Shown here: piece by piece, positions 1 through 64,000 of the stretch
Position numbering within the stretch: position 1 is the stretch's first letter
Layout: every line of letters starts with the position of its first letter
Assembly (NCBI GenBank): GCA_030264375.1
Contig: JASCQW010000032.1
Location: 38,339,376-38,403,375, forward strand
Reading direction: 5' to 3'
DNA length: 64,000 nucleotides
DNA from: Carcharhinus longimanus
Taxonomy: Eukaryota
Position numbers and translations under genes: made by a program
The notes under the pieces: model-generated
Told to the model about the DNA's origin: nothing
The model's input: the letters and a program-made list of their open reading frames with translations, nothing else
Databases searched by the model: none

Positions 1-1527
1 CATCAATTCACAAAAACATCCAGAACCCATGCAAAAATGGCCACAGATGTGCTGCTTGATGACAAGTTCTGAGGCTGCAGCATTGCCACTTCAGTGAGTT
101 TTCAGCCCATCCCCCACCAGCAACAGTGCTTGCCACTGGCTGGACTAGGACCCAGAGTCAGCGCTAAGACCCAAGATCAACACTCTGACCCGTGTCTGTC
201 CTGAGAGTCTGAGGTTGTACCCCGAGTAACAACAGCCCCTCCCCACACACTCGCAGTCCACCTGACCTAAAACACAACATGGCCACTATGAAACAATCCC
301 CTCTGAGCAGCATGGAGCAGAGACTTACCTCCTCGCTCACCTTCAGTGATCAAGCACCTGAATGTGACTTTTATATATGAGGTGTTTTCCTGACTGATCC
401 GACTGCAGTGAGTGAGATGGTTAAGGCAGGTGAACTGGGATGATTGGGAATGAAATTCACTAATTACAATGTGATGAATGCAAAAAAAATGCAAATTGAC
501 ATTTAGCCTGTTTTGGGCGGGCTCCCGATCCCAAAATGTTTTTTTCTCAGTAAAATGGGAAGGGGCACAAAAACAGGCACCCTTCCCACTAGTCACATCA
601 CGCCTGATTTTACGACATTTTCTCACAACAAAACGGATGCGATGAGTTGCAAAATTCTACTTAATTTTTTTTAGCACCCCACATTTTCTTATGAATTTTC
701 AACTATCAACTTCCGCATGGTAGATACATGTCATGAATGCTTCTATAAAATGTAAATATAAGCTTGTCTTTGAATATCTGCAGCTGTGTATAACATATAA
801 GACCACACGACATATAACTACCAAATTAGAACACGTCTCCATTTTATACGATTGAGAAATATTGTATAACCATGTGCATTTTCTTTTCTTTGTTCAATCT
901 TTTATAATTATTAAAAGAAACTTGTGCAAGGAGCTTTGTATATCATAATATTGTCACTACTATTATAACCGTTGCATAAAAAGTAATTGCAACAGAAAGC
1001 ACAAACCACATTTAATCCTTTTTTACAATCAGATTGAATTACACATCCTCATGCATTCTGAACTGTTCGCAAATCTTAATTGTGAACAACTAAGATGCAA
1101 AAGTTAAAATTTTAACTTTTGCAGCAGTATCGGTAATATGAAGCAAATGTGAGGTTTTATGTTAAAATAGGAATTTCTGTGCCAGAGGGATCACTGTTTA
1201 TTAACAAAATTATTTGATCAGTTGCTTTGGAATGAAGAGACTGTTAATCTGATTTGGTGATTGATAGAAGCAGTTGTTAGAATCAATGTGTCATCAGTGA
1301 TTGATGCTTTCAGTCACGCACCATTGCTAAAAGCTTGATTCTTTATCAGTTTAGTGATAATTGGAATACACAAAAGTAAAGATCAAGAAAATGAGACAAT
1401 AAAAGTGATGACTGTATTTGAATTAAATCCAATAATTGTGACCATGGGCATTGAATATTACTTAGAACTAATGTGCCAAAATTAGCACAGTCTGCATAAA
1501 AGCAAAGTGACAGGCGACATTGGCTTG

Positions 1528-1628
1528 CCTAAAATGGTTTTATTATCCCATGATGCCCTGCTGTAGTGGCCAATCAGAAGTGTCTAAGAAATGATGTTGC
1601 ATATTTTCAACAGAGTTGTGGTATATAA
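1528..1628 (+). promoter_or_regulatory. ttn: titin core promoter: CArG box CCTAAAATGG (1528-1537), CCAAT (1570-1574), TATA box TATATAA (1622-1628)
   Basis: Consensus CC(A/T)6GG, CCAAT and TATA appear in canonical order; TATA lies ~30 nt upstream of sequence resembling the start of vertebrate TTN mRNA. Confidence 0.75.
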
Positions 1629-1654
1629 GGTAAAACCACCATGTTAGCACTTCT

Positions 1655-1852
1655 GAGCGGTTCAGGCATTCCCAGCCTTGCCTCGGGTGTAGGGATTGCA
1701 TGGAACCTCCGGGTAGTTTTGTTTCCTTAACATAAGAGGAAAGCTCCATTCTCTCAGTGGATTGTTGGAAAAATTCTGAATAAGGAGGTGGTTTCCGAAG
1801 CTTTAAGACCTTTGGGCTTAGCCCTATAACTTAGGCACTCTTGAATATTCAG
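1655..1852 (+). other. ttn: ttn non-coding exon 1 (5'UTR); start approximate
   Basis: GCATTCCCAGCCTTGCCTCGGGTGTAGGGATTGCAT and TTAGGCACTCTTGA...CAG closely match recalled human TTN exon 1; donor CAG|GTTAGT at 1852/1853. Confidence 0.8.
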
Positions 1853-2150
1853 GTTAGTAAATCAATCTTTCTTCTAACAGAGCATTTTGTTTTCATGGTA
1901 ATAAAATGAATTCAGCTGAATTTGTATATGAAGCAATAAATACATGTTTGAGCGTAAAAAGTTGAGAAAACCGCTGGTTGAGATATATTTACCTATACCT
2001 TATTAAGTCTAGACAATGGTACTCAATCTTCTGAGTGTAAATTGAATTTATTGAACATTTTTTAAAGACAAATCAAATTCAGTGGTTTAAATCTAAATTA
2101 CTTAAGACATTCAAACTGCAATCAAAAGTTTTCAAGGTTATCCTATAGAC

Positions 2151-2196
2151 AGATAAATTAAGAACTGCTAAAAATAGCACTGATTTTATGCATCTG
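2151..2196 (+). promoter_or_regulatory. candidate intron-1 muscle enhancer: GATA (AGATAA 2151), MEF2 (CTAAAAATAG 2168-2177), E-box (CATCTG 2191)
   Basis: Perfect MEF2 consensus clustered with GATA and E-box within 46 bp. Confidence 0.5.
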
Positions 2197-3203
2197 GTAT
2201 CAGCTAAGCAGTGATGTCTTTTTAAGGGAATCAGCACTGAGCTATTAGCTGTGCCACCAGCTATGTAACACATGTCCCTTGTCAATCAAAGTCATCTAAC
2301 TAAATTTAGAACTTTTTCTGTTGCCAACTGCATAGTTAATCCTTATTTAAAGAAACTGAGAATAATATTTGTAAGATGTTGCAAATTAATTTGCCCTGCA
2401 CTAAATATTTATTCTAAATAAAATGTATTCATCTATATTACCTTCCATGCATTTATATGCCATATTCGTTTCCATTTAAACTAATATTTGTGTGTAACTG
2501 TTTTTAAACTTCAAGATCAGAATTATATACGAGTTTAGTTAAATCTCAGGTTATAGAAAATGTGGGTGGAGTGGAGCAAGAAAATATTTTCAACAACTGA
2601 AGCACATCTCGCACAAAATATTTATTTGTTCATTTTAATCGAATAAATAGTTAATTGAAACAATTCTTCTATAGTGCGGCACGGTGATCTAACACAGGAG
2701 TGCTCAATACTTCATTGTTGCGTTTTTTAGTTATCTGTTAAAGCATTCCACCGCAGTTGCCAGAAATGTCATGAGCAGTTAAATCCGGTTATCAGTAATG
2801 TTTGCTCAAGCACTGAGTCGATTCACAGTCCAAATATATTTAAACTGGATATTGCTGTAGTCACTGAATTGACATTATAAAATACATGCGATTACGATAA
2901 AATAAAGTTCCATAAAGGTTGAACTGAGGATAACTACAAATTGCATGCATACACAAAAATCATTCTGGCCCACAATTTATTTATTATTCTGAAACAGTAA
3001 TAGCGTTCAAACTAAATTGGATTCTTACCACTGACTTGCAACAAACTAACGAGCAGCCTGTGTGTCAGTCAGATATAAAAATGTGACTTCGGAAAAATGT
3101 TTATTCGTTTCATTCCTTGAAATAATGGCCAATGTAACGTTTCTAAGAAGTCCCGTTACTAACTATCCATGTTCCTCTTTTTTTGTTTAGAGTGCCTACA
3201 AAA

Positions 3204-3294
3204 ATGGCAACACAAGCTCCGACTTTTTTACATCCGCTTCAAAGTGTTGTGGCACTTGAGGGTAGTGTCGCAACCTTTGAAGCGCATATTAGTG
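3204..3294 (+). CDS. ttn: titin exon 2 coding part (exon starts 3191), Ig Z1 N-half
   Basis: MATQAPTFLHPLQSVVALEGSVATFEAHISG; acceptor tttag|, donor G|gtaagt. Confidence 0.97.
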
Positions 3295-3743
3295 GTAAGT
3301 TAACTTTCTAAGTGTCAGCTCAATTCAAACAGATACAAAGGACACCCAATAGAGTTTAAAAATTAATTGGATAGTCGCTTCTGCTGTTGAATGCACACCT
3401 GTCTGGCATATTGTGCATTTTATTCAGGCATCAGTAAAATAATTGTTCCCTGCTACAGTTACTTAACGATATCGATCGCTGAAAAAATGTATCACAGTAT
3501 TGCTTAATTTATTGTCTAGATGCATATATAAATAAACACGTTCCCCACAACCACCCCCTCCCCAAAGAGTAACTGATCAAATCCGAGCAATGCAAACTGA
3601 AATACATATTTGTTTTATTTCTACACTATTGTGCCCAAGTTTAATTTTGTTTGCAAAATCTGTGTGTGTGAGTGGCTCTAGTGTCTGTGTGTAAGCTGCA
3701 CTGGAGCCCCCCCACCTGACTGTTGTTCTCTGTGTTTGGTCAG

Positions 3744-3947
3744 GATTGCCAGTTCCTGAGGTGAGCTGGTTCAGAGATGGCCAGGTTCTCTCCGCTGCTG
3801 CTCTCCCGGGCGCAGAGATTTCGTTTAGCGACGGCCGCGCTAAGCTGACTATCTCTCGCGTGACGCCTGCGCACAGCGGCAGGTTCTCTGTGCGAGCCAC
3901 CAATGGATCAGGACAAGCGACTAGTACCGCCGAACTGCTGGTGACAG
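3744..3947 (+). CDS. ttn: titin exon 3, Ig Z1 C-half
   Basis: LPVPEVSWFRDGQ...ATSTAELLVT; AG/GT boundaries, phase 1-1. Confidence 0.97.
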
Positions 3948-4439
3948 GTCAGTAATGCCCGGGAGAGGGGCTGGGCTAGGGGACAGACCTCATTGAAAAC
4001 ATCCTGCAACTCCCTCATCAACCACATGGGAGGCTGCAGACACACCGCCATCGAGGTTGTTGAGTTTTACTCTATAATCCTGAAAATACATGTCTTAAAC
4101 TGGTTAAAAATACTATACTCTTACTCAGAGGTTTGGCTACTCTTACTTCACACCCTTAGCTCATACATCATAAACACTTGAGGGGCTGAATGTTCGCGTC
4201 TGAAGTGTTTCTAACGCCCCTGAACAGTCACTGAGCTGGATTGACAGAGAAGGGGGGAAACAGTCACATGGCCATGGCGACAGGTTGTCTGATTAATGGT
4301 GATAGGCGGGTTCCTTTGGCAGACCCAATCAGGGGCCCTCCAACTTGAGAGCAGCTGCAGCCTGCAGAAAAGGTCAGGAATTGAGGGTACTTCAACATGA
4401 GGGCAACTTCTTTAAGAATTTAAGCATGAATTTGGAGTA

Positions 4440-5110
4440 CCTCTGGAGACCCATTCAGCCTGCTGCGCCATTCAGCAAGATCATGGCTAACCTGACTGTA
4501 ACTTCAATCCTGCCCATACTGCAGAAGCTTTCACCCCCTTCTTAATCAAGAATCGATCTATCGCTGCCTGAAAAATATTCAAACGCTCTGCTGCCACTGC
4601 CTTTTGAGGAAGAAAAATCCAGAGACTTCCAGTAACCCCCTGACAGAAAAATATTTCCCTCATCTATGTCTTAAATGAGCAACCCTTTATTTTAAACAGT
4701 GGCCCCTCATTCTAGATTCTCCAACAAGACGAAAGATTGACCGGAATTCTTCCACATTGTCCGCCACGGAATCGGAGCAGACACGGGTTCTAAAATGGAA
4801 ATCTCCATTGACCTCGGGTGGAAATTTCCAGTCTCATCCGAGTGAGGCCATAGAATCCTTTTTCATCCACTCTGTCATTACCCCTCAGAATCTTAAAGGT
4901 TTTGATCAAGTTGCCTCTTATTCTTCTAAATGCTAGTGGATACAAACCTTACTTTCCAACCTTTCCTCGTAAAACAACCCACCCTTTACTGATATTTGTC
5001 TAGGAAGTCTTCTCTGTGCTGTTTCTAACATAGTTACATCTTTCCTTAAATAAGGAAACTAATACTATACTCCAAATGTGGTCTCACTAATGCCTTGTAC
5101 TAAAGCATAC
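4440..5110 (-). mobile_element. CR1-type LINE 3' fragment, interrupted by a short element at ~4730-4860
   Basis: Antisense CR1 3'-end motifs (gccattcagcaagatcatggct, tccaaatgtggtctcac); boundaries approximate. Confidence 0.6.
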
Positions 5111-5111
5111 C

Positions 5112-5188
5112 TAGAACATAGAACCCTACAGTGCAGAAACAGGCCCTTCGGCCCATCGAGTCTGCACCGACCACAATCCCACCCAGGC
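5112..5188 (-). mobile_element. HE1-like SINE 3' tail running into an N gap
   Basis: Reverse complement resembles the tail of the SINE at 6641-6956. Confidence 0.65.
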
Positions 5189-6640
5189 NNNNNNNNNNNN
5201 NNNNNNNNNNNNNNNNNNNNNNNNNNNNNNNNNNNNNNNNNNNNNNNNNNNNNNNNNNNNNNNNNNNNNNNNNNNNNNNNNNNNNNNNNNNNNNNNNNNN
5301 NNNNNNNNNNNNNNNNNNNNNNNNNNNNNNNNNNNNNNNNNNNNNNNNNNNNNNNNNNNNNNNNNNNNNNNNNNNNNNNNNNNNNNNNNNNNNNNNNNNN
5401 NGAAATTTGATAGGAGAGAGATGGGGGGGGGGGTAGTAATCCCTTTATAGGAGAGCCCTTTGCTGCACCCACACCAAGAGAGGCAGGAATGATCCAAAGT
5501 CTACCCACCTTGTGGGGCAGGTAACTGTGCTGAGCCCTGAACTCACAGTGACCAAAATGGCTGGCACCAGGAATAGGTGTTTGAAAACTCCAGCGCTGGT
5601 ATTTTTGGGCCCCATTTGCCTCTGTTCCCAATCCTGACAGGGCCCAAAAATTCTGCCCCACATATTCTCAGAATTGCCAGCCTCATCATGAGGGAAACTC
5701 TTAAAAACCAAATAATTTAATATAAAATCTACCCCTTTTTTTACAAAAGAAAAACAAACCATTATAAATTCAGTGTTTTATCAACCTCATTAGTGGCATA
5801 TTTAATCCCCAACAGGAATGAACGTATTGCAAAATTCTATCACTGCCCTGTTTGGGTGTAAGAAGGCCTAATTTCAATGATCAAAGTCCTGTACATCTCA
5901 AGAAACAGTTATTTTTCAGGCATCCAGTGTGGCTACCTCAGATGTTAATTTGGCCCATTGCATGGACTAATGAGAGGTCTGATTTAGGGCCCTTCTGGAA
6001 AACTAGGTTGCTTAAAAAACACTAACCAGTAGGGGGAGTGATCTCTCTTGTAAGGCTCACTCATCTCCTCCCCACCCATTCAGTGAGGGCATATGGAATA
6101 TCCTTCTTGGAAAGCTCAGTAGTTTCCTTCTCCCATCCCATTCCCCTATTGAGAGTTGATGAGTGTGAGTCCATATGTGGAAGTCTCTGCAAAAGTGTCC
6201 CTCTATTACCCATGGTCTCCTGTTCCTTCAACCCCTCCCCTTTCCCCACCCACTCAACAAACTTGGGCATCGTGGAGTGACATGCGACTGCTTAAAGTCC
6301 CCTCCTCTGGGGCTCTTGTGTGCACCAAGCACGTAAGAGGGATGAATGTCCCGAAGCCACCAACAGATGCTTTGTCTCTGTCTCTGGCTAAACCATAAAC
6401 TTTTGCACAGTATGTTACATTATGCCATTACTCAGGTATTTATTTAAGCACACACCTCGCCACTTTAGATTGCAAACTCAACAGAGCAAGTTGAAGTGTC
6501 GGCATGACCAAATGGGTGCACATATGCAGGAAGTTTTCAGAGCCTGTCTTTCCATTCCTCCAACCACAGTGAATAACTTCCTAACATTATTCTATTTCTT
6601 TTAACTTGACGCCCACTCACATAATCCTTCTATATCTCTG

Positions 6641-6956
6641 GGGCGGCAAGTGGCACAGTGGTTAGCATTGCTGCCTCACAGCGCCAGGGACCCCAGGTTT
6701 GATTCCTGGCTTGGGTGAGTGTCTGTGTGGAGTCTGCAATTCTCCTCATGTTTGCATGGGTTTTCCCAGGCTACTCTGGTTTCCTCCCATAGCCCAAAAA
6801 TGTGTGGGTTAGGTTTGGATTGGCCATGCTAGATTGCTTCTTAGTGTTAGGAGGATGTCAGGGTGGGGTTACAGGGATAGGGCCTGGGTGGGATTGTTGT
6901 TGGTGTAGGCTCAATGGGCTGAATGGCCTCCTTCTACACTGTAGGGATTCTATGAT
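6641..6956 (+). mobile_element. tRNA-derived SINE, HE1/V-SINE-like (elasmobranch)
   Basis: A-box tggcacagtggttagc, B-box-like ggtttgattcc, core ggtttcctccc, LINE-like tail aatggcctccttct..actgtagggattctatg. Confidence 0.85.
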
Positions 6957-7451
6957 CTCTAGCCTCTGTCCATTTCACAACTTATGTTTCCACCTAGCTT
7001 TGTAATGCCAGCAAGTTTGGATACATTCCTCCTGGTCCTTTTGCCTAAGCCATTAATATAGATAGCAAGTAGCTGCGGCTGAGCACTGATCCTAGCAGCA
7101 ATCCACTAGATCCAGCATTTTCCCAACAACCAATGTCAGGATAACTGGCCTGTAGCTCCCTGTTTTATCTTTCTTAAATATTAGTGTTACACTTGCTAAT
7201 TTCCAGCCTGCTGAGAATCATTTTAGAATGTGGAAAGTTTTGGAAAATTATAACCAGAGCGTTCAGTGAGGTGTTTCATCGATCTGGATTATTGGATAGA
7301 AAATCATGGGAATTGTTACCTGAATTCACATTATCTACCCTCAGCAGGTGATCTCTTCTTGGAGCATCAATTGTAAAGTTACCATTCTCTATTCATTAGC
7401 ACTCTTCAATCTGAGTTCAAAAAGCAAAAAAAATACAACTGAACAAGTCCA

Positions 7452-7616
7452 AAAGATATGCGGGTTAGGTTGATTGGCCATGCTAAATTGTCCCTTGGTG
7501 TCAGGGGGATTAGCAGGGTAAATACATGGGGTTATGGGGATAGAGCAAGGGACTGTTATCAGTGTAGGCTCAATGGGCTGAATGGCCTCCTTCTGCACTG
7601 TAGAGATTCTATGATT
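7452..7616 (+). mobile_element. 5'-truncated HE1-like SINE
   Basis: Matches 3' half of the 6641-6956 copy. Confidence 0.75.
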
Positions 7617-7790
7617 CCAAGTTAACCTTCTGTGATGCTGTTAACCAGGAGATATTTTTTACCTCCATTGCTTGTGTTGTAAACTGATGGTGCAGATCAC
7701 TGGCCTGAAATAGAGTCTGCTTGACTTCATTTCTGTATAGAAATTAAAATTAGACAGTTATTGTAATAAACTGAAGATACCCACATAATA

Positions 7791-7946
7791 AACGCAAATT
7801 ACTGCGGATGCTGGAAGCTGAAACCAAAAGAGAAAATGCTGGAAAATCTTTGCAGGTCTGGCTTTGACAAAGGGTCATCAGCTCTTTTCTCTCCTTACAG
7901 ATGCTGCCAGACCTGCTGAGATTTTCCAACATTTTCTCTTTTGGTT
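7791..7946. mobile_element. palindromic Penelope-like short element; related pieces at ~8630-8742, ~15890-16010, ~18655-18760
   Basis: aaccaaaagagaaaatgctggaaaatct ... agattttccaacattttctcttttggtt inverted arms; shared cagatgctg motif. Confidence 0.55.
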
Positions 7947-8278
7947 AGAAGATACCCTCAGGTGTTTTATGGCTGAAAATGACAGTTATCCCCATACACA
8001 TTCCCTGAAAGCTGGGTATGGTTCAGCAGTAGTTTAGATTGTATATTAGGGAGCCCTGTGAAGAACAGAATATTGCATTGGATAATAGCAAAAGCACTAT
8101 TTAGGGACAAAAGACAAATCAAGTCTAATTAGAAAAGATCAGTTCTTGTGGTAGTGACATATTTAAAGTGTGGTGTGTTTGTCATGTGCAAGATTTTTAG
8201 TTATGTAGATTGCTACACAATAACATGATTCAAGAGAGCTATAAATTTAAATTTAGATATTTCTTTCACATATTGCAG

Positions 8279-8566
8279 CAGAGACAGCACCTCCCAACTT
8301 TATACAGAGACTACAAAGCATGACTGCAAGACAAGGATCCAAAGTTAGACTGGACGTTCGTGTAACCGGAATCCCTACACCTGTGGTGAAGTTCTACAGG
8401 GAAGGAGCAGAAATCCAGAGTTCTCCCGACTTCCAGATTGTACAAGATGGTGATTTGTACAGTTTAATAATTACTGAAGTTTATACGGAAGATTCTGGAA
8501 CCTTCTCCGTGACAGCCACAAACAGTGTTGGACGTGCCACCTCTACAGCCGAGCTCCACGTCCAAG
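8279..8566 (+). CDS. ttn: titin exon 4, Ig Z2
   Basis: ETAPPNFIQRLQSMTARQGSKVRLDVRVTGIP...AELHVQ. Confidence 0.97.
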
Positions 8567-8772
8567 GTATTTCTTTGATAGTTGTAATTGCATACATTGA
8601 AACAATACTTCGCAAATTCCAAAATTAATTGAAGAGTTTTCAGACTTGAAATGTTAGCTTTGTTCTCTTGCCACAGATGCTGAGATTTTCCAGCATTTTC
8701 CATTTTTGTTTCAGATTCCAGCATCTGCAGTAGTTTGCTTTTAACTTTCAATATCATGTTCCTTTTCTACAG

Positions 8773-8861
8773 CTGATGATGAAGTAGTACCAGCTAAAAA
8801 GACAAAGACAATTATTGCTTCTTCTGAAATTTCCCAGGCAAGAAAAGTCCAAGTTGAAAAG
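8773..8861 (+). CDS. ttn: titin exon 5
   Basis: DDEVVPAKKTKTIIASSEISQARKVQVEK; AG/GT. Confidence 0.93.
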
Positions 8862-8956
8862 GTATCTTGGTCTTAATGTTCACTCTGAAATCAACTTTTC
8901 TGTAATCTATTTGTTATAATCTGACAATTACAATTTTCTTTTTGTTTGTATTCCAG

Positions 8957-9174
8957 AAAATGGAAGCTCATTATGAAGCCAGATCTTCAGCATCTGAAAT
9001 GATTATTGATGGCAGAACAGTAGTGCAGCATTTGCATCATAAGACGCCACCACGCATCCCACCAAAACCAATGTCCAGGTCCCCAACTCCGCCACCTACA
9101 ACTGGCAAAGTAACTCGCCAACAATCCCCATCTCCTGTTCGTCATGTGAGGGCCCCAGCACCTTCACCTGTTAG
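8957..9174 (+). CDS. ttn: titin exon 6 (Zis-1, SP-rich)
   Basis: HKTPPRIPPKPMSRSPTPP...QSPSPVRHVRAP. Confidence 0.95.
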
Positions 9175-10381
9175 GTAAGGGAAATTTAAATGCTCATATC
9201 TTAATATTAAAACATTTTTCTTAATGTGTTTCAAAACTGATAATTCATGTCAAATAATTAAGTAAAAATCACAATTTTGCTGAATTTCTAAATGAATGAT
9301 GGGATTCACCAATCTGCTCTTTTTGGGTTCCAATCAAAGATAAGGTGCATGGAATTAGATCTGTTTTTACCCAAGGATCCATCTGCTGGCCAGAATTTAG
9401 AGTTCATGGTGCTATCTAGGGCATTTAGATTGAAGTTCTTCAGTTGCTTGGATGCACCACATTCCCAAATTGAATTCAGTTGAATCCAATTTCAAAGTTT
9501 TAGTTTAGTTTGAAAAGAAAATTGGCGTTGTATTAAATGGCAGCTATTTTATAGTGATAGAAGAGTGTAGAATTGATTAGGATCAGAAAAGGATATTGTA
9601 GTCCATCTGGTCAGTGCAAAATTTTAAAAGTGCCAAATGATATTCCATTATAACATTCAACCACTTTTTAACCTCAATCATTTCTTTCAACAAAAAGCTA
9701 TTCAGTTCCTTGTTGAATTTTCAGGCAATTTTGTTTCTATTTTTGTTTTTTATAAATATTGTAAATAATCTGAAATACCTGTTTATTGTTCATCTTTTGA
9801 GTTTCAACTCATGACCATGATGAAGTCAACCAATAATCCAGGGTTCAGTAATTATACTATTAGAGTCTTGAAAATATCAATAACACCTCTCCTGAATCAG
9901 CTCTGTTCATTATTCTTACATTAATAATGTAAGTATTCTTATTCCTTTAACTTATCTTTAGCTCGAATGCATAATCCCTGATATCTGTTTGCTCTTCCTC
10001 CACTTTAATCTCTTCAAAGCCTCAGTGGCATGAAGAACTGATTGGCATGTATCCCTCCAGGTGGGTGGGACTGCACCAATTTCTATACAAAACTCATTCT
10101 TTGAACTTCTGGGCAGAATGGCAGGATTTTCCAATCCCTGTGAAGCCAGTGGACTTGCCGTTTTTACGGCGTTGCCTCCATCACCACAGGGCAGTAAAAT
10201 TCTGTCCTATTTTTCTTCTGTTTGCTAAAGACAACAAGATTTTGTTTGGAGAAAGGAAAAAAATAATTTCTGAGTGTGCAATGATCAAAGGCAGATTTGC
10301 CACTTTGACAGCGAGAATTGTACCGTTGAGTCACCATTGCAGGAATTATTACATTTAAATACTACATTTTTTAAAATACAG

Positions 10382-11135
10382 ATCTGTGTCTCCGGCTGGA
10401 AGACTCTCAACATCACCTATCAGATCTGTCAAATCTCCAGTTCTTACTCGAAAATCTCAGACAACAGTTGTTGCTGCAGAAGTTATACCTCCTTGGAAGC
10501 AGGAAGGCTATGTTTCAGCAGCTGAAGCACAAAAGAGACAAAGCAAATTAACCACAAGTACCACACAGGTTCATAGAGAAGAAAAATGGGAAAGGAGATA
10601 TGGAATCCACGGACAGATGACAGTCACTGGTGCTGCTGGAGCTGCTCAAATGACCACAGTTGAACATGGTGCCAGAGCTGCTGGAGCTGCTGGAATGATG
10701 ACCATTGCACAAGATGTCAGTGCTGCCAGAGCTGCTGGAGTTGCAGGAGCTGCTAGAGTTATCACTGCTAAACAAGAAGTCAGTGCTGCCAGAGCTGCCA
10801 GAGCTGCCGGAGCTGCAGGAGCTGCTAGAGTTATCACTGCTGAACACGAAGTCAGTGCTGCCAGAGCTGCAGGAGCTGCTAGAGTTATCACTGCTGAACG
10901 AGGTGTCAGTGCTGCTGGAGTTACCACAGTTGAAAGTGAAGCTGGTGCTGCTGGTACTGCTAGAATAACCACAATTGAACAAACTATTAGTGCTCCCCGA
11001 ATTACCACAATTGAGCGAGTGACCAGAGTTAGCACAGCGGAAGGAGCTGCTGGTGCTGTTGGTGCTGCTCGAGTTACCACAGTTGAAGGGAGTGCTGCAG
11101 CTGTTGGAATGACTGGTGTTGCTGTTGGCAAAGAG
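10382..11135 (+). CDS. ttn: titin exon 7 (Zis-1), expanded by an Ala/Gly repeat
   Basis: SVSPAGRLSTSPIRSVKSP...PPWKQEGY...EEKWERRYG; donor GAG|gtaaga. Confidence 0.92.
10629..11120 (+). repeat. coding tandem repeat (VSAARAAGAARVITAE-like) built from 9-nt subunits
   Basis: gtcagtgctgc units begin at 10716, 10779, 10851, 10905 (spacing 63, 72, 54 nt). Confidence 0.9.
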
Positions 11136-11526
11136 GTAAGACAAATTTACTATTTCATAAAGCATGATCAACTTCTGAGAGAAATAAAGCATTGTTAATA
11201 ATTCAAATCAGGTCTGTGTGAAAATCTAGGACATAAATGTGTTAGGGGCAATAAGTTTTAAACACAGTAAAAGTTGATTAAAATAGATTGATGTAAAATA
11301 GCCAACTTCTTGCTTGGATGTATGGGACAAGTACTCTATATCTGTAAAGATCTAATAATCAAATTTGTTTTCTTTATGCTTTACAAATGTATGGATTTGC
11401 AATATGCATTTTGAATGTTAATTACTCCAATACAGATTCATGTTGAAACCATTTTTAAAATTGCATTTAATTTATTACATGGCATATATAACGTAATCCA
11501 TCTATTTTTTGCTGCAACAAATTCAG

Positions 11527-11679
11527 ACAGAGCATGCCGTAGGAAAAACAGCAGCTGTTGCTACTGTAATAGCTGCTGTTGACCAAGCCAGAGTACGTGA
11601 ACCAGTTACTGTAACCACAGAAAGAAGCGCATCAGAGAAACATGTATTCACAGTACAAGCAGAACTGGTTGAGGATCAG
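11527..11679 (+). CDS. ttn: titin exon 8, Z-repeat 1
   Basis: KTAAVATVIAAVDQARVREPV; 153 nt, phase 0-0; absent from ORF track. Confidence 0.93.
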
Positions 11680-12474
11680 GTAGTTTGAAGCACAATGAAA
11701 AATAACTTCACACATTTGTTATAAACATGTAACCTTTTTCTCTCATAATAAATTTCACTGTGAAATCCTCATGTAACAATTAAATATTGTTATATATCCT
11801 CTAGTTTTGCCACGTCTCCCTGTAGTGGTATCACTTAATTTCACTAGAATTTCTTTCTACTTATACCCCTTTGGGTTTGCCACTTCTCATTGGTCCCTTA
11901 GTTTCACACTTACTTCCCTTTTTTGATATCTTTTAGTTTCATCACTATTCCTCTGTGAAGTGTGCACCACCTTGCATGTACATGTCATGTAATTTTAGAC
12001 GGTTTGCTTAAAATGTATTGGTTATAAATGCATTAAAGTGTAGTGTGCATTTTTATTGTCAAAAGCAATGCCAGTTTATTTTGTAACTTAAATCTTTACA
12101 CATTGACTTTTAAGGTTGGAAAGTAAAGTTTCCTTTTTTAAACTTTCTGGAACAGAATCAGAGTGGACGAAGGTCCGATAATGGAAATCTCCAGTGATTG
12201 CTGGAATTTCCGATCTTGTCTGAGCGAGGCCGTAAAATCCTACCCGAACCCCTTATGTTTGCCTTGATTAACAAATCGACCAGCTTTTGAAAATAACAGT
12301 ATCTTTAAAACAAAATAAACTTCCAGGAAATTGTAAAGAAGAAATATGTTTTCAGATCTCAATGTGATAAATCAAAATGCAAGATGGTATTGCTTTTGAA
12401 AGTCATAGTTAATCTTGTGAAATTTAAGATTAGACTATGAAAGCCCTCGCAGACTTAGCCCTTGTTGTCTGCAG

Positions 12475-12765
12475 ATTGAAGTTGGCAAAAAGGCTGAAGC
12501 TGTGGCTAAAGTGTTGGCTGCTGTGGATCAAGCACGTACTAGACATCCTTTGTATGCTGAAGGAGTGCACACAGAAGAGACATCAATGGAGTATGAATAT
12601 GCACAGCGTGGTGTATGTCAAAGTGCCACTGAGTTTTCTGCTGAAAAACGAAAAGCCCCTGCTGAACAACAAGTTGTCACCACAACTGTCAGAAAAGGGA
12701 CAGTTATTGTGCCAACTGAAACACAAATTTCCTATGGCGAGCAAGCTGAAAAACACATTTCACAG
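12475..12765 (+). CDS. ttn: titin exon equivalent to human exon 14, Z-repeat 7
   Basis: IEVGKKAEAVAKVLAAVDQARTR...EETSMEYEY...KHISQ. Confidence 0.93.
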
Positions 12766-12921
12766 GTTAGACATCATTTAACTCGTAAAACAATGAGCTA
12801 ACATTAACAAAGATTCTGTTATTCATGATAACTGTGAAGAACATCATACCAGATTTTAAAAAAATTTTATTGGTACATTCTGAATTGAACATGATAATAA
12901 AGATTTTGTTGGTTGCTATAG

Positions 12922-13032
12922 ATTGAAAGAGCATCAGAATCCGCAGTACATCTGGACCACAAACTTGCCAGTACAATTCCTCACTTCACTGTTTCAAAAA
13001 TCACTGTAGCCAAACCAGAACCGACCCAAGAG
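12922..13032 (+). CDS. ttn: titin exon 15 (Zq region)
   Basis: ...IPHFTVSKITVAKPEPTQE; AG/GT. Confidence 0.92.
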
Positions 13033-15318
13033 GTAAGGGTGAAAATTCTATGTGGCAGGCAAATATAACATTTATAACATTAACCTTAAATAGACAGGAC
13101 TATAAAATGAGGTACTTGATCATAAAAGAAAACGATAGCTATAGAAATTAGGAAAGTAAAATCCATGTACTTTGTTTAACAAGACCGTTAGCAATTTTAG
13201 GGAAATACTTTTGTAATTCCCAACATGTAAACAAGGTCTGTGGATGTACCATGCAAGCAAATAAGACAAATGTATAAGTAAATATGAATACCTTCTAATG
13301 GAATAAGTCATGAGGATATTGATATTGGTAATGATTGACACCAGGGCTAAACACACTGAAGTGGAAATTCCATTAGATCCAATTTCAGGCCTGAAATGAA
13401 CGCCCCCAACTAGGAGGTCCCAGTTTAGACTTTAGAAATTAGTAGTGCTATTTCGGTGAATTGTTAGATCTTAGCATGCTTCTACAGATAACTTACCCTA
13501 TTTCAAAAAAGAATAGTTAGTTTTGGCAGGGGGGAGGGAGGGTGGCTGGGAAAGAAGGGTTAGAATGACAATAGAAGATTACTTACACTGTGGAGTCAGA
13601 AGGGTACTCCTGCGTCTCCTCGCTCAACAGGAACTCATACTTTACATTTTATTTGAAAATAATTTTTTTGTTGGCGACCAGAATCCAGTGTGGTGCTGGC
13701 TTAGCTCCAGCTTCACATAATTTCCATGACGGGCCTAAAACAGATGTTTGACTCCTCATTTAAATGTTTAAGGGACCTAATTATTGTCTTAGGTATCATC
13801 CTAATGATTAAGACCCAACCCAATATTATGGCATACATCTTTCAGGCATATCTTGGGTGCTAGATTTCTTCCTTGAAATTAGCCCTTTTGCTTGTTTTCA
13901 GCTCTAATGTTTACCCCACTGCTCTTACAGCACATGTCATGGTAAAACATACAAACAAAGCATAAATAGTGGATATTGCTATCATTTATATTATGGAAAA
14001 CATTTTTATACTCAAGTCATTTGAAATATTATAGAAATCAGATACATATACTGTAATTAACGAGGAAGCATGCAGAGCCTAATTTAACTGAGATGGCAGA
14101 TATCATATCTCAAGGTACTTTTGACATGTATTAAGCAACTTGCATTTGTGATTCCTATTACTTTGCCATACAGTATAATCATTTTTTTAAGTTTATGAAT
14201 GATTTAAAAAGCTTTTTCTATAAATGGCCCAGAATTTGCTTGGAAAGTAATGGCAATTTTAATATGCTTGCAGTTATTGGTGTAATCTATTATTTATGGT
14301 GCGGAAGAGATAGCAAGTTGTGAATCACTACAAATTGTTGAATAATTTGCACTGCTCAACCAATAACCTTGTGAAAATGGGATCTATCCCATGAGCCTCC
14401 CTGTGAGTTTCAGGAAAGTGCTGCATTTGCACCATCAAACGAATTAATTTCACTGCAGGAAGTTAGGGCTGACACAGAATGATGTAAGAACCCTTTTCAT
14501 TTCAATGTTTAATTTCCTGCAATGCCACTCAACCATTCCAGGCCAGAAAAGTAACAATTGAGACAGATTATAAATTGCTCCTGGAGGTTTTTAAAACTTT
14601 TAAGTGTTACATTTTAAAAATTATTCTTGTTTTCCCTTTCCATTCCTTTCAGTCTCTGTCAATCTAATTTTTATCTCCATTTTGTATTTAATTTGGTGTA
14701 ATTCACACCATTTCTTTTTCCACCATGAGCTCTGTTTCCTTCTGCCCTTGATTAAGGAAATAGAGTGTTGGTCCTAATGTCCAGTAAGCTCTCAGATACC
14801 TGTCAATTTGGTGTCTCAACATTATCAATTTGCATTTCCAGCACTTTGTAAGGCAAAATACTTTTGGGCTGAAGGATTGGAAAAAATATACAATAATGGG
14901 CACACCATGAGATGTTATGCACCAGCAAATTCTGGGCCAAATTGCAATTTAGTTTTATTTGTTTGTCATTCATTTTACATTCTCACAAGTACAGCTTTTT
15001 ATCTTCATCATTTATACTAATAGCTTAATTTTTTAACAGTTGTAGCAAATTAACTGAAGACCTTGGAACCTAACCCTTCATGTTGTAGGAGGCTGTTTGG
15101 TCGCACCTTTCACCTTACCTCAATGTTTTCTAAACCATGAGTTCCTTTCTTCCTATTGACCATTTTGTTTTCATTCTCATACAACATTTTCCAAAAAAAA
15201 ATCCATCTAATTTAGCTAACCTAATAATCAATCCATCCCTGCCTGTCATGTGACCAATCATTAAAACAATCAAAGTAATTTGTAAAAAATGTAACTTTAT
15301 TCTTCTTGGCCTGGTTAG

Positions 15319-15603
15319 GTTTCTATAGCAGGAACTGCCATTGTTACTCTGGAAAAAGAGTTGTCTGCGTCTTCTGCTGTGAAGGTTACCAAGCCAGTGA
15401 AACCTCCCGTGTTAAAAGAGGCCAGAATTGTGACAGAGGAGAGTGTCTCTCCCCAGCCTCGTTTTAGAGAAAGAACAGATGTGTATGAAACACGGTTTGA
15501 TACCGAGGTGCACAGGCATCTAGGTTTAAGTGTTTCAGGCTCACTTGAAGCTGATTTTGATGTTGAACACGAGGAAGATCAATATGAAGCAGAAGATGAG
15601 CAG
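15319..15603 (+). CDS. ttn: titin exon 16
   Basis: VSIAGTAIVTLEKELSASSAVKVTKPVKPP. Confidence 0.92.
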
Positions 15604-16201
15604 GTTTGTTAATTACCCAGTAGTGTGCCCTAAATACGCTAACTTTGTGTGTTCCCTACAAATTAACAGCAGTAAATAGTGCAAAACATTTTGTTCCTGA
15701 TCAAAAGCACAGCTAACATTTTTACCTTGCCCCTCTCTCATCTGAAACTGCTCAGTTCAGCGTAACACCTTAACTCCTTTTGTTGTGAGAATGAGAACTC
15801 AATGGTGTGACAGCTTGACAGTCTTCTGCAGGAAGCTTGTTCCCACATTTTTGTTTGATGTGTGACACTCCCCAAAACTTAATACAAAAGCATAATACTG
15901 TGGTTGCTGGAAATCTAAAATAAAAACAGAAACTGCTGGAAATCAGGTCGGGCAACAGTCAGAGGGAGAGAAAAGAATTAATGTTTCAGGATGATGGCTT
16001 TTAGTCAGAACCAGGAAAGTTAGCGATGTAACAGATGAAGAGGTAAGGAAAAGGGGTGAATGGAAGAACAAAGTGGGAGAACATAATCATGTAGATGGCA
16101 TGCAGATTAAATGCCAAAAGCAAAAGTGAATTCCTGTAAATTTGTTTGACTAGTTGTTAAATATGGTGTCATTGGTTGCTCACTATACTTTGTTTTTTCA
16201 G

Positions 16202-16264
16202 ATCACAGAACCTGTTGCTCCAATTCCAACAATAGTTCCACTTACTGCACCAAGTTTTGTGTCA
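16202..16264 (+). CDS. ttn: titin exon 17
   Basis: ITEPVAPIPTIVPLTAPSFVS; donor gtaagt. Confidence 0.88.
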
Positions 16265-16372
16265 GTAAGTAATTAATTCACATGAAACCACATTTTAATG
16301 GATCATTTGTACATTGTAGTCTTTACATTTGCTTCATTTCCAGCAATTTAATTTTACTGTAATTTTTTGTAG

Positions 16373-16631
16373 GGCTTGAAAAATGTCACTGTAATAGAAG
16401 GCGAATCTGTAACCCTGTCATGTGAAATCGCAGGACATCCAACTCCAACCGTGATGTGGTTTAGAGAAGATTATCACATTGAAAGTTCCATTGATTTCCA
16501 TATAACCTTTGAAAAAGGCATTGCTAGTATAACAATTAGGGAAGCCTTTGCAGAGGATAGCGGTCGCTTTACATGTACTGCCACCAATGATGCTGGTACT
16601 GCTAGTAGTTCATGTTATCTTCTTGTTCAAG
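16373..16631 (+). CDS. ttn: titin exon 18, Ig Z3
   Basis: GLKNVTVIEGESVTLSC...DSGRFTC...YLLVQ. Confidence 0.96.
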
Positions 16632-16727
16632 GTGTGTATTTTAGCAGAATTAACAAAGGTGATTAAAATTTGAGAAACAATTATTGTAAGGCACCATTAA
16701 AATAATTTATTATTTGTACTTCTTTAG

Positions 16728-16797
16728 TGTCAGAAGAGATTGAGAGCAGAGAAGAAGCCATTGCAGTATCAGAGCCAGCTGTCATTGAAAAGAAACG
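16728..16797 (+). CDS. ttn: titin exon 19
   Basis: VSEEIESREEAIAVSEPAVIEKKR; phase 1-2 bridges neighbours. Confidence 0.88.
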
Positions 16798-17031
16798 GTA
16801 TTTAAAGTCTTTAGATATTCCTGTTAAAAACAATTAATCAAACTTATTGATTTTTTATTTCTGATGTTTTGCTTTTTTATTCCGGATTAGGATATTCTTT
16901 GACCTTTGCTCTGTGTATTATATGGGGAGTAGCATAAATAATATAAGGATATATGACAACACATGTTAAAGCGAAGTCATCCATGATGATCTGTCAAATC
17001 AAAACCAGTCTCATTATTTGTTTCTTACTAG

Positions 17032-17244
17032 AGTTGAAGTGAAAGTTGAAACTTTATCAGGAGCAAGTACTACCCCTGAGTCAGTGGAAGATGGCGCAGG
17101 AGTTGCTCCTTTCTTCATTAGGAAGCCAATTGTACAGAAACTAATTGAAGGTGGAAGTGTCGTTTTTGATTGTCAGATTGGAGGCACGCCTAAACCTCAT
17201 GTTTACTGGAAAAAAGCTGGAATTCCATTAACGACTGGATACAG
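17032..17244 (+). CDS. ttn: titin exon 20, Ig Z4 N-half
   Basis: APFFIRKPIVQKLIEGGSVVFDCQIGG...PLTTGYR. Confidence 0.95.
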
Positions 17245-17744
17245 GTATAATATTCTATTAAAAGACACTTGAATCCTCATGTTAAGGCAATTAAGACAGC
17301 CAACTAAAATCACTTTCCATTGTTTTATTGAAATATTGACTGAACTTAAAATAACACAGTTGCATAACAAAAAGCTATTGCATTTAATAATTTAAAAAAT
17401 GATTCTGTGTTTGGGAAAGTGTAACTTAGAGTTAGGGTTAGAATAGTGTCACCTCTGAATTGTGCTCACTTTGAGTATGAATTTGAAAATTTAGTGTTTA
17501 TGCAGCCCTGTACATGTTCCTTAGGAACCAGACACAATTAATGAATGAATGGCATGTCGGTGTCAAGCTATTTATGTACTGGGATAGGTTTTAGAAAGCC
17601 AACAAGTTATTCTAACATAAAGGTACAAATGCACTGTCCTACTGCACTGGTCGATCAGCATGGCGAGCCAGGAAGAGGCCAAAAAGCCGAACACTATTTT
17701 CCCGGCCCTGTTTTGCCAGCGGGATTGGCTTTGCGTCCAGAAAA

Positions 17745-17985
17745 GGTGGCATAGTGGCAGAGTGGTTAGCACTGTTACCTCACAGCGCCAGGGATCCGGG
17801 TTCAATTTTGGCTCTGGGTGACTGTCTACGTGGAGTTTGCAAATTCTCCCCATGTCTGTGTGACTTTCCTCCAGGTGCTCCGGTTTCCTCCCATAGTCCC
17901 AAGGTGTACAGGTTAGGTGGATTGGCCATGGTGAATGTATGGGGTTACAGTGGTAGGGTAAGTAAGATATTCTGTCAGAGAGTAC
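17745..17985 (+). mobile_element. HE1-like SINE nested in a short MITE-like element
   Basis: tggcagagtggttagcactgttacctcacagcgccaggga head and core. Confidence 0.8.
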
Positions 17986-18160
17986 TGCAGGGGATCAGGC
18001 AAGCCAGCCAAAAGTCCATTGATTTTTGATGGGACCAAAGATCCCAGCAGTGGACAGGGCTGGAAAACCCCTTTAAAAAACATAGCTTTTATATGGGCAA
18101 TGGAAATAATGTCTTGATGTGTTTATGTTGTTCAAGTATAGTTAATGCTGCACCCAGAAA

Positions 18161-18426
18161 GGTGGCATGGTGGCGTAGTGATTAGCACTGCTGCCTCACT
18201 GCACCAATGACCAGGGTTCAATTCCAGCCTTGGGCGGCTTTTGCTCTTTATCCCCGTGTCTGCGGGGGGTTTCCTTCCACATTACAAAGATGTGCGGGTT
18301 AGGTAGAGTGGCCATGATAAATTGTCCCTTACCGTCAGGGTTACAGGAATAGGGCTTGGGTGGGATTGTTGTCAGCGCAGGCTTGATCCACTGAATGATG
18401 CCCTTCTGCACTGCAATGATTCTAAT
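18161..18426 (+). mobile_element. HE1-like SINE (internally deleted)
   Basis: Head and tail match 6641-6956. Confidence 0.8.
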
Positions 18427-18931
18427 CACATGTTCGAGTGTAAGTTAAATGTTGCATGGGACACGATGCTTCCTGCTAACTTTCAGCATTTACAGCTTTG
18501 TGCTTCATTCTCACTTGGGTTCCTGCATTCATGGGATCAGTGAAGGTCAGGTCAAGAGGGCAAAGTTAGATGCAGTACTTTGGAAAGTAAAATTAATCTT
18601 CTGGGATTTCACCAGATTTACCTTTAAAGGCAGGGGGTCCTTTTGTAGAATACAAAAACAAAATACTGCAGATGCTGGAAATGTGGAATAAGAACAGAAA
18701 ATGTTAGAAATATTCAGCATATCTGTCAGCATCTGTAGAGAGAGTTATAAAATGTTGCGAGTCACTGAATATTCCTCACAGGAGCAGGTGATTGACTGGG
18801 CTGGGTACACTCTTTGGAAGGAATGAGTGTAACAGTCTTTTCTTGTTTCATGTTTCTTTCATGTTCATCAAGATTTTTCTTCCTTCTAATTTTTTGAGGT
18901 TTTGTGCTTTATGTATTTCTTTCCTCACTAG

Positions 18932-19074
18932 GTACAAGGTGAGCTATGACAAGGAAATGGGAGAATGCAAACTGGTGATTTCCATGACTTTTGCAGATGA
19001 TGCAGGTGAATACTCCATTGTTGTTCGGAACCAACATGGAGAAATTTCTGCATCAACTCAACTGCTGGAGGAAG
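18932..19074 (+). CDS. ttn: titin exon 21, Ig Z4 C-half
   Basis: YKVSYDKEMGECKLVISMTFADDAGEY. Confidence 0.95.
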
Positions 19075-19789
19075 GTATGGAGCCTTTAAAATAACAGTTA
19101 GAATGACTTAATTTTCTGCAACAATTAAATCTGCCTTATTGAGGTACTGTGATAAAATTATTTTTGAAATTAAAACCTCTTTGTTTAGGTAATGATTAAA
19201 TAATTTGCTTTAGTTGAATTAGCTTTCAAATTTTGGTTACTGTCTGCGGTTATAATTGTAATACGTACATAGGATAATATTTTACAGCATAGAAAGGGAG
19301 TGTTTAGCCGATCACATTATCTGCAATATCTATCTAATTTCTATGCCCTTACTCACTATTTTCTTTTTTGGATGCTTATCCCTTATCATTTCAAAAGTCC
19401 ATTATCTGTTCTGCTCCTATCACTATTTCTGCTTGAAACTTCCATAGGCTAACAACCCTCTGTCAAAAAAAATTCTAATCTCTCGTTACATGTTTTGTTC
19501 TTTCAAAGAGCTAGCACAGGAGTGAAGGGGCAAATGGCTTCTTTCTGTGCACCATGATTCTGTCGCCATAAAAATTGGACCAGTAGTGCCCTGTGTTTTG
19601 GTACTATGGGTACTCTTTGGGGTACAAAATAGCACTTGTGGCACAACTGCCTGGTTTTAGGGTGAGTCACACCAAGTACCATAGCAGAGATTCGGTGAAT
19701 AGTTTCTGGAAGTAAGCCAGCAGTGCCTTTTTGGAGCTCAACACTCCAGCTAACGCACGAACATTGCTTTGTATGTGCCACATGCCAAC

Positions 19790-20190
19790 TTTGCCCTGCA
19801 CCACAACTGAAAAGGATTCCATTTTGTCAGTTTCCAGCTGGTGTAAGAGCAGAGGCAGAGAATCACGCAAGTCGATGTCTATGTTGTGGCAGCAGTTATC
19901 ATGCCTTCANNNTGCATCGCTCACTGTGCCAGCTACATTTGGGTCAACACAATAAATCAAAAGGTGGCATCTAGATAACAAGGGTTATCTGCTGACCACA
20001 TGGCTGATGTCACTGGTGCACAACCCACATGTGCAGTGTACATACAATGAAAGCCATGCTGCAACACTAAATGTGATATAGCAAATGATTGGTGTGCAGG
20101 AACAATACTTCTGCTGCCTCAACCACAATAGAGGAACCGGCAGTAATAGACAGAGCTTTGTCATGATCTGTTGCTTGCTGCACAATAACA
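19790..20190 (+). mobile_element. decayed PIF/Harbinger transposase (HARBI1-like) fragment
   Basis: Broken frames give N*KGFHFVSFQLV, DNKGYLLTTWLMS, YNESHAATLNVI*QMIGV, MICCLLHN. Confidence 0.8.
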
Positions 20191-20947
20191 AAATCAAGAG
20201 GATACAGTCCTTGCCATTGACTATATAACAAACAGATCAGGCGCAGGAAGAACAGAAACAGAGGAGGAAACACAGATAGCCTTTTTCCTGCTGGGCATCT
20301 TTGTGCAATATCAGTACACAACCCCAACTATCTGTTTGACCTAAAAGAACCCCACCCCAATTATCTGTTCATCAACAATCCCACAATTTCCCTTCTCTCT
20401 GTCACTGACTATCACAGCATCCACTTAGCTGCAATGTAAAAATGAAAGCCCACAGAAAATAAACACTCCGAGCTGAATGTACAAATCACATTACTTCATG
20501 TAACGTACAGAGGTCAGCTAATCATTCTTGGTCATTCTCTTGGAGCCTGTTTCAAGTGTGCCTTTGCCCCTGTGAGTGTTCCCGTGCAGTGTTATCCCAG
20601 TGACTGCTGAATGTTGTTGGAGAAGATTGCAGGTGGCTTCAAGCAGCTTTTAGCCTGGAAGGCCCAGACGCGGATAGCACAATCTCAGCACGGGTGGCAG
20701 CAGTCTTGGCTGGTTGCCTGTAGGAAGTAGTTTGGCTACTGGGTTAGGTGTGAGAATCAGTGCTGACCTCTTGAGCGAGGACAGCAGTTTTGGATTTTGT
20801 GGAGCATTTCAACTTCTTTCAGCATTTTATCTTATTTAGTGTAGTATTTCATCCTCTCAATTATCTCACATTAAATGTCATTCAGTAACTATTCGCTCAA
20901 ATTGCAATCTGAAATTGCTAAGTGTCCTTTTTCATTTTTAAGCATAG

Positions 20948-21123
20948 TAAGAAGTCTCATACCAGCAGATTAAAATCCAATAGATTAATTTGGAATCACT
21001 CACTTATGAGGGAGCAGCTCTCCAAAAACTCATGATTCCAAATAAACCTGTTGGACTTTAACATGGTGTTGTGAGACTTTTTACTGTGCTCACCCCAGTC
21101 CAATGCCAGCATCTCCACATCAT
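20948..21123. mobile_element. Penelope-like palindromic short element; same family as 49281-49442
   Basis: gtaagaagtctca ... tgagactttttac inverted arms; aataaacctgttggacttta. Confidence 0.65.
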
Positions 21124-21370
21124 TGCTGAGCATGGTTCCGACTTTGCTGTTGTTTGCAAATTTTCATGTGCCTCTTTCATGCAAGTCTATCTGCTCGAGA
21201 TGAGAGCAATGATCTTAATACTGATTTCAGAGGGACACCACAGTTCATATCGCTCCAGTCTGAGTAGAAGATAACTTAAATGCCATATTTGTTTAACTTT
21301 TTGTATTGATTTACCATTTTAATAACTCAAAAGAGTTTGTTGTTCTAATTCTGGTGCAATTTCTTCTTAG

Positions 21371-21567
21371 CTGATTATGAGCTTTACATGAAGGAACACC
21401 AAGTGGTGACAGAGCGAACAGAATTAATAACAGAATATGTCCAAGAACCCAAAGCTGCAGATGTAGCACCAATGTTTTTAATGACTGAGTATGAAAAAGA
21501 ACAAGCACTAATCAGGAAGAAAATGGGTAAAAGCGAAGCCATGATGAAAACTATGACGGAAGAACAT
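21371..21567 (+). CDS. ttn: titin exon 22
   Basis: ADYELYMKE...EYEKEQALIRKKM. Confidence 0.93.
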
Positions 21568-23144
21568 GTAAGATTCCTCTTAAAATTCGTTAACGTTTCT
21601 TGAGAAATATCAGAAATGCATTGTGAAATTATAACATTTGTTTTAGAATGTGCAGAGGTAATGTATGTTATAAGTGTTGTGGCTTAACTAAGCAGTTTTG
21701 CAATTACAGTAGAACATAATTTGCATGATTATTGTTCACCTTTGGATAAAATCATCTTGGCAGCCAATATTCTATCCATGCAGAGATTTGCTAAAGTGCA
21801 AAAGAAATGGATGGACGAATAGAACAATAACTCATATTTACATATCATCTTTAGTATGGCTCCTTCACAGGAGCATTATAAACAAAATATAAGATAAAAA
21901 AAGATATTTGGTCAAAAAACAAAAGCATGGTCAAAGAGAAGCATCTTCAACGTGCCATCTGGCACTGAATAGTATTGAACAGAGAATGGGATAGTCAGTA
22001 TCATAATATTCTCATTTTTCCACATGAAATAAGTTTGATCATAAATGCAAAATTTTCACACATACTAATGCACATTATTCATTTTTGAATGTTAATTGTG
22101 TGAGGAAAGGGGTATGCGCAAGGCTGAAGGTTTACGAAGGGCACGTAATATCCATACCAGCTCTGAAAATGATAGGGGGTGATCTTACTGGCTTGTCCCA
22201 CCGGTTGACCAAGCCGGTAAGATCAGGCAAAATGCAAAAATTGTGTCCACACCCAGTTTCTTGCATCTTGCAATGTTACTGGCATTGAATTGCTGATGAA
22301 ATCAGCTTCGCACCCTCATTGTACCCATCAATGGGGACCTGATGTGATAGTCTTGCTGGTGGGACTGAAGCTCCAGGGTGGTTGAGGCAGGGCCAAACTG
22401 TACCCTTTGGGCAGTGCCAGCCTGGCGCCTTGGCACTGTCAGCATTTAGGCAGTGCCAAAGGACTGGATCTGAGGGAGGGTGGGCAAGGCCTGAAGGGGG
22501 CAGGTCCATGTGGCGGGGAGGCAAGATGGGGTCAGTTCCATAGGGGTGGAGGGAAGGGTGGGGATTGGCATCAACTGGATTGGAATCTGCTAGGGCAACA
22601 GTCAGGGAGGGGGTGGGTTGGGGGTTGGGGTGGGGATCGACATTACCCAGGGTGGTGATAGGTGAGAAGGTGGAGTCTGGATTGATTGTGTGGCGATTGG
22701 GCGGGGATTGGCATTAGCAAGAGTGGCAGTTGCGGGATATATTGAGTCGGCATTGGCTGGGGCGGTGCTCGGCAGGGGGAGGGGTGGTGCACTAGGAGTG
22801 CACTGGGAGATCAGGGTGTCTGCGTAATGGTGCCCCTAGAGCTCATCAGCCAAGTTCCTGGTGAAAATAGGCCCTGCTCTCTTCCCATGTGGCGTGAATC
22901 ACATCTGGGCTTTTTTTTTCCTTACTGCCATACAATTGCATCTGGGAACTCCCCACAAAAATTGTCATGATTTTCTCTCAATGTCCTGTTAAAGAATGCT
23001 GCAAATATCGTGCTGTATTCCATTAGTAAATGGAATTCCCCATTAACTACATTTCTGATTAACTGGCATTACCCTGCATGTAAAGATTTTGCTGTATTTT
23101 GATCTATTGCTCATTGCCATATAACATCTGTTTGCTTTCTTTAG

Positions 23145-23375
23145 GAATACCATATTTCTTCATTTGAAGAAAGACTTATCAAAGAAATTGAATTGCGAAT
23201 CATCAGAATCACTTTGGAAGAGCTTCTTGAAGAGGATGGTGAAGAAATGGTGTTGGATTTTCCTGAAGATGAATCTATTGCACCAGGATTTGATTCGACA
23301 CTGAAAAGCTTTAGAGTCCTTGATGGAATGGGCGTTACTTTCCATTGTAAAGTAGCTGGTTATCCATTACCCAAG
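23145..23375 (+). CDS. ttn: titin exon 23, Ig Z5 N-part
   Basis: EYHISSFEERLIKEIELRII...GMGVTFHCKVAGYPLPK. Confidence 0.95.
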
Positions 23376-23575
23376 GTAACCTATTTTTTGCATTGGGAAC
23401 CACATTTGCCATGAAGAATGTTTGAGATGAAATTTTTTCTAGTTAGATATAATAGTTAATGTGAACAGCTGAAAGTATGTATCGTACAATCTAAAATGCT
23501 TTTGTAAACTTTTCTTTTGGGAGATTTTTAAATGACCTAATGCGTCTTCGTAATATATGTTTCATATTTTCATAG

Positions 23576-23820
23576 GTTGTATGGTTCAAAGACGGTAAGC
23601 GTCTGAAACATAACGATCACTACCAGATGGATATTTCTCAGGATGGTAGAGCTAATCTGCGTATTCCAAAAGTTTTACCAGAAGATGAGGGCATCTACAC
23701 AGTGTTTGCCAGCAATGTCAAGGGAAATGCTATTTGCTCTGGAAAGCTGTTTATTGAACCCATTGGTGCTCCAGCAAGCCATACTTATTTACAAACAACA
23801 GAAATAATGAGGAGAATGCG
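23576..23820 (+). CDS. ttn: titin exon 24, Ig Z5 C-part
   Basis: VVWFKDGKR...LPEDEGIYTVFASNVKGNAICSGKL. Confidence 0.95.
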
Positions 23821-23974
23821 GTACTATTTATTAGACACTATTATTTCGTTCTAATTTTATGTTATGCTTCACATTCAGAAGCATTCAGAAAATTTAAAAA
23901 TTAATCAGCTAATGATTTCAAAATAGAAATTATAACATTAATGATAATGTTAAATCCATTTTCCCTTTCTTCAG

Positions 23975-24171
23975 TTCTGTGTCTCCTCGATCTCCAAGTC
24001 GTTCACCTGCTCGTAGATTGGAAGATACTGATGAGACTCAACTAGAGAGACTGTACAAACCAGTTTTTGTTCTGAAACCTACATCGTTTAAGTGTTCTGA
24101 GGGACAGACAGCTAGATTTGACCTAAAGGTTGTTGGTAGACCCATGCCTGAGACATTATGGTTCCACAATG
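23975..24171 (+). CDS. ttn: titin exon 25 (SP motif + Ig Z6 N-half)
   Basis: SVSPRSPSRSPARRLEDTDETQLERLYKPVF...WFHN. Confidence 0.95.
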
Positions 24172-24264
24172 GTAAGAATTATATTTTGTCACATCGCGTA
24201 TTCAAGTGTGTACAAATAATACGGGAAAATGAGATATCTGATTTAATATCCACTTATGTTACAG

Positions 24265-24429
24265 GTCGTCAAATTGTGAATGATTACACTCACAAAATTG
24301 TTGTAAAGGAAGACGGGATTCAATCCCTGATCATTGTTCCTGCTCTGCCAAATGATTCTGGTGAATGGACTGTTGTGGCACAAAACAGAGCTGGCAAAAG
24401 CTCTGTTTCCATGACACTCTCTGTCGAAG
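24265..24429 (+). CDS. ttn: titin exon 26, Ig Z6 C-half
   Basis: RQIVNDYTHKIVVKEDG...DSGEWTVVAQNRAG. Confidence 0.95.
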
Positions 24430-25600
24430 GTACGTTATACTTAAATAAGAATGTATAGAATTATTTCAAGTGAACTTGCTACAAGAAATATGTTTTTATT
24501 TTTTCTGTGTTCATTGGAAGAGATGTATAGCGATTAATAATAAGCAGCACTGGGACCACTGCTCCAGTGCCTTTTGCACCGCCAACAACTTCATAATGAA
24601 AAGGTCCAGTTCTTTATAATATTTACATTTTGTTCCATCTGTATTGATTAGAATGCACTGAGAGTACTGAGATGTGGCAGTAAGGTTTCCAGTGCCCAGT
24701 AACCCTGGAAAGAAGGATGTATTTGGGTTGAAAAAGCATTGTGTGAGATTACAATTAGTCTTCTAAGGCCAAAATGTTGAGCAGTATGTCAACAAGATCA
24801 TTATAGTAATACATTGGATCACCCAGATTTTAAAAAAATGTTAACCTCTTGACAGATAATTCAGCTGCTGTATGTGAATAGATTTAATTGCAATAAAAAC
24901 ATGTGGCCTTGCTGAACCTTGTGTCACCTTGTCTGCAAGCACTATGTGCAGTACATGTTAATTGGCAGTGCAGTTTGGGGGAAGGTATAAACATTGGAAC
25001 AGGATTAGGCTACTTTGTCCCTCAAGCCTGATGCACCACCCAATGGGATCATAGCTGATTCTTGACCTAACTATATATCTGACTTTGCCCCAGATTCCCT
25101 AAAAGGTTTGATTAACAAGGGTGGTGTGTGAAATTAGCCTCAATTATACTGTGAGCTAGTCCATGTTACATGCCAGAGCAACAGATGTTGAAATTACACT
25201 TTGTATGTTTCGAGGCAAAAAAATTGATCATTTCAAAAAGTGGATCTGTCTTTTGTATTGCTTTTTGAGGCTGAAAGGGTGAATCTTTTTCTGGGTTTTG
25301 ACAGAATCTCAAGTTGATAATTCACAAATGCGGAGGAGGGAGTCAACATGAATAGCATGTGAATTTCACTTCCGCTTGGTGCCAATTTGGCTGCAATGTG
25401 TGTTTCTCCCAGTGGCAAACCACAATGTGAAACTACAACCCAACTCTCAGTTGTACAGCAATTTGGAGCATCAGCATAATGTTCTATTGTGCCATTCAAA
25501 TTGCCAAAATGTAGTCATTATTTACAGAAAATTTATGTTTGTTATTGCATATGTGTGTTTTTGAACATCAACATTTAAAACTGTGTTGTTTTCTTTGCAG

Positions 25601-25769
25601 CCAAGGAGCATTTACTGAGACCTCAGTTTGTGGAAAAGTTGAAAAATGTCAGTGTTAAAGAAGGTGCCCCTGTTGCAATGGCAGTAAAAGCTGTTGGAAA
25701 CCCAAATCCTGATATTGTATGGCTGAAGAACAGTGATATTATTGCCCAACACAAGTATCCACATATTAA
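25601..25769 (+). CDS. ttn: titin exon 27, Ig Z7 N-half
   Basis: KEHLLRPQFVEKLKNVSVKEG...WLKNSDIIAQHKYPHI; absent from ORF track. Confidence 0.95.
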
Positions 25770-25857
25770 GTAAGTACATTGTAATATTAATAAATTGTTA
25801 ATAGGTACATGTGCATATGATGTATTTGCTGATTTGTAATTTCTACTTGTATCGTAG

Positions 25858-27551
25858 GATTGAAGGTACTAAAGGAGAAGGAGCACTGAAAATTGATTCT
25901 GTAGCAAATTATGATGCTGCATGGTATACTGCAACTGCCATCAATAAAGCAGGTCGTGACACAACAAGATGTAAACTTAATGTTGAACTTGAATTTGCTG
26001 AACCTGAACCAGAAAGAAAGTTAATCATTCCAAAGGGGACCTATAAAGCTAAGGAGATATCGGCTCCTGAGCTAGAACCCCTTCATTTACGTTACGGCCA
26101 GGAACAGTGGGAGGAAGGTGATTTGTATGATAAGGAGAAACAACAGAAACCCCATTTCAAAAAGAAGACCAGTTCTGTGAGGCTCAAATGTTTCGGACCA
26201 GCACACTTTGAATGCAGACTAACACCAATTGGTGATCCGACAATGGTTGTTGAGTGGTTACTTGATAGTAAGCCTCTTGCTGCAGCGAACAGACTTCGTA
26301 TGATCAATGAATTTGGATACTGTAGTCTTGATTTTGAAGTAGCATATCCCCGGGATAGTGGTATCATCACCTGTAGAGCTACAAACAAGTATGGCACTGA
26401 TCAGACATCAGCAACTCTCATTGTAAAAGATGAAAAGAGCCTTGTTGAAGAATCTCAGTTACCTGAGGGTAGAAAAGGAATGCAACGAATTGAAGAACTT
26501 GAAAGAATAGCCCATGAAGGTGCACTTACAGGTCTTTCAGAAGAATTGATAAAAGAGAAGACAAAGCCTGAAATAGTTTTGTTCCCAGAACCAGCAAGAG
26601 TGCTGGAAGGTGAAATAGCACGCTACCGGTGTCGTGTCGTAGGCTATCCTCAACCAAAGGTCAACTGGTATCTTAATGGGCAACTTATTCGCAAGAGCAA
26701 ACGGTTTAGGCTACGTTATGATGGTATCTACTACCTGGAAATTGTTGACTGCAAATCATATGATTCAGGTAATGTCAAAGTTACGGCAGAAAATCCTGAA
26801 GGGGTTGTGGAACACACAGTGAAGCTAGAAATAACAGAACGAGAAGATTTCAGGTCTATTTTACGGCGAGCCCCTGAACAGAAGGTTGAAACTGGCCTAC
26901 CGGAACCTGCCAAGCCATTCTTTGAAGTCATTAAGGTAGAAAAACCAGCTGAGGCTGCAGTCAAAGAGGTGGTGAAACTTAAAAAGGCTGAAAGAATTAT
27001 TCATGAGAAACTAACAGAGGAGACCGAAGAACTCCGTAGCAAATTTAAACGTAGAAAGGAAGAAGGTTATTATGAAGCCATTACAGCAGTGGAACTCAAA
27101 TCACGTAGAAAAGATGAAGCTTATGAAGAAATGCTGAGAAAAAGAAAGGAAGAACTTCTCCATTGGACCAAAGAAGTACCTGAGGAGGAAAAGAAACTCC
27201 CTCCTCCTGAAGGCACTGTCACCATTCCAACTTTTAAACCAGATAAGGTTCAGTTATCACCAAGTATGGAGGCACCCAAAATTTTGGAGCGTATTCAGAG
27301 TCAGACAGTGGCTTGTGGAGATGAAAGTCATTTCCGTGTTAGAGTGGTGGGCAAGCCAGACCCTGAATGCCAATGGTTTAAGAATGGTGTCAAACTTGAA
27401 AAATCTGAACGAATTTACTGGTATTGGCCTGAAGACAATGTCTGTGAACTTGTAATTAGAAATGTTGTACCTGAAGATTCTGCCAGTATAATGGTGAAAG
27501 CTATCAATGTTGTTGGTGAAACCTCAAGCCACGCTTTCCTGCTTGTACAAG
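25858..27551 (+). CDS. ttn: titin exon 28 (Z7 C-half, Z8, Z9, I1)
   Basis: 1694-nt open exon; [33 protein letters not shown]. Confidence 0.97.
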
Positions 27552-27645
27552 GTAATTAGCTTTGTCTACTAAATGCTAGATGTACGTTTTTTAAAAAATT
27601 ATTCTTCCTGATATTTATAGTATTCTTTTCCTGATCTTTTTTCAG

Positions 27646-27927
27646 CCAAGCAAGTGATTACGTTTTCCGAGCAGTTGCATGATGTTAAAGCAAAAGAGAA
27701 AGACACCATGGCAACTTTTGAATGTGAATTGTCAGAACCATTTATAAAAGTAGAATGGTTTAAGAATGACGTGCAGATTTTCCCTGGTGACAAATACCGA
27801 ATGCATTCTGATCGGAAAGTTCATTTCCTGTCTGTATTGACAATTGCTATGACTGATGTTGCAGAATACACTTGTGCTCTTGTTGAAGATTCTTCTATAC
27901 GATCAACAGCAAAACTTATTGTTGAAG
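27646..27927 (+). CDS. ttn: titin exon 29, Ig I2
   Basis: KQVITFSEQLHDVKAKEKDTMATFEC. Confidence 0.96.
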
Positions 27928-28277
27928 GTATGAAAGATGCATGAGTAGCAAAGCAAGAACTAAATAACTGCAACATAATAGACAGCAGCCAAAGAGTAAT
28001 TAAAATGTGAATTAATTTTTTAGAATATTGGTTAAGTTACTTCTCTTTAAATATTACCATATTATGATTGAATGAAAATGCTTTTATCTCCATAATGTCA
28101 GTTGGTTAAGTTACAAAATGAAAAAAAAACTCTTGGAAATTCCATCATTCATGTCAACTTACCATAGATTTAATGACTTTCTATGAATGCAGAAAGTTAT
28201 TCTTATGTCTGCTGCTGGTGACGGTTTTGATGATTGATTGTTTTCATAAAATCATAAGGCCTTAATAAGATCACAGT

Positions 28278-28680
28278 CATAAGAAATTGGAGAAGGAGTA
28301 GGTCATTTGGCCCAATAGGACTGCTGCACCATTGGATAGGATTGTAGCGAATCATTTGTGGCCTGACCTCAAATTTCATGCCCCTGCCTTAAATATCCCT
28401 GTTGATCAAAAATCTGCCCAATACAGCTTTGAATGTGTTCTATGACACAAACTCCATTTGTTGCCTGTGGAAGAGAGTCCAAAGGTTAACAGACCTCTCC
28501 ATCTTCAGTGGCTGACCTCTGATTTTTAAGCTTTGCCTCCTGGTTCATGAGCAGAAACATCCTGTCAACTCTGTCTTGTCAATCCCCCTCAAAATCTTAT
28601 AAAATACAATCAGATTACCTCCCATTCTTCCAAATTCGGATGAGCATGGACCCTACATGCTCAAACTTTCCTCTTATGAT
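28278..28680 (-). mobile_element. CR1-type LINE 3' fragment
   Basis: cataagaaattggagaaggagtaggtcattt; similar to 4440-5110. Confidence 0.55.
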
Positions 28681-28771
28681 TGTTAACAATAAATGTAAAT
28701 GCAACATCAATTTCCACATGTACACTGATGATAGCCAGTTCTTCACCACCACAATCTGGTACATCGAGAGA

Positions 28772-28948
28772 GAATTTAGCATGGCCAGTGCACCTAACCA
28801 GCATATCTTTCAGGCTGTGGGAGGAGACCAAAGCATTGGGAGGAAACCCACACAGACACAGGGAGAACATACAAACTCCGCACAGACAGTAACACAAGCC
28901 AGGAATTAAACCTGGGTCCCTGGTGCTGTGAGGCAGCCATGCCAGTGG
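28772..28948 (-). mobile_element. HE1-like SINE
   Basis: Reverse complement of SINE head/core. Confidence 0.8.
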
Positions 28949-29268
28949 CTTGGTGTCAGATATTTCTGATACCTGTGAAATGCACTGATCCATTTAACTA
29001 TGTTAAAGGTGCTACATAAATGCATGTTGTCATTGATTTATGAATAAACTCATTGATCCAACACTCCCTATAGGAAACCACATTTAAAGAAATAATGGGT
29101 TGGAGAATTTATACTACAGTGCTGTAGCTCAATCTCTGACCCATGCTCCTTCAAGCATGTCTTTGATTGAGAGCTTGAATTGATGAATTTACACTTTAAT
29201 AGCATTACTTAAGTCAAGATAGGCTATGATACGGTGGCTTAAAGTATGATTTTTTAATCTTCATATAG

Positions 29269-29535
29269 GAGCTGTCCTTGAATTCACCCAAGAGCTTGCG
29301 GACTTAGAAGTGCCAGAGTTATTCTCAGGTGAATTAGAATGTGCTTTTTCAAGTGAGGATGCTGAAGGAAAATGGTACAAAGGAGATGTAGAGATCCAGC
29401 CCAGCAACAAATACTATATTTCCTCTCGTCGTGGTCGCCATACTTTAGCAGTTAAAGATGTTGTCAAGGAAGACCAGGGCAGATACAGTTTTGTTGTTGA
29501 AGGCAAAAAGACAAGTTGCAATCTGAAGATGAAAC
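29269..29535 (+). CDS. ttn: titin exon 30, Ig I3
   Basis: AVLEFTQELADLEVPELFSGELEC. Confidence 0.96.
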
Positions 29536-29693
29536 GTAAGTTAATTTGTATGTAAATCAGTAATAATCAGCTCATTTTTAATCTAATAAAGCATTTGGTT
29601 TGAAGATGGAATGCATTCACAATGATGGTAAATTCAACAATTTTGGAGATATTGCAAGGGTTTATTGACAAAGGTCACCTTTGTTACTTGCAG

Positions 29694-29966
29694 CACGTGC
29701 TGTGACAATTCTTCAAGACCTTGGAGACCAGAACATTTGTGAAGGCGATATTGCCCAACTTGAAGTTAAATTCTCTCAAGAAAATGTTGAAGGTGTCTGG
29801 CAAAAGAATGGTCAAGAAATCCAGGCTAATGAACGTGTTCACCTTGTTATAGACAAAACATCACATATGTTGCTGATTGAGGATGCAACAAAAGAAGACG
29901 CTGGCATATATTCATTTCATGCCACTGATTTTGACCTCTCTACATCTGGACGTTTAACTGTGCAAT
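29694..29966 (+). CDS. ttn: titin exon 31, Ig I4
   Basis: RAVTILQDLGDQNICEGDIAQLEVK. Confidence 0.96.
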
Positions 29967-30074
29967 GTAAATGCTTTTTTTATCTTTATTTTTTACAATT
30001 TTGTAACATTTCATTCAGTTATAGGAGGTATCCCGGGATTTCCAAATGACAGCCATATTTTCTTTACTTTCCAG

Positions 30075-30338
30075 CTATTGAAGTTGTGATCCCTCTTAAA
30101 GACCTTACTGTAATTGAGGGAACAAAGGCAGTTTTAGAGTGCAAAGTCTCAGTTGCACACATTACTTCTGTGAAATGGTACTTCAATGACCAACCAATTG
30201 AACTTGGTGACAGGATACAAACTGTTGCAAAAGGGGCTAAACAGCGTCTGGTAATCAGCAGGTCCTTCGCCTCAGACGAAGGATGCTACAAACTTGTCAT
30301 TGGCAAAACTGAAACAAGCTGTAATCTAACAGTTGAAC
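30075..30338 (+). CDS. ttn: titin exon 32, Ig I5
   Basis: IEVVIPLKDLTVIEGTKAVLECKVS. Confidence 0.96.
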
Positions 30339-30435
30339 GTAAGTGACCAATTATTGTGAACTGGTTTAAGAAGTTTATATTGTTTTTATTCGGCATTTTG
30401 TTTTCTGAAATTTGGATTTGTGTCTTATCTTATAG

Positions 30436-30696
30436 GAATTGAAATTATTAGAGGACTCAAAAATATTACATGCACAGAGACTCAGAGTATTACCTTTGAA
30501 GCAGAGTTGTCTCATACTGGAATTGATGTGGCATGGTTATTTAGGAACCAAGAGCTCAAAACAGATTCCAAATACAAGGTAGAGGCAAAGGGCAAAATTT
30601 ACAGACTGACTGTAATGGACATAATGAAGGACGAAGAAGGAGAATATACATTTATGGCTGGTGAGAAGACATCAAAAGCAAGCCTTACAGTTTCAG
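30436..30696 (+). CDS. ttn: titin exon 33, Ig I6
   Basis: IEIIRGLKNITCTETQSITFEAELSH. Confidence 0.96.
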
Positions 30697-32882
30697 GTAT
30701 GAAGAAGTTGATATACTGTAGAACATAGTTCTTTCTATTTGTTTGCACTAAAGATTATGGGAGTTCTTTATAAAAATAAAAGCCAACTCATAATTGAATA
30801 TTGTAAATACCTAGGTATCATTACTGTTACTATAAAATGGTTTGAGACAGCTACAATGAAAACAAAAACCAGCCCTCGCTCCTCATGCTCATGCATTCCA
30901 CATGCCTCCCAATGCATGCCACTTCATGTCCCCACCACTTTTCATGGCCCCTCATAATCTCCACTCCCTTTCAGCCACCCTCATGCCATCTCAACCTATG
31001 CTCTTTACTCACCTCCCATAACTCTTCATAGCCTCATGCTAACTAAGTTCCAACACTTGCCAGCCCATGATCCTTTGCTCTTACACTCACCATGCCAAAT
31101 CATCCAGTACCCACCGTGAGCAGATCTCAGGGAACCATGTTGAGATGACATAAAATAAAGTTCTAAGTGTTGATTGCAAAATTCACTATTAAAAAAAAGT
31201 CATTCCTACAATCTCATTCAATATATGTACATTCTTTCAAACACTTAATCCCTAATAAAAACAAACATTTATTTCAAGTACTTTAATCACTTATGAAAAA
31301 AATTGTATCCATTATGCCACATTAAAAAGAATTATACACCCTTACTGCTCTCAATCAAACTATGAACTTACACCCCCACACCTGATCATGGTAATGCTAG
31401 ATCATGGAATCAGACATGCAACATTGAGCCCAACTGTTATCCCTCAGGCTTAAGTAAACAGACAGGTAGTGAAATGGGAAACTGCAGGTTGGAAGTTTTG
31501 TTTTAGAAAACGATCTTGAGGATTTGAATGACAGCCTGACTTTTCTATTGAGCTTATCCACTTTTAACAAACATTGATATCTACACTTGTATAGGAGCAT
31601 TTTTCAGAGACTATGGCCAGTATTTCATGATCTCGCTCAGACAAGGCTCGTAAAATCCCACCCAAGGCCAACAGAGAATTCCATTCTGCAAGCCACACCT
31701 GCCCCGATTCCAGGGCGAGCATTGGCAATAAAATTTGGGCATATGTGATATGCTGGCTTTCACATGGTTGATTTCCACCCTTAATTATGGCTCAGCTAAC
31801 ACAAAGACTTGTGGAGGCAGTACTCTGGTAAAAGACATTTTTTATTTTCTAAGCTTGGTCAATGTACGAGGAAGAGCGATTTGGAGCAGTTCCAAATCAA
31901 CTCTGAAATTACATGACTCTTTGTTCTCTAATTATACAATTTTCAAAGCAATTTGGCCACCCCAGCTGGATATGATCCTATCATTATAAGTGTAGATTAT
32001 ATAACTTGGCCAATAACACTACACCTGGGCAGCATGGGACTGTGTGATCAGCTTGTGGACCTTAAAGGCCTTACTTATAGTATCCTGATGTTTTCCAGAC
32101 CCCTTTATCTGGTGTCCTTGGTTCTGCATGTATCCCATTAAGGGCTGTCTGGAGACTACTGATAAGAATTGTATTTTTTCCTTTGCTCAGCAGCAAAGTG
32201 TTTTAAGGAATGTGGCTCTTTTCACTTAAATATGCCCCATTATGCTTTATGAGCATTATGTTGTTAATACAGGTTTAAGTTTGCTTTAAAAACAATGTTT
32301 AAATTCTCTAATTGTGGTTATATGTACCTCTATGCAAGAGGTTTATAACTTTATAACTCTTTCTGTATCCGATCTTATCTACCCCAGTCTGCTGATCATT
32401 GGTCCCAAGCCATTCTGAATCTCCTTACAACTTGACAATACTAAAAGGGAAACTGACCGCTTCCAAGGCGCACCTTGCCTCCCCAAGGGTATTTTCTAAA
32501 TTTCTACTGCAGCTGTTCTCAGACTTAAAGTCTGCAAGTCATATTTTGGACATTATAGTTATGAAAATAGCATCTGTTTGCAAGCAATTACACTTCTACA
32601 TGCAGCTGCCTGCATGAACCACGGATGTGCACACTACAATCCAATCCCTGCCCCAGCCTCAGCCTCCAGTGCTCCCCTAACATTGTCCTGGTGAAAATTA
32701 TGGGTGCCAAGGTCAGGGGCAGGACATTCAGAATCTGAGCTGTAGTGCCATTTTTGCTAAGGCATGGAGCCCTCATTTTGGGTCATTGCTTATATGTGCA
32801 TGCAAATATGTAGTTAATTGTTATTTGGTAATATTTTGTTTCCTTTGATTTGCTTCATTCCCATATTTTTATACAACCATAG

Positions 32883-33143
32883 GTGGTGCTATCAGCAAAC
32901 CTCTTGAGGACCAGACAGTGCCTGAATCACAGCCAACTATCTTTGAATGTGTAGTTGCTAATCCAAAATCTGAGGGAATATGGTCAAAGGATGGCAAACC
33001 AATAAGCTTTAGTAATATTATCCGAAGTGAAGTAGATGGAGTTACCAGGCGTCTTGTAATTGATATCACTAAATCAGAAGATGCCGCTGAATACTCGTAC
33101 CAAGTTGCAAACTCCAAGACATCTGCTAAGCTGAAGGTTGAAG
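32883..33143 (+). CDS. ttn: titin exon 34, Ig I7
   Basis: GAISKPLEDQTVPESQPTIFECVVANP. Confidence 0.96.
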
Positions 33144-34519
33144 GTAAGTTTCACAAACACCAAAAAGATTATGTTTAGACATGTAGCTGAAGAACAAGAT
33201 TGTGACCTTTTATGTTTCATTGAGAATTATTGAATTCATTTGTGAAAATTATGAAGTGTAATTGCCAAATTATTTAACTGTTAATGGAAAAATACTTCTC
33301 ATCTATTATAAGAACACAAATACTTAGAANNNNNNNNNNATAGGATTTTAGCTAATTTTGAAAAATTAATAATTTAATTTGCATTAAATATTGCAATGTG
33401 TATTTCAAAGCAGCAATATGGTGACATATTGAAGGATTTCATGATGTTGTAAAGAGAAATTTGTTACTGTCTCCCTTAGAAATCACAGCAAAATGAATCA
33501 CATAGCTTAACAAGAGAATAATAATAGAATTTAACACATGTTGGTAAGAGATAGCATCTTAACATTTAAATATTACACACAGATAGTAGATGAAAAGTTG
33601 AAAATCCAGCTTCTGTATCTAATCAAAACATAAGTCAGAACTTTGTGAGTGTTCATTCTGGTAGTGTCTTCTGGTCCCAGTGACAGTGCGGGTTTCCTAG
33701 CGGTGTGGGGTGGAATCTATGGGAAATCCCATGACAGTGGCAGGACTAAAATATCTCATCACTGGCCAATAGCACATTGCCTCCTGCTGCAAGAAAGTTG
33801 CTGTGGAGAGGCCAAAGAATCCCACCCCAATTCCTTTCAAAATAGATTATGAATGACTTCTGACAATTAAATAAATTGGATATCCTTTTTTTCCTATGCA
33901 TAATTTTACTTTGCAAAACTTGATTTTCATGAAAATTATTTACAAAACATTGTTATAACAGAAGGCATGAGGGAAAAGTAGAGTGGCTGCTTTGTTATTT
34001 TCATTTAAAAGACATTTGTTTTTTATCTATTTGTTACTGGACCCTTTGTGTATGGGAAAACTGACAGCTTTGCTGTTCTCCAAAGATAAAATATGTGAAG
34101 TAGTTTCAGAAAATTTAAATGTTGTTCCTTTTTAATGGCAATTATTGGAGCAATAGAAGAAAGCTTATTACTCTCATTTAAATTATGTAAGCTACCTCTC
34201 TAGACCTGATTCGAAATCTCTTACTATTGAAAATTTAACATAAGTGGATACTCTGACATTTAATGTAAATACTTAGTCCCATTACCCTAGACCAAGGTGA
34301 AAATTAGAAATTTGATATCAGCTGAGGTGTAAAAAGAAATGGCAATTTTGCTCAATTGGTTCTGTGCAGTAAAACACCTGATTAAAAATATGTAACACAG
34401 CATGAGATTTAATCAGAGTAAGATATCAATTTATTACAAAATACCACTTGATCTTTGCAAAAAGGTTTGGTGTTACTGAGGAGTAGTACTTTCCACTCCT
34501 TTCCGGTCAATTCAGAGGG

Positions 34520-34880
34520 AGGCGATGGCAAACTGGAAATATTGCAAGCGATTAATCCAAAAACTCAGCTAATATTCTGCAGACCAGGTTCAAATTCCAC
34601 CATGGCAGATGATGGATTTTGAATTCAATAAAATATATCTGGAATTAAGAATTTACTAATCACCATAAAACCATTGTCAGTTGTTGTAAAAAAAGACATC
34701 TGGTTCACTAATGTCCTTCAGGGAAGGAAATCTACCATCCTTACCTGATCTGGCCTACATGTGACTCTCAACTATCCTCCAACGTTTCCTAGCAAGCCAC
34801 TCAGTTCACAAGCAACTAGGAATGAGCAATAAATGCAGGCCAGCCAGTGATTCACATGTCCCGCAGCTGAACAAAAAAAA
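34520..34880 (+). mobile_element. second SINE-like retroposon family with A-rich tail
   Basis: B-box-like ggttcaaattcc, ctggttcactaatgtccttcagggaaggaaatct, aataaa and oligo-A end. Confidence 0.6.
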
Positions 34881-34961
34881 TGATGAGCTGGATGATGAGC
34901 CAATGTAAAATTGAGATTGCATTGTAAAATAAATAATGTTCATAAAATTATTCTCCTAAAG

Positions 34962-35225
34962 CTATCAAAGTAAAGAAGACTTTGAAGAATCAGACAGTCA
35001 CAGAAACCCAAGATGCAGTCTTTACCTTGGAACTTACACACCCTGATGTGACCGGAGCCCAGTGGATTAAAAATGGGGAAGAAATCAAACCAAGTGACAA
35101 GTATGAGATTACCGTTGATGGAGTCGTTCACACTCTTAAAATTAAGAAGTGTCTAGTTTCAGATGAATCTGTGTACAACTTCAAACTTGGCAGAGTGTCA
35201 GCCAATGCCAGACTTCATGTGGAGG
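34962..35225 (+). CDS. ttn: titin exon 35, Ig I8
   Basis: IKVKKTLKNQTVTETQDAVFTLELTHP. Confidence 0.96.
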
Positions 35226-35772
35226 GTAAATAGAGAACTTTGAGTTTTTTATGCTGCTTGACAATACTATGTATTAAAAATTCAATTACTGTAGGCTGTA
35301 ATTTCTTAAAAACGCCTGGCGCTATTTTTAACTCTGCTAATATGTACTACTGCGTTCTTGTATTCTGCATTTTAAACATATTTATAGGAATGCTTTGAAG
35401 CTTACAGAATTGTACATTAACATTTTGGCTAGTTCAGGAAAAGAAATTTATTATTTTGGACAACCTAATGACAAAGCTTCATAAAATTTGAATATCAGCT
35501 CAGTGCTTTAGTGCAAAAGCCTGAATAAAATATCATATAAATAAATGGATATTAAATAATAACAACATATTAATTTCTCATGAATTAATTTGTTAAAATT
35601 TGTTAATTATGCATTACATTACACATCACTTTAATTTACATTTATAAAACTAAAGCTATCAAACTGGAAATATGTGTTCATATTCTTTATCACATCAGCT
35701 ATTGCTGTGTCATCTAAAATTTTTACTTGAACATGCAGAACTTAAAACAATGTTTTGATTTTATGTTATTAG

Positions 35773-36033
35773 TTATCAAAGTAATTAAGAAACCAAAGGA
35801 CATCACTGCCATGGAAAATGCCACTGCTACTTTTGAACTAAGTGTGTCACATGACAATGTGCCAGTAAAATGGATGTTCAACAATGTGGAACTTAAGACA
35901 AGTGACAAGTGTAAAGTCATTTCACAAAGGAAAGTTCACAAACTAGTATTGGAGAATGTCACCCCAGCACAAGTTGGCGAGTATTCAGCCATTATTGGAC
36001 AACTTGAATGCAAAGCAAAACTTTTTGTTGAAT
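35773..36033 (+). CDS. ttn: titin exon 36, Ig I9
   Basis: IKVIKKPKDITAMENATATFELSVSHD. Confidence 0.96.
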
Positions 36034-36795
36034 GTGAGTATATACTTTTATGTTCTGCAGTAACAATCCATTATAAAACAACAATTCAAATATAAAATCA
36101 AAAATGTACTCATCCCAAAATATATTGGATGGTATTTTGCACTTTGTGCACCAAGTGCTGGCTGACGTGGGCAGCTGTCCAGCTGCATAGCTGAGCTTTC
36201 TCTCCAGATTCTCTGGCACTCTATGCGCAGAAAATCTGGGGGAATGGTTTTCACCATCACACTGGAGGTGTGGGGCCTGATAGAGCTGTCAGTGCCAGCT
36301 CCACAGAGATCACGGCATTGTTTTTAAAATGCGCCCCAATTTGTGCTGTTTAAAGAAACGCTCCTCCCCCTCCCCCCCACAAATAAAAAGCACTGGGGCA
36401 ACCACCATCCTCAGTGTAAAAACAAAACTCTTATGGGCACACAGTTGAGTGTCTCAGAGGGCACACTGCGGTGCCACTGGTTAGAACTGCAAGTGTGTTA
36501 CAAGGGCAGTGTCAGGGGATATTCTTTATGTGGGGGAACAAATGGTAGGAAAGCCTTTAAGTGTATTTAACTTTATTAAAATGTATTTAAATGAAAGGGC
36601 AGGAACCTTGTTATGTCACCAGCATTAAGCATGTAAAATTGGAAAATGAGTTCCCACTGGCGAGAATCCCTTTTTCTGATTCTTGCGAGATTTTACGTCC
36701 CCATCACTGTTTGCACAGGTAGCAATCACGGGCACAAAATCACCCCTGTTATCTATTTCCCACGTTCTAATTTATTTATTTATTTATTTATTAAG

Positions 36796-37056
36796 CTGTA
36801 CACATCACCAAGACAATGAAGAATATTGAAATTCCAGAGACAAAGAATGCAACCTTTCAGTGTGAAGTGTCTCATTTCAATGTCCCAGCCACATGGTTGA
36901 AAAATGGTGTGGAAATAGAAATGAGCGACAAGTTCAAAGTAGTTGTACAAGGCAAACTCCACCAGCTGACTATCATGAACACAAGCCATGAGGACTCTGC
37001 AGAGTATACCTTCATCTGTGGAAATAATAAAGTGTCAGCTACTCTGACAGTGAACC
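36796..37056 (+). CDS. ttn: titin exon 37, Ig I10
   Basis: VHITKTMKNIEIPETKNATFQCEVSHF. Confidence 0.96.
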
Positions 37057-37218
37057 GTAAGATGTCCTCATTCACGTAGATATTGTTAAGCAATAAATTT
37101 TAAGTTAGTCTTACATAATTACAGATGAAAATAACTAAGTACCAAACTGTTAATAATGATTAGAATGTGTACATTGATAATATTTCTCTGCAACTAAACG
37201 CATGTTTTCTCTCTTTAG

Positions 37219-37479
37219 CGATTTTAATAACATCCATGCTAAAGGACATGAATGCACAAGAGAAGGATACAATTACTTTTGAAGTAACAGTGAACTATGA
37301 AGGTATTACTTATAAATGGCTGAAGAATGGGAAAGAAATCAGATCAACTGACAGAACCCATATAAAGACCAAGCAATTAACACACACACTTACAATCCGA
37401 AATATTCACTTTGGTGACGCGGCAGAATACAGTTTTGTTGCTGGATCAGCCTCATCTGCAGCGACTTTATATGTGGAAG
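37219..37479 (+). CDS. ttn: titin exon 38, Ig I11
   Basis: ILITSMLKDMNAQEKDTITFEVTVNYEG. Confidence 0.96.
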
Positions 37480-37575
37480 GTAATTAATGAAGTCATTTAC
37501 TTGTACTTTTGTTTTAATTACAAAATTGACTGTAAAATCACATGTTTAATACATGCTGCACGCTTCCTTTTATAG

Positions 37576-37717
37576 CTCGGCACATCGAATTTAGGAAACA
37601 CATCAAAGATATCAAAGTCGTTGAGAAGAAGAAAGCCACCTTTGAGTGTGAAGTTTCAGAACCAAACATTGCAATACAGTGGATGAAAGATGGTACGGCA
37701 CTTGAGGCTTCTGACAG
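37576..37717 (+). CDS. ttn: titin exon 39, Ig I12 N-half
   Basis: RHIEFRKHIKDIKVVEKKKATFECEVSEP; absent from ORF track. Confidence 0.95.
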
Positions 37718-37826
37718 GTAAGTATTTGATCTATTCAGCATTTGATAAGTCAGTTTCCTGTGTTAAATATGTTATAAAAGCCAAATACGGAATCATATTT
37801 ACATCTTTTTGATTTTTTGTTTACAG

Positions 37827-37995
37827 AATTAAAATCGTCGATGATAAATTTATCCATCGTCTCACCATTCCCGTTACAAAAATGGCCGATGCTGGCCAGT
37901 ATGCAGCAGTGGCAGGTGGAACTATTTCTACTGCTAATTTGTATGTGGAAGCTCGACACATTGTGATTTCAAAACCTGTTCATTCAGATATTCAG
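37827..37995 (+). CDS. ttn: titin exon 40, I12 C-half / I13 start
   Basis: IKIVDDKFIHRLTIPVTKMADAGQYAAVAGG; absent from ORF track. Confidence 0.94.
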
Positions 37996-38141
37996 GTATT
38001 AAGTATTCCTTTTTTATTTGAAACCAGTAACTTTGACAGTTATCAGAAGTAACAACATATAAATTGATAACAGAACTAAGAACCATTAGTTTTACTCTTT
38101 CCGTACATTATCTTAATAAGAAAATAATTTCCTGTAATCAG

Positions 38142-38373
38142 GTCATTGAGAAAAAGAAGGCTATCTTTGAATTTCAAGTTGATGAAGATGATGTTGAGGC
38201 TCAGTGGCTCAAGAATGGAACTGAGATCAACTTTGAGGCTGAAGAAAGATACAGATATATAATCCAAAGACGGGTACATCGCATGACCATTACTGAAACA
38301 AAAGTTAGTGATTCTGGAGAGTATACCTTTGTGGCTGGCAGGAATCGAAGTTCTATGACGCTTACTGTTAATG
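38142..38373 (+). CDS. ttn: titin exon 41, Ig I13
   Basis: VIEKKKAIFEFQVDEDDVEAQWLKNG. Confidence 0.95.
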
Positions 38374-38419
38374 GTACGTTTAAGAGCAACAATAACTACA
38401 TGTTATGTTATGGCATCTT

Positions 38420-40800
38420 TGAAATAAGTAAAAGCACCCCCTGTGTTTCACAAAATTGATTAAACAAAAGTGGATGCTGAACCAAAGCTGGAGATTTTAG
38501 GAGAATTGAGAAAAAGCTATGTTGAAAAGATGGGGTTTAAGGAGTGTATAAGAGTGGAGAGTTTTGGAAGAAAATTCCAAAACTTGGAACTGAGATGGCT
38601 GAAGGTTCAGCCATCATTGGAGGCGTGAATAAAGGGGAGGTGGCACAAGTGACCAGAGACAGAAGAACAGTTGGGTTCAGGATATGGAATGGCGGTGTGA
38701 GTGTTGCAGAGGATTAAAGAGAAGGGATATAGGTTATGAATAAAATAAATTAAGAGAATGAGAATGTTAAACTGGAGTCTCTGGGAGAACACTACAGGAG
38801 TGACGAGTGAACTGCACTTGTTGTAAGACAAGGTACAAGCAAGGGAGTTTTGAATGAATTGGTTCACAGTGGAGAAAAAGAAAACTTTGAGATAGTTGAG
38901 TCTGAAGGTGACAAAGATATGGAGAAAGATTTCAGCAGAAAATAGGTTAATGCAAGGGCAACTGCAGAGGCAGGCAATATTATGGAGGTTGTAGTAGGTG
39001 ATTTTAGTGTTAGAGAGGATATAGGATTATATGCACAGCTTCTGGTTGAATAATGTGCTGAGGTTATAAACAGATTGGTTCAACTTACGTTAGTGGCTGG
39101 CATGAGAAGTGTAATCAGTGGCATGGATAGAGAGCTATGACTTAGGTTGAAGATGATGGTTTCAGTATTACTAATTTTTAACAGGAGAGATTGTAGCTCA
39201 GCCAAGGCTGGCTATTGAAGAAACAGTTTGGCAGCAGAAATGCAATTCAGTGGTTAAGAAAAGTGATTGAAAGTTAGAGCTGGGTATCATTAATGTGCAT
39301 ATAGATGCTGTGTCATGTCTTCAGATGATGTTGCCAGGGGAAAGAGCAAATGGGAGAACAGAACCGATCATGGATTGATGCTTTTGTGACTCAGGCAATG
39401 TGTGGGGCCAGGAAGCGAAGCCTTTGCTGGAGGAGGTTAAATAGATAGGAATGGACTCAAATGAAGGCAGATCCACTGAACTAGCCAAATGATTGGAAGC
39501 ATTGGAGGAAAATAGGTATGGTCAACTATGTTAAAGCCAGCAGAGAGGTCAAGGAACACTGGAACATGGTTCCAGAGCATGGTCGGAGAGAATGTCATTT
39601 GTGGCTTTAGAGCTGTTATAGTGTTCTAGCCGGAGACAGGAACTTGACTCAAACATGGATTAGTAGGAGAAATAGATGCCAATTTAAGAGGTGAGAGCAC
39701 CTTCAATACTTTGGAAGGAAAATAAATATTGTAGAATCAGTAGTTTGCATGGACAAATTAATTCAAACTGGATTTTTGATGTGTGAGTGGGGATAATGAT
39801 GGTAATTTTTAAAAGTATGATAGTAATTGATGGAAGTGAATTGGTGTCATGAATGGGTTAAGCTCAGTGAGCGGGAGAAATAATATAGATGAGAAATAAA
39901 AAAGAATAGCTGCTCAGATTTAGGGTGGGGGAACCATATGTTACTTAGTTACCTAGGCAATGAAAAGAGAGGGAAGCAACAGGTGAAATTGAGCAAATGG
40001 TCTCAATCTCAATAGCAAAGAAGTTCATGATCTCTTCATACCTTTTGTAGATAATATTGATGGGAGTGGGAGGAGAGGTTTAAGGTTACCTTTGTTCCCG
40101 GGATGTATATTTTTGACACAGGAGAGTGAGGCCCAGTATCATTTGTTGTGGTTGTGCAACATCCACCGATCAATGGCTAAAGCAGATGTGTGCCAGATAT
40201 GCTCAAGCCCTTTGGAATCAAGAAAATAAAACTGACGCCTTGTCAAGGAGGATGATCAAGATAGAGTGAATTTGTTTGGCCAGGCCAGCATTTATTGCCC
40301 ATGAAGGAAGATATTTTGGTAAGAAGCTAGAGGTGGGTCTTAGGTAGGAGGTAGAAAACCCACACTTTAAAAGAGGAAAGGGGTTTGGAAAAAGTTGAGG
40401 TGGGAAAAGGGGAAGATACTATGAGATAACAGATCAAAGTGCGATTGGAGAATGTGGACAGTGTGGGGTGGTTGGTGGTAGAGCTTATATCTATGCAAAG
40501 GATGGTGTTACCATCTGAAACCCAAGTTTCTGTCATTGGCAGGTTGTCAATATTATCAGTTGCAAGTTTATGGATAGCAAGGACCTTTTCACAAGTGAAT
40601 GGATATTCTGATGGGTTATTCAACAAGCTGCTGTGATTGTTGACCATCTGTGACTGGGGGCATTGGTGGGTGGAGTGAGCGGGAAGGGAAGGACGTTGGC
40701 AAAATTATTTCTGAGTATTGAGAGAGCAATGGGAAAAGGTGATGAAACAGTTGTAATTGTTGCTTATAATGAGCCAGAGTTCAGTGCCTAAGCAACCATA
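38420..40800 (-). mobile_element. decayed L2-type LINE (RT region)
   Basis: Minus-strand relics TKITYYNLHNIA (~38975-39015) and YMHINDTQL (YADD-like, ~39280-39305); boundaries approximate. Confidence 0.65.
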
Positions 40801-41832
40801 TAATATTAGTGTTGGAAAAAAACCAGAGCAGAGATTAAAATGTTGTTAATTGGTTCATTCATTTTGGTGCAAGGACTTGGGAGAATAATGAGAGGCATTG
40901 AATCAGATGCTCATTTAACTTGTGCTCCAATTGCCTTGGGTGAGATACATGTTAAACTCCTATCCACTAATACCTGTTTAGCCCTCTTGGCTGACTTTCA
41001 AGCAGAGGTTGTAAAATGGAAACGTGAGTTAGTTCCAGTCCTTGACCCTGCGTGGCACACACCTATGGAGATGTTCAATGCTCGAGCCAGTTGAAGGGCA
41101 AACAGTGGGCTCACCATCTAATGAAGGATGGCAGACCTGCATCCAGTGAGGGAAGGCAGACCTGCTNNNNNNNNNNNNNNNNNNNNNNNNNNNNNNNNNN
41201 NNNCTCAATGATTGGTTGCTCCATCAGTTGAGGCAGGAGCTGCTAATCTGAAGATGGCAACAAGTTTATTGGTCTGGTGTGTGGGGGCTTCACTGCATGA
41301 TCCATGAGTAAGCCCCATGATTAACAATAATTGAGCAGCTGGCAGCGATATGTTCCTCAGACTGCAACATTCAAAATGGCTCTGGGTCAGACTCGTGGCA
41401 ACGGTCAGTGGCACCAAACGGCATGCCTGTCTGCCTCCAATCTGCACCCCAAACTGATTTCAAAATCCCTCTCCTGTCAAAGTTGAATTTCAGTCCACTT
41501 TTTCCAATGAGAAACAGTAGCTGGAAAATCTTAATTGTTTCAAACAGCTGTTCAGGAAGTGGAATACTTGGATGTGGTCAATTAAAATTAAGTGTGCAGT
41601 TTTAACGTTCTGTTCTTTAGCAAATGGAATCAATCCCAGGAAGTAGCTTTTTTGTACATTTATTTAAAACTCCTTCAATTCTTTCTCTCTCTCAGATTTT
41701 TTTAAAATGAAAGTCTTGCTATTTTGTAGTGCTATGAAGAAATAATAAATTGCTATTCAACAGTCAACTAAAAAATTAGTTTATTGGAAATGAAAAGCTA
41801 ATGTTTGGCCTTCTTTTCTGTCATTACTTCAG

Positions 41833-42117
41833 TTTCCGAGCCTCCTTCCTTCAAGGTGGAGCTGGAACCTTGTGCTGTGAAAGCTGGAGAACCTGCTCGA
41901 TTCTGTGGTGTAATAGTTGGCACACCAAAATTAGAAGTATCTTGGTTCAAAGATGGCCAAAAGCTTTCCTCAGGATTTAAGCGCAAGTTACTTCATGACG
42001 AGAACCAGTACACTTTGTTACTGATTGAAGCACTCCCTGAAGATGCTGGCACCTACACTTGTGAAGCAAAAAATGAAATTGGGGTAGCTGTTAGTAGTGC
42101 TTCACTTGATGTTGAAG
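41833..42117 (+). CDS. ttn: titin exon 42, Ig I14
   Basis: SEPPSFKVELEPCAVKAGEPARFC...LLLIEALPEDAGTYTC. Confidence 0.96.
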
Positions 42118-42548
42118 GTACAACTGATTGAATTGATTTATTTGCATGTTCAGTGTTTTGATATGTACAAGCTTTGTGTAATAGAGACTGTCTGCTGTTA
42201 GTTATACACAGGTATGGGGGAAATAAAATTACTCTTTGGTGATGGTGTGATATGAGCAATAGCAAATCGCCAGCCTGTTTTGAAAGCAATGGAAAAGAAA
42301 ATTAGATATTGTGTTAAATGTACCCTTGGTGTATTTTTTGTTATTGCTCATTTTGTCCTATCGTTTCTATAAATAACAGTTGACTTGAGGTTCTGTGCAA
42401 TTTAATCAGCGACGAGCGATCTGTTAAAATCTTCAAACTTATGTTGGTGCAGCCATGGATTTTCCTTTACTTTGCATAGTTTTCAAATCATCATTCTGAT
42501 AAGCTAAGATGTGCACACAACATTTTATGAATTATTTATTATTTACAG

Positions 42549-42674
42549 TTCCAGAAGTTGTCTCTCCTGAGGTAGAAGTACCTGTTTATCCACCGACCAT
42601 CATAAGTCCAATACAGGACACTTCAACCACTGAAGGAAAATCTGCTCAATTTCAGTGCCGCGTCACTGGAACAG
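42549..42674 (+). CDS. ttn: titin exon 43, Ig I15 N-part
   Basis: PEVVSPEVEVPVYPPTIISPIQDTSTTEGKSAQFQCRVTGT. Confidence 0.95.
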
Positions 42675-42929
42675 GTATGTTCAATATTTGTGTTTCAGTT
42701 TCATTTTTCTTATTCCAGTTTCCAGCTTCCACCCCTGAAAAGTTGACTTTTGCTAAGGTTCCAAATTTACACACAACATTCTTATACTTTAGCCATTCTC
42801 TTTATTTATGAACCCAGCCACCTCACCATAGATGGCATCGCAATGAGCTCCCTGTGCCACCCGTCATTTGTACAACGGAAACATTTTTTTTTCAAAATTA
42901 TAACTCAAAGTGGAAAAAGTTAAGGGATA

Positions 42930-43470
42930 ATATCCTGTACCCTAGGCTCCTAAAAGAGTTACCTGCGGAGATTTGCTGTTATGATTTTGCAAAGTCCCCT
43001 AGGTCCCAGTCAACTCGAAGTTGACAAATGTAATTCCATTATTCAGGGAAGGAAGGGGAGAAATTAAGGAACTACAGGCCAGTTGGCTTGACATCTGTTG
43101 TTGGAAAAATACTGGAATCTATTATTAAGGAAGTCTTAACGATGACCAGAGAAAGTCATTAAAGTTTTGCAAAATTGTGCTTGGAATTTTTTTGAGGAGA
43201 GCATAGATAACAGGAAACCCAGCTGATGTAATATAGTTGGATTTCCAAAAAGCATTTGGTAACGTGCCGTGCAAAGGTTTAAGGTACAAGCTAAAGATTC
43301 TTAGAATTGAGGGTAATATGTTAGAATAGTTAGAGGATAGGTTGGTGGACAACAAGCAGAGAGTAGGGTTAAAGGGGACATTTTCAAGTTGACAGGCTGT
43401 GACTAGTGGAGTACCGCTAGGGCTGGGGCTCAACTATTTACAATCTATATTAATGAATTATACAAATAGA
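42930..43470 (+). mobile_element. decayed CR1 reverse transcriptase fragment
   Basis: NYRPVGLTSVVGKILESI, LDFQKAFGNVP, VTSGVPLG. Confidence 0.85.
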
Positions 43471-44421
43471 CCAAGGGCACGATTTTACCAACTATTCGTG
43501 CCACACTCCTGCTGTAGCGAGGTCAGAGAATTTGGCACCCAGCCAAATCTCTGTTCGTGGCAGCGGGATGGGAAAATCCCACCAGCGTGAACAATGGTAA
43601 TGTTCCGGCCCAAGAATAATAAACCTAAGATAAAAGCAAATCGCATGTGAGGACCCGACGTGTTGGACCCTGCGAGTTGAGGAAACACAACCAACCCCTC
43701 AACAATGAGAGCCATCCAACCCCCCACATCATGCGGACATGAGGTTTATCTGACAGGACTTGCCACTCAGGCCCCCTTTGCCCCTGAATTCCCCAATCAG
43801 GCCCCCTTCCCACTCAGAACCCCCTCAGACCGCCCACTCTGGCACTTTTCCCACAGGCCCCCCGCGGCGGCCCCCCGGCCCCCCGCNNNNNNNNNNNNNN
43901 NNNNNNNNNNNNNNNNNNNNNNNNNNNNNNNNNNNNNNNNNNNNNNNNNNNNNNNNNNNNNNNNNNNNNNNNNNNNNNNNNNNNNNCACTCTGGCACTTT
44001 TCCCACAGGCCCCCCGCTGAGGCCCCCCTTCACCCCTCAGAATGCCACACAGCCTCCCTTCCCCTTGGACTCCCCAAACTGCCACCATTCACCTTTAGAC
44101 CCATCCCACTCAGTAACTAACACCCCCCCCACCCCACCTCACTGGTCCCCTTCCTCTTCAGACCAACCACTCAGCCTCCCTTCAGGCCATGCATCTTGGC
44201 AATGCCAACAGTGTACTGTCCCCTGGCATCCTAATGCTGACACATTGGCCTGGTGCCAAGGGCCCTGAAGGGGCTCAAGGAGGTAAGTCCAGTGACCATT
44301 TGTTCCTCAGAGGCTGACAGGCTGCAAAAGACTGATCCCTCAAGGGTCCTGGAAGTTGGGTGGGCTCAGGCTGAGGTAAAATAGTTGACCTTGCCACTCT
44401 CTGCTAGAATGGGGATGTTGT

Positions 44422-45606
44422 GGCTGGTCTGCCCTGCTAACCCTGGCAGACCTGAATATTGCCCTGGCATGGTGATTTCAGTCAGCCCTATGATCAAGAC
44501 CTGGGTTCCTGTCTGTCAGCTGTGAAAATTCTGAAGTGGCCAGTTCGCTTTCATCTCCATGTCTCCCCCGGTCACCTGGCAGGATTTTAAGTCGTTACAG
44601 CATTTTATTTGGCAGCCGAGATTTTCCTTTCACTCTGACCAAAGCTACAGGTGTGAAGTCCTCTGACAGAAAGGAAATGTCAATTTCATCTTGGGCGTGC
44701 GGAGGCTCCATTCTGCACAGTCATGCATTCAGCCCCAATGTGTGCACGCAGTTTTGACTTTCTGAGGTTTCCTAGCAAGCTGAAATATTGAAACCTATCC
44801 ATTGCACTTGAAGCCTTTGACCTGCAACAAATTCACTCTGCAGTGCCTCATAAAAGACTCAGCTGCCAACTCAGTGGACTTCTTTCTCCCTCCAACCACC
44901 TGTGTTTATTTTTATTTGCCTTCACGGTTGAACACCTCAAGTACCTCATTAATCCTGACCACAATGTTGACAGAATCTAAGTCTGATTGACTATTTGTAG
45001 TTTAGCTTCCTCTTTTACAAACCACTTTAAAGAGGAAGTTAGACTACAAACTGTAAATCTGGCTTAGTCTCTGCCAACATTGTGGTCAGGATCAGTGAGG
45101 TGCATTCAACAAACTCAGGTGGCTGAAGATGATCGAGACCCATTGAGCTGGCAGTTGAATCTTTTACTAGGCACTGCCTATTGAATTTATTGCAGATCAA
45201 GACTTCAAGTGCCATCGAGAAGGTTTCAACAATTTCAGCTTATTGGGAAGTGTCAGCAACTTCAAGTTGAAGCTCTGTGCATACATTAGGGCTTAATGCA
45301 TATGGTGCAGACTGGACCCCCCTGCCCCAGGTGAAATTGACATCTCCTATCAGGGAACTTCAAACGGGTCTACTCTCACCTGCAGCTTCTGACAGAGAGA
45401 AAGGAAAATCTCAGCTGCAGAATGGAATGCTGCAATGACTTAAAATCCTTAGGTTACCAGGCAGTATGGAGGTTAAAGTGACATGGCCACTTCAAAGTTT
45501 GCACAGCTGACAACCAGAAATGCAAATATTGATCACAGGGTTGCCTAAAATCATCATGCTAGGGGTGATCTTCATGTCTGCCAAGGTCAGAAGGGAAAGT
45601 CCAGCC
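44422..45606. repeat. ~1.2 kb imperfect inverted repeat (foldback/MITE-like) centred at ~45022
   Basis: Inner arms 44994-45015 / 45029-45050; complementarity traceable for ~590 nt each side. Confidence 0.9.
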
Positions 45607-47159
45607 AAGACCACCACCACCCCCCCCCCCATGCTGATGGAGAGTGGCGAGATCAACCATTTGCACTCAGCTCTAATTAACCTAAACTCTAGGACCCTTG
45701 AGCGATCTATCCTCTGCAATCCTCTGCAGCCTAGCAGTAGCAGAGTGGCAAATGGCCTCCTCGAGCCCCTTACAGCCTAAAGCACCAGATCAGAGTGCCA
45801 GGGAACAGTTCATTGTGGCACTTCCAAGGTGCATAGCCTGAAGGAAGACTGAGTGGTGGGGCGGGGTGGGGGGGGGGGGGGTGGGTGGNNNNNNNNNNNN
45901 NNNNNNNNNNNNNNNNNNNNNNNNNNNNNNNNNNNNNNNNNNNNNNNNNNNNNNNNNNNNNNNNNNNNNNNNNNNNNNNNNNNNNNNNNNNNNNNNNNNN
46001 NNNNNNNNNNNNNNNNNNNNNNNNNNNNNNNNNNNNNNNNNNNNNNNNNNNNNNNNNNNNNNNNNNNNNNNNNNNNNNNNNNNNNNNNNNNNNNNNNNNN
46101 NNNNNNNNNNNNNNNNNNNNNNNNNNNNNNNNNNNNNNNNNNNNNNNNNNNNNNNNNNNNNNNNNNNNNNNNNNNNNNNNNNNNNNNNNNNNNNNNNNNN
46201 NNNNNNNNNNNNNNNNNNNNNNNNNNNNNNNNNNNNNNNNNNNNNNNNNNNNNNNNNNNNNNNNNNNNNNNNNNNNNNNNNNNNNNNNNNNNNNNNNNNN
46301 NNNNNNNNNNNNNNNNNNNNNNNNNNNNNNNNNNNNNNNNNNNNNNNNNNNNNNNNNNNNNNNNNNNNNNNNNNNNNNNNNNNNNNNNNNNNNNNNNNNN
46401 NNNNNNNNNNNNNNNNNNNNNNNNNNNNNNNNNNNNNNNNNNNNNNNNNNNNNNNNNNNNNNNNNNNNNNNNNNNNNNNNNNNNNNNNNNNNNNNNNNNN
46501 NNCTCAGGATAGAAAATGTAACAAAATGGTGACTTTGAAAATCGAAACACCAGGTTTTACACCAAATGCTATTGGGAAATTTAAGTCTCTGACATTTTAA
46601 TAAAATTTATATTCCTGTGCCCTTTTTAAGTGGAAATACCATGGAACCCTAATAATCTAAGTGTAGATATAACAAAGTCTTGTATATCCCAAGTTAGTGT
46701 CTGAACTCCCTCTTTGCTATCTCTCTAACCGTCTCTAACTGGTTGCATACTTTTAAGGAGTTTTCAACAAGTACTGTTGGGCCTTTTCTCTCAGCTTGAA
46801 ATTTATTAATTAAATTTGATCATTCTACATTCATTGCAGAAGAACTTTCATTTTATAGATTTAAAATACATATTAGTACATTGTATTTGCGACTGAGATA
46901 AAGTTAGCAGTCTTTCACTTGTGTGAAGGTATTTTGGCAAAATGGTTGTTGGAAATATCAAACCTTTTCTTGTTGGACATAATACTGAAACAGTTCTATC
47001 CTTAATCTGGCTCTGACTGACATTAAAGCTAGCATTATATTGCTTCCAAAAATCCAACCCTTGTATGTGCCTGCTTCTACCTCTCTTTACTCTTCAAGAC
47101 ACTCTATGAAACCTATCACATTGATCAAGCTTTTGGTTATCTGCTTTGATACTTCTTTA

Positions 47160-48600
47160 CCCTAGAATGGTCACAACACAGAAAGATGTTATTCAGTGCA
47201 TTGTATCCTCACTGCTTTTCTACAAGAGCAACTCCACCATTCCAGTCCCTGCGTTTTTGCTGTAGTTTGGTAATTTTGTTCTTTTCAGTTAATTATCCAA
47301 TCCCTTTTCAAAGCCATGATCCGCCTCTAAGGGAATGGATTCATTGCGTGGGGAAAAAAAAACTTTCCTTCATGTCACCTTTGCTTCTTCTTTCATTCAT
47401 CTTAAATCATTGTTTTGTGGTTCTTGATCCTACCACTAAGGAAACAGTTTCTTCTTACCCACTATGTGCAGTCCCCTCATGATTTTAAACAGCTCTGTCA
47501 AATCTCCGCTAAACCGTGCCTTCTTGAAAGAGAGCAGCAAGTCCCTGAACCCTGGAAACACTCTGTGCAAATCTTTTCCTGTGCCCTTTCTAAGGCATTC
47601 ACATTCTTAAGTGTAGTGCCCAGAAATGGACACAAATCTCAAACTGAGCTTGAATCAGCATTGAAAAATATTCACCATAAGTTTCTTGCTTTTGCACTCC
47701 ATGCCTCTATTTATAAACATAATTCCAAATATCTTATTAACAGCATTCTCAACCTGCCCTATCATCTTCAACACCTATATCCAGGTGTCTCTTTTCCTGC
47801 ACTCACATTTGTAGTGTACTCTTTATTTTATATTACCTTTCCTTATTCTTCCTACTAAAATGTATCACTTCATACTTCCCTGCAATAAATTTAATCTGCC
47901 ATCTGCCTGTTTTACCATGTCCTCCTGAAGTCTATCACTATCCCCCTCATGGTTCGCAATATTCCCAATTTTGTATCATTTATAAATTTTGAAATATTGC
48001 CCCTCACACCCAAGCCAAGTTCATCAATATAGATCAAGAAAGCAATGGTCGTAATACTGATCCTTGGGGAAGCCCAGTATATACTTTCTTTCAATCTGAA
48101 AAAACAATTGTTGCCACTGCTGTTGTTTCCTGTCACTCACTGAACTTCAAATTCATGCTGTCACTGTTCCTTTTATTCTCCGGACTTTAACTTTGCCAAC
48201 AACTCATCTATGTGGCACTTTATCAATCGCCTTTTGAAAGTCCATGTACATCACATCAACCCCATTACCCAATCGACTCTTTCTGTTACACCATCAAACA
48301 TCTCAAATCAAGCTAGTTCAATACATTTAATCTTGAACAAATCCATACTTGTTTTTCTTTAATCCAAGTGATAATTAATTTTGTCCCAGGTTATTGTCTC
48401 CAAAACCTTCCCCACCATCAAAGTTAAACTAACTGGCCTGTATTTGCTGGACTATCTTTAAACTCTTTTTAAATCCTGAGTGCAACATTTGCAATTTTGC
48501 AATCCTCTGGCACCTATTTCTAAAGCGGATGGGAAGATTATGACCAATGCCTCCATGATTGCCACGCTTACTTCACTCAGTATCGTCAGATGCATTTGAT
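47160..48600 (-). mobile_element. decayed CR1-type LINE 3' half
   Basis: FLIYIDELGLGVRGNISKFINDTKLG (FADD-like), DFQKAIDKVPH on minus strand. Confidence 0.85.
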
Positions 48601-49280
48601 GGAGTCGTAGTGACTTGTATAGCACAAGGTCAAATCTTATTTACTGTTGCTCATGTGCAGCACCGTGGGAAGTTTTACCACACGAATGATACTATATAAG
48701 TATCAGGGCTGCAGAGTTTGGTTATGTAGTACTAGTGATTTTGGAACTCTGAATTCTAGTTTTATTAGCAAATTACATCCATGGCATTTCTGCACACAGC
48801 CGGTGTGATGTGTGTGAAATTCCAATTTGTTAAGTACAATAGGGAGTGTAAGTAAGATAGAAATATGCAGACTAGACAGATTATGATGTTGGCCAGCATC
48901 TGACACCGATTTAGCAATAGATGTGCCATTTTAGACCTTGCTATTCTTATTAATGCCCTCTTTGAAACACACCGAGATACCCCATCAATGTAATTTATAA
49001 ATCATTAACGTCTTACAGGTCAATTGCTGCTGGCTGATCAAATTTCTGGAAGTGCTAAGTGGTGTTGCACATGGGGCGAATATTACTGTTAACTGCAAGG
49101 GCTCTGAGTACACCACATCATGGGCAATAGTAACAGTTTCCTTGGGTTGGAACATGAAGGGAGATGGTGCAGAAGCAGCAATTGAGAAGACAAGCCATAT
49201 GGAGAGGGAGGAGGGAAGGAAAGAAGCAAGAGGTATTTACACACCTGCAATCCTCCCGAGCCCTCATCCTAACTCTAGTT

Positions 49281-49442
49281 ATGATGTGGAGGTGCCGGCG
49301 TTGGACTGGGGTGGGCACGGTAAGAAGTCTCACAACACCAGTCTATTTCTCCACTCACCTGATGGAGGAGCAGCGCTCTGAAAGCTTGTGATTCCAGATA
49401 AACCTGTTGGACTTTAACCTGGTGTTGTGAGACTTCTTACTG
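49281..49442. mobile_element. Penelope-like short element with 22-bp inverted repeat and flanking direct repeat
   Basis: IR 49320-49341/49419-49440; taactctag(t/c)t on both flanks. Confidence 0.7.
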
Positions 49443-50092
49443 TAACTCTAGCTAAGTCTGGGTCAGGTGTCTACAATTTACCAAGGAGATGGCCAAAGAA
49501 CACTACTTTTTCTTGGGAACAGGGTGAAGACAACGTTGTCAGTGTCTATAATGGTGACTGTGGCACTTAGTTTTTCCACAACCAGCTCTGTCCAAGCTGG
49601 AAAAAAAAATGACATGGCTAACACCTGATTCACCTTCCAGTGATGGATGGGAGAGGTGATGGTACTTCTGTCTGCCAGAAGACGGGACTTCATTGTGTTT
49701 CCCTGAACAGTGAGAAGCAGGAGGAGCATGTATCTTGCTTTGGAAGGAAAGCGGGCTTCTCTTTGGCGCAGGCTGCCATCTGCTGCATACATGTGGCTTT
49801 AGGGACATTATGTTTGGATTTTCATCATCAGGCAGGCAGTGGGAGTTGAAGAAATTCCCGGCTTGGTTCACCTAGGAGAAATTGCCCAAAAAGATGGGTC
49901 TTAATTGTGGAATTGTAACTGTGGTTGAGCTGTAATCAGATCAGCTGACCTGGGAATGTTTGAAGGCAGCCCAGGTGATCCAACAGCCTAATGGATTTTG
50001 AGGTTTTTAACCAAGCATTCATAATAAGGGCTTGGCTGAGAGCCCAGCAATCTTATTAGACTGTTAAAGCACCTGACCTTTCGAAGAAAACA

Positions 50093-50200
50093 TTGCCATG
50101 ATTCATTGAAAACCTGGTCTGACTCCATGAAATTTTGCCACGATTCATTAAAAACCTGGTCTGACTCCATGAAATAGGCATGGTCTGACTCCATGCCTAT
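50093..50200. repeat. 42-bp tandem duplication followed by a 10-bp-stem hairpin
   Basis: ttgcca(t/c)gattcatt(g/a)aaaacctggtctgactccatgaaat x2; ataggcatgg/ccatgcctat. Confidence 0.8.
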
Positions 50201-50499
50201 TCTCACAATGGAATTGGCCAGGTCAGCAGTACAGGAAATAGACTTCGAAACTCTGGGAATGGGGTCAGGAATTCCCGAATCAGGTCTGGCCACCATTTCT
50301 AAAGGACTTCTACATCATCCTGACTGGGTGAAAATCCAGGCCTACATTTCAACTGTGAGCTATTCCAAAACCATAAACTCAGGGGTTGTATGCCATGCTC
50401 AGCACATCATGTCGCTGAATGCCTACTGTCCTGGAAATAGTCATGTCGCATTTATTCTATGCCAGTTGCAACTGTCTTTCAGCCATAAGGTCAAAACAT

Positions 50500-50730
50500 A
50501 GGTGGGCAACATGAGTTACCTACCTTATACCTGGCTAATGAAACCCCTTTACAAACTAACCACATATAGCAAGCATGCTACCGTGGGAAACATCATTGGG
50601 CAGAAGAAGGAGTGCTGGAGCATTGGGTATGCTGTCTAGATTACTGTGAAGGTGCCCCCCACTATTGACCAGAGCGAGTATCCATTTTGTAACGGATGGT
50701 TGCATACCTTATAACTTGGTCATCATGATA
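50500..50730 (+). mobile_element. decayed Harbinger transposase C-terminal fragment; element probably extends to ~52070
   Basis: VGNMSYLPYTWLMKP and CCLDYCEGAPHY*PERVSI...YNLVI resemble HARBI1 GDxGY..WLMTP and CLD.GG.LQY.PE. Confidence 0.65.
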
Positions 50731-52401
50731 GCACAACTCTTGCCACCAAGAATATGGCAAGTACTTCAGAAAGAGAAGCAAGAGGACAGGATGGACTGTG
50801 TATGAACATGTAATTCAACTTCAGTTCTTGTGAATAATGCCACAAATCTTAATTTTTATAACAAGACACCCAAATACTCCACAAAATATTCAGCTAATTA
50901 CTTTTGTGCATTTCCTTTATGTCTGCCTTCTATGTCCCCATGACTATCCTAGTGCTTCAGTATGGTGTTACCTCAGTGACGGTTGCATGAGCGATGGAAG
51001 GTAGGAAATTGCAAACAACCTTGGAGGGCAGTTTTTAGCAGCTCTGGGCCATGGTTCAGACTGCACTGCCTCAGCAATCTGGGCTGACTGGCTTACAAGG
51101 CAGCAGCAAGAGCACTGGCAGGCTGACAGCAATAGAAGTATAAATGCTATCATCCTGAGGGAGTATAGCACTTGTATACTCCCAAGCTATCACTGCTACA
51201 CCACCTCAGCAATCAAGTAAGCTTCTGGAGGACATATTGCCAGACAGTGAGACTCTGCAACCCCTTTGAGCACTGCTGCCTGCAGCCATGTTGGCAGCAC
51301 TCTGAGCCTGCATGGCACCAAATTGGACTTGTTTGGCAATAAGCTGAGATTTCATAACTTCAGTTTGAATTTCCACTGTCGTACTGACATGTTGGGGGCT
51401 TCTGTTTTGCTGCAATGGAAGTCAAAGCATCAGACATCGGACTATGGTTGGGTCTAGAATGTTCTCATGGAATTTGCCACTACTTCCACACTGGAAAGAA
51501 TGGGCTTCAAGCTCTGCACAAAACTCATGCCAAGTTGGATCCATACTTCTGCACATTTCTTAAGGGGTGGCAGCCTTCCTGGCAGGTCTGCTAGTGCTTC
51601 AAGCATTTCTTTCTGCGTGCCAGCTAGCCTTGTTAGATGAGGGTGAAGCATGACTTGAGAAGCTGGGCCATCAGGAGGAACATAATGTCATCCTCAGTGG
51701 ATTAAACCCTGCCACAGGCCCCTGCTTCAGTAACAACTCTTCCACTGGTGGCAAGCACTGTCTCCTCCATGGAGATCAGCACATGCAGTCTTCCCACACT
51801 CCCTTCTCACCCCACCCTGGCAGGTGCCACCTTGTCCTAAGGAGAGAGTAGGAAGTGTGTCATTGAGTGTGGTGCAAAGTGTTTGGATATTGTCTATGCC
51901 ACAGTTGAACAGCTGGCAGAATGTACAAGTTGTGAGATGCAAGTTTGCATCTGCAAGCTGCACAGTCACCTGGAAATATTTAGCTGTAACTCTCAGGCTG
52001 TGCTGCACTTCAATCTGTACTATGCTGAAAATTTGCAGTCCTTCCTCTTGGTTAGCTAGCACTTAACCTGTGGATTTCTTCTATCTTTACAGTGTGGTTC
52101 TCTAACTCCACTTCTTTGTTGTTTTTGCTGCTGGGTGTTCCCATTGTTTGTACAGAGTACCACTTTCTGCCCTTCCTTCTTTTACATAATCAGTTCATAT
52201 CCTTAATCAATTTTTATATGCTGTATATATATTTCAGCTGCATTATTTCAAATTATAAGCACTGCACAGTTACATTATTTGAATTTAATTGTGATACTTT
52301 TAAGTTAATGCCGTAGCTTATTAAGTTGAAGTTTGTTTGTGAGATTACAACCAATTCGCAACATTTTGGTGAAACTGCATTTTTTTAAAAAATACATTTA
52401 G

Positions 52402-52590
52402 ATATGAAGGTTACATGGTATAGTAAGCAGAAGGAGATCAAACAATCGCGATTCTTCAAGATGGTTCAGTTTGAAGATACCTACCAACTGGAAGTTGCTG
52501 AAGCATACCCGGAGGATGAAGGAATGTATAAATGTGTAGCATCCAACTCCGCTGGAGAGGTGTCGTGCACTGCTAACTTAAAACTGGAAG
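52402..52590 (+). CDS. ttn: titin exon 44, Ig I15 C-part
   Basis: MKVTWYSKQKEIKQSRFFKMVQFEDTYQLEVAEAYPEDEG. Confidence 0.96.
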
Positions 52591-53315
52591 GTAAATTAAT
52601 GCATTCTTTATTTTGGCTTTATATGCTACATATTACATTATTTTTACATTTCTCTTTTCCTGGTCTGAATTTTGAAGCATATTCCTGCCTGTGGTTATTT
52701 CCATTGTTTGGTAATGGTTGACATTGCCTGTGGCATTCATTTTTACACTTTAGCACCATTGGGCCAGCAAGCGTGTTCACTTTTTACGAAAGCATGTGCA
52801 TTTTGTGCTTGCATTGCTGAACACCATTCCACCTTGTCTCTGTATCTGCCATTGGTTGAAGCATTTTCATCCGTAATAGACTTCATCAAGCAACTCATCT
52901 AGTCTACATTTGTTTCCAAACCTGTAATAACTCATGGCCAGTTCTTTCATCCGCCTCTAAGGTAAACAACTGAGGCTACCAGCTGTGCACTGTGGAATGC
53001 CACTATAACACGATTATACTTACTAAAATAAATTTCTTTTGTAAACAACATAATATGTTACAACTGTAAATTTATTCAGCAATAAAGCATTGTACTTCAT
53101 CATTTTGTTTGGATTTTCTTGTTAGATCTCCTCTTGCAGTGGCTTCAATTTTAAGATATTTTCAGTAAACTATAAAATAAGATGAAAGTTTTCATCAAAT
53201 GCACCCAACTACCTCAACCATACAAAGGCACACTAATTTTTAAATGACAAGTATGTGCCTTGACTTTTAATTTATAATGCCAGTCATACAGTGCAAAACC
53301 TGATTTCCTTTCCAG

Positions 53316-53592
53316 GATATAGAAAGGTCGATTACATCAAAGACATCATATGTCTACGTTTGGCTCTTCTGAAGAAGCAACATGAGTCCAAATGCCTTTC
53401 TTTAGTGTGTGCATTTTAAGTAGGCAAGTGCACATTGGGCCGGCAAGCATATTATATGCAATAGTGTCTGTTGGTCCCAAACCAAAGATCCAAGGATTGC
53501 ATAATGGACAGTTAATCAAGCCAAGAAAAGTTCTGGTGCTTCATTTTGATAGTCTAAGAACAACAGTATACTTATTACTGATGCAAGAATAA
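53316..53592 (+). pseudogene. ttn: degenerate Novex-1 (exon 45) pseudoexon
   Basis: Acceptor ttcctttccag; QMPFF..QVHIG..AIVSVGPKPKIQGLHNGQLIKPRKVLVLHFD resembles recalled Novex-1 Ig; two frameshifts, C-terminal half missing. Confidence 0.75.
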
Positions 53593-54120
53593 AATTAGGA
53601 TTTCCTTGGTATAGTTCTTGTTAACTGACTTAGCAATTTCAGCAAAGTACAGCCCACATTGGGCAATATAAATATGGAAAGCATAAATAAACTATACTGG
53701 CAAAAAAAATCTAATAGTGCTCTACTTACAGTAAACAATTTACCCTCTGACTAGATATTTGCTGTAATCCTTCCAAATAGTATATTTTTTGATTTTGCAC
53801 TTCATATCACCTCATGTTTCTAAAATCTGATTCCTTTAACACACAATTTAGAAGCCTTTCATCTTCATCTTCATCTGGAACATTTGCAAGAGAAGAACTA
53901 AATCTTCATTTTGTTCAATGAATGCCATTTTCTCCCATGGAATTTTGCAGATTTTATTGAGGAAAAGGAATTGGGAGTTTTTCTCAATCAAGTGAATTGC
54001 ACCTCTTTAGCATGTGGTGAGCATGCTGGGTTGCCCGTTGGACAACATGAGCTGTTGCTTTGATTATTTTGTCAGTCATGATTTAATATCATGATTAATA
54101 CTTTGTCTTTTGTTACTCAG

Positions 54121-55005
54121 ATTACAAAGTGCAAAGCATAGATAGTCAGAGCATAACAACTTCTGGAAAAGCTGTAGAGGAATCCATCGCTTCAAAGACT
54201 TTTGAAGTATCAGAAATGCATGTGGAGTCCCCTGTGACCTTAACGCATACAAAGAACTATACCAAGGAAATCAGTTTGCAGCAAGAACATACATACAGTG
54301 TTCAGACATTTGAAAGTATTTCCATGAGTTCATCAAGCAAAACAGTTTCCTCTGGAAGTTGGGAAGAATGCCAAAAAGTTGCCAAGACGGAAACAGTTAG
54401 AAGTGGCTGTCAAAGTTCGCCAAAAATCTTGCAAGATCTGAATGATGTCACAGTTTTGTTAGGTCAAACTGCATCTCTAAAATGTCAAATTCTAGCATTG
54501 CCAAGACCTGAAATAAAATGGTATAGAGAAGATCAAGAACTTGTGGAAGTTAAGAGAATTAAAATTGTTTCTATAACAGAAGATGAAGTTTTGACATCAT
54601 CTGAATTAATTATAGAACAGATCCAAGAAGAAGACACAGGAATTTATAAATGTAAAGCTACAAATCCTTTTGGCGAAGTTAAATGCAAAGCCGAAATAAT
54701 TGTTACTGCAGCCAAACCTGCCCTTGAGGTTCCCCTGATTCTCCTTGAACTTAGTGATCTAAAGGTGAAGGTTGGCCAGATGGCACAGTTCATCTGTTCT
54801 TTTAGCGGGGAATCTTTTACAGAGGTCATATGGCGTCACGGAAGCACAAGACTGGAAGAATCACGAAGACTGAAGATTTCTCAGAATGGAAATGTTATGT
54901 CTCTCACTATCCTAAATGTGCACTTAGAGGATCAGGGACAGTACAGCTGTACTACAAGAAATGAAAGTGGTGAAAAGAAGACTACTGCTATACTAATTGT
55001 AGAAG
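54121..55005 (+). CDS. ttn: Novex-2-like exon (exon 46) with two Ig domains
   Basis: 885 nt, phase 1-1; VQSIDSQ, YSVQTFESIS, EESRRLKISQNGNVMSLTI match recalled Novex-2. Confidence 0.9.
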
Positions 55006-55296
55006 GTGGTTGTTTATTATTTTATTTACAAACAGCATCCTGATCCATCCACTTGATGTTTCTGTTCCAAAATAAGTTTGGTACCTTTTTAAGAAGATCC
55101 TAAATTTACTTATTAATAGTAAAATGTTCAGTTTAAAATGTTTAGCTAGTGATTTATACAAACCTTAACACTAGACAGACCAAGTCTGCATGAATTATTG
55201 CAAACGTTGCCTCTTGCTGTTATAATTTTTTCAAGTATTTACTTTGCTGAAATTATTAAATCAGTTAACATTTATCCTAATTTTATTCTTGCATAG

Positions 55297-55812
55297 CTGA
55301 AGAATCAAAACCCAAAACAGGTGCAAAAATTCCCACTGATAGCAGTTCAGATAGCACAATAACTGAACAAAGACCACATATCACACCTGATAGCACACCA
55401 GAAGTACAAAAGAAACCATCAAGTCCACCACCGTCTTCAACCAAAAGGCCAACTGGAAAATAGAAGCTACGAAGCCGAGACTATTATCCTGATGTGGTGC
55501 CCTTTGACGAATTGATAGACACTGGAGCCATAGCACCGATGTTCTTAGAAAAGCTACCTCCAGAAATCATTGTACAAGATGGAGAAGATGTTTTGTTGTT
55601 CTGCATCGTAAAAGGTGTACCATCACCTTGTGTACTTTGGCTGTGCAACCAACGCATAGTTGAAGAATCTTCATTGTGTTCCATTAAACATGATGGGTTA
55701 CTATGCAGTTTAAAAATGCAAAATGTCTGCCAAAGGCACAGTGGCACTTATTCATGCAAAGCGGTTAACTCTGCTGGAGAAACAGCGTGCAACACTCTAC
55801 TTAGAGTGACAG
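55297..55812 (+). CDS. ttn: extra Novex-like exon: S/T/P linker + Ig domain, with in-frame TAG at 55461-55463
   Basis: 516 nt, phase 1-1, acceptor ttgcatag, donor AG|gttggc; APMFLEKLP...FC.VKGVPSP..W...HSGTYSCKAVNSAGE. Confidence 0.7.
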
Positions 55813-56240
55813 GTTGGCAATTGCATGCTTTGGTCCTTCCCAATGTGACTTTATCATGCATCTCAGCACATCCTATGGAAAGATTCTTTGCAGAAAATCA
55901 TCTTGTTGACCTGCGGATTATTGCATTCATTTTTCCTGAAATCAGATTAGGCATGTTGAGGCATGTTTGTTGTTTCGATACAGAGCAAAATGGAGAATGA
56001 TTTTTTTTTACAAAACCCTGGATTGCCTGAATTATCTTTATGATTCAGTCAACCAGTTGCTTGGTAAATCCTTCTAGAAATCACAATTAGCGAATATATT
56101 TAATTTTTTGCATGTATGTTTTGTATGTCTTTGCATATTAAATGTATTTTGAGTTTCATTTTCCTTTTTGCATATTTTATTTTGTGGGGAAAAACAGTGA
56201 TACATTCTTATAATTATATTCAATATTCATTTTCATGCAG

Positions 56241-56288
56241 AAAAGATTCAAGACAAGATTGAACAACAGATAGAAATGGAAGTGAGAG
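56241..56288 (+). CDS. ttn: titin exon 47 micro-exon
   Basis: EKIQDKIEQQIEMEVR resembles recalled ERIEQEIEMEMK; 48 nt phase 1-1. Confidence 0.92.
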
Positions 56289-57547
56289 GTAATACTTTTA
56301 TTATTATTCAATAAACAATTATTTAACTTTGCATTTAATGCTAGGTTTGAACAACTGCTATCAACTTTGATATTTTGCCATCATGATAAGTTGTGCTGTG
56401 TTACAAAGTATTAAAAAATTACACGTTGTCTATGCCAATCTGATTTACAAACCCAACTTCTTGTTGTCATTCTCATTTTGACCTAAACAAAAAAACCCTT
56501 TAACATCAAAAATATTTACTTTGCAGGAAATGTTATTTTTTAACCAGTATTAGTTCCTCATATTTCTGCTGAATTTCAATTTGAAATTGCTCATTGTCAT
56601 AATTGATACACTGCAAAAGGGATATATAGAGTTACATTCAGTAAGTTGTATTCTAACATGAATTATGTAATGAGAAGTGGTTAAATGAACTCTCAACTAT
56701 CTGTCGTTCAATGATTGAATGCTGGAAATATATATTTTAGTGGTGATTACTTGAATCAGTACTTTTGTTGCTCTCATTTACTTCTGATTTTCCAATAAAT
56801 TTTTCGATAAAGAACTCACAGGCAATATTTCATAAAGGAACTTTGACGAGGGTCTTTTCCATTTTTAGCATTCATTTTCTTTCATTTTCATGACATCAAC
56901 CTATCCTCATGTATTTACACTGCCTTGCAGATAGCAGTATGTGTTCACGTACGCTGGCATTTTTTTGCATAATATTGTGAATCTAGCAACTATATTAGTT
57001 CGAATAAACGCCTTCTCATGCAAATTGGAAGGATTACAGTTATGGATGAATTTATTTCCATCTATTGATTCCAATTCTAAAAACAATCTCTATCAAACTG
57101 GCTGAAAAATTTACCTGTTGTTGAAAAAGGATCAGAAAGGGCGTTTATTCTGCTGTCTGCAAGTCAGGTAAGAATTGTAATAACCTAGATATCCCCAAAT
57201 CACAGGGACAGATTTTACATTCAAAAATAAGAAAATTCTTTCATGAGATCACTTTATGCTTTTTTCAAAATATACACTCTAATTTGATTTTTGAGAAGAA
57301 ATTGCAACAGTCTGAAGAAGGAACAAAGAACGAGCGATTTTCCTGCTCAGAATCTTTAAAAAGAAAATGGTCTTGTGTTTATTCGAACAAATATGGTGAG
57401 TGAATTTTTTACAATATTTGTGAAAAAGCTGATGCATTAAGTTCATCATTTCATCATATTACAGATTTGTTCTAAATTTAAATTCTTATAATGTTTTGAA
57501 CTGGCTTTTAAGAAACTTCATACAAATTATTTCTTTTTTTTTTGCAG

Positions 57548-60500
57548 AGTTGTTTTTTGGTGCTGGGACAGAATATTTGGAAAATCGAGAAAACCTGCGT
57601 GATGCATTTTCGGATGCCGAAGATTATTTAGATCAGGGAATGNNNNNNNNNNNNNNNNNNNNNNNNNNNNNNNNNNNNNNNNNNNNNNGGTCTGAGAATT
57701 TCAGGCCATCTTTCACTGAAAAGCTCAAATTCAAATCCGTAATGGAAGGAGAACAAGCTATTTTTAAATGCAAGTTGGTTGCCAGCCCAGCACCAAAAAT
57801 TGCATGGTTTCATAACAACAGACCTATATGTAAAGATTCAAGAAGGATTATTAAAATAGAAAGCGTAATGCACATTCACAACTCAAGTTTGGAAATCAAT
57901 AATGTAGAAGAGAAAGATTCAGGGAGTTACAAAATATTTGCAATAAACTCTGAGGGCTCAACAGAGGCAACTGCATCTTTACTCATTGCACTTAAAGAAG
58001 AGCAAAATGCAAACTATCTGAGCTTTCTGAAAAGATCAGAGATGGTTCACGAAAGTATAGACTCATTAGTTAAGAAGCGGGATGCAAGACTTAGAGTTGA
58101 TCTCAGACATGTTGGATCACCCTTTGATAAGAAATATCAGGTTCAAGGAGCTTTGCGTAAACATTCAAATTCTAAAAGCAAACTGATGCGTACAATGTAT
58201 TTTGAAAGAACACCAATAAGGCATTATCTGTATAAGGACAGATCTGCAGAAATACAGTCATCTAGATTATCAGGGAGGGTTCTCGATAAGAATAGTTTGA
58301 TTGATGAAGATATTAAAATTAAACTGCAGCTTTTACGTGAAGCTAAAAGGAAAAAAAGATTTTCTCTTGCATTCTCTGAAGCTTCATTTGATCTGGGCAC
58401 TGCATCGGTTGAAGACAATCTGAAGTATAATTTTGCATATTTAGACAGGGAGCGCAGCAGAAGTATGGGAGATATTGATCACATGGATTTTGAACCTAGT
58501 AAGTCTTATTTTGTGCAAGGACAGGAGCTGTCTTCTGGTGACTATTTCCAGAGAGAGTCTCCTGAATTTCAGTGTCGAATGGAGCGGGTATCAGGACTTT
58601 CTCCACAGGAAGTAGAACCACAAAGAGACCTGAAAGAAAATTTTACTGAAGAGTCTTCCAAAACAAACGTCATAAAGTCATTACCAGAGCAATTTCTGAA
58701 AGGTAGTTTAATTCAAGAAACAGAACAAGCACAGCAAAGTCAGTACTGGTTGGAAGAAGAGGAAACCGATGAATGCTATTTTCAGAAGCAATTTGATGAA
58801 AGAGAAGAACCACAGAGTGAACCTTGTGAAGAACCACAGACATTCTCTGACCAGTGGCTTGGAGGCTTTATTAGTATGCAAAGGGACGTAATAGCAAAGG
58901 GGCCTGGAGAGTTGTTTGAGCCTCCCACACCAGCAGTTAAAGAAACACCAATAATTCAAGAAGCAGCACAGCCTGAAGCCAGTGTTGAATATCCAGAGAT
59001 TTTACTGAAGGAAAAAGAATTCTGTCTGTTTGACAGAACACCAATAAAGCAAACTCCAGTGGAATTTAAAGAATGTCCAAGTAAATCAGAGTTGAAGGAA
59101 GACCATGAGATATTTTCTGACCAGTGGTCTGAAAGTTTGGTCAGTGTGCAGAACTCATTAGCAAAGGGACCTGAAAAGAACCAGTCAATGNNNNNNNNNN
59201 NNNNAGCAACTGAGATAAGTGGATCCAGATTTGGTGAACAAGATGACGTGGTGAAAGAATCTACACAAAAACAGATGCCTTCTCCTTTAATAGAAGAAAA
59301 AGAAGCCTCCACTCTTTTCAGAACATCATTTGATGATAACACTATGGAAATAAGCAAAATTTCATGCAGAGTTGAAGACGAAGAAGACCCCAATGCACCT
59401 TTTGACAGATGGTCTGGGAATGTCTTAGTAAAACAGGGGTTTGGATTTGACCACGTAATCATTGATCCAACAAAATCCACTTCCGAGGAAAGTGAGATCA
59501 GTGTCTCTAAAATCAACCAAAAAGCAGCACAATTTGAAAATGAAGATTATACCCAGATGATAACACCCTCTACTTTGCCAGAGAAAATAGAAACCTCAGA
59601 ATTTGTCAGTTCCTTGGTGAAAGAAATACCAAAAGAGGTGAAGCATATTCCATTTAAATCTGACAAGGTGAACTATGGGACATCTGTGGAACATTGGCCT
59701 GAGAGATTCATTAGTGTACCCAGTGACTTACTAACTCAAAAACCTGAAGATGGTCATAAAATATCTGACCAACCTGCATCAGCAGCCAGGCAGGCAGAGG
59801 TAGTTAGTATGTCCAAAATCAGGCATAAAACCCCACAAGATGAAGCACAGTTTACAGATTCCAACCATGTTGTGAGACATTCTCCCCTGATAGCAAAAAC
59901 AAAAGAAACATCAACTTTTACTAGAACAGTGATAAAACAAACTCCAGAGGATATAAAAGAACCTCCATATAAATCTGATGTTGAAGAAGAACATGAGTCA
60001 CCTTTTGATAAAAGGCATGGAAGATTTATTTGTGTGGAGAAAGACTTTCCAGCAACAAAATATGAAGATAGCCATAAAATCCCACTGACTGATAAAGGCA
60101 GATCAACAGTAGATCATGCAGAGGTGATTGATTTATCTAAACTCAGTGAAAAAGAGCAGCATAAAGGCAAGGTTGAAGAATTCACTACAATACTAAGACC
60201 TTGCATACCAGAAAAGAAAGAAACTTCAATATTTGTCAGTTCACCCACAAGTAAAAGAGCAACAAAAATAAGAGAACCTCCATATAAACCTGAAGTGAAG
60301 GATAGTCACCAGATACCTCCAGAGCAATTTGTCGGAGGTTCTGTTGGTCTGATGAGGGATTTTGTAACTGAAAAGTGTGAAGATACCAATGGAACAACCA
60401 ATAGGCCCATACCATTACTCGAACAAATAGAGACAACTAGCATATCTAAAATCAGTCAAAAAGAGTCACACCCTGTAGGTATGGCTACAAGCACCACCCA

Positions 60501-61519
60501 GATAATACACATAGAACCAGACAGCAAAATTGAATCAAGCTTTTTCATTTCTTTGAAGAAAGAAACAGCAATGGATTCCCCAAAAGAACCTGCATATGAA
60601 TTTGGACATATGGAAGATCATGGAACAGCAGATGACCGACAGGCTAGCTTTCTAACTGAGAAACCTGAAGAGAGTCATGAAATGTATAACCAACCTAAAT
60701 TTGCAGAAACACAGGCTGAGATGGTTAGTGTAGCTAAAATCAAACAAAAAGAGCCACAATACGAAGCAAAGATTGTGCATTCCACACGGATGGTGAAGCC
60801 GCCTTCTTTATCAGATGAAATGGAAACTTCAACTTATTTAAGTTCATTGAAAAAGCCAACTCCAATAGACAAAATAGAATCTCTTGAAAAAGCAGAAATT
60901 AAGGAAGACCCTGAGACAGCTGTTGAAAGTTTTGCCATTATGCACAGAGACTTCCTGACAGAGAACCTGGAAGGTGACCATGGAATACTTGATCAATTAG
61001 CAGATAGAGATATAGCAAAGATTAGCACATCTGAAATTAGTCAGAAAGAATCACAACAAGAATGGAAAGTTAAATGTTCTACCCAAACAGTGAGACCTTC
61101 TCCTTCAACAGAGGAAAATAAAACTTCAAATTTCTTCAGTTCATTAGTGGATGAGACACCAATACAAATACAAGAACATCAAAATAATTTTTTAGCTACC
61201 AAAGAATCTCCAAAACAAGAGCCTCCGACAATTAAACATTGCCCACCTGAATTTCTCCATCATGTTGCATCTACCAAAATTAAGCAAGGAGTCTTGTGTG
61301 TGCTTGAGTGCCAATTTCAAGGACACCCACAACCTACTGTAACTTGGTACAAGGATGAACGCCCAATTCAACGAAATATGGGCTATACTATTCACTCCAT
61401 GGAAAACCAATCTACATTGAGTATTGGATGCACATGCAAAGAAAATGAAGGAGTATATACATGTGTAATATTCAACCAATATGGAACTGCAAGTACATCT
61501 GGCAGCCTTACGATACAAG
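57548..61519 (+). CDS. ttn: Novex-3 (exon 48) part 1: Ig, long unique/repeat region, Ig
   Basis: RDAFSDAED, FRPSFTEKLKFKSVMEGE, WFHNNRPI, RVDLRHVGSPF; donor AAG|gtaaga; contains two small N gaps. Confidence 0.93.
58800..61200 (+). repeat. degenerate ~270-320 nt (~90-105 aa) coding repeat, about 8 copies
   Basis: Recurring SKIxQKE..Q, ETSxFxSSLxKxTP, EDH..D/E, DFLTEKxE motifs. Confidence 0.75.
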
Positions 61520-61627
61520 GTAAGATTCTTAATGCTTTATTTATGAAATTATTTTCTTAAATATGTTTTTGCAACATATTTTATGAATGATGACTTCAGA
61601 TTAATGAAAAATATTTTTATTTTCCAG

Positions 61628-64000
61628 AACCAGAACTGTTTGAAGAACCTTTGAAAAGGTTTGACATACATGTTATTGAAGCGCCAGAGAACTATACTGA
61701 AGAAGATGATGTTGACCAGTTGCTTGAAAATGAGATGGAGTCTTATTTTCCACCGTTTACTGTAACAAAATCCACTTTGCAATTACCAAAGATTGCAGTA
61801 CCGCGACCTTGTCCTGTAAATTTATCTTTGCTTTCTTCTCCTGTTGAAATTAAAATAACGGCTCCAACTCCAACACCAGAGCAAGATGAAGAACGGAAAG
61901 AGTTACTTCAAGAAGATGAATCTGATTCCAAGCATTCATCTCCAGAACTGTCCTCTCAGACCTCAAAGNNNNNNNNNNAGCACAAATTTACATTTTCTTT
62001 TGATGTAATTTCTGAACCCCCACAAGTTTTAAAAGAATTAGATAAGATTTGTTGTGCAGAAGGAGAATCGGTGATGTTTGAATGCCTAATTTCTGGAGAG
62101 CCAACACCTATTGTTACATGGACCCAAAATGACAGAGTTTTAACTTATGATAATAGCAAGCACCGATTTGAAGAGAGTGGAGGAATGTATAGGTTATACA
62201 TTGATGATGCTTCAGAATCTGATGTGGGGAACTATAAGTGTGTGGCTAAAAATAAAGCTGGACAAGTACAGAGCACATCTAGTCTTACAATAGAGCCCAC
62301 AATGCATAGTTTTGTTTGCCACCTGAAGGATATTGAGCCATATGGTGAGGAGGCAGAGCCATCTGTCAGCCGTTTTCTCCTCAATTTAAGTAAAATGGGA
62401 CAAGAAGGTATTGAGCAGCAAGAACAATTATCAGTACAGGAAGGGCATGTGGACACTTCTCCTTTATATAGCAGAAAAGAACAAACATTAGATCTAATTT
62501 CTGAATCTGGAGACTCTTTGATTTCCACTGCTGATAAATTTTCGAGTAAAGTTTCATCTTTAAAGGAAGAGGGCATTGAAGCCAAAATAGAATCAAATAC
62601 TTCCTTTTCTGATGAAATTTCATCTTTGTGGGAGGAAAGCAATAAAATAGTCTCAGATTCAACAAGTTCCTTTCCTGATGAATGTTTGAGTAAATGTTCA
62701 TCTTTAACAGAAATTAGTAAAAATGTAGGTCAAAAAATGCCAGATGTAGCAGCAGAACAAACATATTCTATTAGCGAGTATCTGCGCTCTCTTGATGAAG
62801 ACCAGAAGGTGCATGAAGCTTGGAAGATGGAAGAGGAAACGGAACCAAAAGGGGACAAATGTGACTCTGTGAGCGAAATGTATGAGGATAGTACATTTCC
62901 AGAAAGTGTACTTAAGCAAGTTGCAGAAAGTCCCAGAGCAGAAACAGAAGGGAATGGATCAGAGATGAAGCCAAGTGGTAACTCCATATCCCCTGAACCC
63001 ATTTGTGAAATAAATGTCAATCTAGCAGAAACAGTTTCTAGGAAGGATGAGGAAGATGAAAATGTTTCCATAGCACGATATCTCCTTACTGCAAGACAGG
63101 AAGAAGCACCAATTCATGAAGAGGCAAATAATGAGGCATTTGGGTACGATGAATCTGGGATAACTTCGATGGAGATTGAGGAAGTAACATTCGGTGCTGT
63201 TTATGACTATTATAATCAAAATGAAGAGTGGGTACGCTCTCTATCCCCTGAATCCGAAATGTCAATTGAAATTAGCAGTACAATTAGTGATGATGTAGCA
63301 GAGAATGGAAGATTTTATACACCACCCTTGGCTTCTGATAATTTCAAATCTGCTGTGTCTGCAGAGTCATTCCATACCCCACCGCAATCTCCTGGCTATG
63401 TGACTCCTCCAGAGAGATTGCCTCCACTTAATGTTGTGGGTAGGTCTCCTTCTGGCGCTTTGCTAGAGAGGTTTTATACACCACCTGAATATTTCAGATC
63501 CCCGATAGATGAGGGTATTGAAACAACACCTCTTGAATATATAAGTCTAGCTGCTGAGGAGCAAAGATCAGAGTTATTTTCAACTCCTGCACAGGAAGCT
63601 GAAGCAAAAGGAAATGAAACACCGCCAGCATTTATCAAACCTCTTGTCAGAAAGAAGATCTATGAAGGAGGCACACTTACATTTATCACTGAGGTAATTG
63701 GTTGCCCAGTTCCAAATGTTAAGTGGTACAGAAGGAAATCATTATTGGAACCAGACCATAGAACTAGACTTGAAAGAGAAGGAGGTTTGTGTATATTGGT
63801 AATTCATAGCATCCAGAGAGAGGATGAGGGAGAGTACATTTGCAGTGCTGTCAACATCATAGGAGAAGCCAAAACTGTTACTCAGGTGGATGTTTTACCA
63901 CAAAATGGAAGGTCAATTGCATTGCCACCCCCAGTGACTCATCAACATGTTATAGAATTTGATGTGCAACAAGGCCAAACATCAAGAACTCCTTCACCTC
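61628..64000 (+). CDS. ttn: Novex-3 part 2 (open to window end; two Ig domains visible)
   Basis: SPVEIKITAPTPTPEQD, EPPQVLKEL..CAEGESVMFECLISGEP, PPAFIKPL, ALPPPVTHQHVIEFD; not in ORF track because no stop occurs in window. Confidence 0.93.

Follow-up and report, generated by a model that had tools for sequence, protein, structure and literature searches.

A shark titin Novex region with a decayed Novex-1, a stop-broken further Ig exon and predicted competing pairings in intron 47

Which Novex exons does the titin gene of a shark contain, and which of them can still give protein? In human titin, Novex-1 and Novex-2 carry the Ig domains I16 and I17, and exon 48 (Novex-3) carries I18 to I23, according to excerpts of PMC5852582, PMC13649281 and PMC11033294. 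Novex-3 makes up ~20-25% of the titin protein of the adult heart (PMC13649281, in excerpt). The choice of Novex exon is independent of RBM20, and its regulator is unknown (PMC5852582). The window analyzed here is a stretch of 64,000 nucleotides from Carcharhinus longimanus, and contains the 5' portion of the titin gene of this galeomorph shark. The original prediction listed, from I15 to the end of the window, a dead Novex-1, a two-Ig Novex-2, an extra Ig exon with a stop, exon 47, a possible further relic and a split Novex-3. With corrected coordinates this order largely stands (Table 1), except for the further relic. Exon 43 is 126 nt, and the sizes of exons 43 and 44 match those in Table 1 of Chen et al. 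2018 (PMC5852582). Orthologues of all modules are predicted gene models. The named-protein searches reached models of up to 5,229 aa, longer (full-length) titin models being excluded, and Ig domains were compared within a set of 324.

Table 1. Features of the titin Novex region in the window.
Feature	Position	Strand	Properties
Titin exon 44	52402..52590	+	189 nt, phase 1-1; C-terminal part of Ig I15; 77% to finch
Decayed Novex-1 (exon 45 / I16) pseudo-exon	53316..~53735 (end approximate)	+	Placed by alignment, Ig matches and tree
Novex-2 (exon 46) orthologue	54121..55005	+	885 nt, open; two Pfam I-set domains
Extra Ig cassette exon (fourth Novex-type)	55297..55812	+	516 nt, phase 1-1, AG..GT
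In-frame TAG in extra exon	55461..55463	+	Glu there in Heptranchias, quail, gecko and finch models
Exon 47	56241..56288	+	48 nt; frog exon 47 equal in size
237-nt element	56931..57167	+	AG..GTAAGA; stops in spliced frame; candidate silent or poison cassette
Predicted docking arm	56989..57017	+	Pairs with 57135-57150 (selector 1) or 57374-57398 (selector 2, over exon 48' donor)
Exon 48' orthologue	57296..57395	+	100 nt, or 85 nt from second acceptor 57311
Novex-3 (exon 48), first part	57548..61519	+	3972 nt; Ig I18 and I19
Novex-3 intron	61520..61627	+	108 nt, phase-1 GT..AG, directly after I19; in-frame stop
Novex-3, second part	61628..64000	+	Ig I20 and I21; open up to window end

The first cassette after exon 44 carries an Ig domain orthologous to I16. 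Novex-1 would be expected as an open symmetric coding exon of ~375 nt; what is found is a relic, and no working member. It retains its AG acceptor, and contains frameshifts and stops. The core W and F-strand C of the Ig domain have been replaced, and there is no GT where the exon ends in its orthologues. When the relic is spliced in, translation stops after 35 codons, so that Novex-1 is indeed dead here. Its alignment with fish Novex-1 scores 93, compared with a mean of 28.6 and a maximum of 46 in 30 shuffles. Finch and fish Novex-1 are its top two matches among the 324 Ig domains (47.8 and 40.4 bits, the next being 28.1), and it clusters with Novex-1 in the tree (support 98). By frameshift-aware alignment no more than the central 65 codons are recovered; motif sliding located the later strands, which follow in order, each by a small margin. 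Since the elephant shark keeps and expresses Novex-I (PMC12241362), the decay is a loss. The model of the sevengill shark Heptranchias changes frame within its own Novex-1 stub, which suggests that Novex-1 has decayed there too.

Novex-2 is identified by its position, its unique N-terminal stretch and an Ig domain orthologous to I17. A unique stretch of ~98 aa is followed by two Ig domains, IgA (54417-54704) and IgB, as originally predicted. The exon is thus an orthologue of different build, and not a single-Ig exon of 552-582 nt. It aligns with finch Novex-2 from the start of the latter, and IgB is the orthologue of the bird Novex-2 Ig (55% identity; clustering with finch Novex-2 with support 99). 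The donor, GTGGTT, is weak. Novex-3 follows exon 47, and its Ig domains are orthologous to I18-I21. The frame of its first part is unbroken across short N runs. It is not one uninterrupted exon, being split by the intron with its in-frame stop, again as proposed; once spliced, it runs collinearly with the basking-shark model, and its own stop codon and polyadenylation site would lie past the end of the window. The Novex-3 linker contains no significant self-repeats at the protein level.

IgA and the Novex-3 intron might both be gains of cartilaginous fish, as opposed to ancestral features lost in bony vertebrates. We consider this a real possibility, somewhat short of an even chance. Among the 324 Ig domains IgA is seen only in the window and Heptranchias, and in bony vertebrates exon 46 is 552-582 nt and exon 48 unsplit (Chen 2018 Table 1, PMC5852582). 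However, IgA is not a recent copy of IgB or of a neighbor: its best non-shark matches are 32-35% and its stem branch is long. Moreover, the Novex-3 intron lies at the end of an Ig domain in phase 1, as in ordinary titin Ig exons.

Between exons 44 and 47 lies the extra exon, an Ig exon with symmetric phase-1 junctions for which positional orthologues exist. It encodes a 55-aa linker and a cysteine-rich I-set domain (62 bits, Pfam). The Heptranchias model P0001 has an intact counterpart, 89% identical over 116 aa, and in quail (P0076) the exon is whole and joined to exon 47, with 64.7% over 116 aa. It is partial in gecko (P0035, 62%) and in finch (P0077), where the order is exon 44, Novex-1 (125 aa), Novex-2 (193 aa, one Ig), the extra exon and exon 47; the gecko and finch models end abruptly inside its Ig domain. 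Quail, finch and gecko have the linker motif and the position in common, and the sequences of the exon form a clade of their own (SH-aLRT 100). It is present in four of the nine named models that span the interval; the five without it are two from teleosts, two from frogs and one from a snake, and a genome may hold an exon that its model lacks. A search of representative sequences with 43 aa of the linker gave six clusters at E ≤ 0.001, five of them with a local match of 52-64%; these are nameless and add no taxa. The ESM Atlas gave generic I-set clusters only, and a PDB sequence search generic titin and cell-adhesion Ig domains and no specific relative.

Because the sevengill-shark, quail, gecko and finch models hold the exon at the same position, it probably goes back to the jawed-vertebrate ancestor and was probably lost in mammals. 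Birth in sharks, by duplication of a neighboring Ig exon, would fit its absence from the described mammalian Novex exons, but is contradicted by the quail, finch and gecko orthologues, provided that these models are correctly assembled, and we regard it as very improbable indeed. Of the larger ancestral repertoire originally proposed, one module is therefore borne out, and of exon birth and death in this region the death holds, for Novex-1 and for the nonsense codon of the extra exon, and the birth of the latter does not. The jawed-vertebrate ancestor would have had four or more Novex-type exons, and each lineage would have lost its own selection of them.

The stop in the extra exon, present as predicted, breaks a reading frame that is open in the Heptranchias and quail models. 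Inclusion of the exon would end translation 55 codons in. Could it nevertheless be a working fourth Novex exon in this shark, the TAG being an assembly error, present on one allele, or bypassed by a cryptic acceptor? The TAG is one base away from a Glu codon, the splice sites, 516-nt length and Ig core residues are all intact, and there is a phase-1 AG at 55519, downstream of the stop. Yet the pyrimidine tracts of the cryptic acceptors are poor (0.33-0.56), and ten changes in the exon are derived in the window compared with two in Heptranchias (binomial p 0.039). We therefore judge a working exon unlikely. As this excess is not significantly above the 3 versus 2 of Novex-2 IgB (Fisher p 0.54), the stop may have arisen recently, belong to one allele or be an error. 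A genuine stop would leave the exon with little functional weight in this shark.

Intron 47 contains a conserved non-coding segment that houses exon 48' and the 237-nt element. Exon 48' has been observed by RT-PCR in mammals, chicken and frog, in a region conserved to zebrafish (PMC5852582). In the window there is an AG at both published offsets, giving exactly 85 and 100 nt, and by size and position the range of exon 48' would thus extend to a shark. The exon shifts the frame and has a stop inside it, so that the phase-1 junctions claimed for all modules do not apply to it. The models read the exon 48' segment in three different frames, one in sharks, one in turtle and frog and one in finch, an indication of constraint at the nucleotide level. 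Four chondrichthyan models use an internal start codon at exon 48'; we rejected this, as the window has TTG and other taxa use other frames. The further relic suspected between exon 47 and Novex-3, which had been listed without coordinates, was not found: tblastn with Novex Ig queries revealed no Ig homology, and there are stops in the spliced frame. RT-PCR of exons 44-48 in heart reported exon 48' and no 237-nt product (PMC5852582). Either cassette would terminate Novex-3 transcripts at the stops it contains.

A 20-bp stem predicted between 56915-56936 and 57151-57171 contains both splice sites of the 237-nt element. Pairing of the docking arm with selector 1 would close this long stem and hide both sites; pairing with selector 2 would instead hide the exon 48' donor. 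The two predicted folds are incompatible and of similar stability (-116.0 and -112.2 kcal/mol respectively). The best long-range duplex, at -29.1, was reached by none of 60 shuffles (mean -18.7), and the sum of the top three, -75.0, by one of 55 low-GC tiles, for a region that was chosen after looking; when GC is unmatched, 8 of 111 tiles equal the best duplex and 9 of 110 the top-three sum. Folding of the whole region gives z = -2.33, with 4 of 100 shuffles as good. The selector-2 translations of turtle and frog match the docking arm of the window on the minus strand. In finch, the arm matches at 18/21 and the loop at 9/47, a difference possibly inflated by frame changes in the loop. Compatible changes (U/C opposite G, A/G opposite U) are one-sided only, few, and inferred from bird and turtle protein translations.

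The competing pairings may act as an unproductive-splicing dial on Novex-3 output, a tentative proposal on which the odds lean to the negative. Close to an even chance is given to another account, in which the conservation of intron 47 reflects only protein-binding sites and the poison exon, and the stems are chance or without role. The modest z is consistent with this, as are the other window tiles that fold equally well and the frog model, which matches the loop region as well. GCATG is somewhat enriched in the Novex introns (8 versus 3.6; 7/300). Against it, three predicted stems converge on one arm and cover three splice sites, and the few changes that can be inferred for bird and turtle preserve pairing. 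Relative to resampled sequence, the Novex introns show no enrichment of TGCATG, ACTAAY, TCTT or polyadenylation hexamers, and the tandem repeats amount to one trivial 12-mer. A search of 52591-57700 against Rfam gave one weak match (E 0.061, far below the gathering score), taken as chance. If conserved, a competing pairing over the exon 48' donor is a concrete, mutable candidate for the control of Novex-3.

Taken together, this is probably a titin Novex splice-choice region that holds a stop-broken extra Ig exon, likely inherited from the jawed-vertebrate ancestor, a decayed Novex-1, a two-Ig Novex-2 and an intron-split Novex-3, and in whose intron 47 predicted competing pairings likely steer exon 48'. 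After exon 44 the spliceosome would skip to exon 47 or include Novex-2, whose open frame would lengthen the spring by 295 residues, with two Ig domains among them. Transcripts that include either the Novex-1 relic or the extra exon would be degraded or yield stubs. After exon 47 it would enter Novex-3, removing one further intron, or skip downstream. The idea of freely combinable modules is weak, since the constitutive exons 43, 44 and 47 are likewise flanked by phase-1 junctions, and two modules give no protein here. With Novex-1 and the extra exon dead, the working repertoire of this shark is probably smaller, not larger, and the spring part appears to be edited by repeated exon loss. A bolder reading, which we think rather unlikely, is that the Novex set of the first jawed vertebrates included a fourth, cysteine-rich Ig exon, lost in mammals and still spliced in birds, lizards and some sharks, and that intron 47 holds a two-state RNA switch, 450 million years old, which acts through poison exon 48' to set Novex-3 output and is the missing RBM20-independent control, humans included.

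The window shares with human TTN (Novex-1, -2 and -3 being exons 45, 46 and 48) the order after exon 44, the sizes of the flanking exons, orthologous Ig domains and a terminal-type Novex-3. It differs in its Novex-1 pseudo-exon, the two-Ig Novex-2 of 885 as against 552-582 nt, the further Ig exon before exon 47 and the internal intron of Novex-3. The elephant shark connectin/titin (Hanashima et al. 2025, PMC12241362) is that of another cartilaginous fish with Novex-I, II and III; its Novex-I is intact, unlike that of the window, and the text, figures aside, mentions neither a fourth exon nor a second Novex-II Ig nor a split Novex-III. The exon 48' of Chen et al. 2018 (PMC5852582) agrees with ours in its place in intron 47, its 85/100 nt, 15-nt alternative acceptor, frameshift and conserved region; RNA pairing and the 237-nt element come from the window and are absent from that text.

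The NCBI automated models of Heptranchias ('myosin light chain kinase-like'), quail, finch and gecko have the extra exon at the same position, without a stop at the broken codon. They are misnamed or hypothetical, and not recognized as containing a titin Novex exon. The original prediction's own caveat, that existing annotations might hold all modules, is thus half true: these models contain the extra exon, and exon 48' has been described before. Several pieces of titin carry wrong names among the NCBI models, and the picture of three Novex exons is mammal-centered. The chicken titin annotation of Granzier et al. in 2007 reportedly may name a fourth Novex exon; in that case the exon would already be known from birds, and the new points would be only its range in sharks and its decay. 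Mutually exclusive splicing of the Dscam1 type uses docking-site/selector pairing. Intron 47 resembles it in that a single arm can pair with one or the other of two arms downstream, each excluding the other, and differs in that the pairings, here predicted only, cover the splice sites of non-coding cassettes.

The window holds the 5' part of titin on the plus strand: a finch titin model aligns to it in successive exons, beginning with residue 1 at 3204 and reaching exon 44 at 52402-52590. The comparison set comprised 38 named non-human proteins, namely the Heptranchias (sevengill shark) model P0001, 35 of the 73 matches of one search (leaving out 37 unnamed proteins and one insect protein), and the quail (P0076) and finch (P0077) models. 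Exons 43, 44 and 47 are 126, 189 and 48 nt long, equal to the sizes in Table 1 of PMC5852582. Three cassettes lie between these flanking exons: a Novex-1 relic, Novex-2, and a fourth Novex-type exon that we call the extra exon. The module anatomy set out in the original prediction is real and mostly as described. Intron 43 (42675-52401) divides Ig I15 and measures 9.7 kb here vs 0.6-5.0 kb in eight bony vertebrates; GC-rich patches within it suggest inserted repeats. Between 9175 and 15319 there is no match of at least 45% to finch titin residues 305-579, presumably the Z-repeat region by the usual domain order.

Modules of the Novex region and intron 47
Feature	Position	Strand	Description
Novex-1 relic	53316 to ~53735	+	later strands in order, in shifted frames
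Novex-2	54121-55005	+	open; two I-set domains
Extra exon	55297-55812 (516 nt)	+	55-residue linker, in-frame TAG at 55461, intact I-set domain
237-nt element	56931-57167	+	AG..GTAAGA, phase 1-1, many stops; upstream of exon 48'

The unique stretch and second Ig (IgB) of Novex-2 match the finch Novex-2 (193 aa, one Ig), while its first Ig (IgA) has a close match in Heptranchias only (78%, the next best being 32-35%). Novex-3 starts at 57548. After its second Ig comes a 108-nt GT..AG intron that contains an in-frame stop, and once this is spliced out the product is gap-free against the basking-shark model. This intron is seen in the window DNA, the other cartilaginous fishes having been compared as proteins, which do not show introns. 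In a tree of the product built from six cartilaginous fishes with names plus two tetrapods, the window joins the basking shark (100/98) within galeomorph sharks (100/100), an order that is provisional as no ground shark is included. The window branch is long (0.19 vs 0.077). The distance from I18 to I19 (57691-61518) is 1,170 aa here; in 34 named vertebrate models it ranges from 394 to 2,110 aa, and in the reptile ones among them from 451 to 485 aa. At 57284-57286 the window has TTG where four chondrichthyan models have an ATG as the start of a separate 'Novex-3' gene, which is probably an artefact of gene prediction.

The extra exon is found in four of the nine named models that reach the interval. 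In the Heptranchias model the two-Ig Novex-2 is joined to an intact extra exon, with Glu at the position of the stop. The quail model has it whole (64.7% over 116 aa), joined to exon 47. It is partial in the finch model, which runs exon 44, Novex-1, Novex-2, extra exon, exon 47, and in the gecko model (P0035), between exons 44 and 47. In a tree of the Ig, the four domains included (window, Heptranchias, quail and gecko) form one clade with support of 100. The exon is absent from the other five (two from teleosts, two from frogs and one from a snake), although gene models say little about genomes. Human titin papers list three Novex exons. We infer that a fourth Novex-type exon was present in the jawed-vertebrate ancestor and lost in mammals. 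Exon birth had been proposed for this region, and the story is instead one of inheritance and loss. A fourth Novex in chicken may already be named by Granzier et al. (2007).

The Ig of the extra exon has eight cysteines in the window (55533-55811) and seven in Heptranchias and quail, all seven quail positions being shared; seven or more cysteines occur in 11 of the 324 Ig domains of the named set. A redox-sensitive role would be a guess from titin biology in general. Ten changes fall on the window lineage vs two on that of Heptranchias (binomial p = 0.039). The excess is indistinguishable, however, from the 3 vs 2 of Novex-2 IgB (Fisher p = 0.54). Because of this, and of the long window branch in the Novex-3 tree, we are less sure that the extra exon is truly dead in this species. 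Read-through past its weak donor (55813-55900) is near-identical to the Heptranchias model for ~25 codons and includes a TGCATG at 55822; it is possibly an intron-retention end or a splicing element.

Novex-1 has decayed. The reference Novex-1 sequences are from finch (125 aa, as expected for the 375-nt exon 45) and a goodeid fish; the relic aligns to the fish one with a score of 93 (30 shuffles: mean 28.6, maximum 46). Its preferred matches among 324 Ig domains are the two Novex-1 domains, with which it clusters on a long branch (SH-aLRT 98). Splicing exon 44 into it leads to a stop after 35 codons. According to the text of PMC12241362 the elephant shark still has Novex-I, with expression in skeletal muscle, and that of Chen et al. 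2018 (PMC5852582) describes Novex-1 as the most conserved of the three Novex exons. The decay seen in the window thus represents a lineage loss. At its start the Heptranchias model has a Novex-1 stub that follows the relic first in one frame, then in another; this single gene model suggests a frameshift there too, and hence early loss in sharks. There is precedent for exon death in the Novex region, since the text of PMC5852582 reports the standard form of Novex-2 as not expressed in pig, mouse and rat.

Intron 47 is 1,259 nt long here vs 1,021-1,105 nt in eight bony vertebrates. A further relic had been suspected within it, but a search for Ig homology gave no match; the segment holds the published poison exon 48'. 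A GT donor follows 57395 and is preceded by AG acceptors at distances of exactly 100 and 85 nt; both forms run into a stop within the exon. The stretch is matched by 12 of the 21 named model segments, one of them weakly, and is translated in three different frames in shark, frog/turtle and finch models. Use of the same bases in three frames argues that the constraint is on the nucleotides. The finch model apparently uses both ends of the 237-nt element. GCATG occurs eight times in the introns of 52591-57547 vs 3.6 expected (7 of 300 resamplings); the longer motif TGCATG shows no enrichment there.

Three inverted repeats stand out in intron 47 (within 56915-57398), with predicted competing long-range pairings that the original prediction did not include. 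In one state 56915-56936 and 57151-57171 form a stem of 20 bp (mean probability 0.97), extended by 15 bp between 57002-57017 and 57135-57150 (0.95); the combined stem would cover both splice sites of the 237-nt element. In the alternative, the arm at 56989-57012 binds 57374-57398 instead (-27.3 kcal/mol), covering the exon 48' donor. The two predicted states cross and are incompatible, with fold energies of -116.0 vs -112.2 kcal/mol. The best duplex (-29.1) was equalled by none of 60 shuffles and by 8 of 111 window tiles; as for the top-three duplex sum, 1 of 55 low-GC tiles reaches it, and 9 of 110 tiles if GC is ignored. Folding of the whole region gave z = -2.33 (4 of 100 shuffles as good). 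At the third matched exon, a tile of low GC (7816-8336) has a stronger long-range duplex than any other in the window (-40.1 kcal/mol). In the finch translation identical codons number 18/21 in the arms vs 9/47 outside, a contrast that frame changes may inflate. Turtle and frog translations of 57374-57398 match the window's docking arm (56989-57017) on the opposite strand, and the changes inferable from protein translations preserve pairing, on one side only. The predicted pairing is a good lead in a region chosen after looking, rather than a demonstration.

Coordinates, frames, stops and orthology are directly established here; isoform use is our reading of them, and the RNA states are predicted. 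The species could make titin without a Novex insert or with a two-Ig Novex-2 insert, and Novex-3 assembled from two or more exons. Inclusion of the Novex-1 relic, extra exon, 237-nt element or exon 48' would end translation early, probably leading to decay. The two predicted RNA states would expose or mask the exon 48' donor and in this way set the amount of productive Novex-3. Phase-1 symmetry would hypothetically allow other combinations, such as exon 47 directly to the second Novex-3 exon. The shark's working Novex set is probably smaller than a bird's.

Among the titin papers listed, and figures apart, none names a Novex exon beyond the three, a Novex-2 with two Ig domains, an intron within Novex-3 or base pairing in intron 47 RNA. 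Comparison with PMC12241362 and PMC5852582 was by text, and the elephant-shark exon build and exon 48' sequence may stand in figures. The main value of the analysis lies in the ancestral fourth exon and a testable RNA-switch lead. The sizes published for exon 48' in the text of PMC5852582, 85 and 100 nt, are the same as those in the window.

Follow-up and report, generated by a model that had tools for sequence, protein, structure and literature searches.

The exon and its place in the Novex cluster

How does a titin exon that encodes a complete immunoglobulin (Ig) domain come to carry a stop codon ahead of that domain, and does the stop matter? The 64,000-nt stretch of shark DNA analysed here (the window) holds the 5' part of the titin gene, where a tblastn map begins with the first Z-disc Ig domains and reaches Novex-3, and one cassette exon on its forward strand, to which all coordinates refer, is interrupted by an in-frame TAG (55461-55463). 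The exon (55297-55812) is bounded by AG at 55295-55296 and GT at 55813-55814, measures 516 nt, a multiple of 3, and is in phase with its neighbours (phase 1-1). It encodes an S/T/P-rich linker of 54 codons (55299-55460; 28/54 residues are S, T or P), the TAG, 22 further linker codons (55464-55529) with a conserved DYYPDVVP motif, and a 94-residue Ig domain (55530-55811). Downstream of the TAG the exon frame is open for 116 codons, with many stops in both other frames. The preliminary description of a symmetric 516-nt exon with an S/T/P-rich segment, an in-frame TAG and a complete I-set Ig of eight cysteines was confirmed in every part from the frame and a profile match. No second copy of the exon was found within the window.

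As judged from exon sizes and the tblastn map, the Ig is encoded in the titin gene, in a phase matching its exons, and so belongs to titin. Sizes of 285/126/189 nt (exons 42-44), 48 nt (exon 47, as in frog) and 85/100 nt (exon 48') agree with those in Table 1 of PMC5852582. The acceptor of the Z3 exon lies at 16373, and Z3 has no in-frame stop. The intron between exons 43 and 44 (42675-52401) is 9.7 kb long and carries repeat-like open frames; the published table gives 0.6-5 kb for this intron (PMC5852582).

Following the exon 44 equivalent (52402-52590, 189 nt), the Novex cluster consists, in order, of a Novex-1 remnant, a two-Ig Novex-2-like exon, the exon under study, the exon 47 equivalent (56241-56288, 48 nt), exon 48' and Novex-3. 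The remnant (53316-53690, the end coordinate being approximate) is decayed by a frameshift and stops, and is taken as Novex-1 (exon 45) from its position after exon 44. Plaice and Xenotaenia models have, directly after exon 44, an exon that matches the remnant (E 4e-8; plaice, 38% over 65 aa, E 5e-12). Read from its acceptor, it meets a stop after 33 codons, its Ig part lies in another frame, and the Ig core Trp is lost. The start of a model from the shark Heptranchias matches the remnant in two frames (9/18 and 7/12), and from this alignment Novex-1 seems to be broken in Heptranchias too. The cassette next to it (54121-55005, 885 nt, linker plus two Ig, weak donor of 2.3 bits) is intact in both sharks, occupies the position of Novex-2 (exon 46) and is 312 nt longer than human exon 46, which it presumably resembles. 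On position and on this resemblance, it is probably Novex-2. In bony vertebrates Novex-1 is described as the best conserved of the Novex exons (PMC5852582).

Exon 48' (57296-57395) has both of the acceptors described in the literature, which give 100 nt and 85 nt (from 57311). In its region 35/37 residues match Cetorhinus and Pristiophorus, and the shark, ray and chimaera models are nearly identical; this conserved element of bony vertebrates, with its 100/85-nt acceptors, is now extended to cartilaginous fish. Nested inverted repeats nearby (21 nt, 56989/57377; 16 nt, 57002/57135) share an arm, the first of them spanning the exon 48' donor, and competing RNA pairing at 56989-57397 that controls exon 48' is possible. 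Novex-3 (exon 48, 57548-64000) is open and runs off the window. It is split here by a 108-nt intron (61520-61627), and is a single exon in bony vertebrates according to the published table (PMC5852582). Overall, the window Novex-3 is 78% identical to that of Cetorhinus, the closest, 71% to Pristiophorus, 53% to Callorhinchus and 29% to gecko.

Novex-1 and Novex-2 each consist of a unique linker and one Ig (I16 and I17, respectively; PMC11033294), and both are optional, symmetric and situated in the exon 44-47 interval, with low abundance and lineage-specific loss (PMC5852582). The exon at 55297-55812, which shares this interval, the symmetry and the linker-plus-Ig layout, is a cassette of this Novex type, but differs from both in being the third cassette of the interval, in being more Cys-rich and in its DYYPDVVP motif. 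An assignment to Novex-1 was rejected, since in teleosts the exon after exon 44 matches 53316-53690 instead and the two fall in separate clades. The exon is probably not Novex-2 either, on position, size and the probable resemblance of the upstream exon to human exon 46; it is the second cassette after the remnant, with 516 nt against 552-582 nt for exon 46, and the first, with 885 nt, is one Ig longer than 573 nt (table of PMC5852582). Novex exons are of low abundance (PMC5852582; PMC5874998), and the published table lists no exon 46 for pig, rat, mouse or zebrafish; elsewhere, transcripts with this exon are rare or retain introns (PMC5852582). Because the Novex-1 neighbour is decayed and Novex exons are rare or lost elsewhere, the view of the present exon as optional and skippable is supported.

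A cysteine-rich Ig domain downstream of the stop

The part of the exon following the stop matched the Pfam I-set profile PF07679 over profile positions 4-90 of 90 (E 5.9e-17; 62 bits against a cut-off of 23.7). Its predicted fold is a full I-set sandwich, with pLDDT of 97-99 over residues 21-116 and a model pLDDT of 90.4 from a 16-row alignment. The best structural match of the Ig model was titin I67-I69, with an rmsd of 0.8 A over 94 columns. Among PDB sequences no close relative was found, and Atlas searches returned generic I-set clusters only.

The eight Cys codons of the Ig are at 55602, 55629, 55644, 55677, 55704, 55728, 55755 and 55788, against 0-6 cysteines in the 13 other Ig stretches of the window, and seven of the eight are common to the Heptranchias orthologue. 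A CysB-CysF-CysG triad is present in the Ig model at residues 47, 98 and 109, in strands 43-52, 94-102 and 105-115, respectively; such a triad is reported for 21/101 human titin I-band Ig domains (PMC5766482). With this triad, the modelled domain would resemble I-band Ig domains of the I67 and I69 type, from which it differs by five more Cys on or near strands C, D and E and the EF loop.

Orthologues and the ancestral codon

Heptranchias is a squalomorph shark; the shark sequenced here, to go by a Novex-3 closest to that of Cetorhinus, is probably a galeomorph and only distantly related to it. In a Heptranchias perlo gene model (P0001, misnamed 'myosin light chain kinase-like') the two-Ig exon is spliced in frame to the orthologue of 55297-55812. 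This orthologue is identical at 147/171 positions and open through the stop site, with Glu at the TAG position. A partial orthologue was also obtained between exons 44 and 47 of a Gekko kuhli model (P0190; 46% over 136 columns, E 2e-36), again with Glu at the TAG column. The gecko sequence is a reciprocal best match (E 7e-35 as against 1e-4 for the next), from a record which is flagged 'UNVERIFIED_CONTAM' by NCBI and ends half way through the Ig; the Novex-3 part of the same model finds its closest matches among squamates, in proteins of monitor lizard, lacertid and snake. The Ig of this exon and those of its Heptranchias and gecko orthologues formed one clade at 100/100, from which Novex-1 and the two Ig of the upstream exon were separate. 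Over the 54 linker codons, identity was 44/54 to Heptranchias and 13/54 to gecko. The DYYPDVVP motif is common to both sharks and gecko, and the residue right after it is Cys in the Heptranchias and gecko orthologues and Phe in the window exon. These alignments indicate that the exon already existed in the ancestor shared by sharks and lizards. An initial reading of the DNA noted no counterpart among human exons 45-48; orthologues do exist, in Heptranchias and gecko, whereas the lack in human stands as far as exon order and size in the published table go.

A homologue search found the exon in 0/43 candidates among proteins of 94-300 aa, and gave one true orthologue among five matches from 536 candidates of 301-2000 aa. 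In a representative-protein search, which was swamped by multi-Ig proteins, the exon was absent among the 150 matches listed. Screening for the exon covered the 68 named-source matches of 120 listed, of which one has it, the other 52 being unnamed records and three unrelated named proteins. It is included in one of the eight named models that span the exon 44-47 interval, an indirect hint, along with its weak donor, of low inclusion. In public annotations the shark Novex region is broken up into separate genes (P0001, P0146, P0156-P0161), misnamed 'myosin light chain kinase-like', 'unc-89-like' or 'uncharacterized'.

Because Heptranchias and gecko both have Glu at the TAG column, we consider the stop to be derived, as judged at the protein level from two orthologues, both of them gene models (full-length titin models were too long for the search). 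The lesion was most likely GAG>TAG, where GAG is deduced from the amino acid, because it is the only Glu codon one change from TAG. The orthologous codon in other sharks had been proposed as a check, and in Heptranchias it is Glu in an open frame. The TGG>TAG change put forward at first is contradicted, as neither orthologue has Trp, and a conserved role as a poison exon is excluded by Glu in 2/2 orthologues.

Age and reality of the stop codon

Downstream of the stop the exon is identical to Heptranchias at 103/116 residues and to gecko at 48/77. The intact Novex-3 domains Ig1 and Ig4 are identical to Pristiophorus at 85/97 and 77/93 residues (162/190 together) and to gecko at 61/97 and 61/93. 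Conservation after the stop is thus on par with these intact domains (Fisher p 0.49), in a calibration that uses Pristiophorus in place of Heptranchias. Decayed controls at the same locus, short at 53 residues, are identical at only 27/53 (p 2e-7). Because the post-stop part is as conserved as the intact Novex-3 Ig domains, with no excess divergence downstream, the alignments indicate that the stop is recent. A rough model rejected death over the whole branch (66% identity expected; p 1e-8) and put the inactive time at no more than about 12-25% of the branch, which could still amount to tens of millions of years in slow-evolving sharks. An exon dead for long, or an ancient dedicated poison exon, would have company in the Novex-1 remnant, an example of a dead exon retained at this locus, but is most improbable in view of the single lesion, the identity far above that expected of an exon dead over the whole branch, and a frame open in Heptranchias and across the part aligned to gecko.

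Besides the stop, the polarised amino-acid changes number six in the window lineage against one (p 0.125), or two against one after the stop. Four of the six lie in the poorly aligned linker, and one replaces a Cys common to Heptranchias and gecko. This lean of six to one hints that relaxation may have set in earlier than the rough dating would have it. With post-stop conservation and open orthologues taken together, 'very recent pseudogenisation or a nonsense allele' proved the best of the options listed in the preliminary description.

Could the stop be an error of base calling or consensus, the true codon being GAG and the exon intact in this shark? One substitution would explain everything, the exon being otherwise conserved like intact exons; the assembly has several runs of N; and the codons flanking the TAG also differ from Heptranchias (K/T and L/P), as a local consensus error could cause. 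Against this, the rest of the mapped titin coding sequence in the window, 32 exons or parts of exons with 14,953 nt, has no in-frame stop, which sets a 95% upper bound of 0.10 for a stop-making error in 516 nt. Further, the lone stop among 15.5 kb of mapped coding sequence sits in an exon that makes up 3.3% of that length; uniform error would place it there 3.3% of the time, while a tolerated mutation is expected in an optional exon. Stops also arise from only 78 of the 1,530 possible single changes in the exon. We therefore regard an error as unlikely, while giving it some weight.

A real stop might still be bypassed, either by ribosomal read-through or by A-to-I editing of UAG to a Trp codon, so that the Ig is made. 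The intact Ig after the stop, which is predicted to fold, would suit this, but a recent stop accounts for an intact Ig as well, and the ancestral residue is Glu. CUAG and CARYYA are contexts that favour read-through, and the context here, TAG AAG, is unlike either. No unusual RNA structure was detected at the codon (z -0.61; 52/200 shuffles fold as well), and none of the five inverted repeats in 54000-57600 covers the TAG. Read-through, as suggested earlier, is left without support from 3' context, RNA structure or conservation of the stop, and bypass of either kind is very improbable. The TAG was also considered as a new 3' splice site (TAG/AAG or TAGAAG/) and rejected; the two sites, neither of them in phase, score -5.7 and -7.7.

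Splice sites and inclusion of the exon

The acceptor of the exon (55272-55296) is strong, at 10.3 bits. The donor, CAG/GTTGGC, scores -3.8, below all 29 reference-exon donors (1.7 to 13.2, leave-one-out), on a crude matrix derived from the window itself. The 'intact splice sites' of the preliminary description hold in so far as both sites are present and the acceptor is strong, but the donor is the weakest scored. Among in-phase internal donors before the stop, at 55320 (3.9), 55344 (-8.8) and 55422 (-3.7), only the first is plausible, and it would give an exon of 24 nt.

The weak donor GTTGGC opens a conserved stretch (55813-55868) with TGCATG at 55822. When this stretch of about 57 nt is read on in frame in Heptranchias, 19/19 residues are identical, followed by 11/23 (p 1e-4). 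The 428-nt downstream intron has four GCATG motifs, with 0.5 expected (p 0.002, post hoc), which we take to be of the RBFOX type. The motifs and the conserved stretch suggest, at the level of sequence, regulated inclusion in muscle. Alternatively, a terminal exon could run on through the stretch as coding sequence. The Heptranchias model stops there after 42 codons, against 62 codons of run-on in this shark, and this difference favours a regulatory element. Poly(A)-type hexamers are present at 56137 and 56310. A terminal-exon role for the exon as such thus receives some indirect support from the weak donor, the end of the Heptranchias model in the run-on and the hexamers.

These features bear on whether the TAG itself is in use in this lineage, either as a poison switch on titin mRNA or as the end of a mini-titin that falls short of Novex-3 titin by about 1,800 residues or more. 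The strong acceptor and the four GCATG motifs mean that regulated inclusion may persist, the hexamers would serve a terminal exon, and truncated, intron-retaining Novex-2 transcripts are described for human, chicken and frog (PMC5852582). However, both orthologues are open at the TAG codon, the conserved Ig after the stop would be lost from the product, the stop was neither seen shared among the two orthologues nor showing selection, and poly(A)-type hexamers are common in AT-rich introns. Use of the stop is therefore improbable. A bolder version is equally doubtful, in which jawed vertebrates have a fourth Novex element, so far unrecognised, in this exon, and it serves as a composite terminal exon as well. 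Splicing would often pass over its weak donor and translation would continue into the 19/19 run-on; the product would be a mini-titin far shorter than the Novex-3 form, with a redox-sensitive Ig of 7-8 Cys as its cap. In this shark a fixed TAG would then act as a poison or truncating switch.

A probable explanation: an ancient optional cassette with a tolerated stop

The explanation that we favour, and consider probable, is that of an ancient optional Novex-type Ig cassette, undescribed in the literature searched, with a recent and tolerated nonsense change. When included with an open frame, the cassette would insert, after the Novex-2 position and ahead of exon 47 in the proximal I-band, about 78 linker residues and one Cys-rich Ig. 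One G>T change would have turned the Glu codon into TAG, in the lineage of this shark or in this individual. Most transcripts would skip this symmetric exon with its weak donor, inclusion being presumably low, and full-length and Novex-3 titin would be unaffected. A stop more than 50-55 nt upstream of the next junction elicits nonsense-mediated decay (NMD), and the TAG lies 349 nt upstream of the exon donor, beyond that distance, so that the few including transcripts would be expected to undergo NMD. The lesion would be tolerated because the exon can be skipped and the rare including transcripts are degraded. The exon would then stand at the first step of a decay already undergone by its Novex-1 neighbour. 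The stop itself is probably ordinary, and the ancient exon the interesting part. Conservation between shark and gecko as strong as this sits uneasily with full dispensability.

The nearest parallel is with truncating variants in low-PSI exons of TTN, likewise nonsense changes in skippable symmetric exons; mutations in such exons are reported to be usually mild (PMC9222585). The present case differs in coming from a shark assembly, in an exon without a listed human counterpart, and in that the change may be fixed. The Novex-3 terminal exon belongs to the same cluster, and a stop in an alternative exon would likewise give a short titin, but the Novex-3 stop ends a multi-kb exon, whereas the stop here is derived and lies ahead of the only domain of its exon.

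The elephant-shark connectin map, the only chondrichthyan titin gene map found, shows Novex-I, II and III, with two cassettes before Novex-III; its text gives no sizes or sequences for these and mentions no stop codon (PMC12241362). The exon at 55297-55812 could be the elephant-shark 'Novex-II' or could be unlisted in that map. No description of the exon was found in the open-access text searched on titin Novex exons, including those of sharks.

Titin exon catalogues rest on the human gene, and an exon with 62% identity between shark and gecko is apparently missing from them. The Novex cluster of the ancestral jawed vertebrate would have had at least three optional cassettes, with separate later losses of Novex-1 in these sharks, of Novex-2 in rodents and pig, and of the exon at 55297-55812 probably in mammals. 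The stop would matter only if it is fixed and in use. One locus thus shows intact, freshly stopped and long-decayed cassettes side by side, a natural counterpart to the tolerated truncating variants in rarely used TTN exons.
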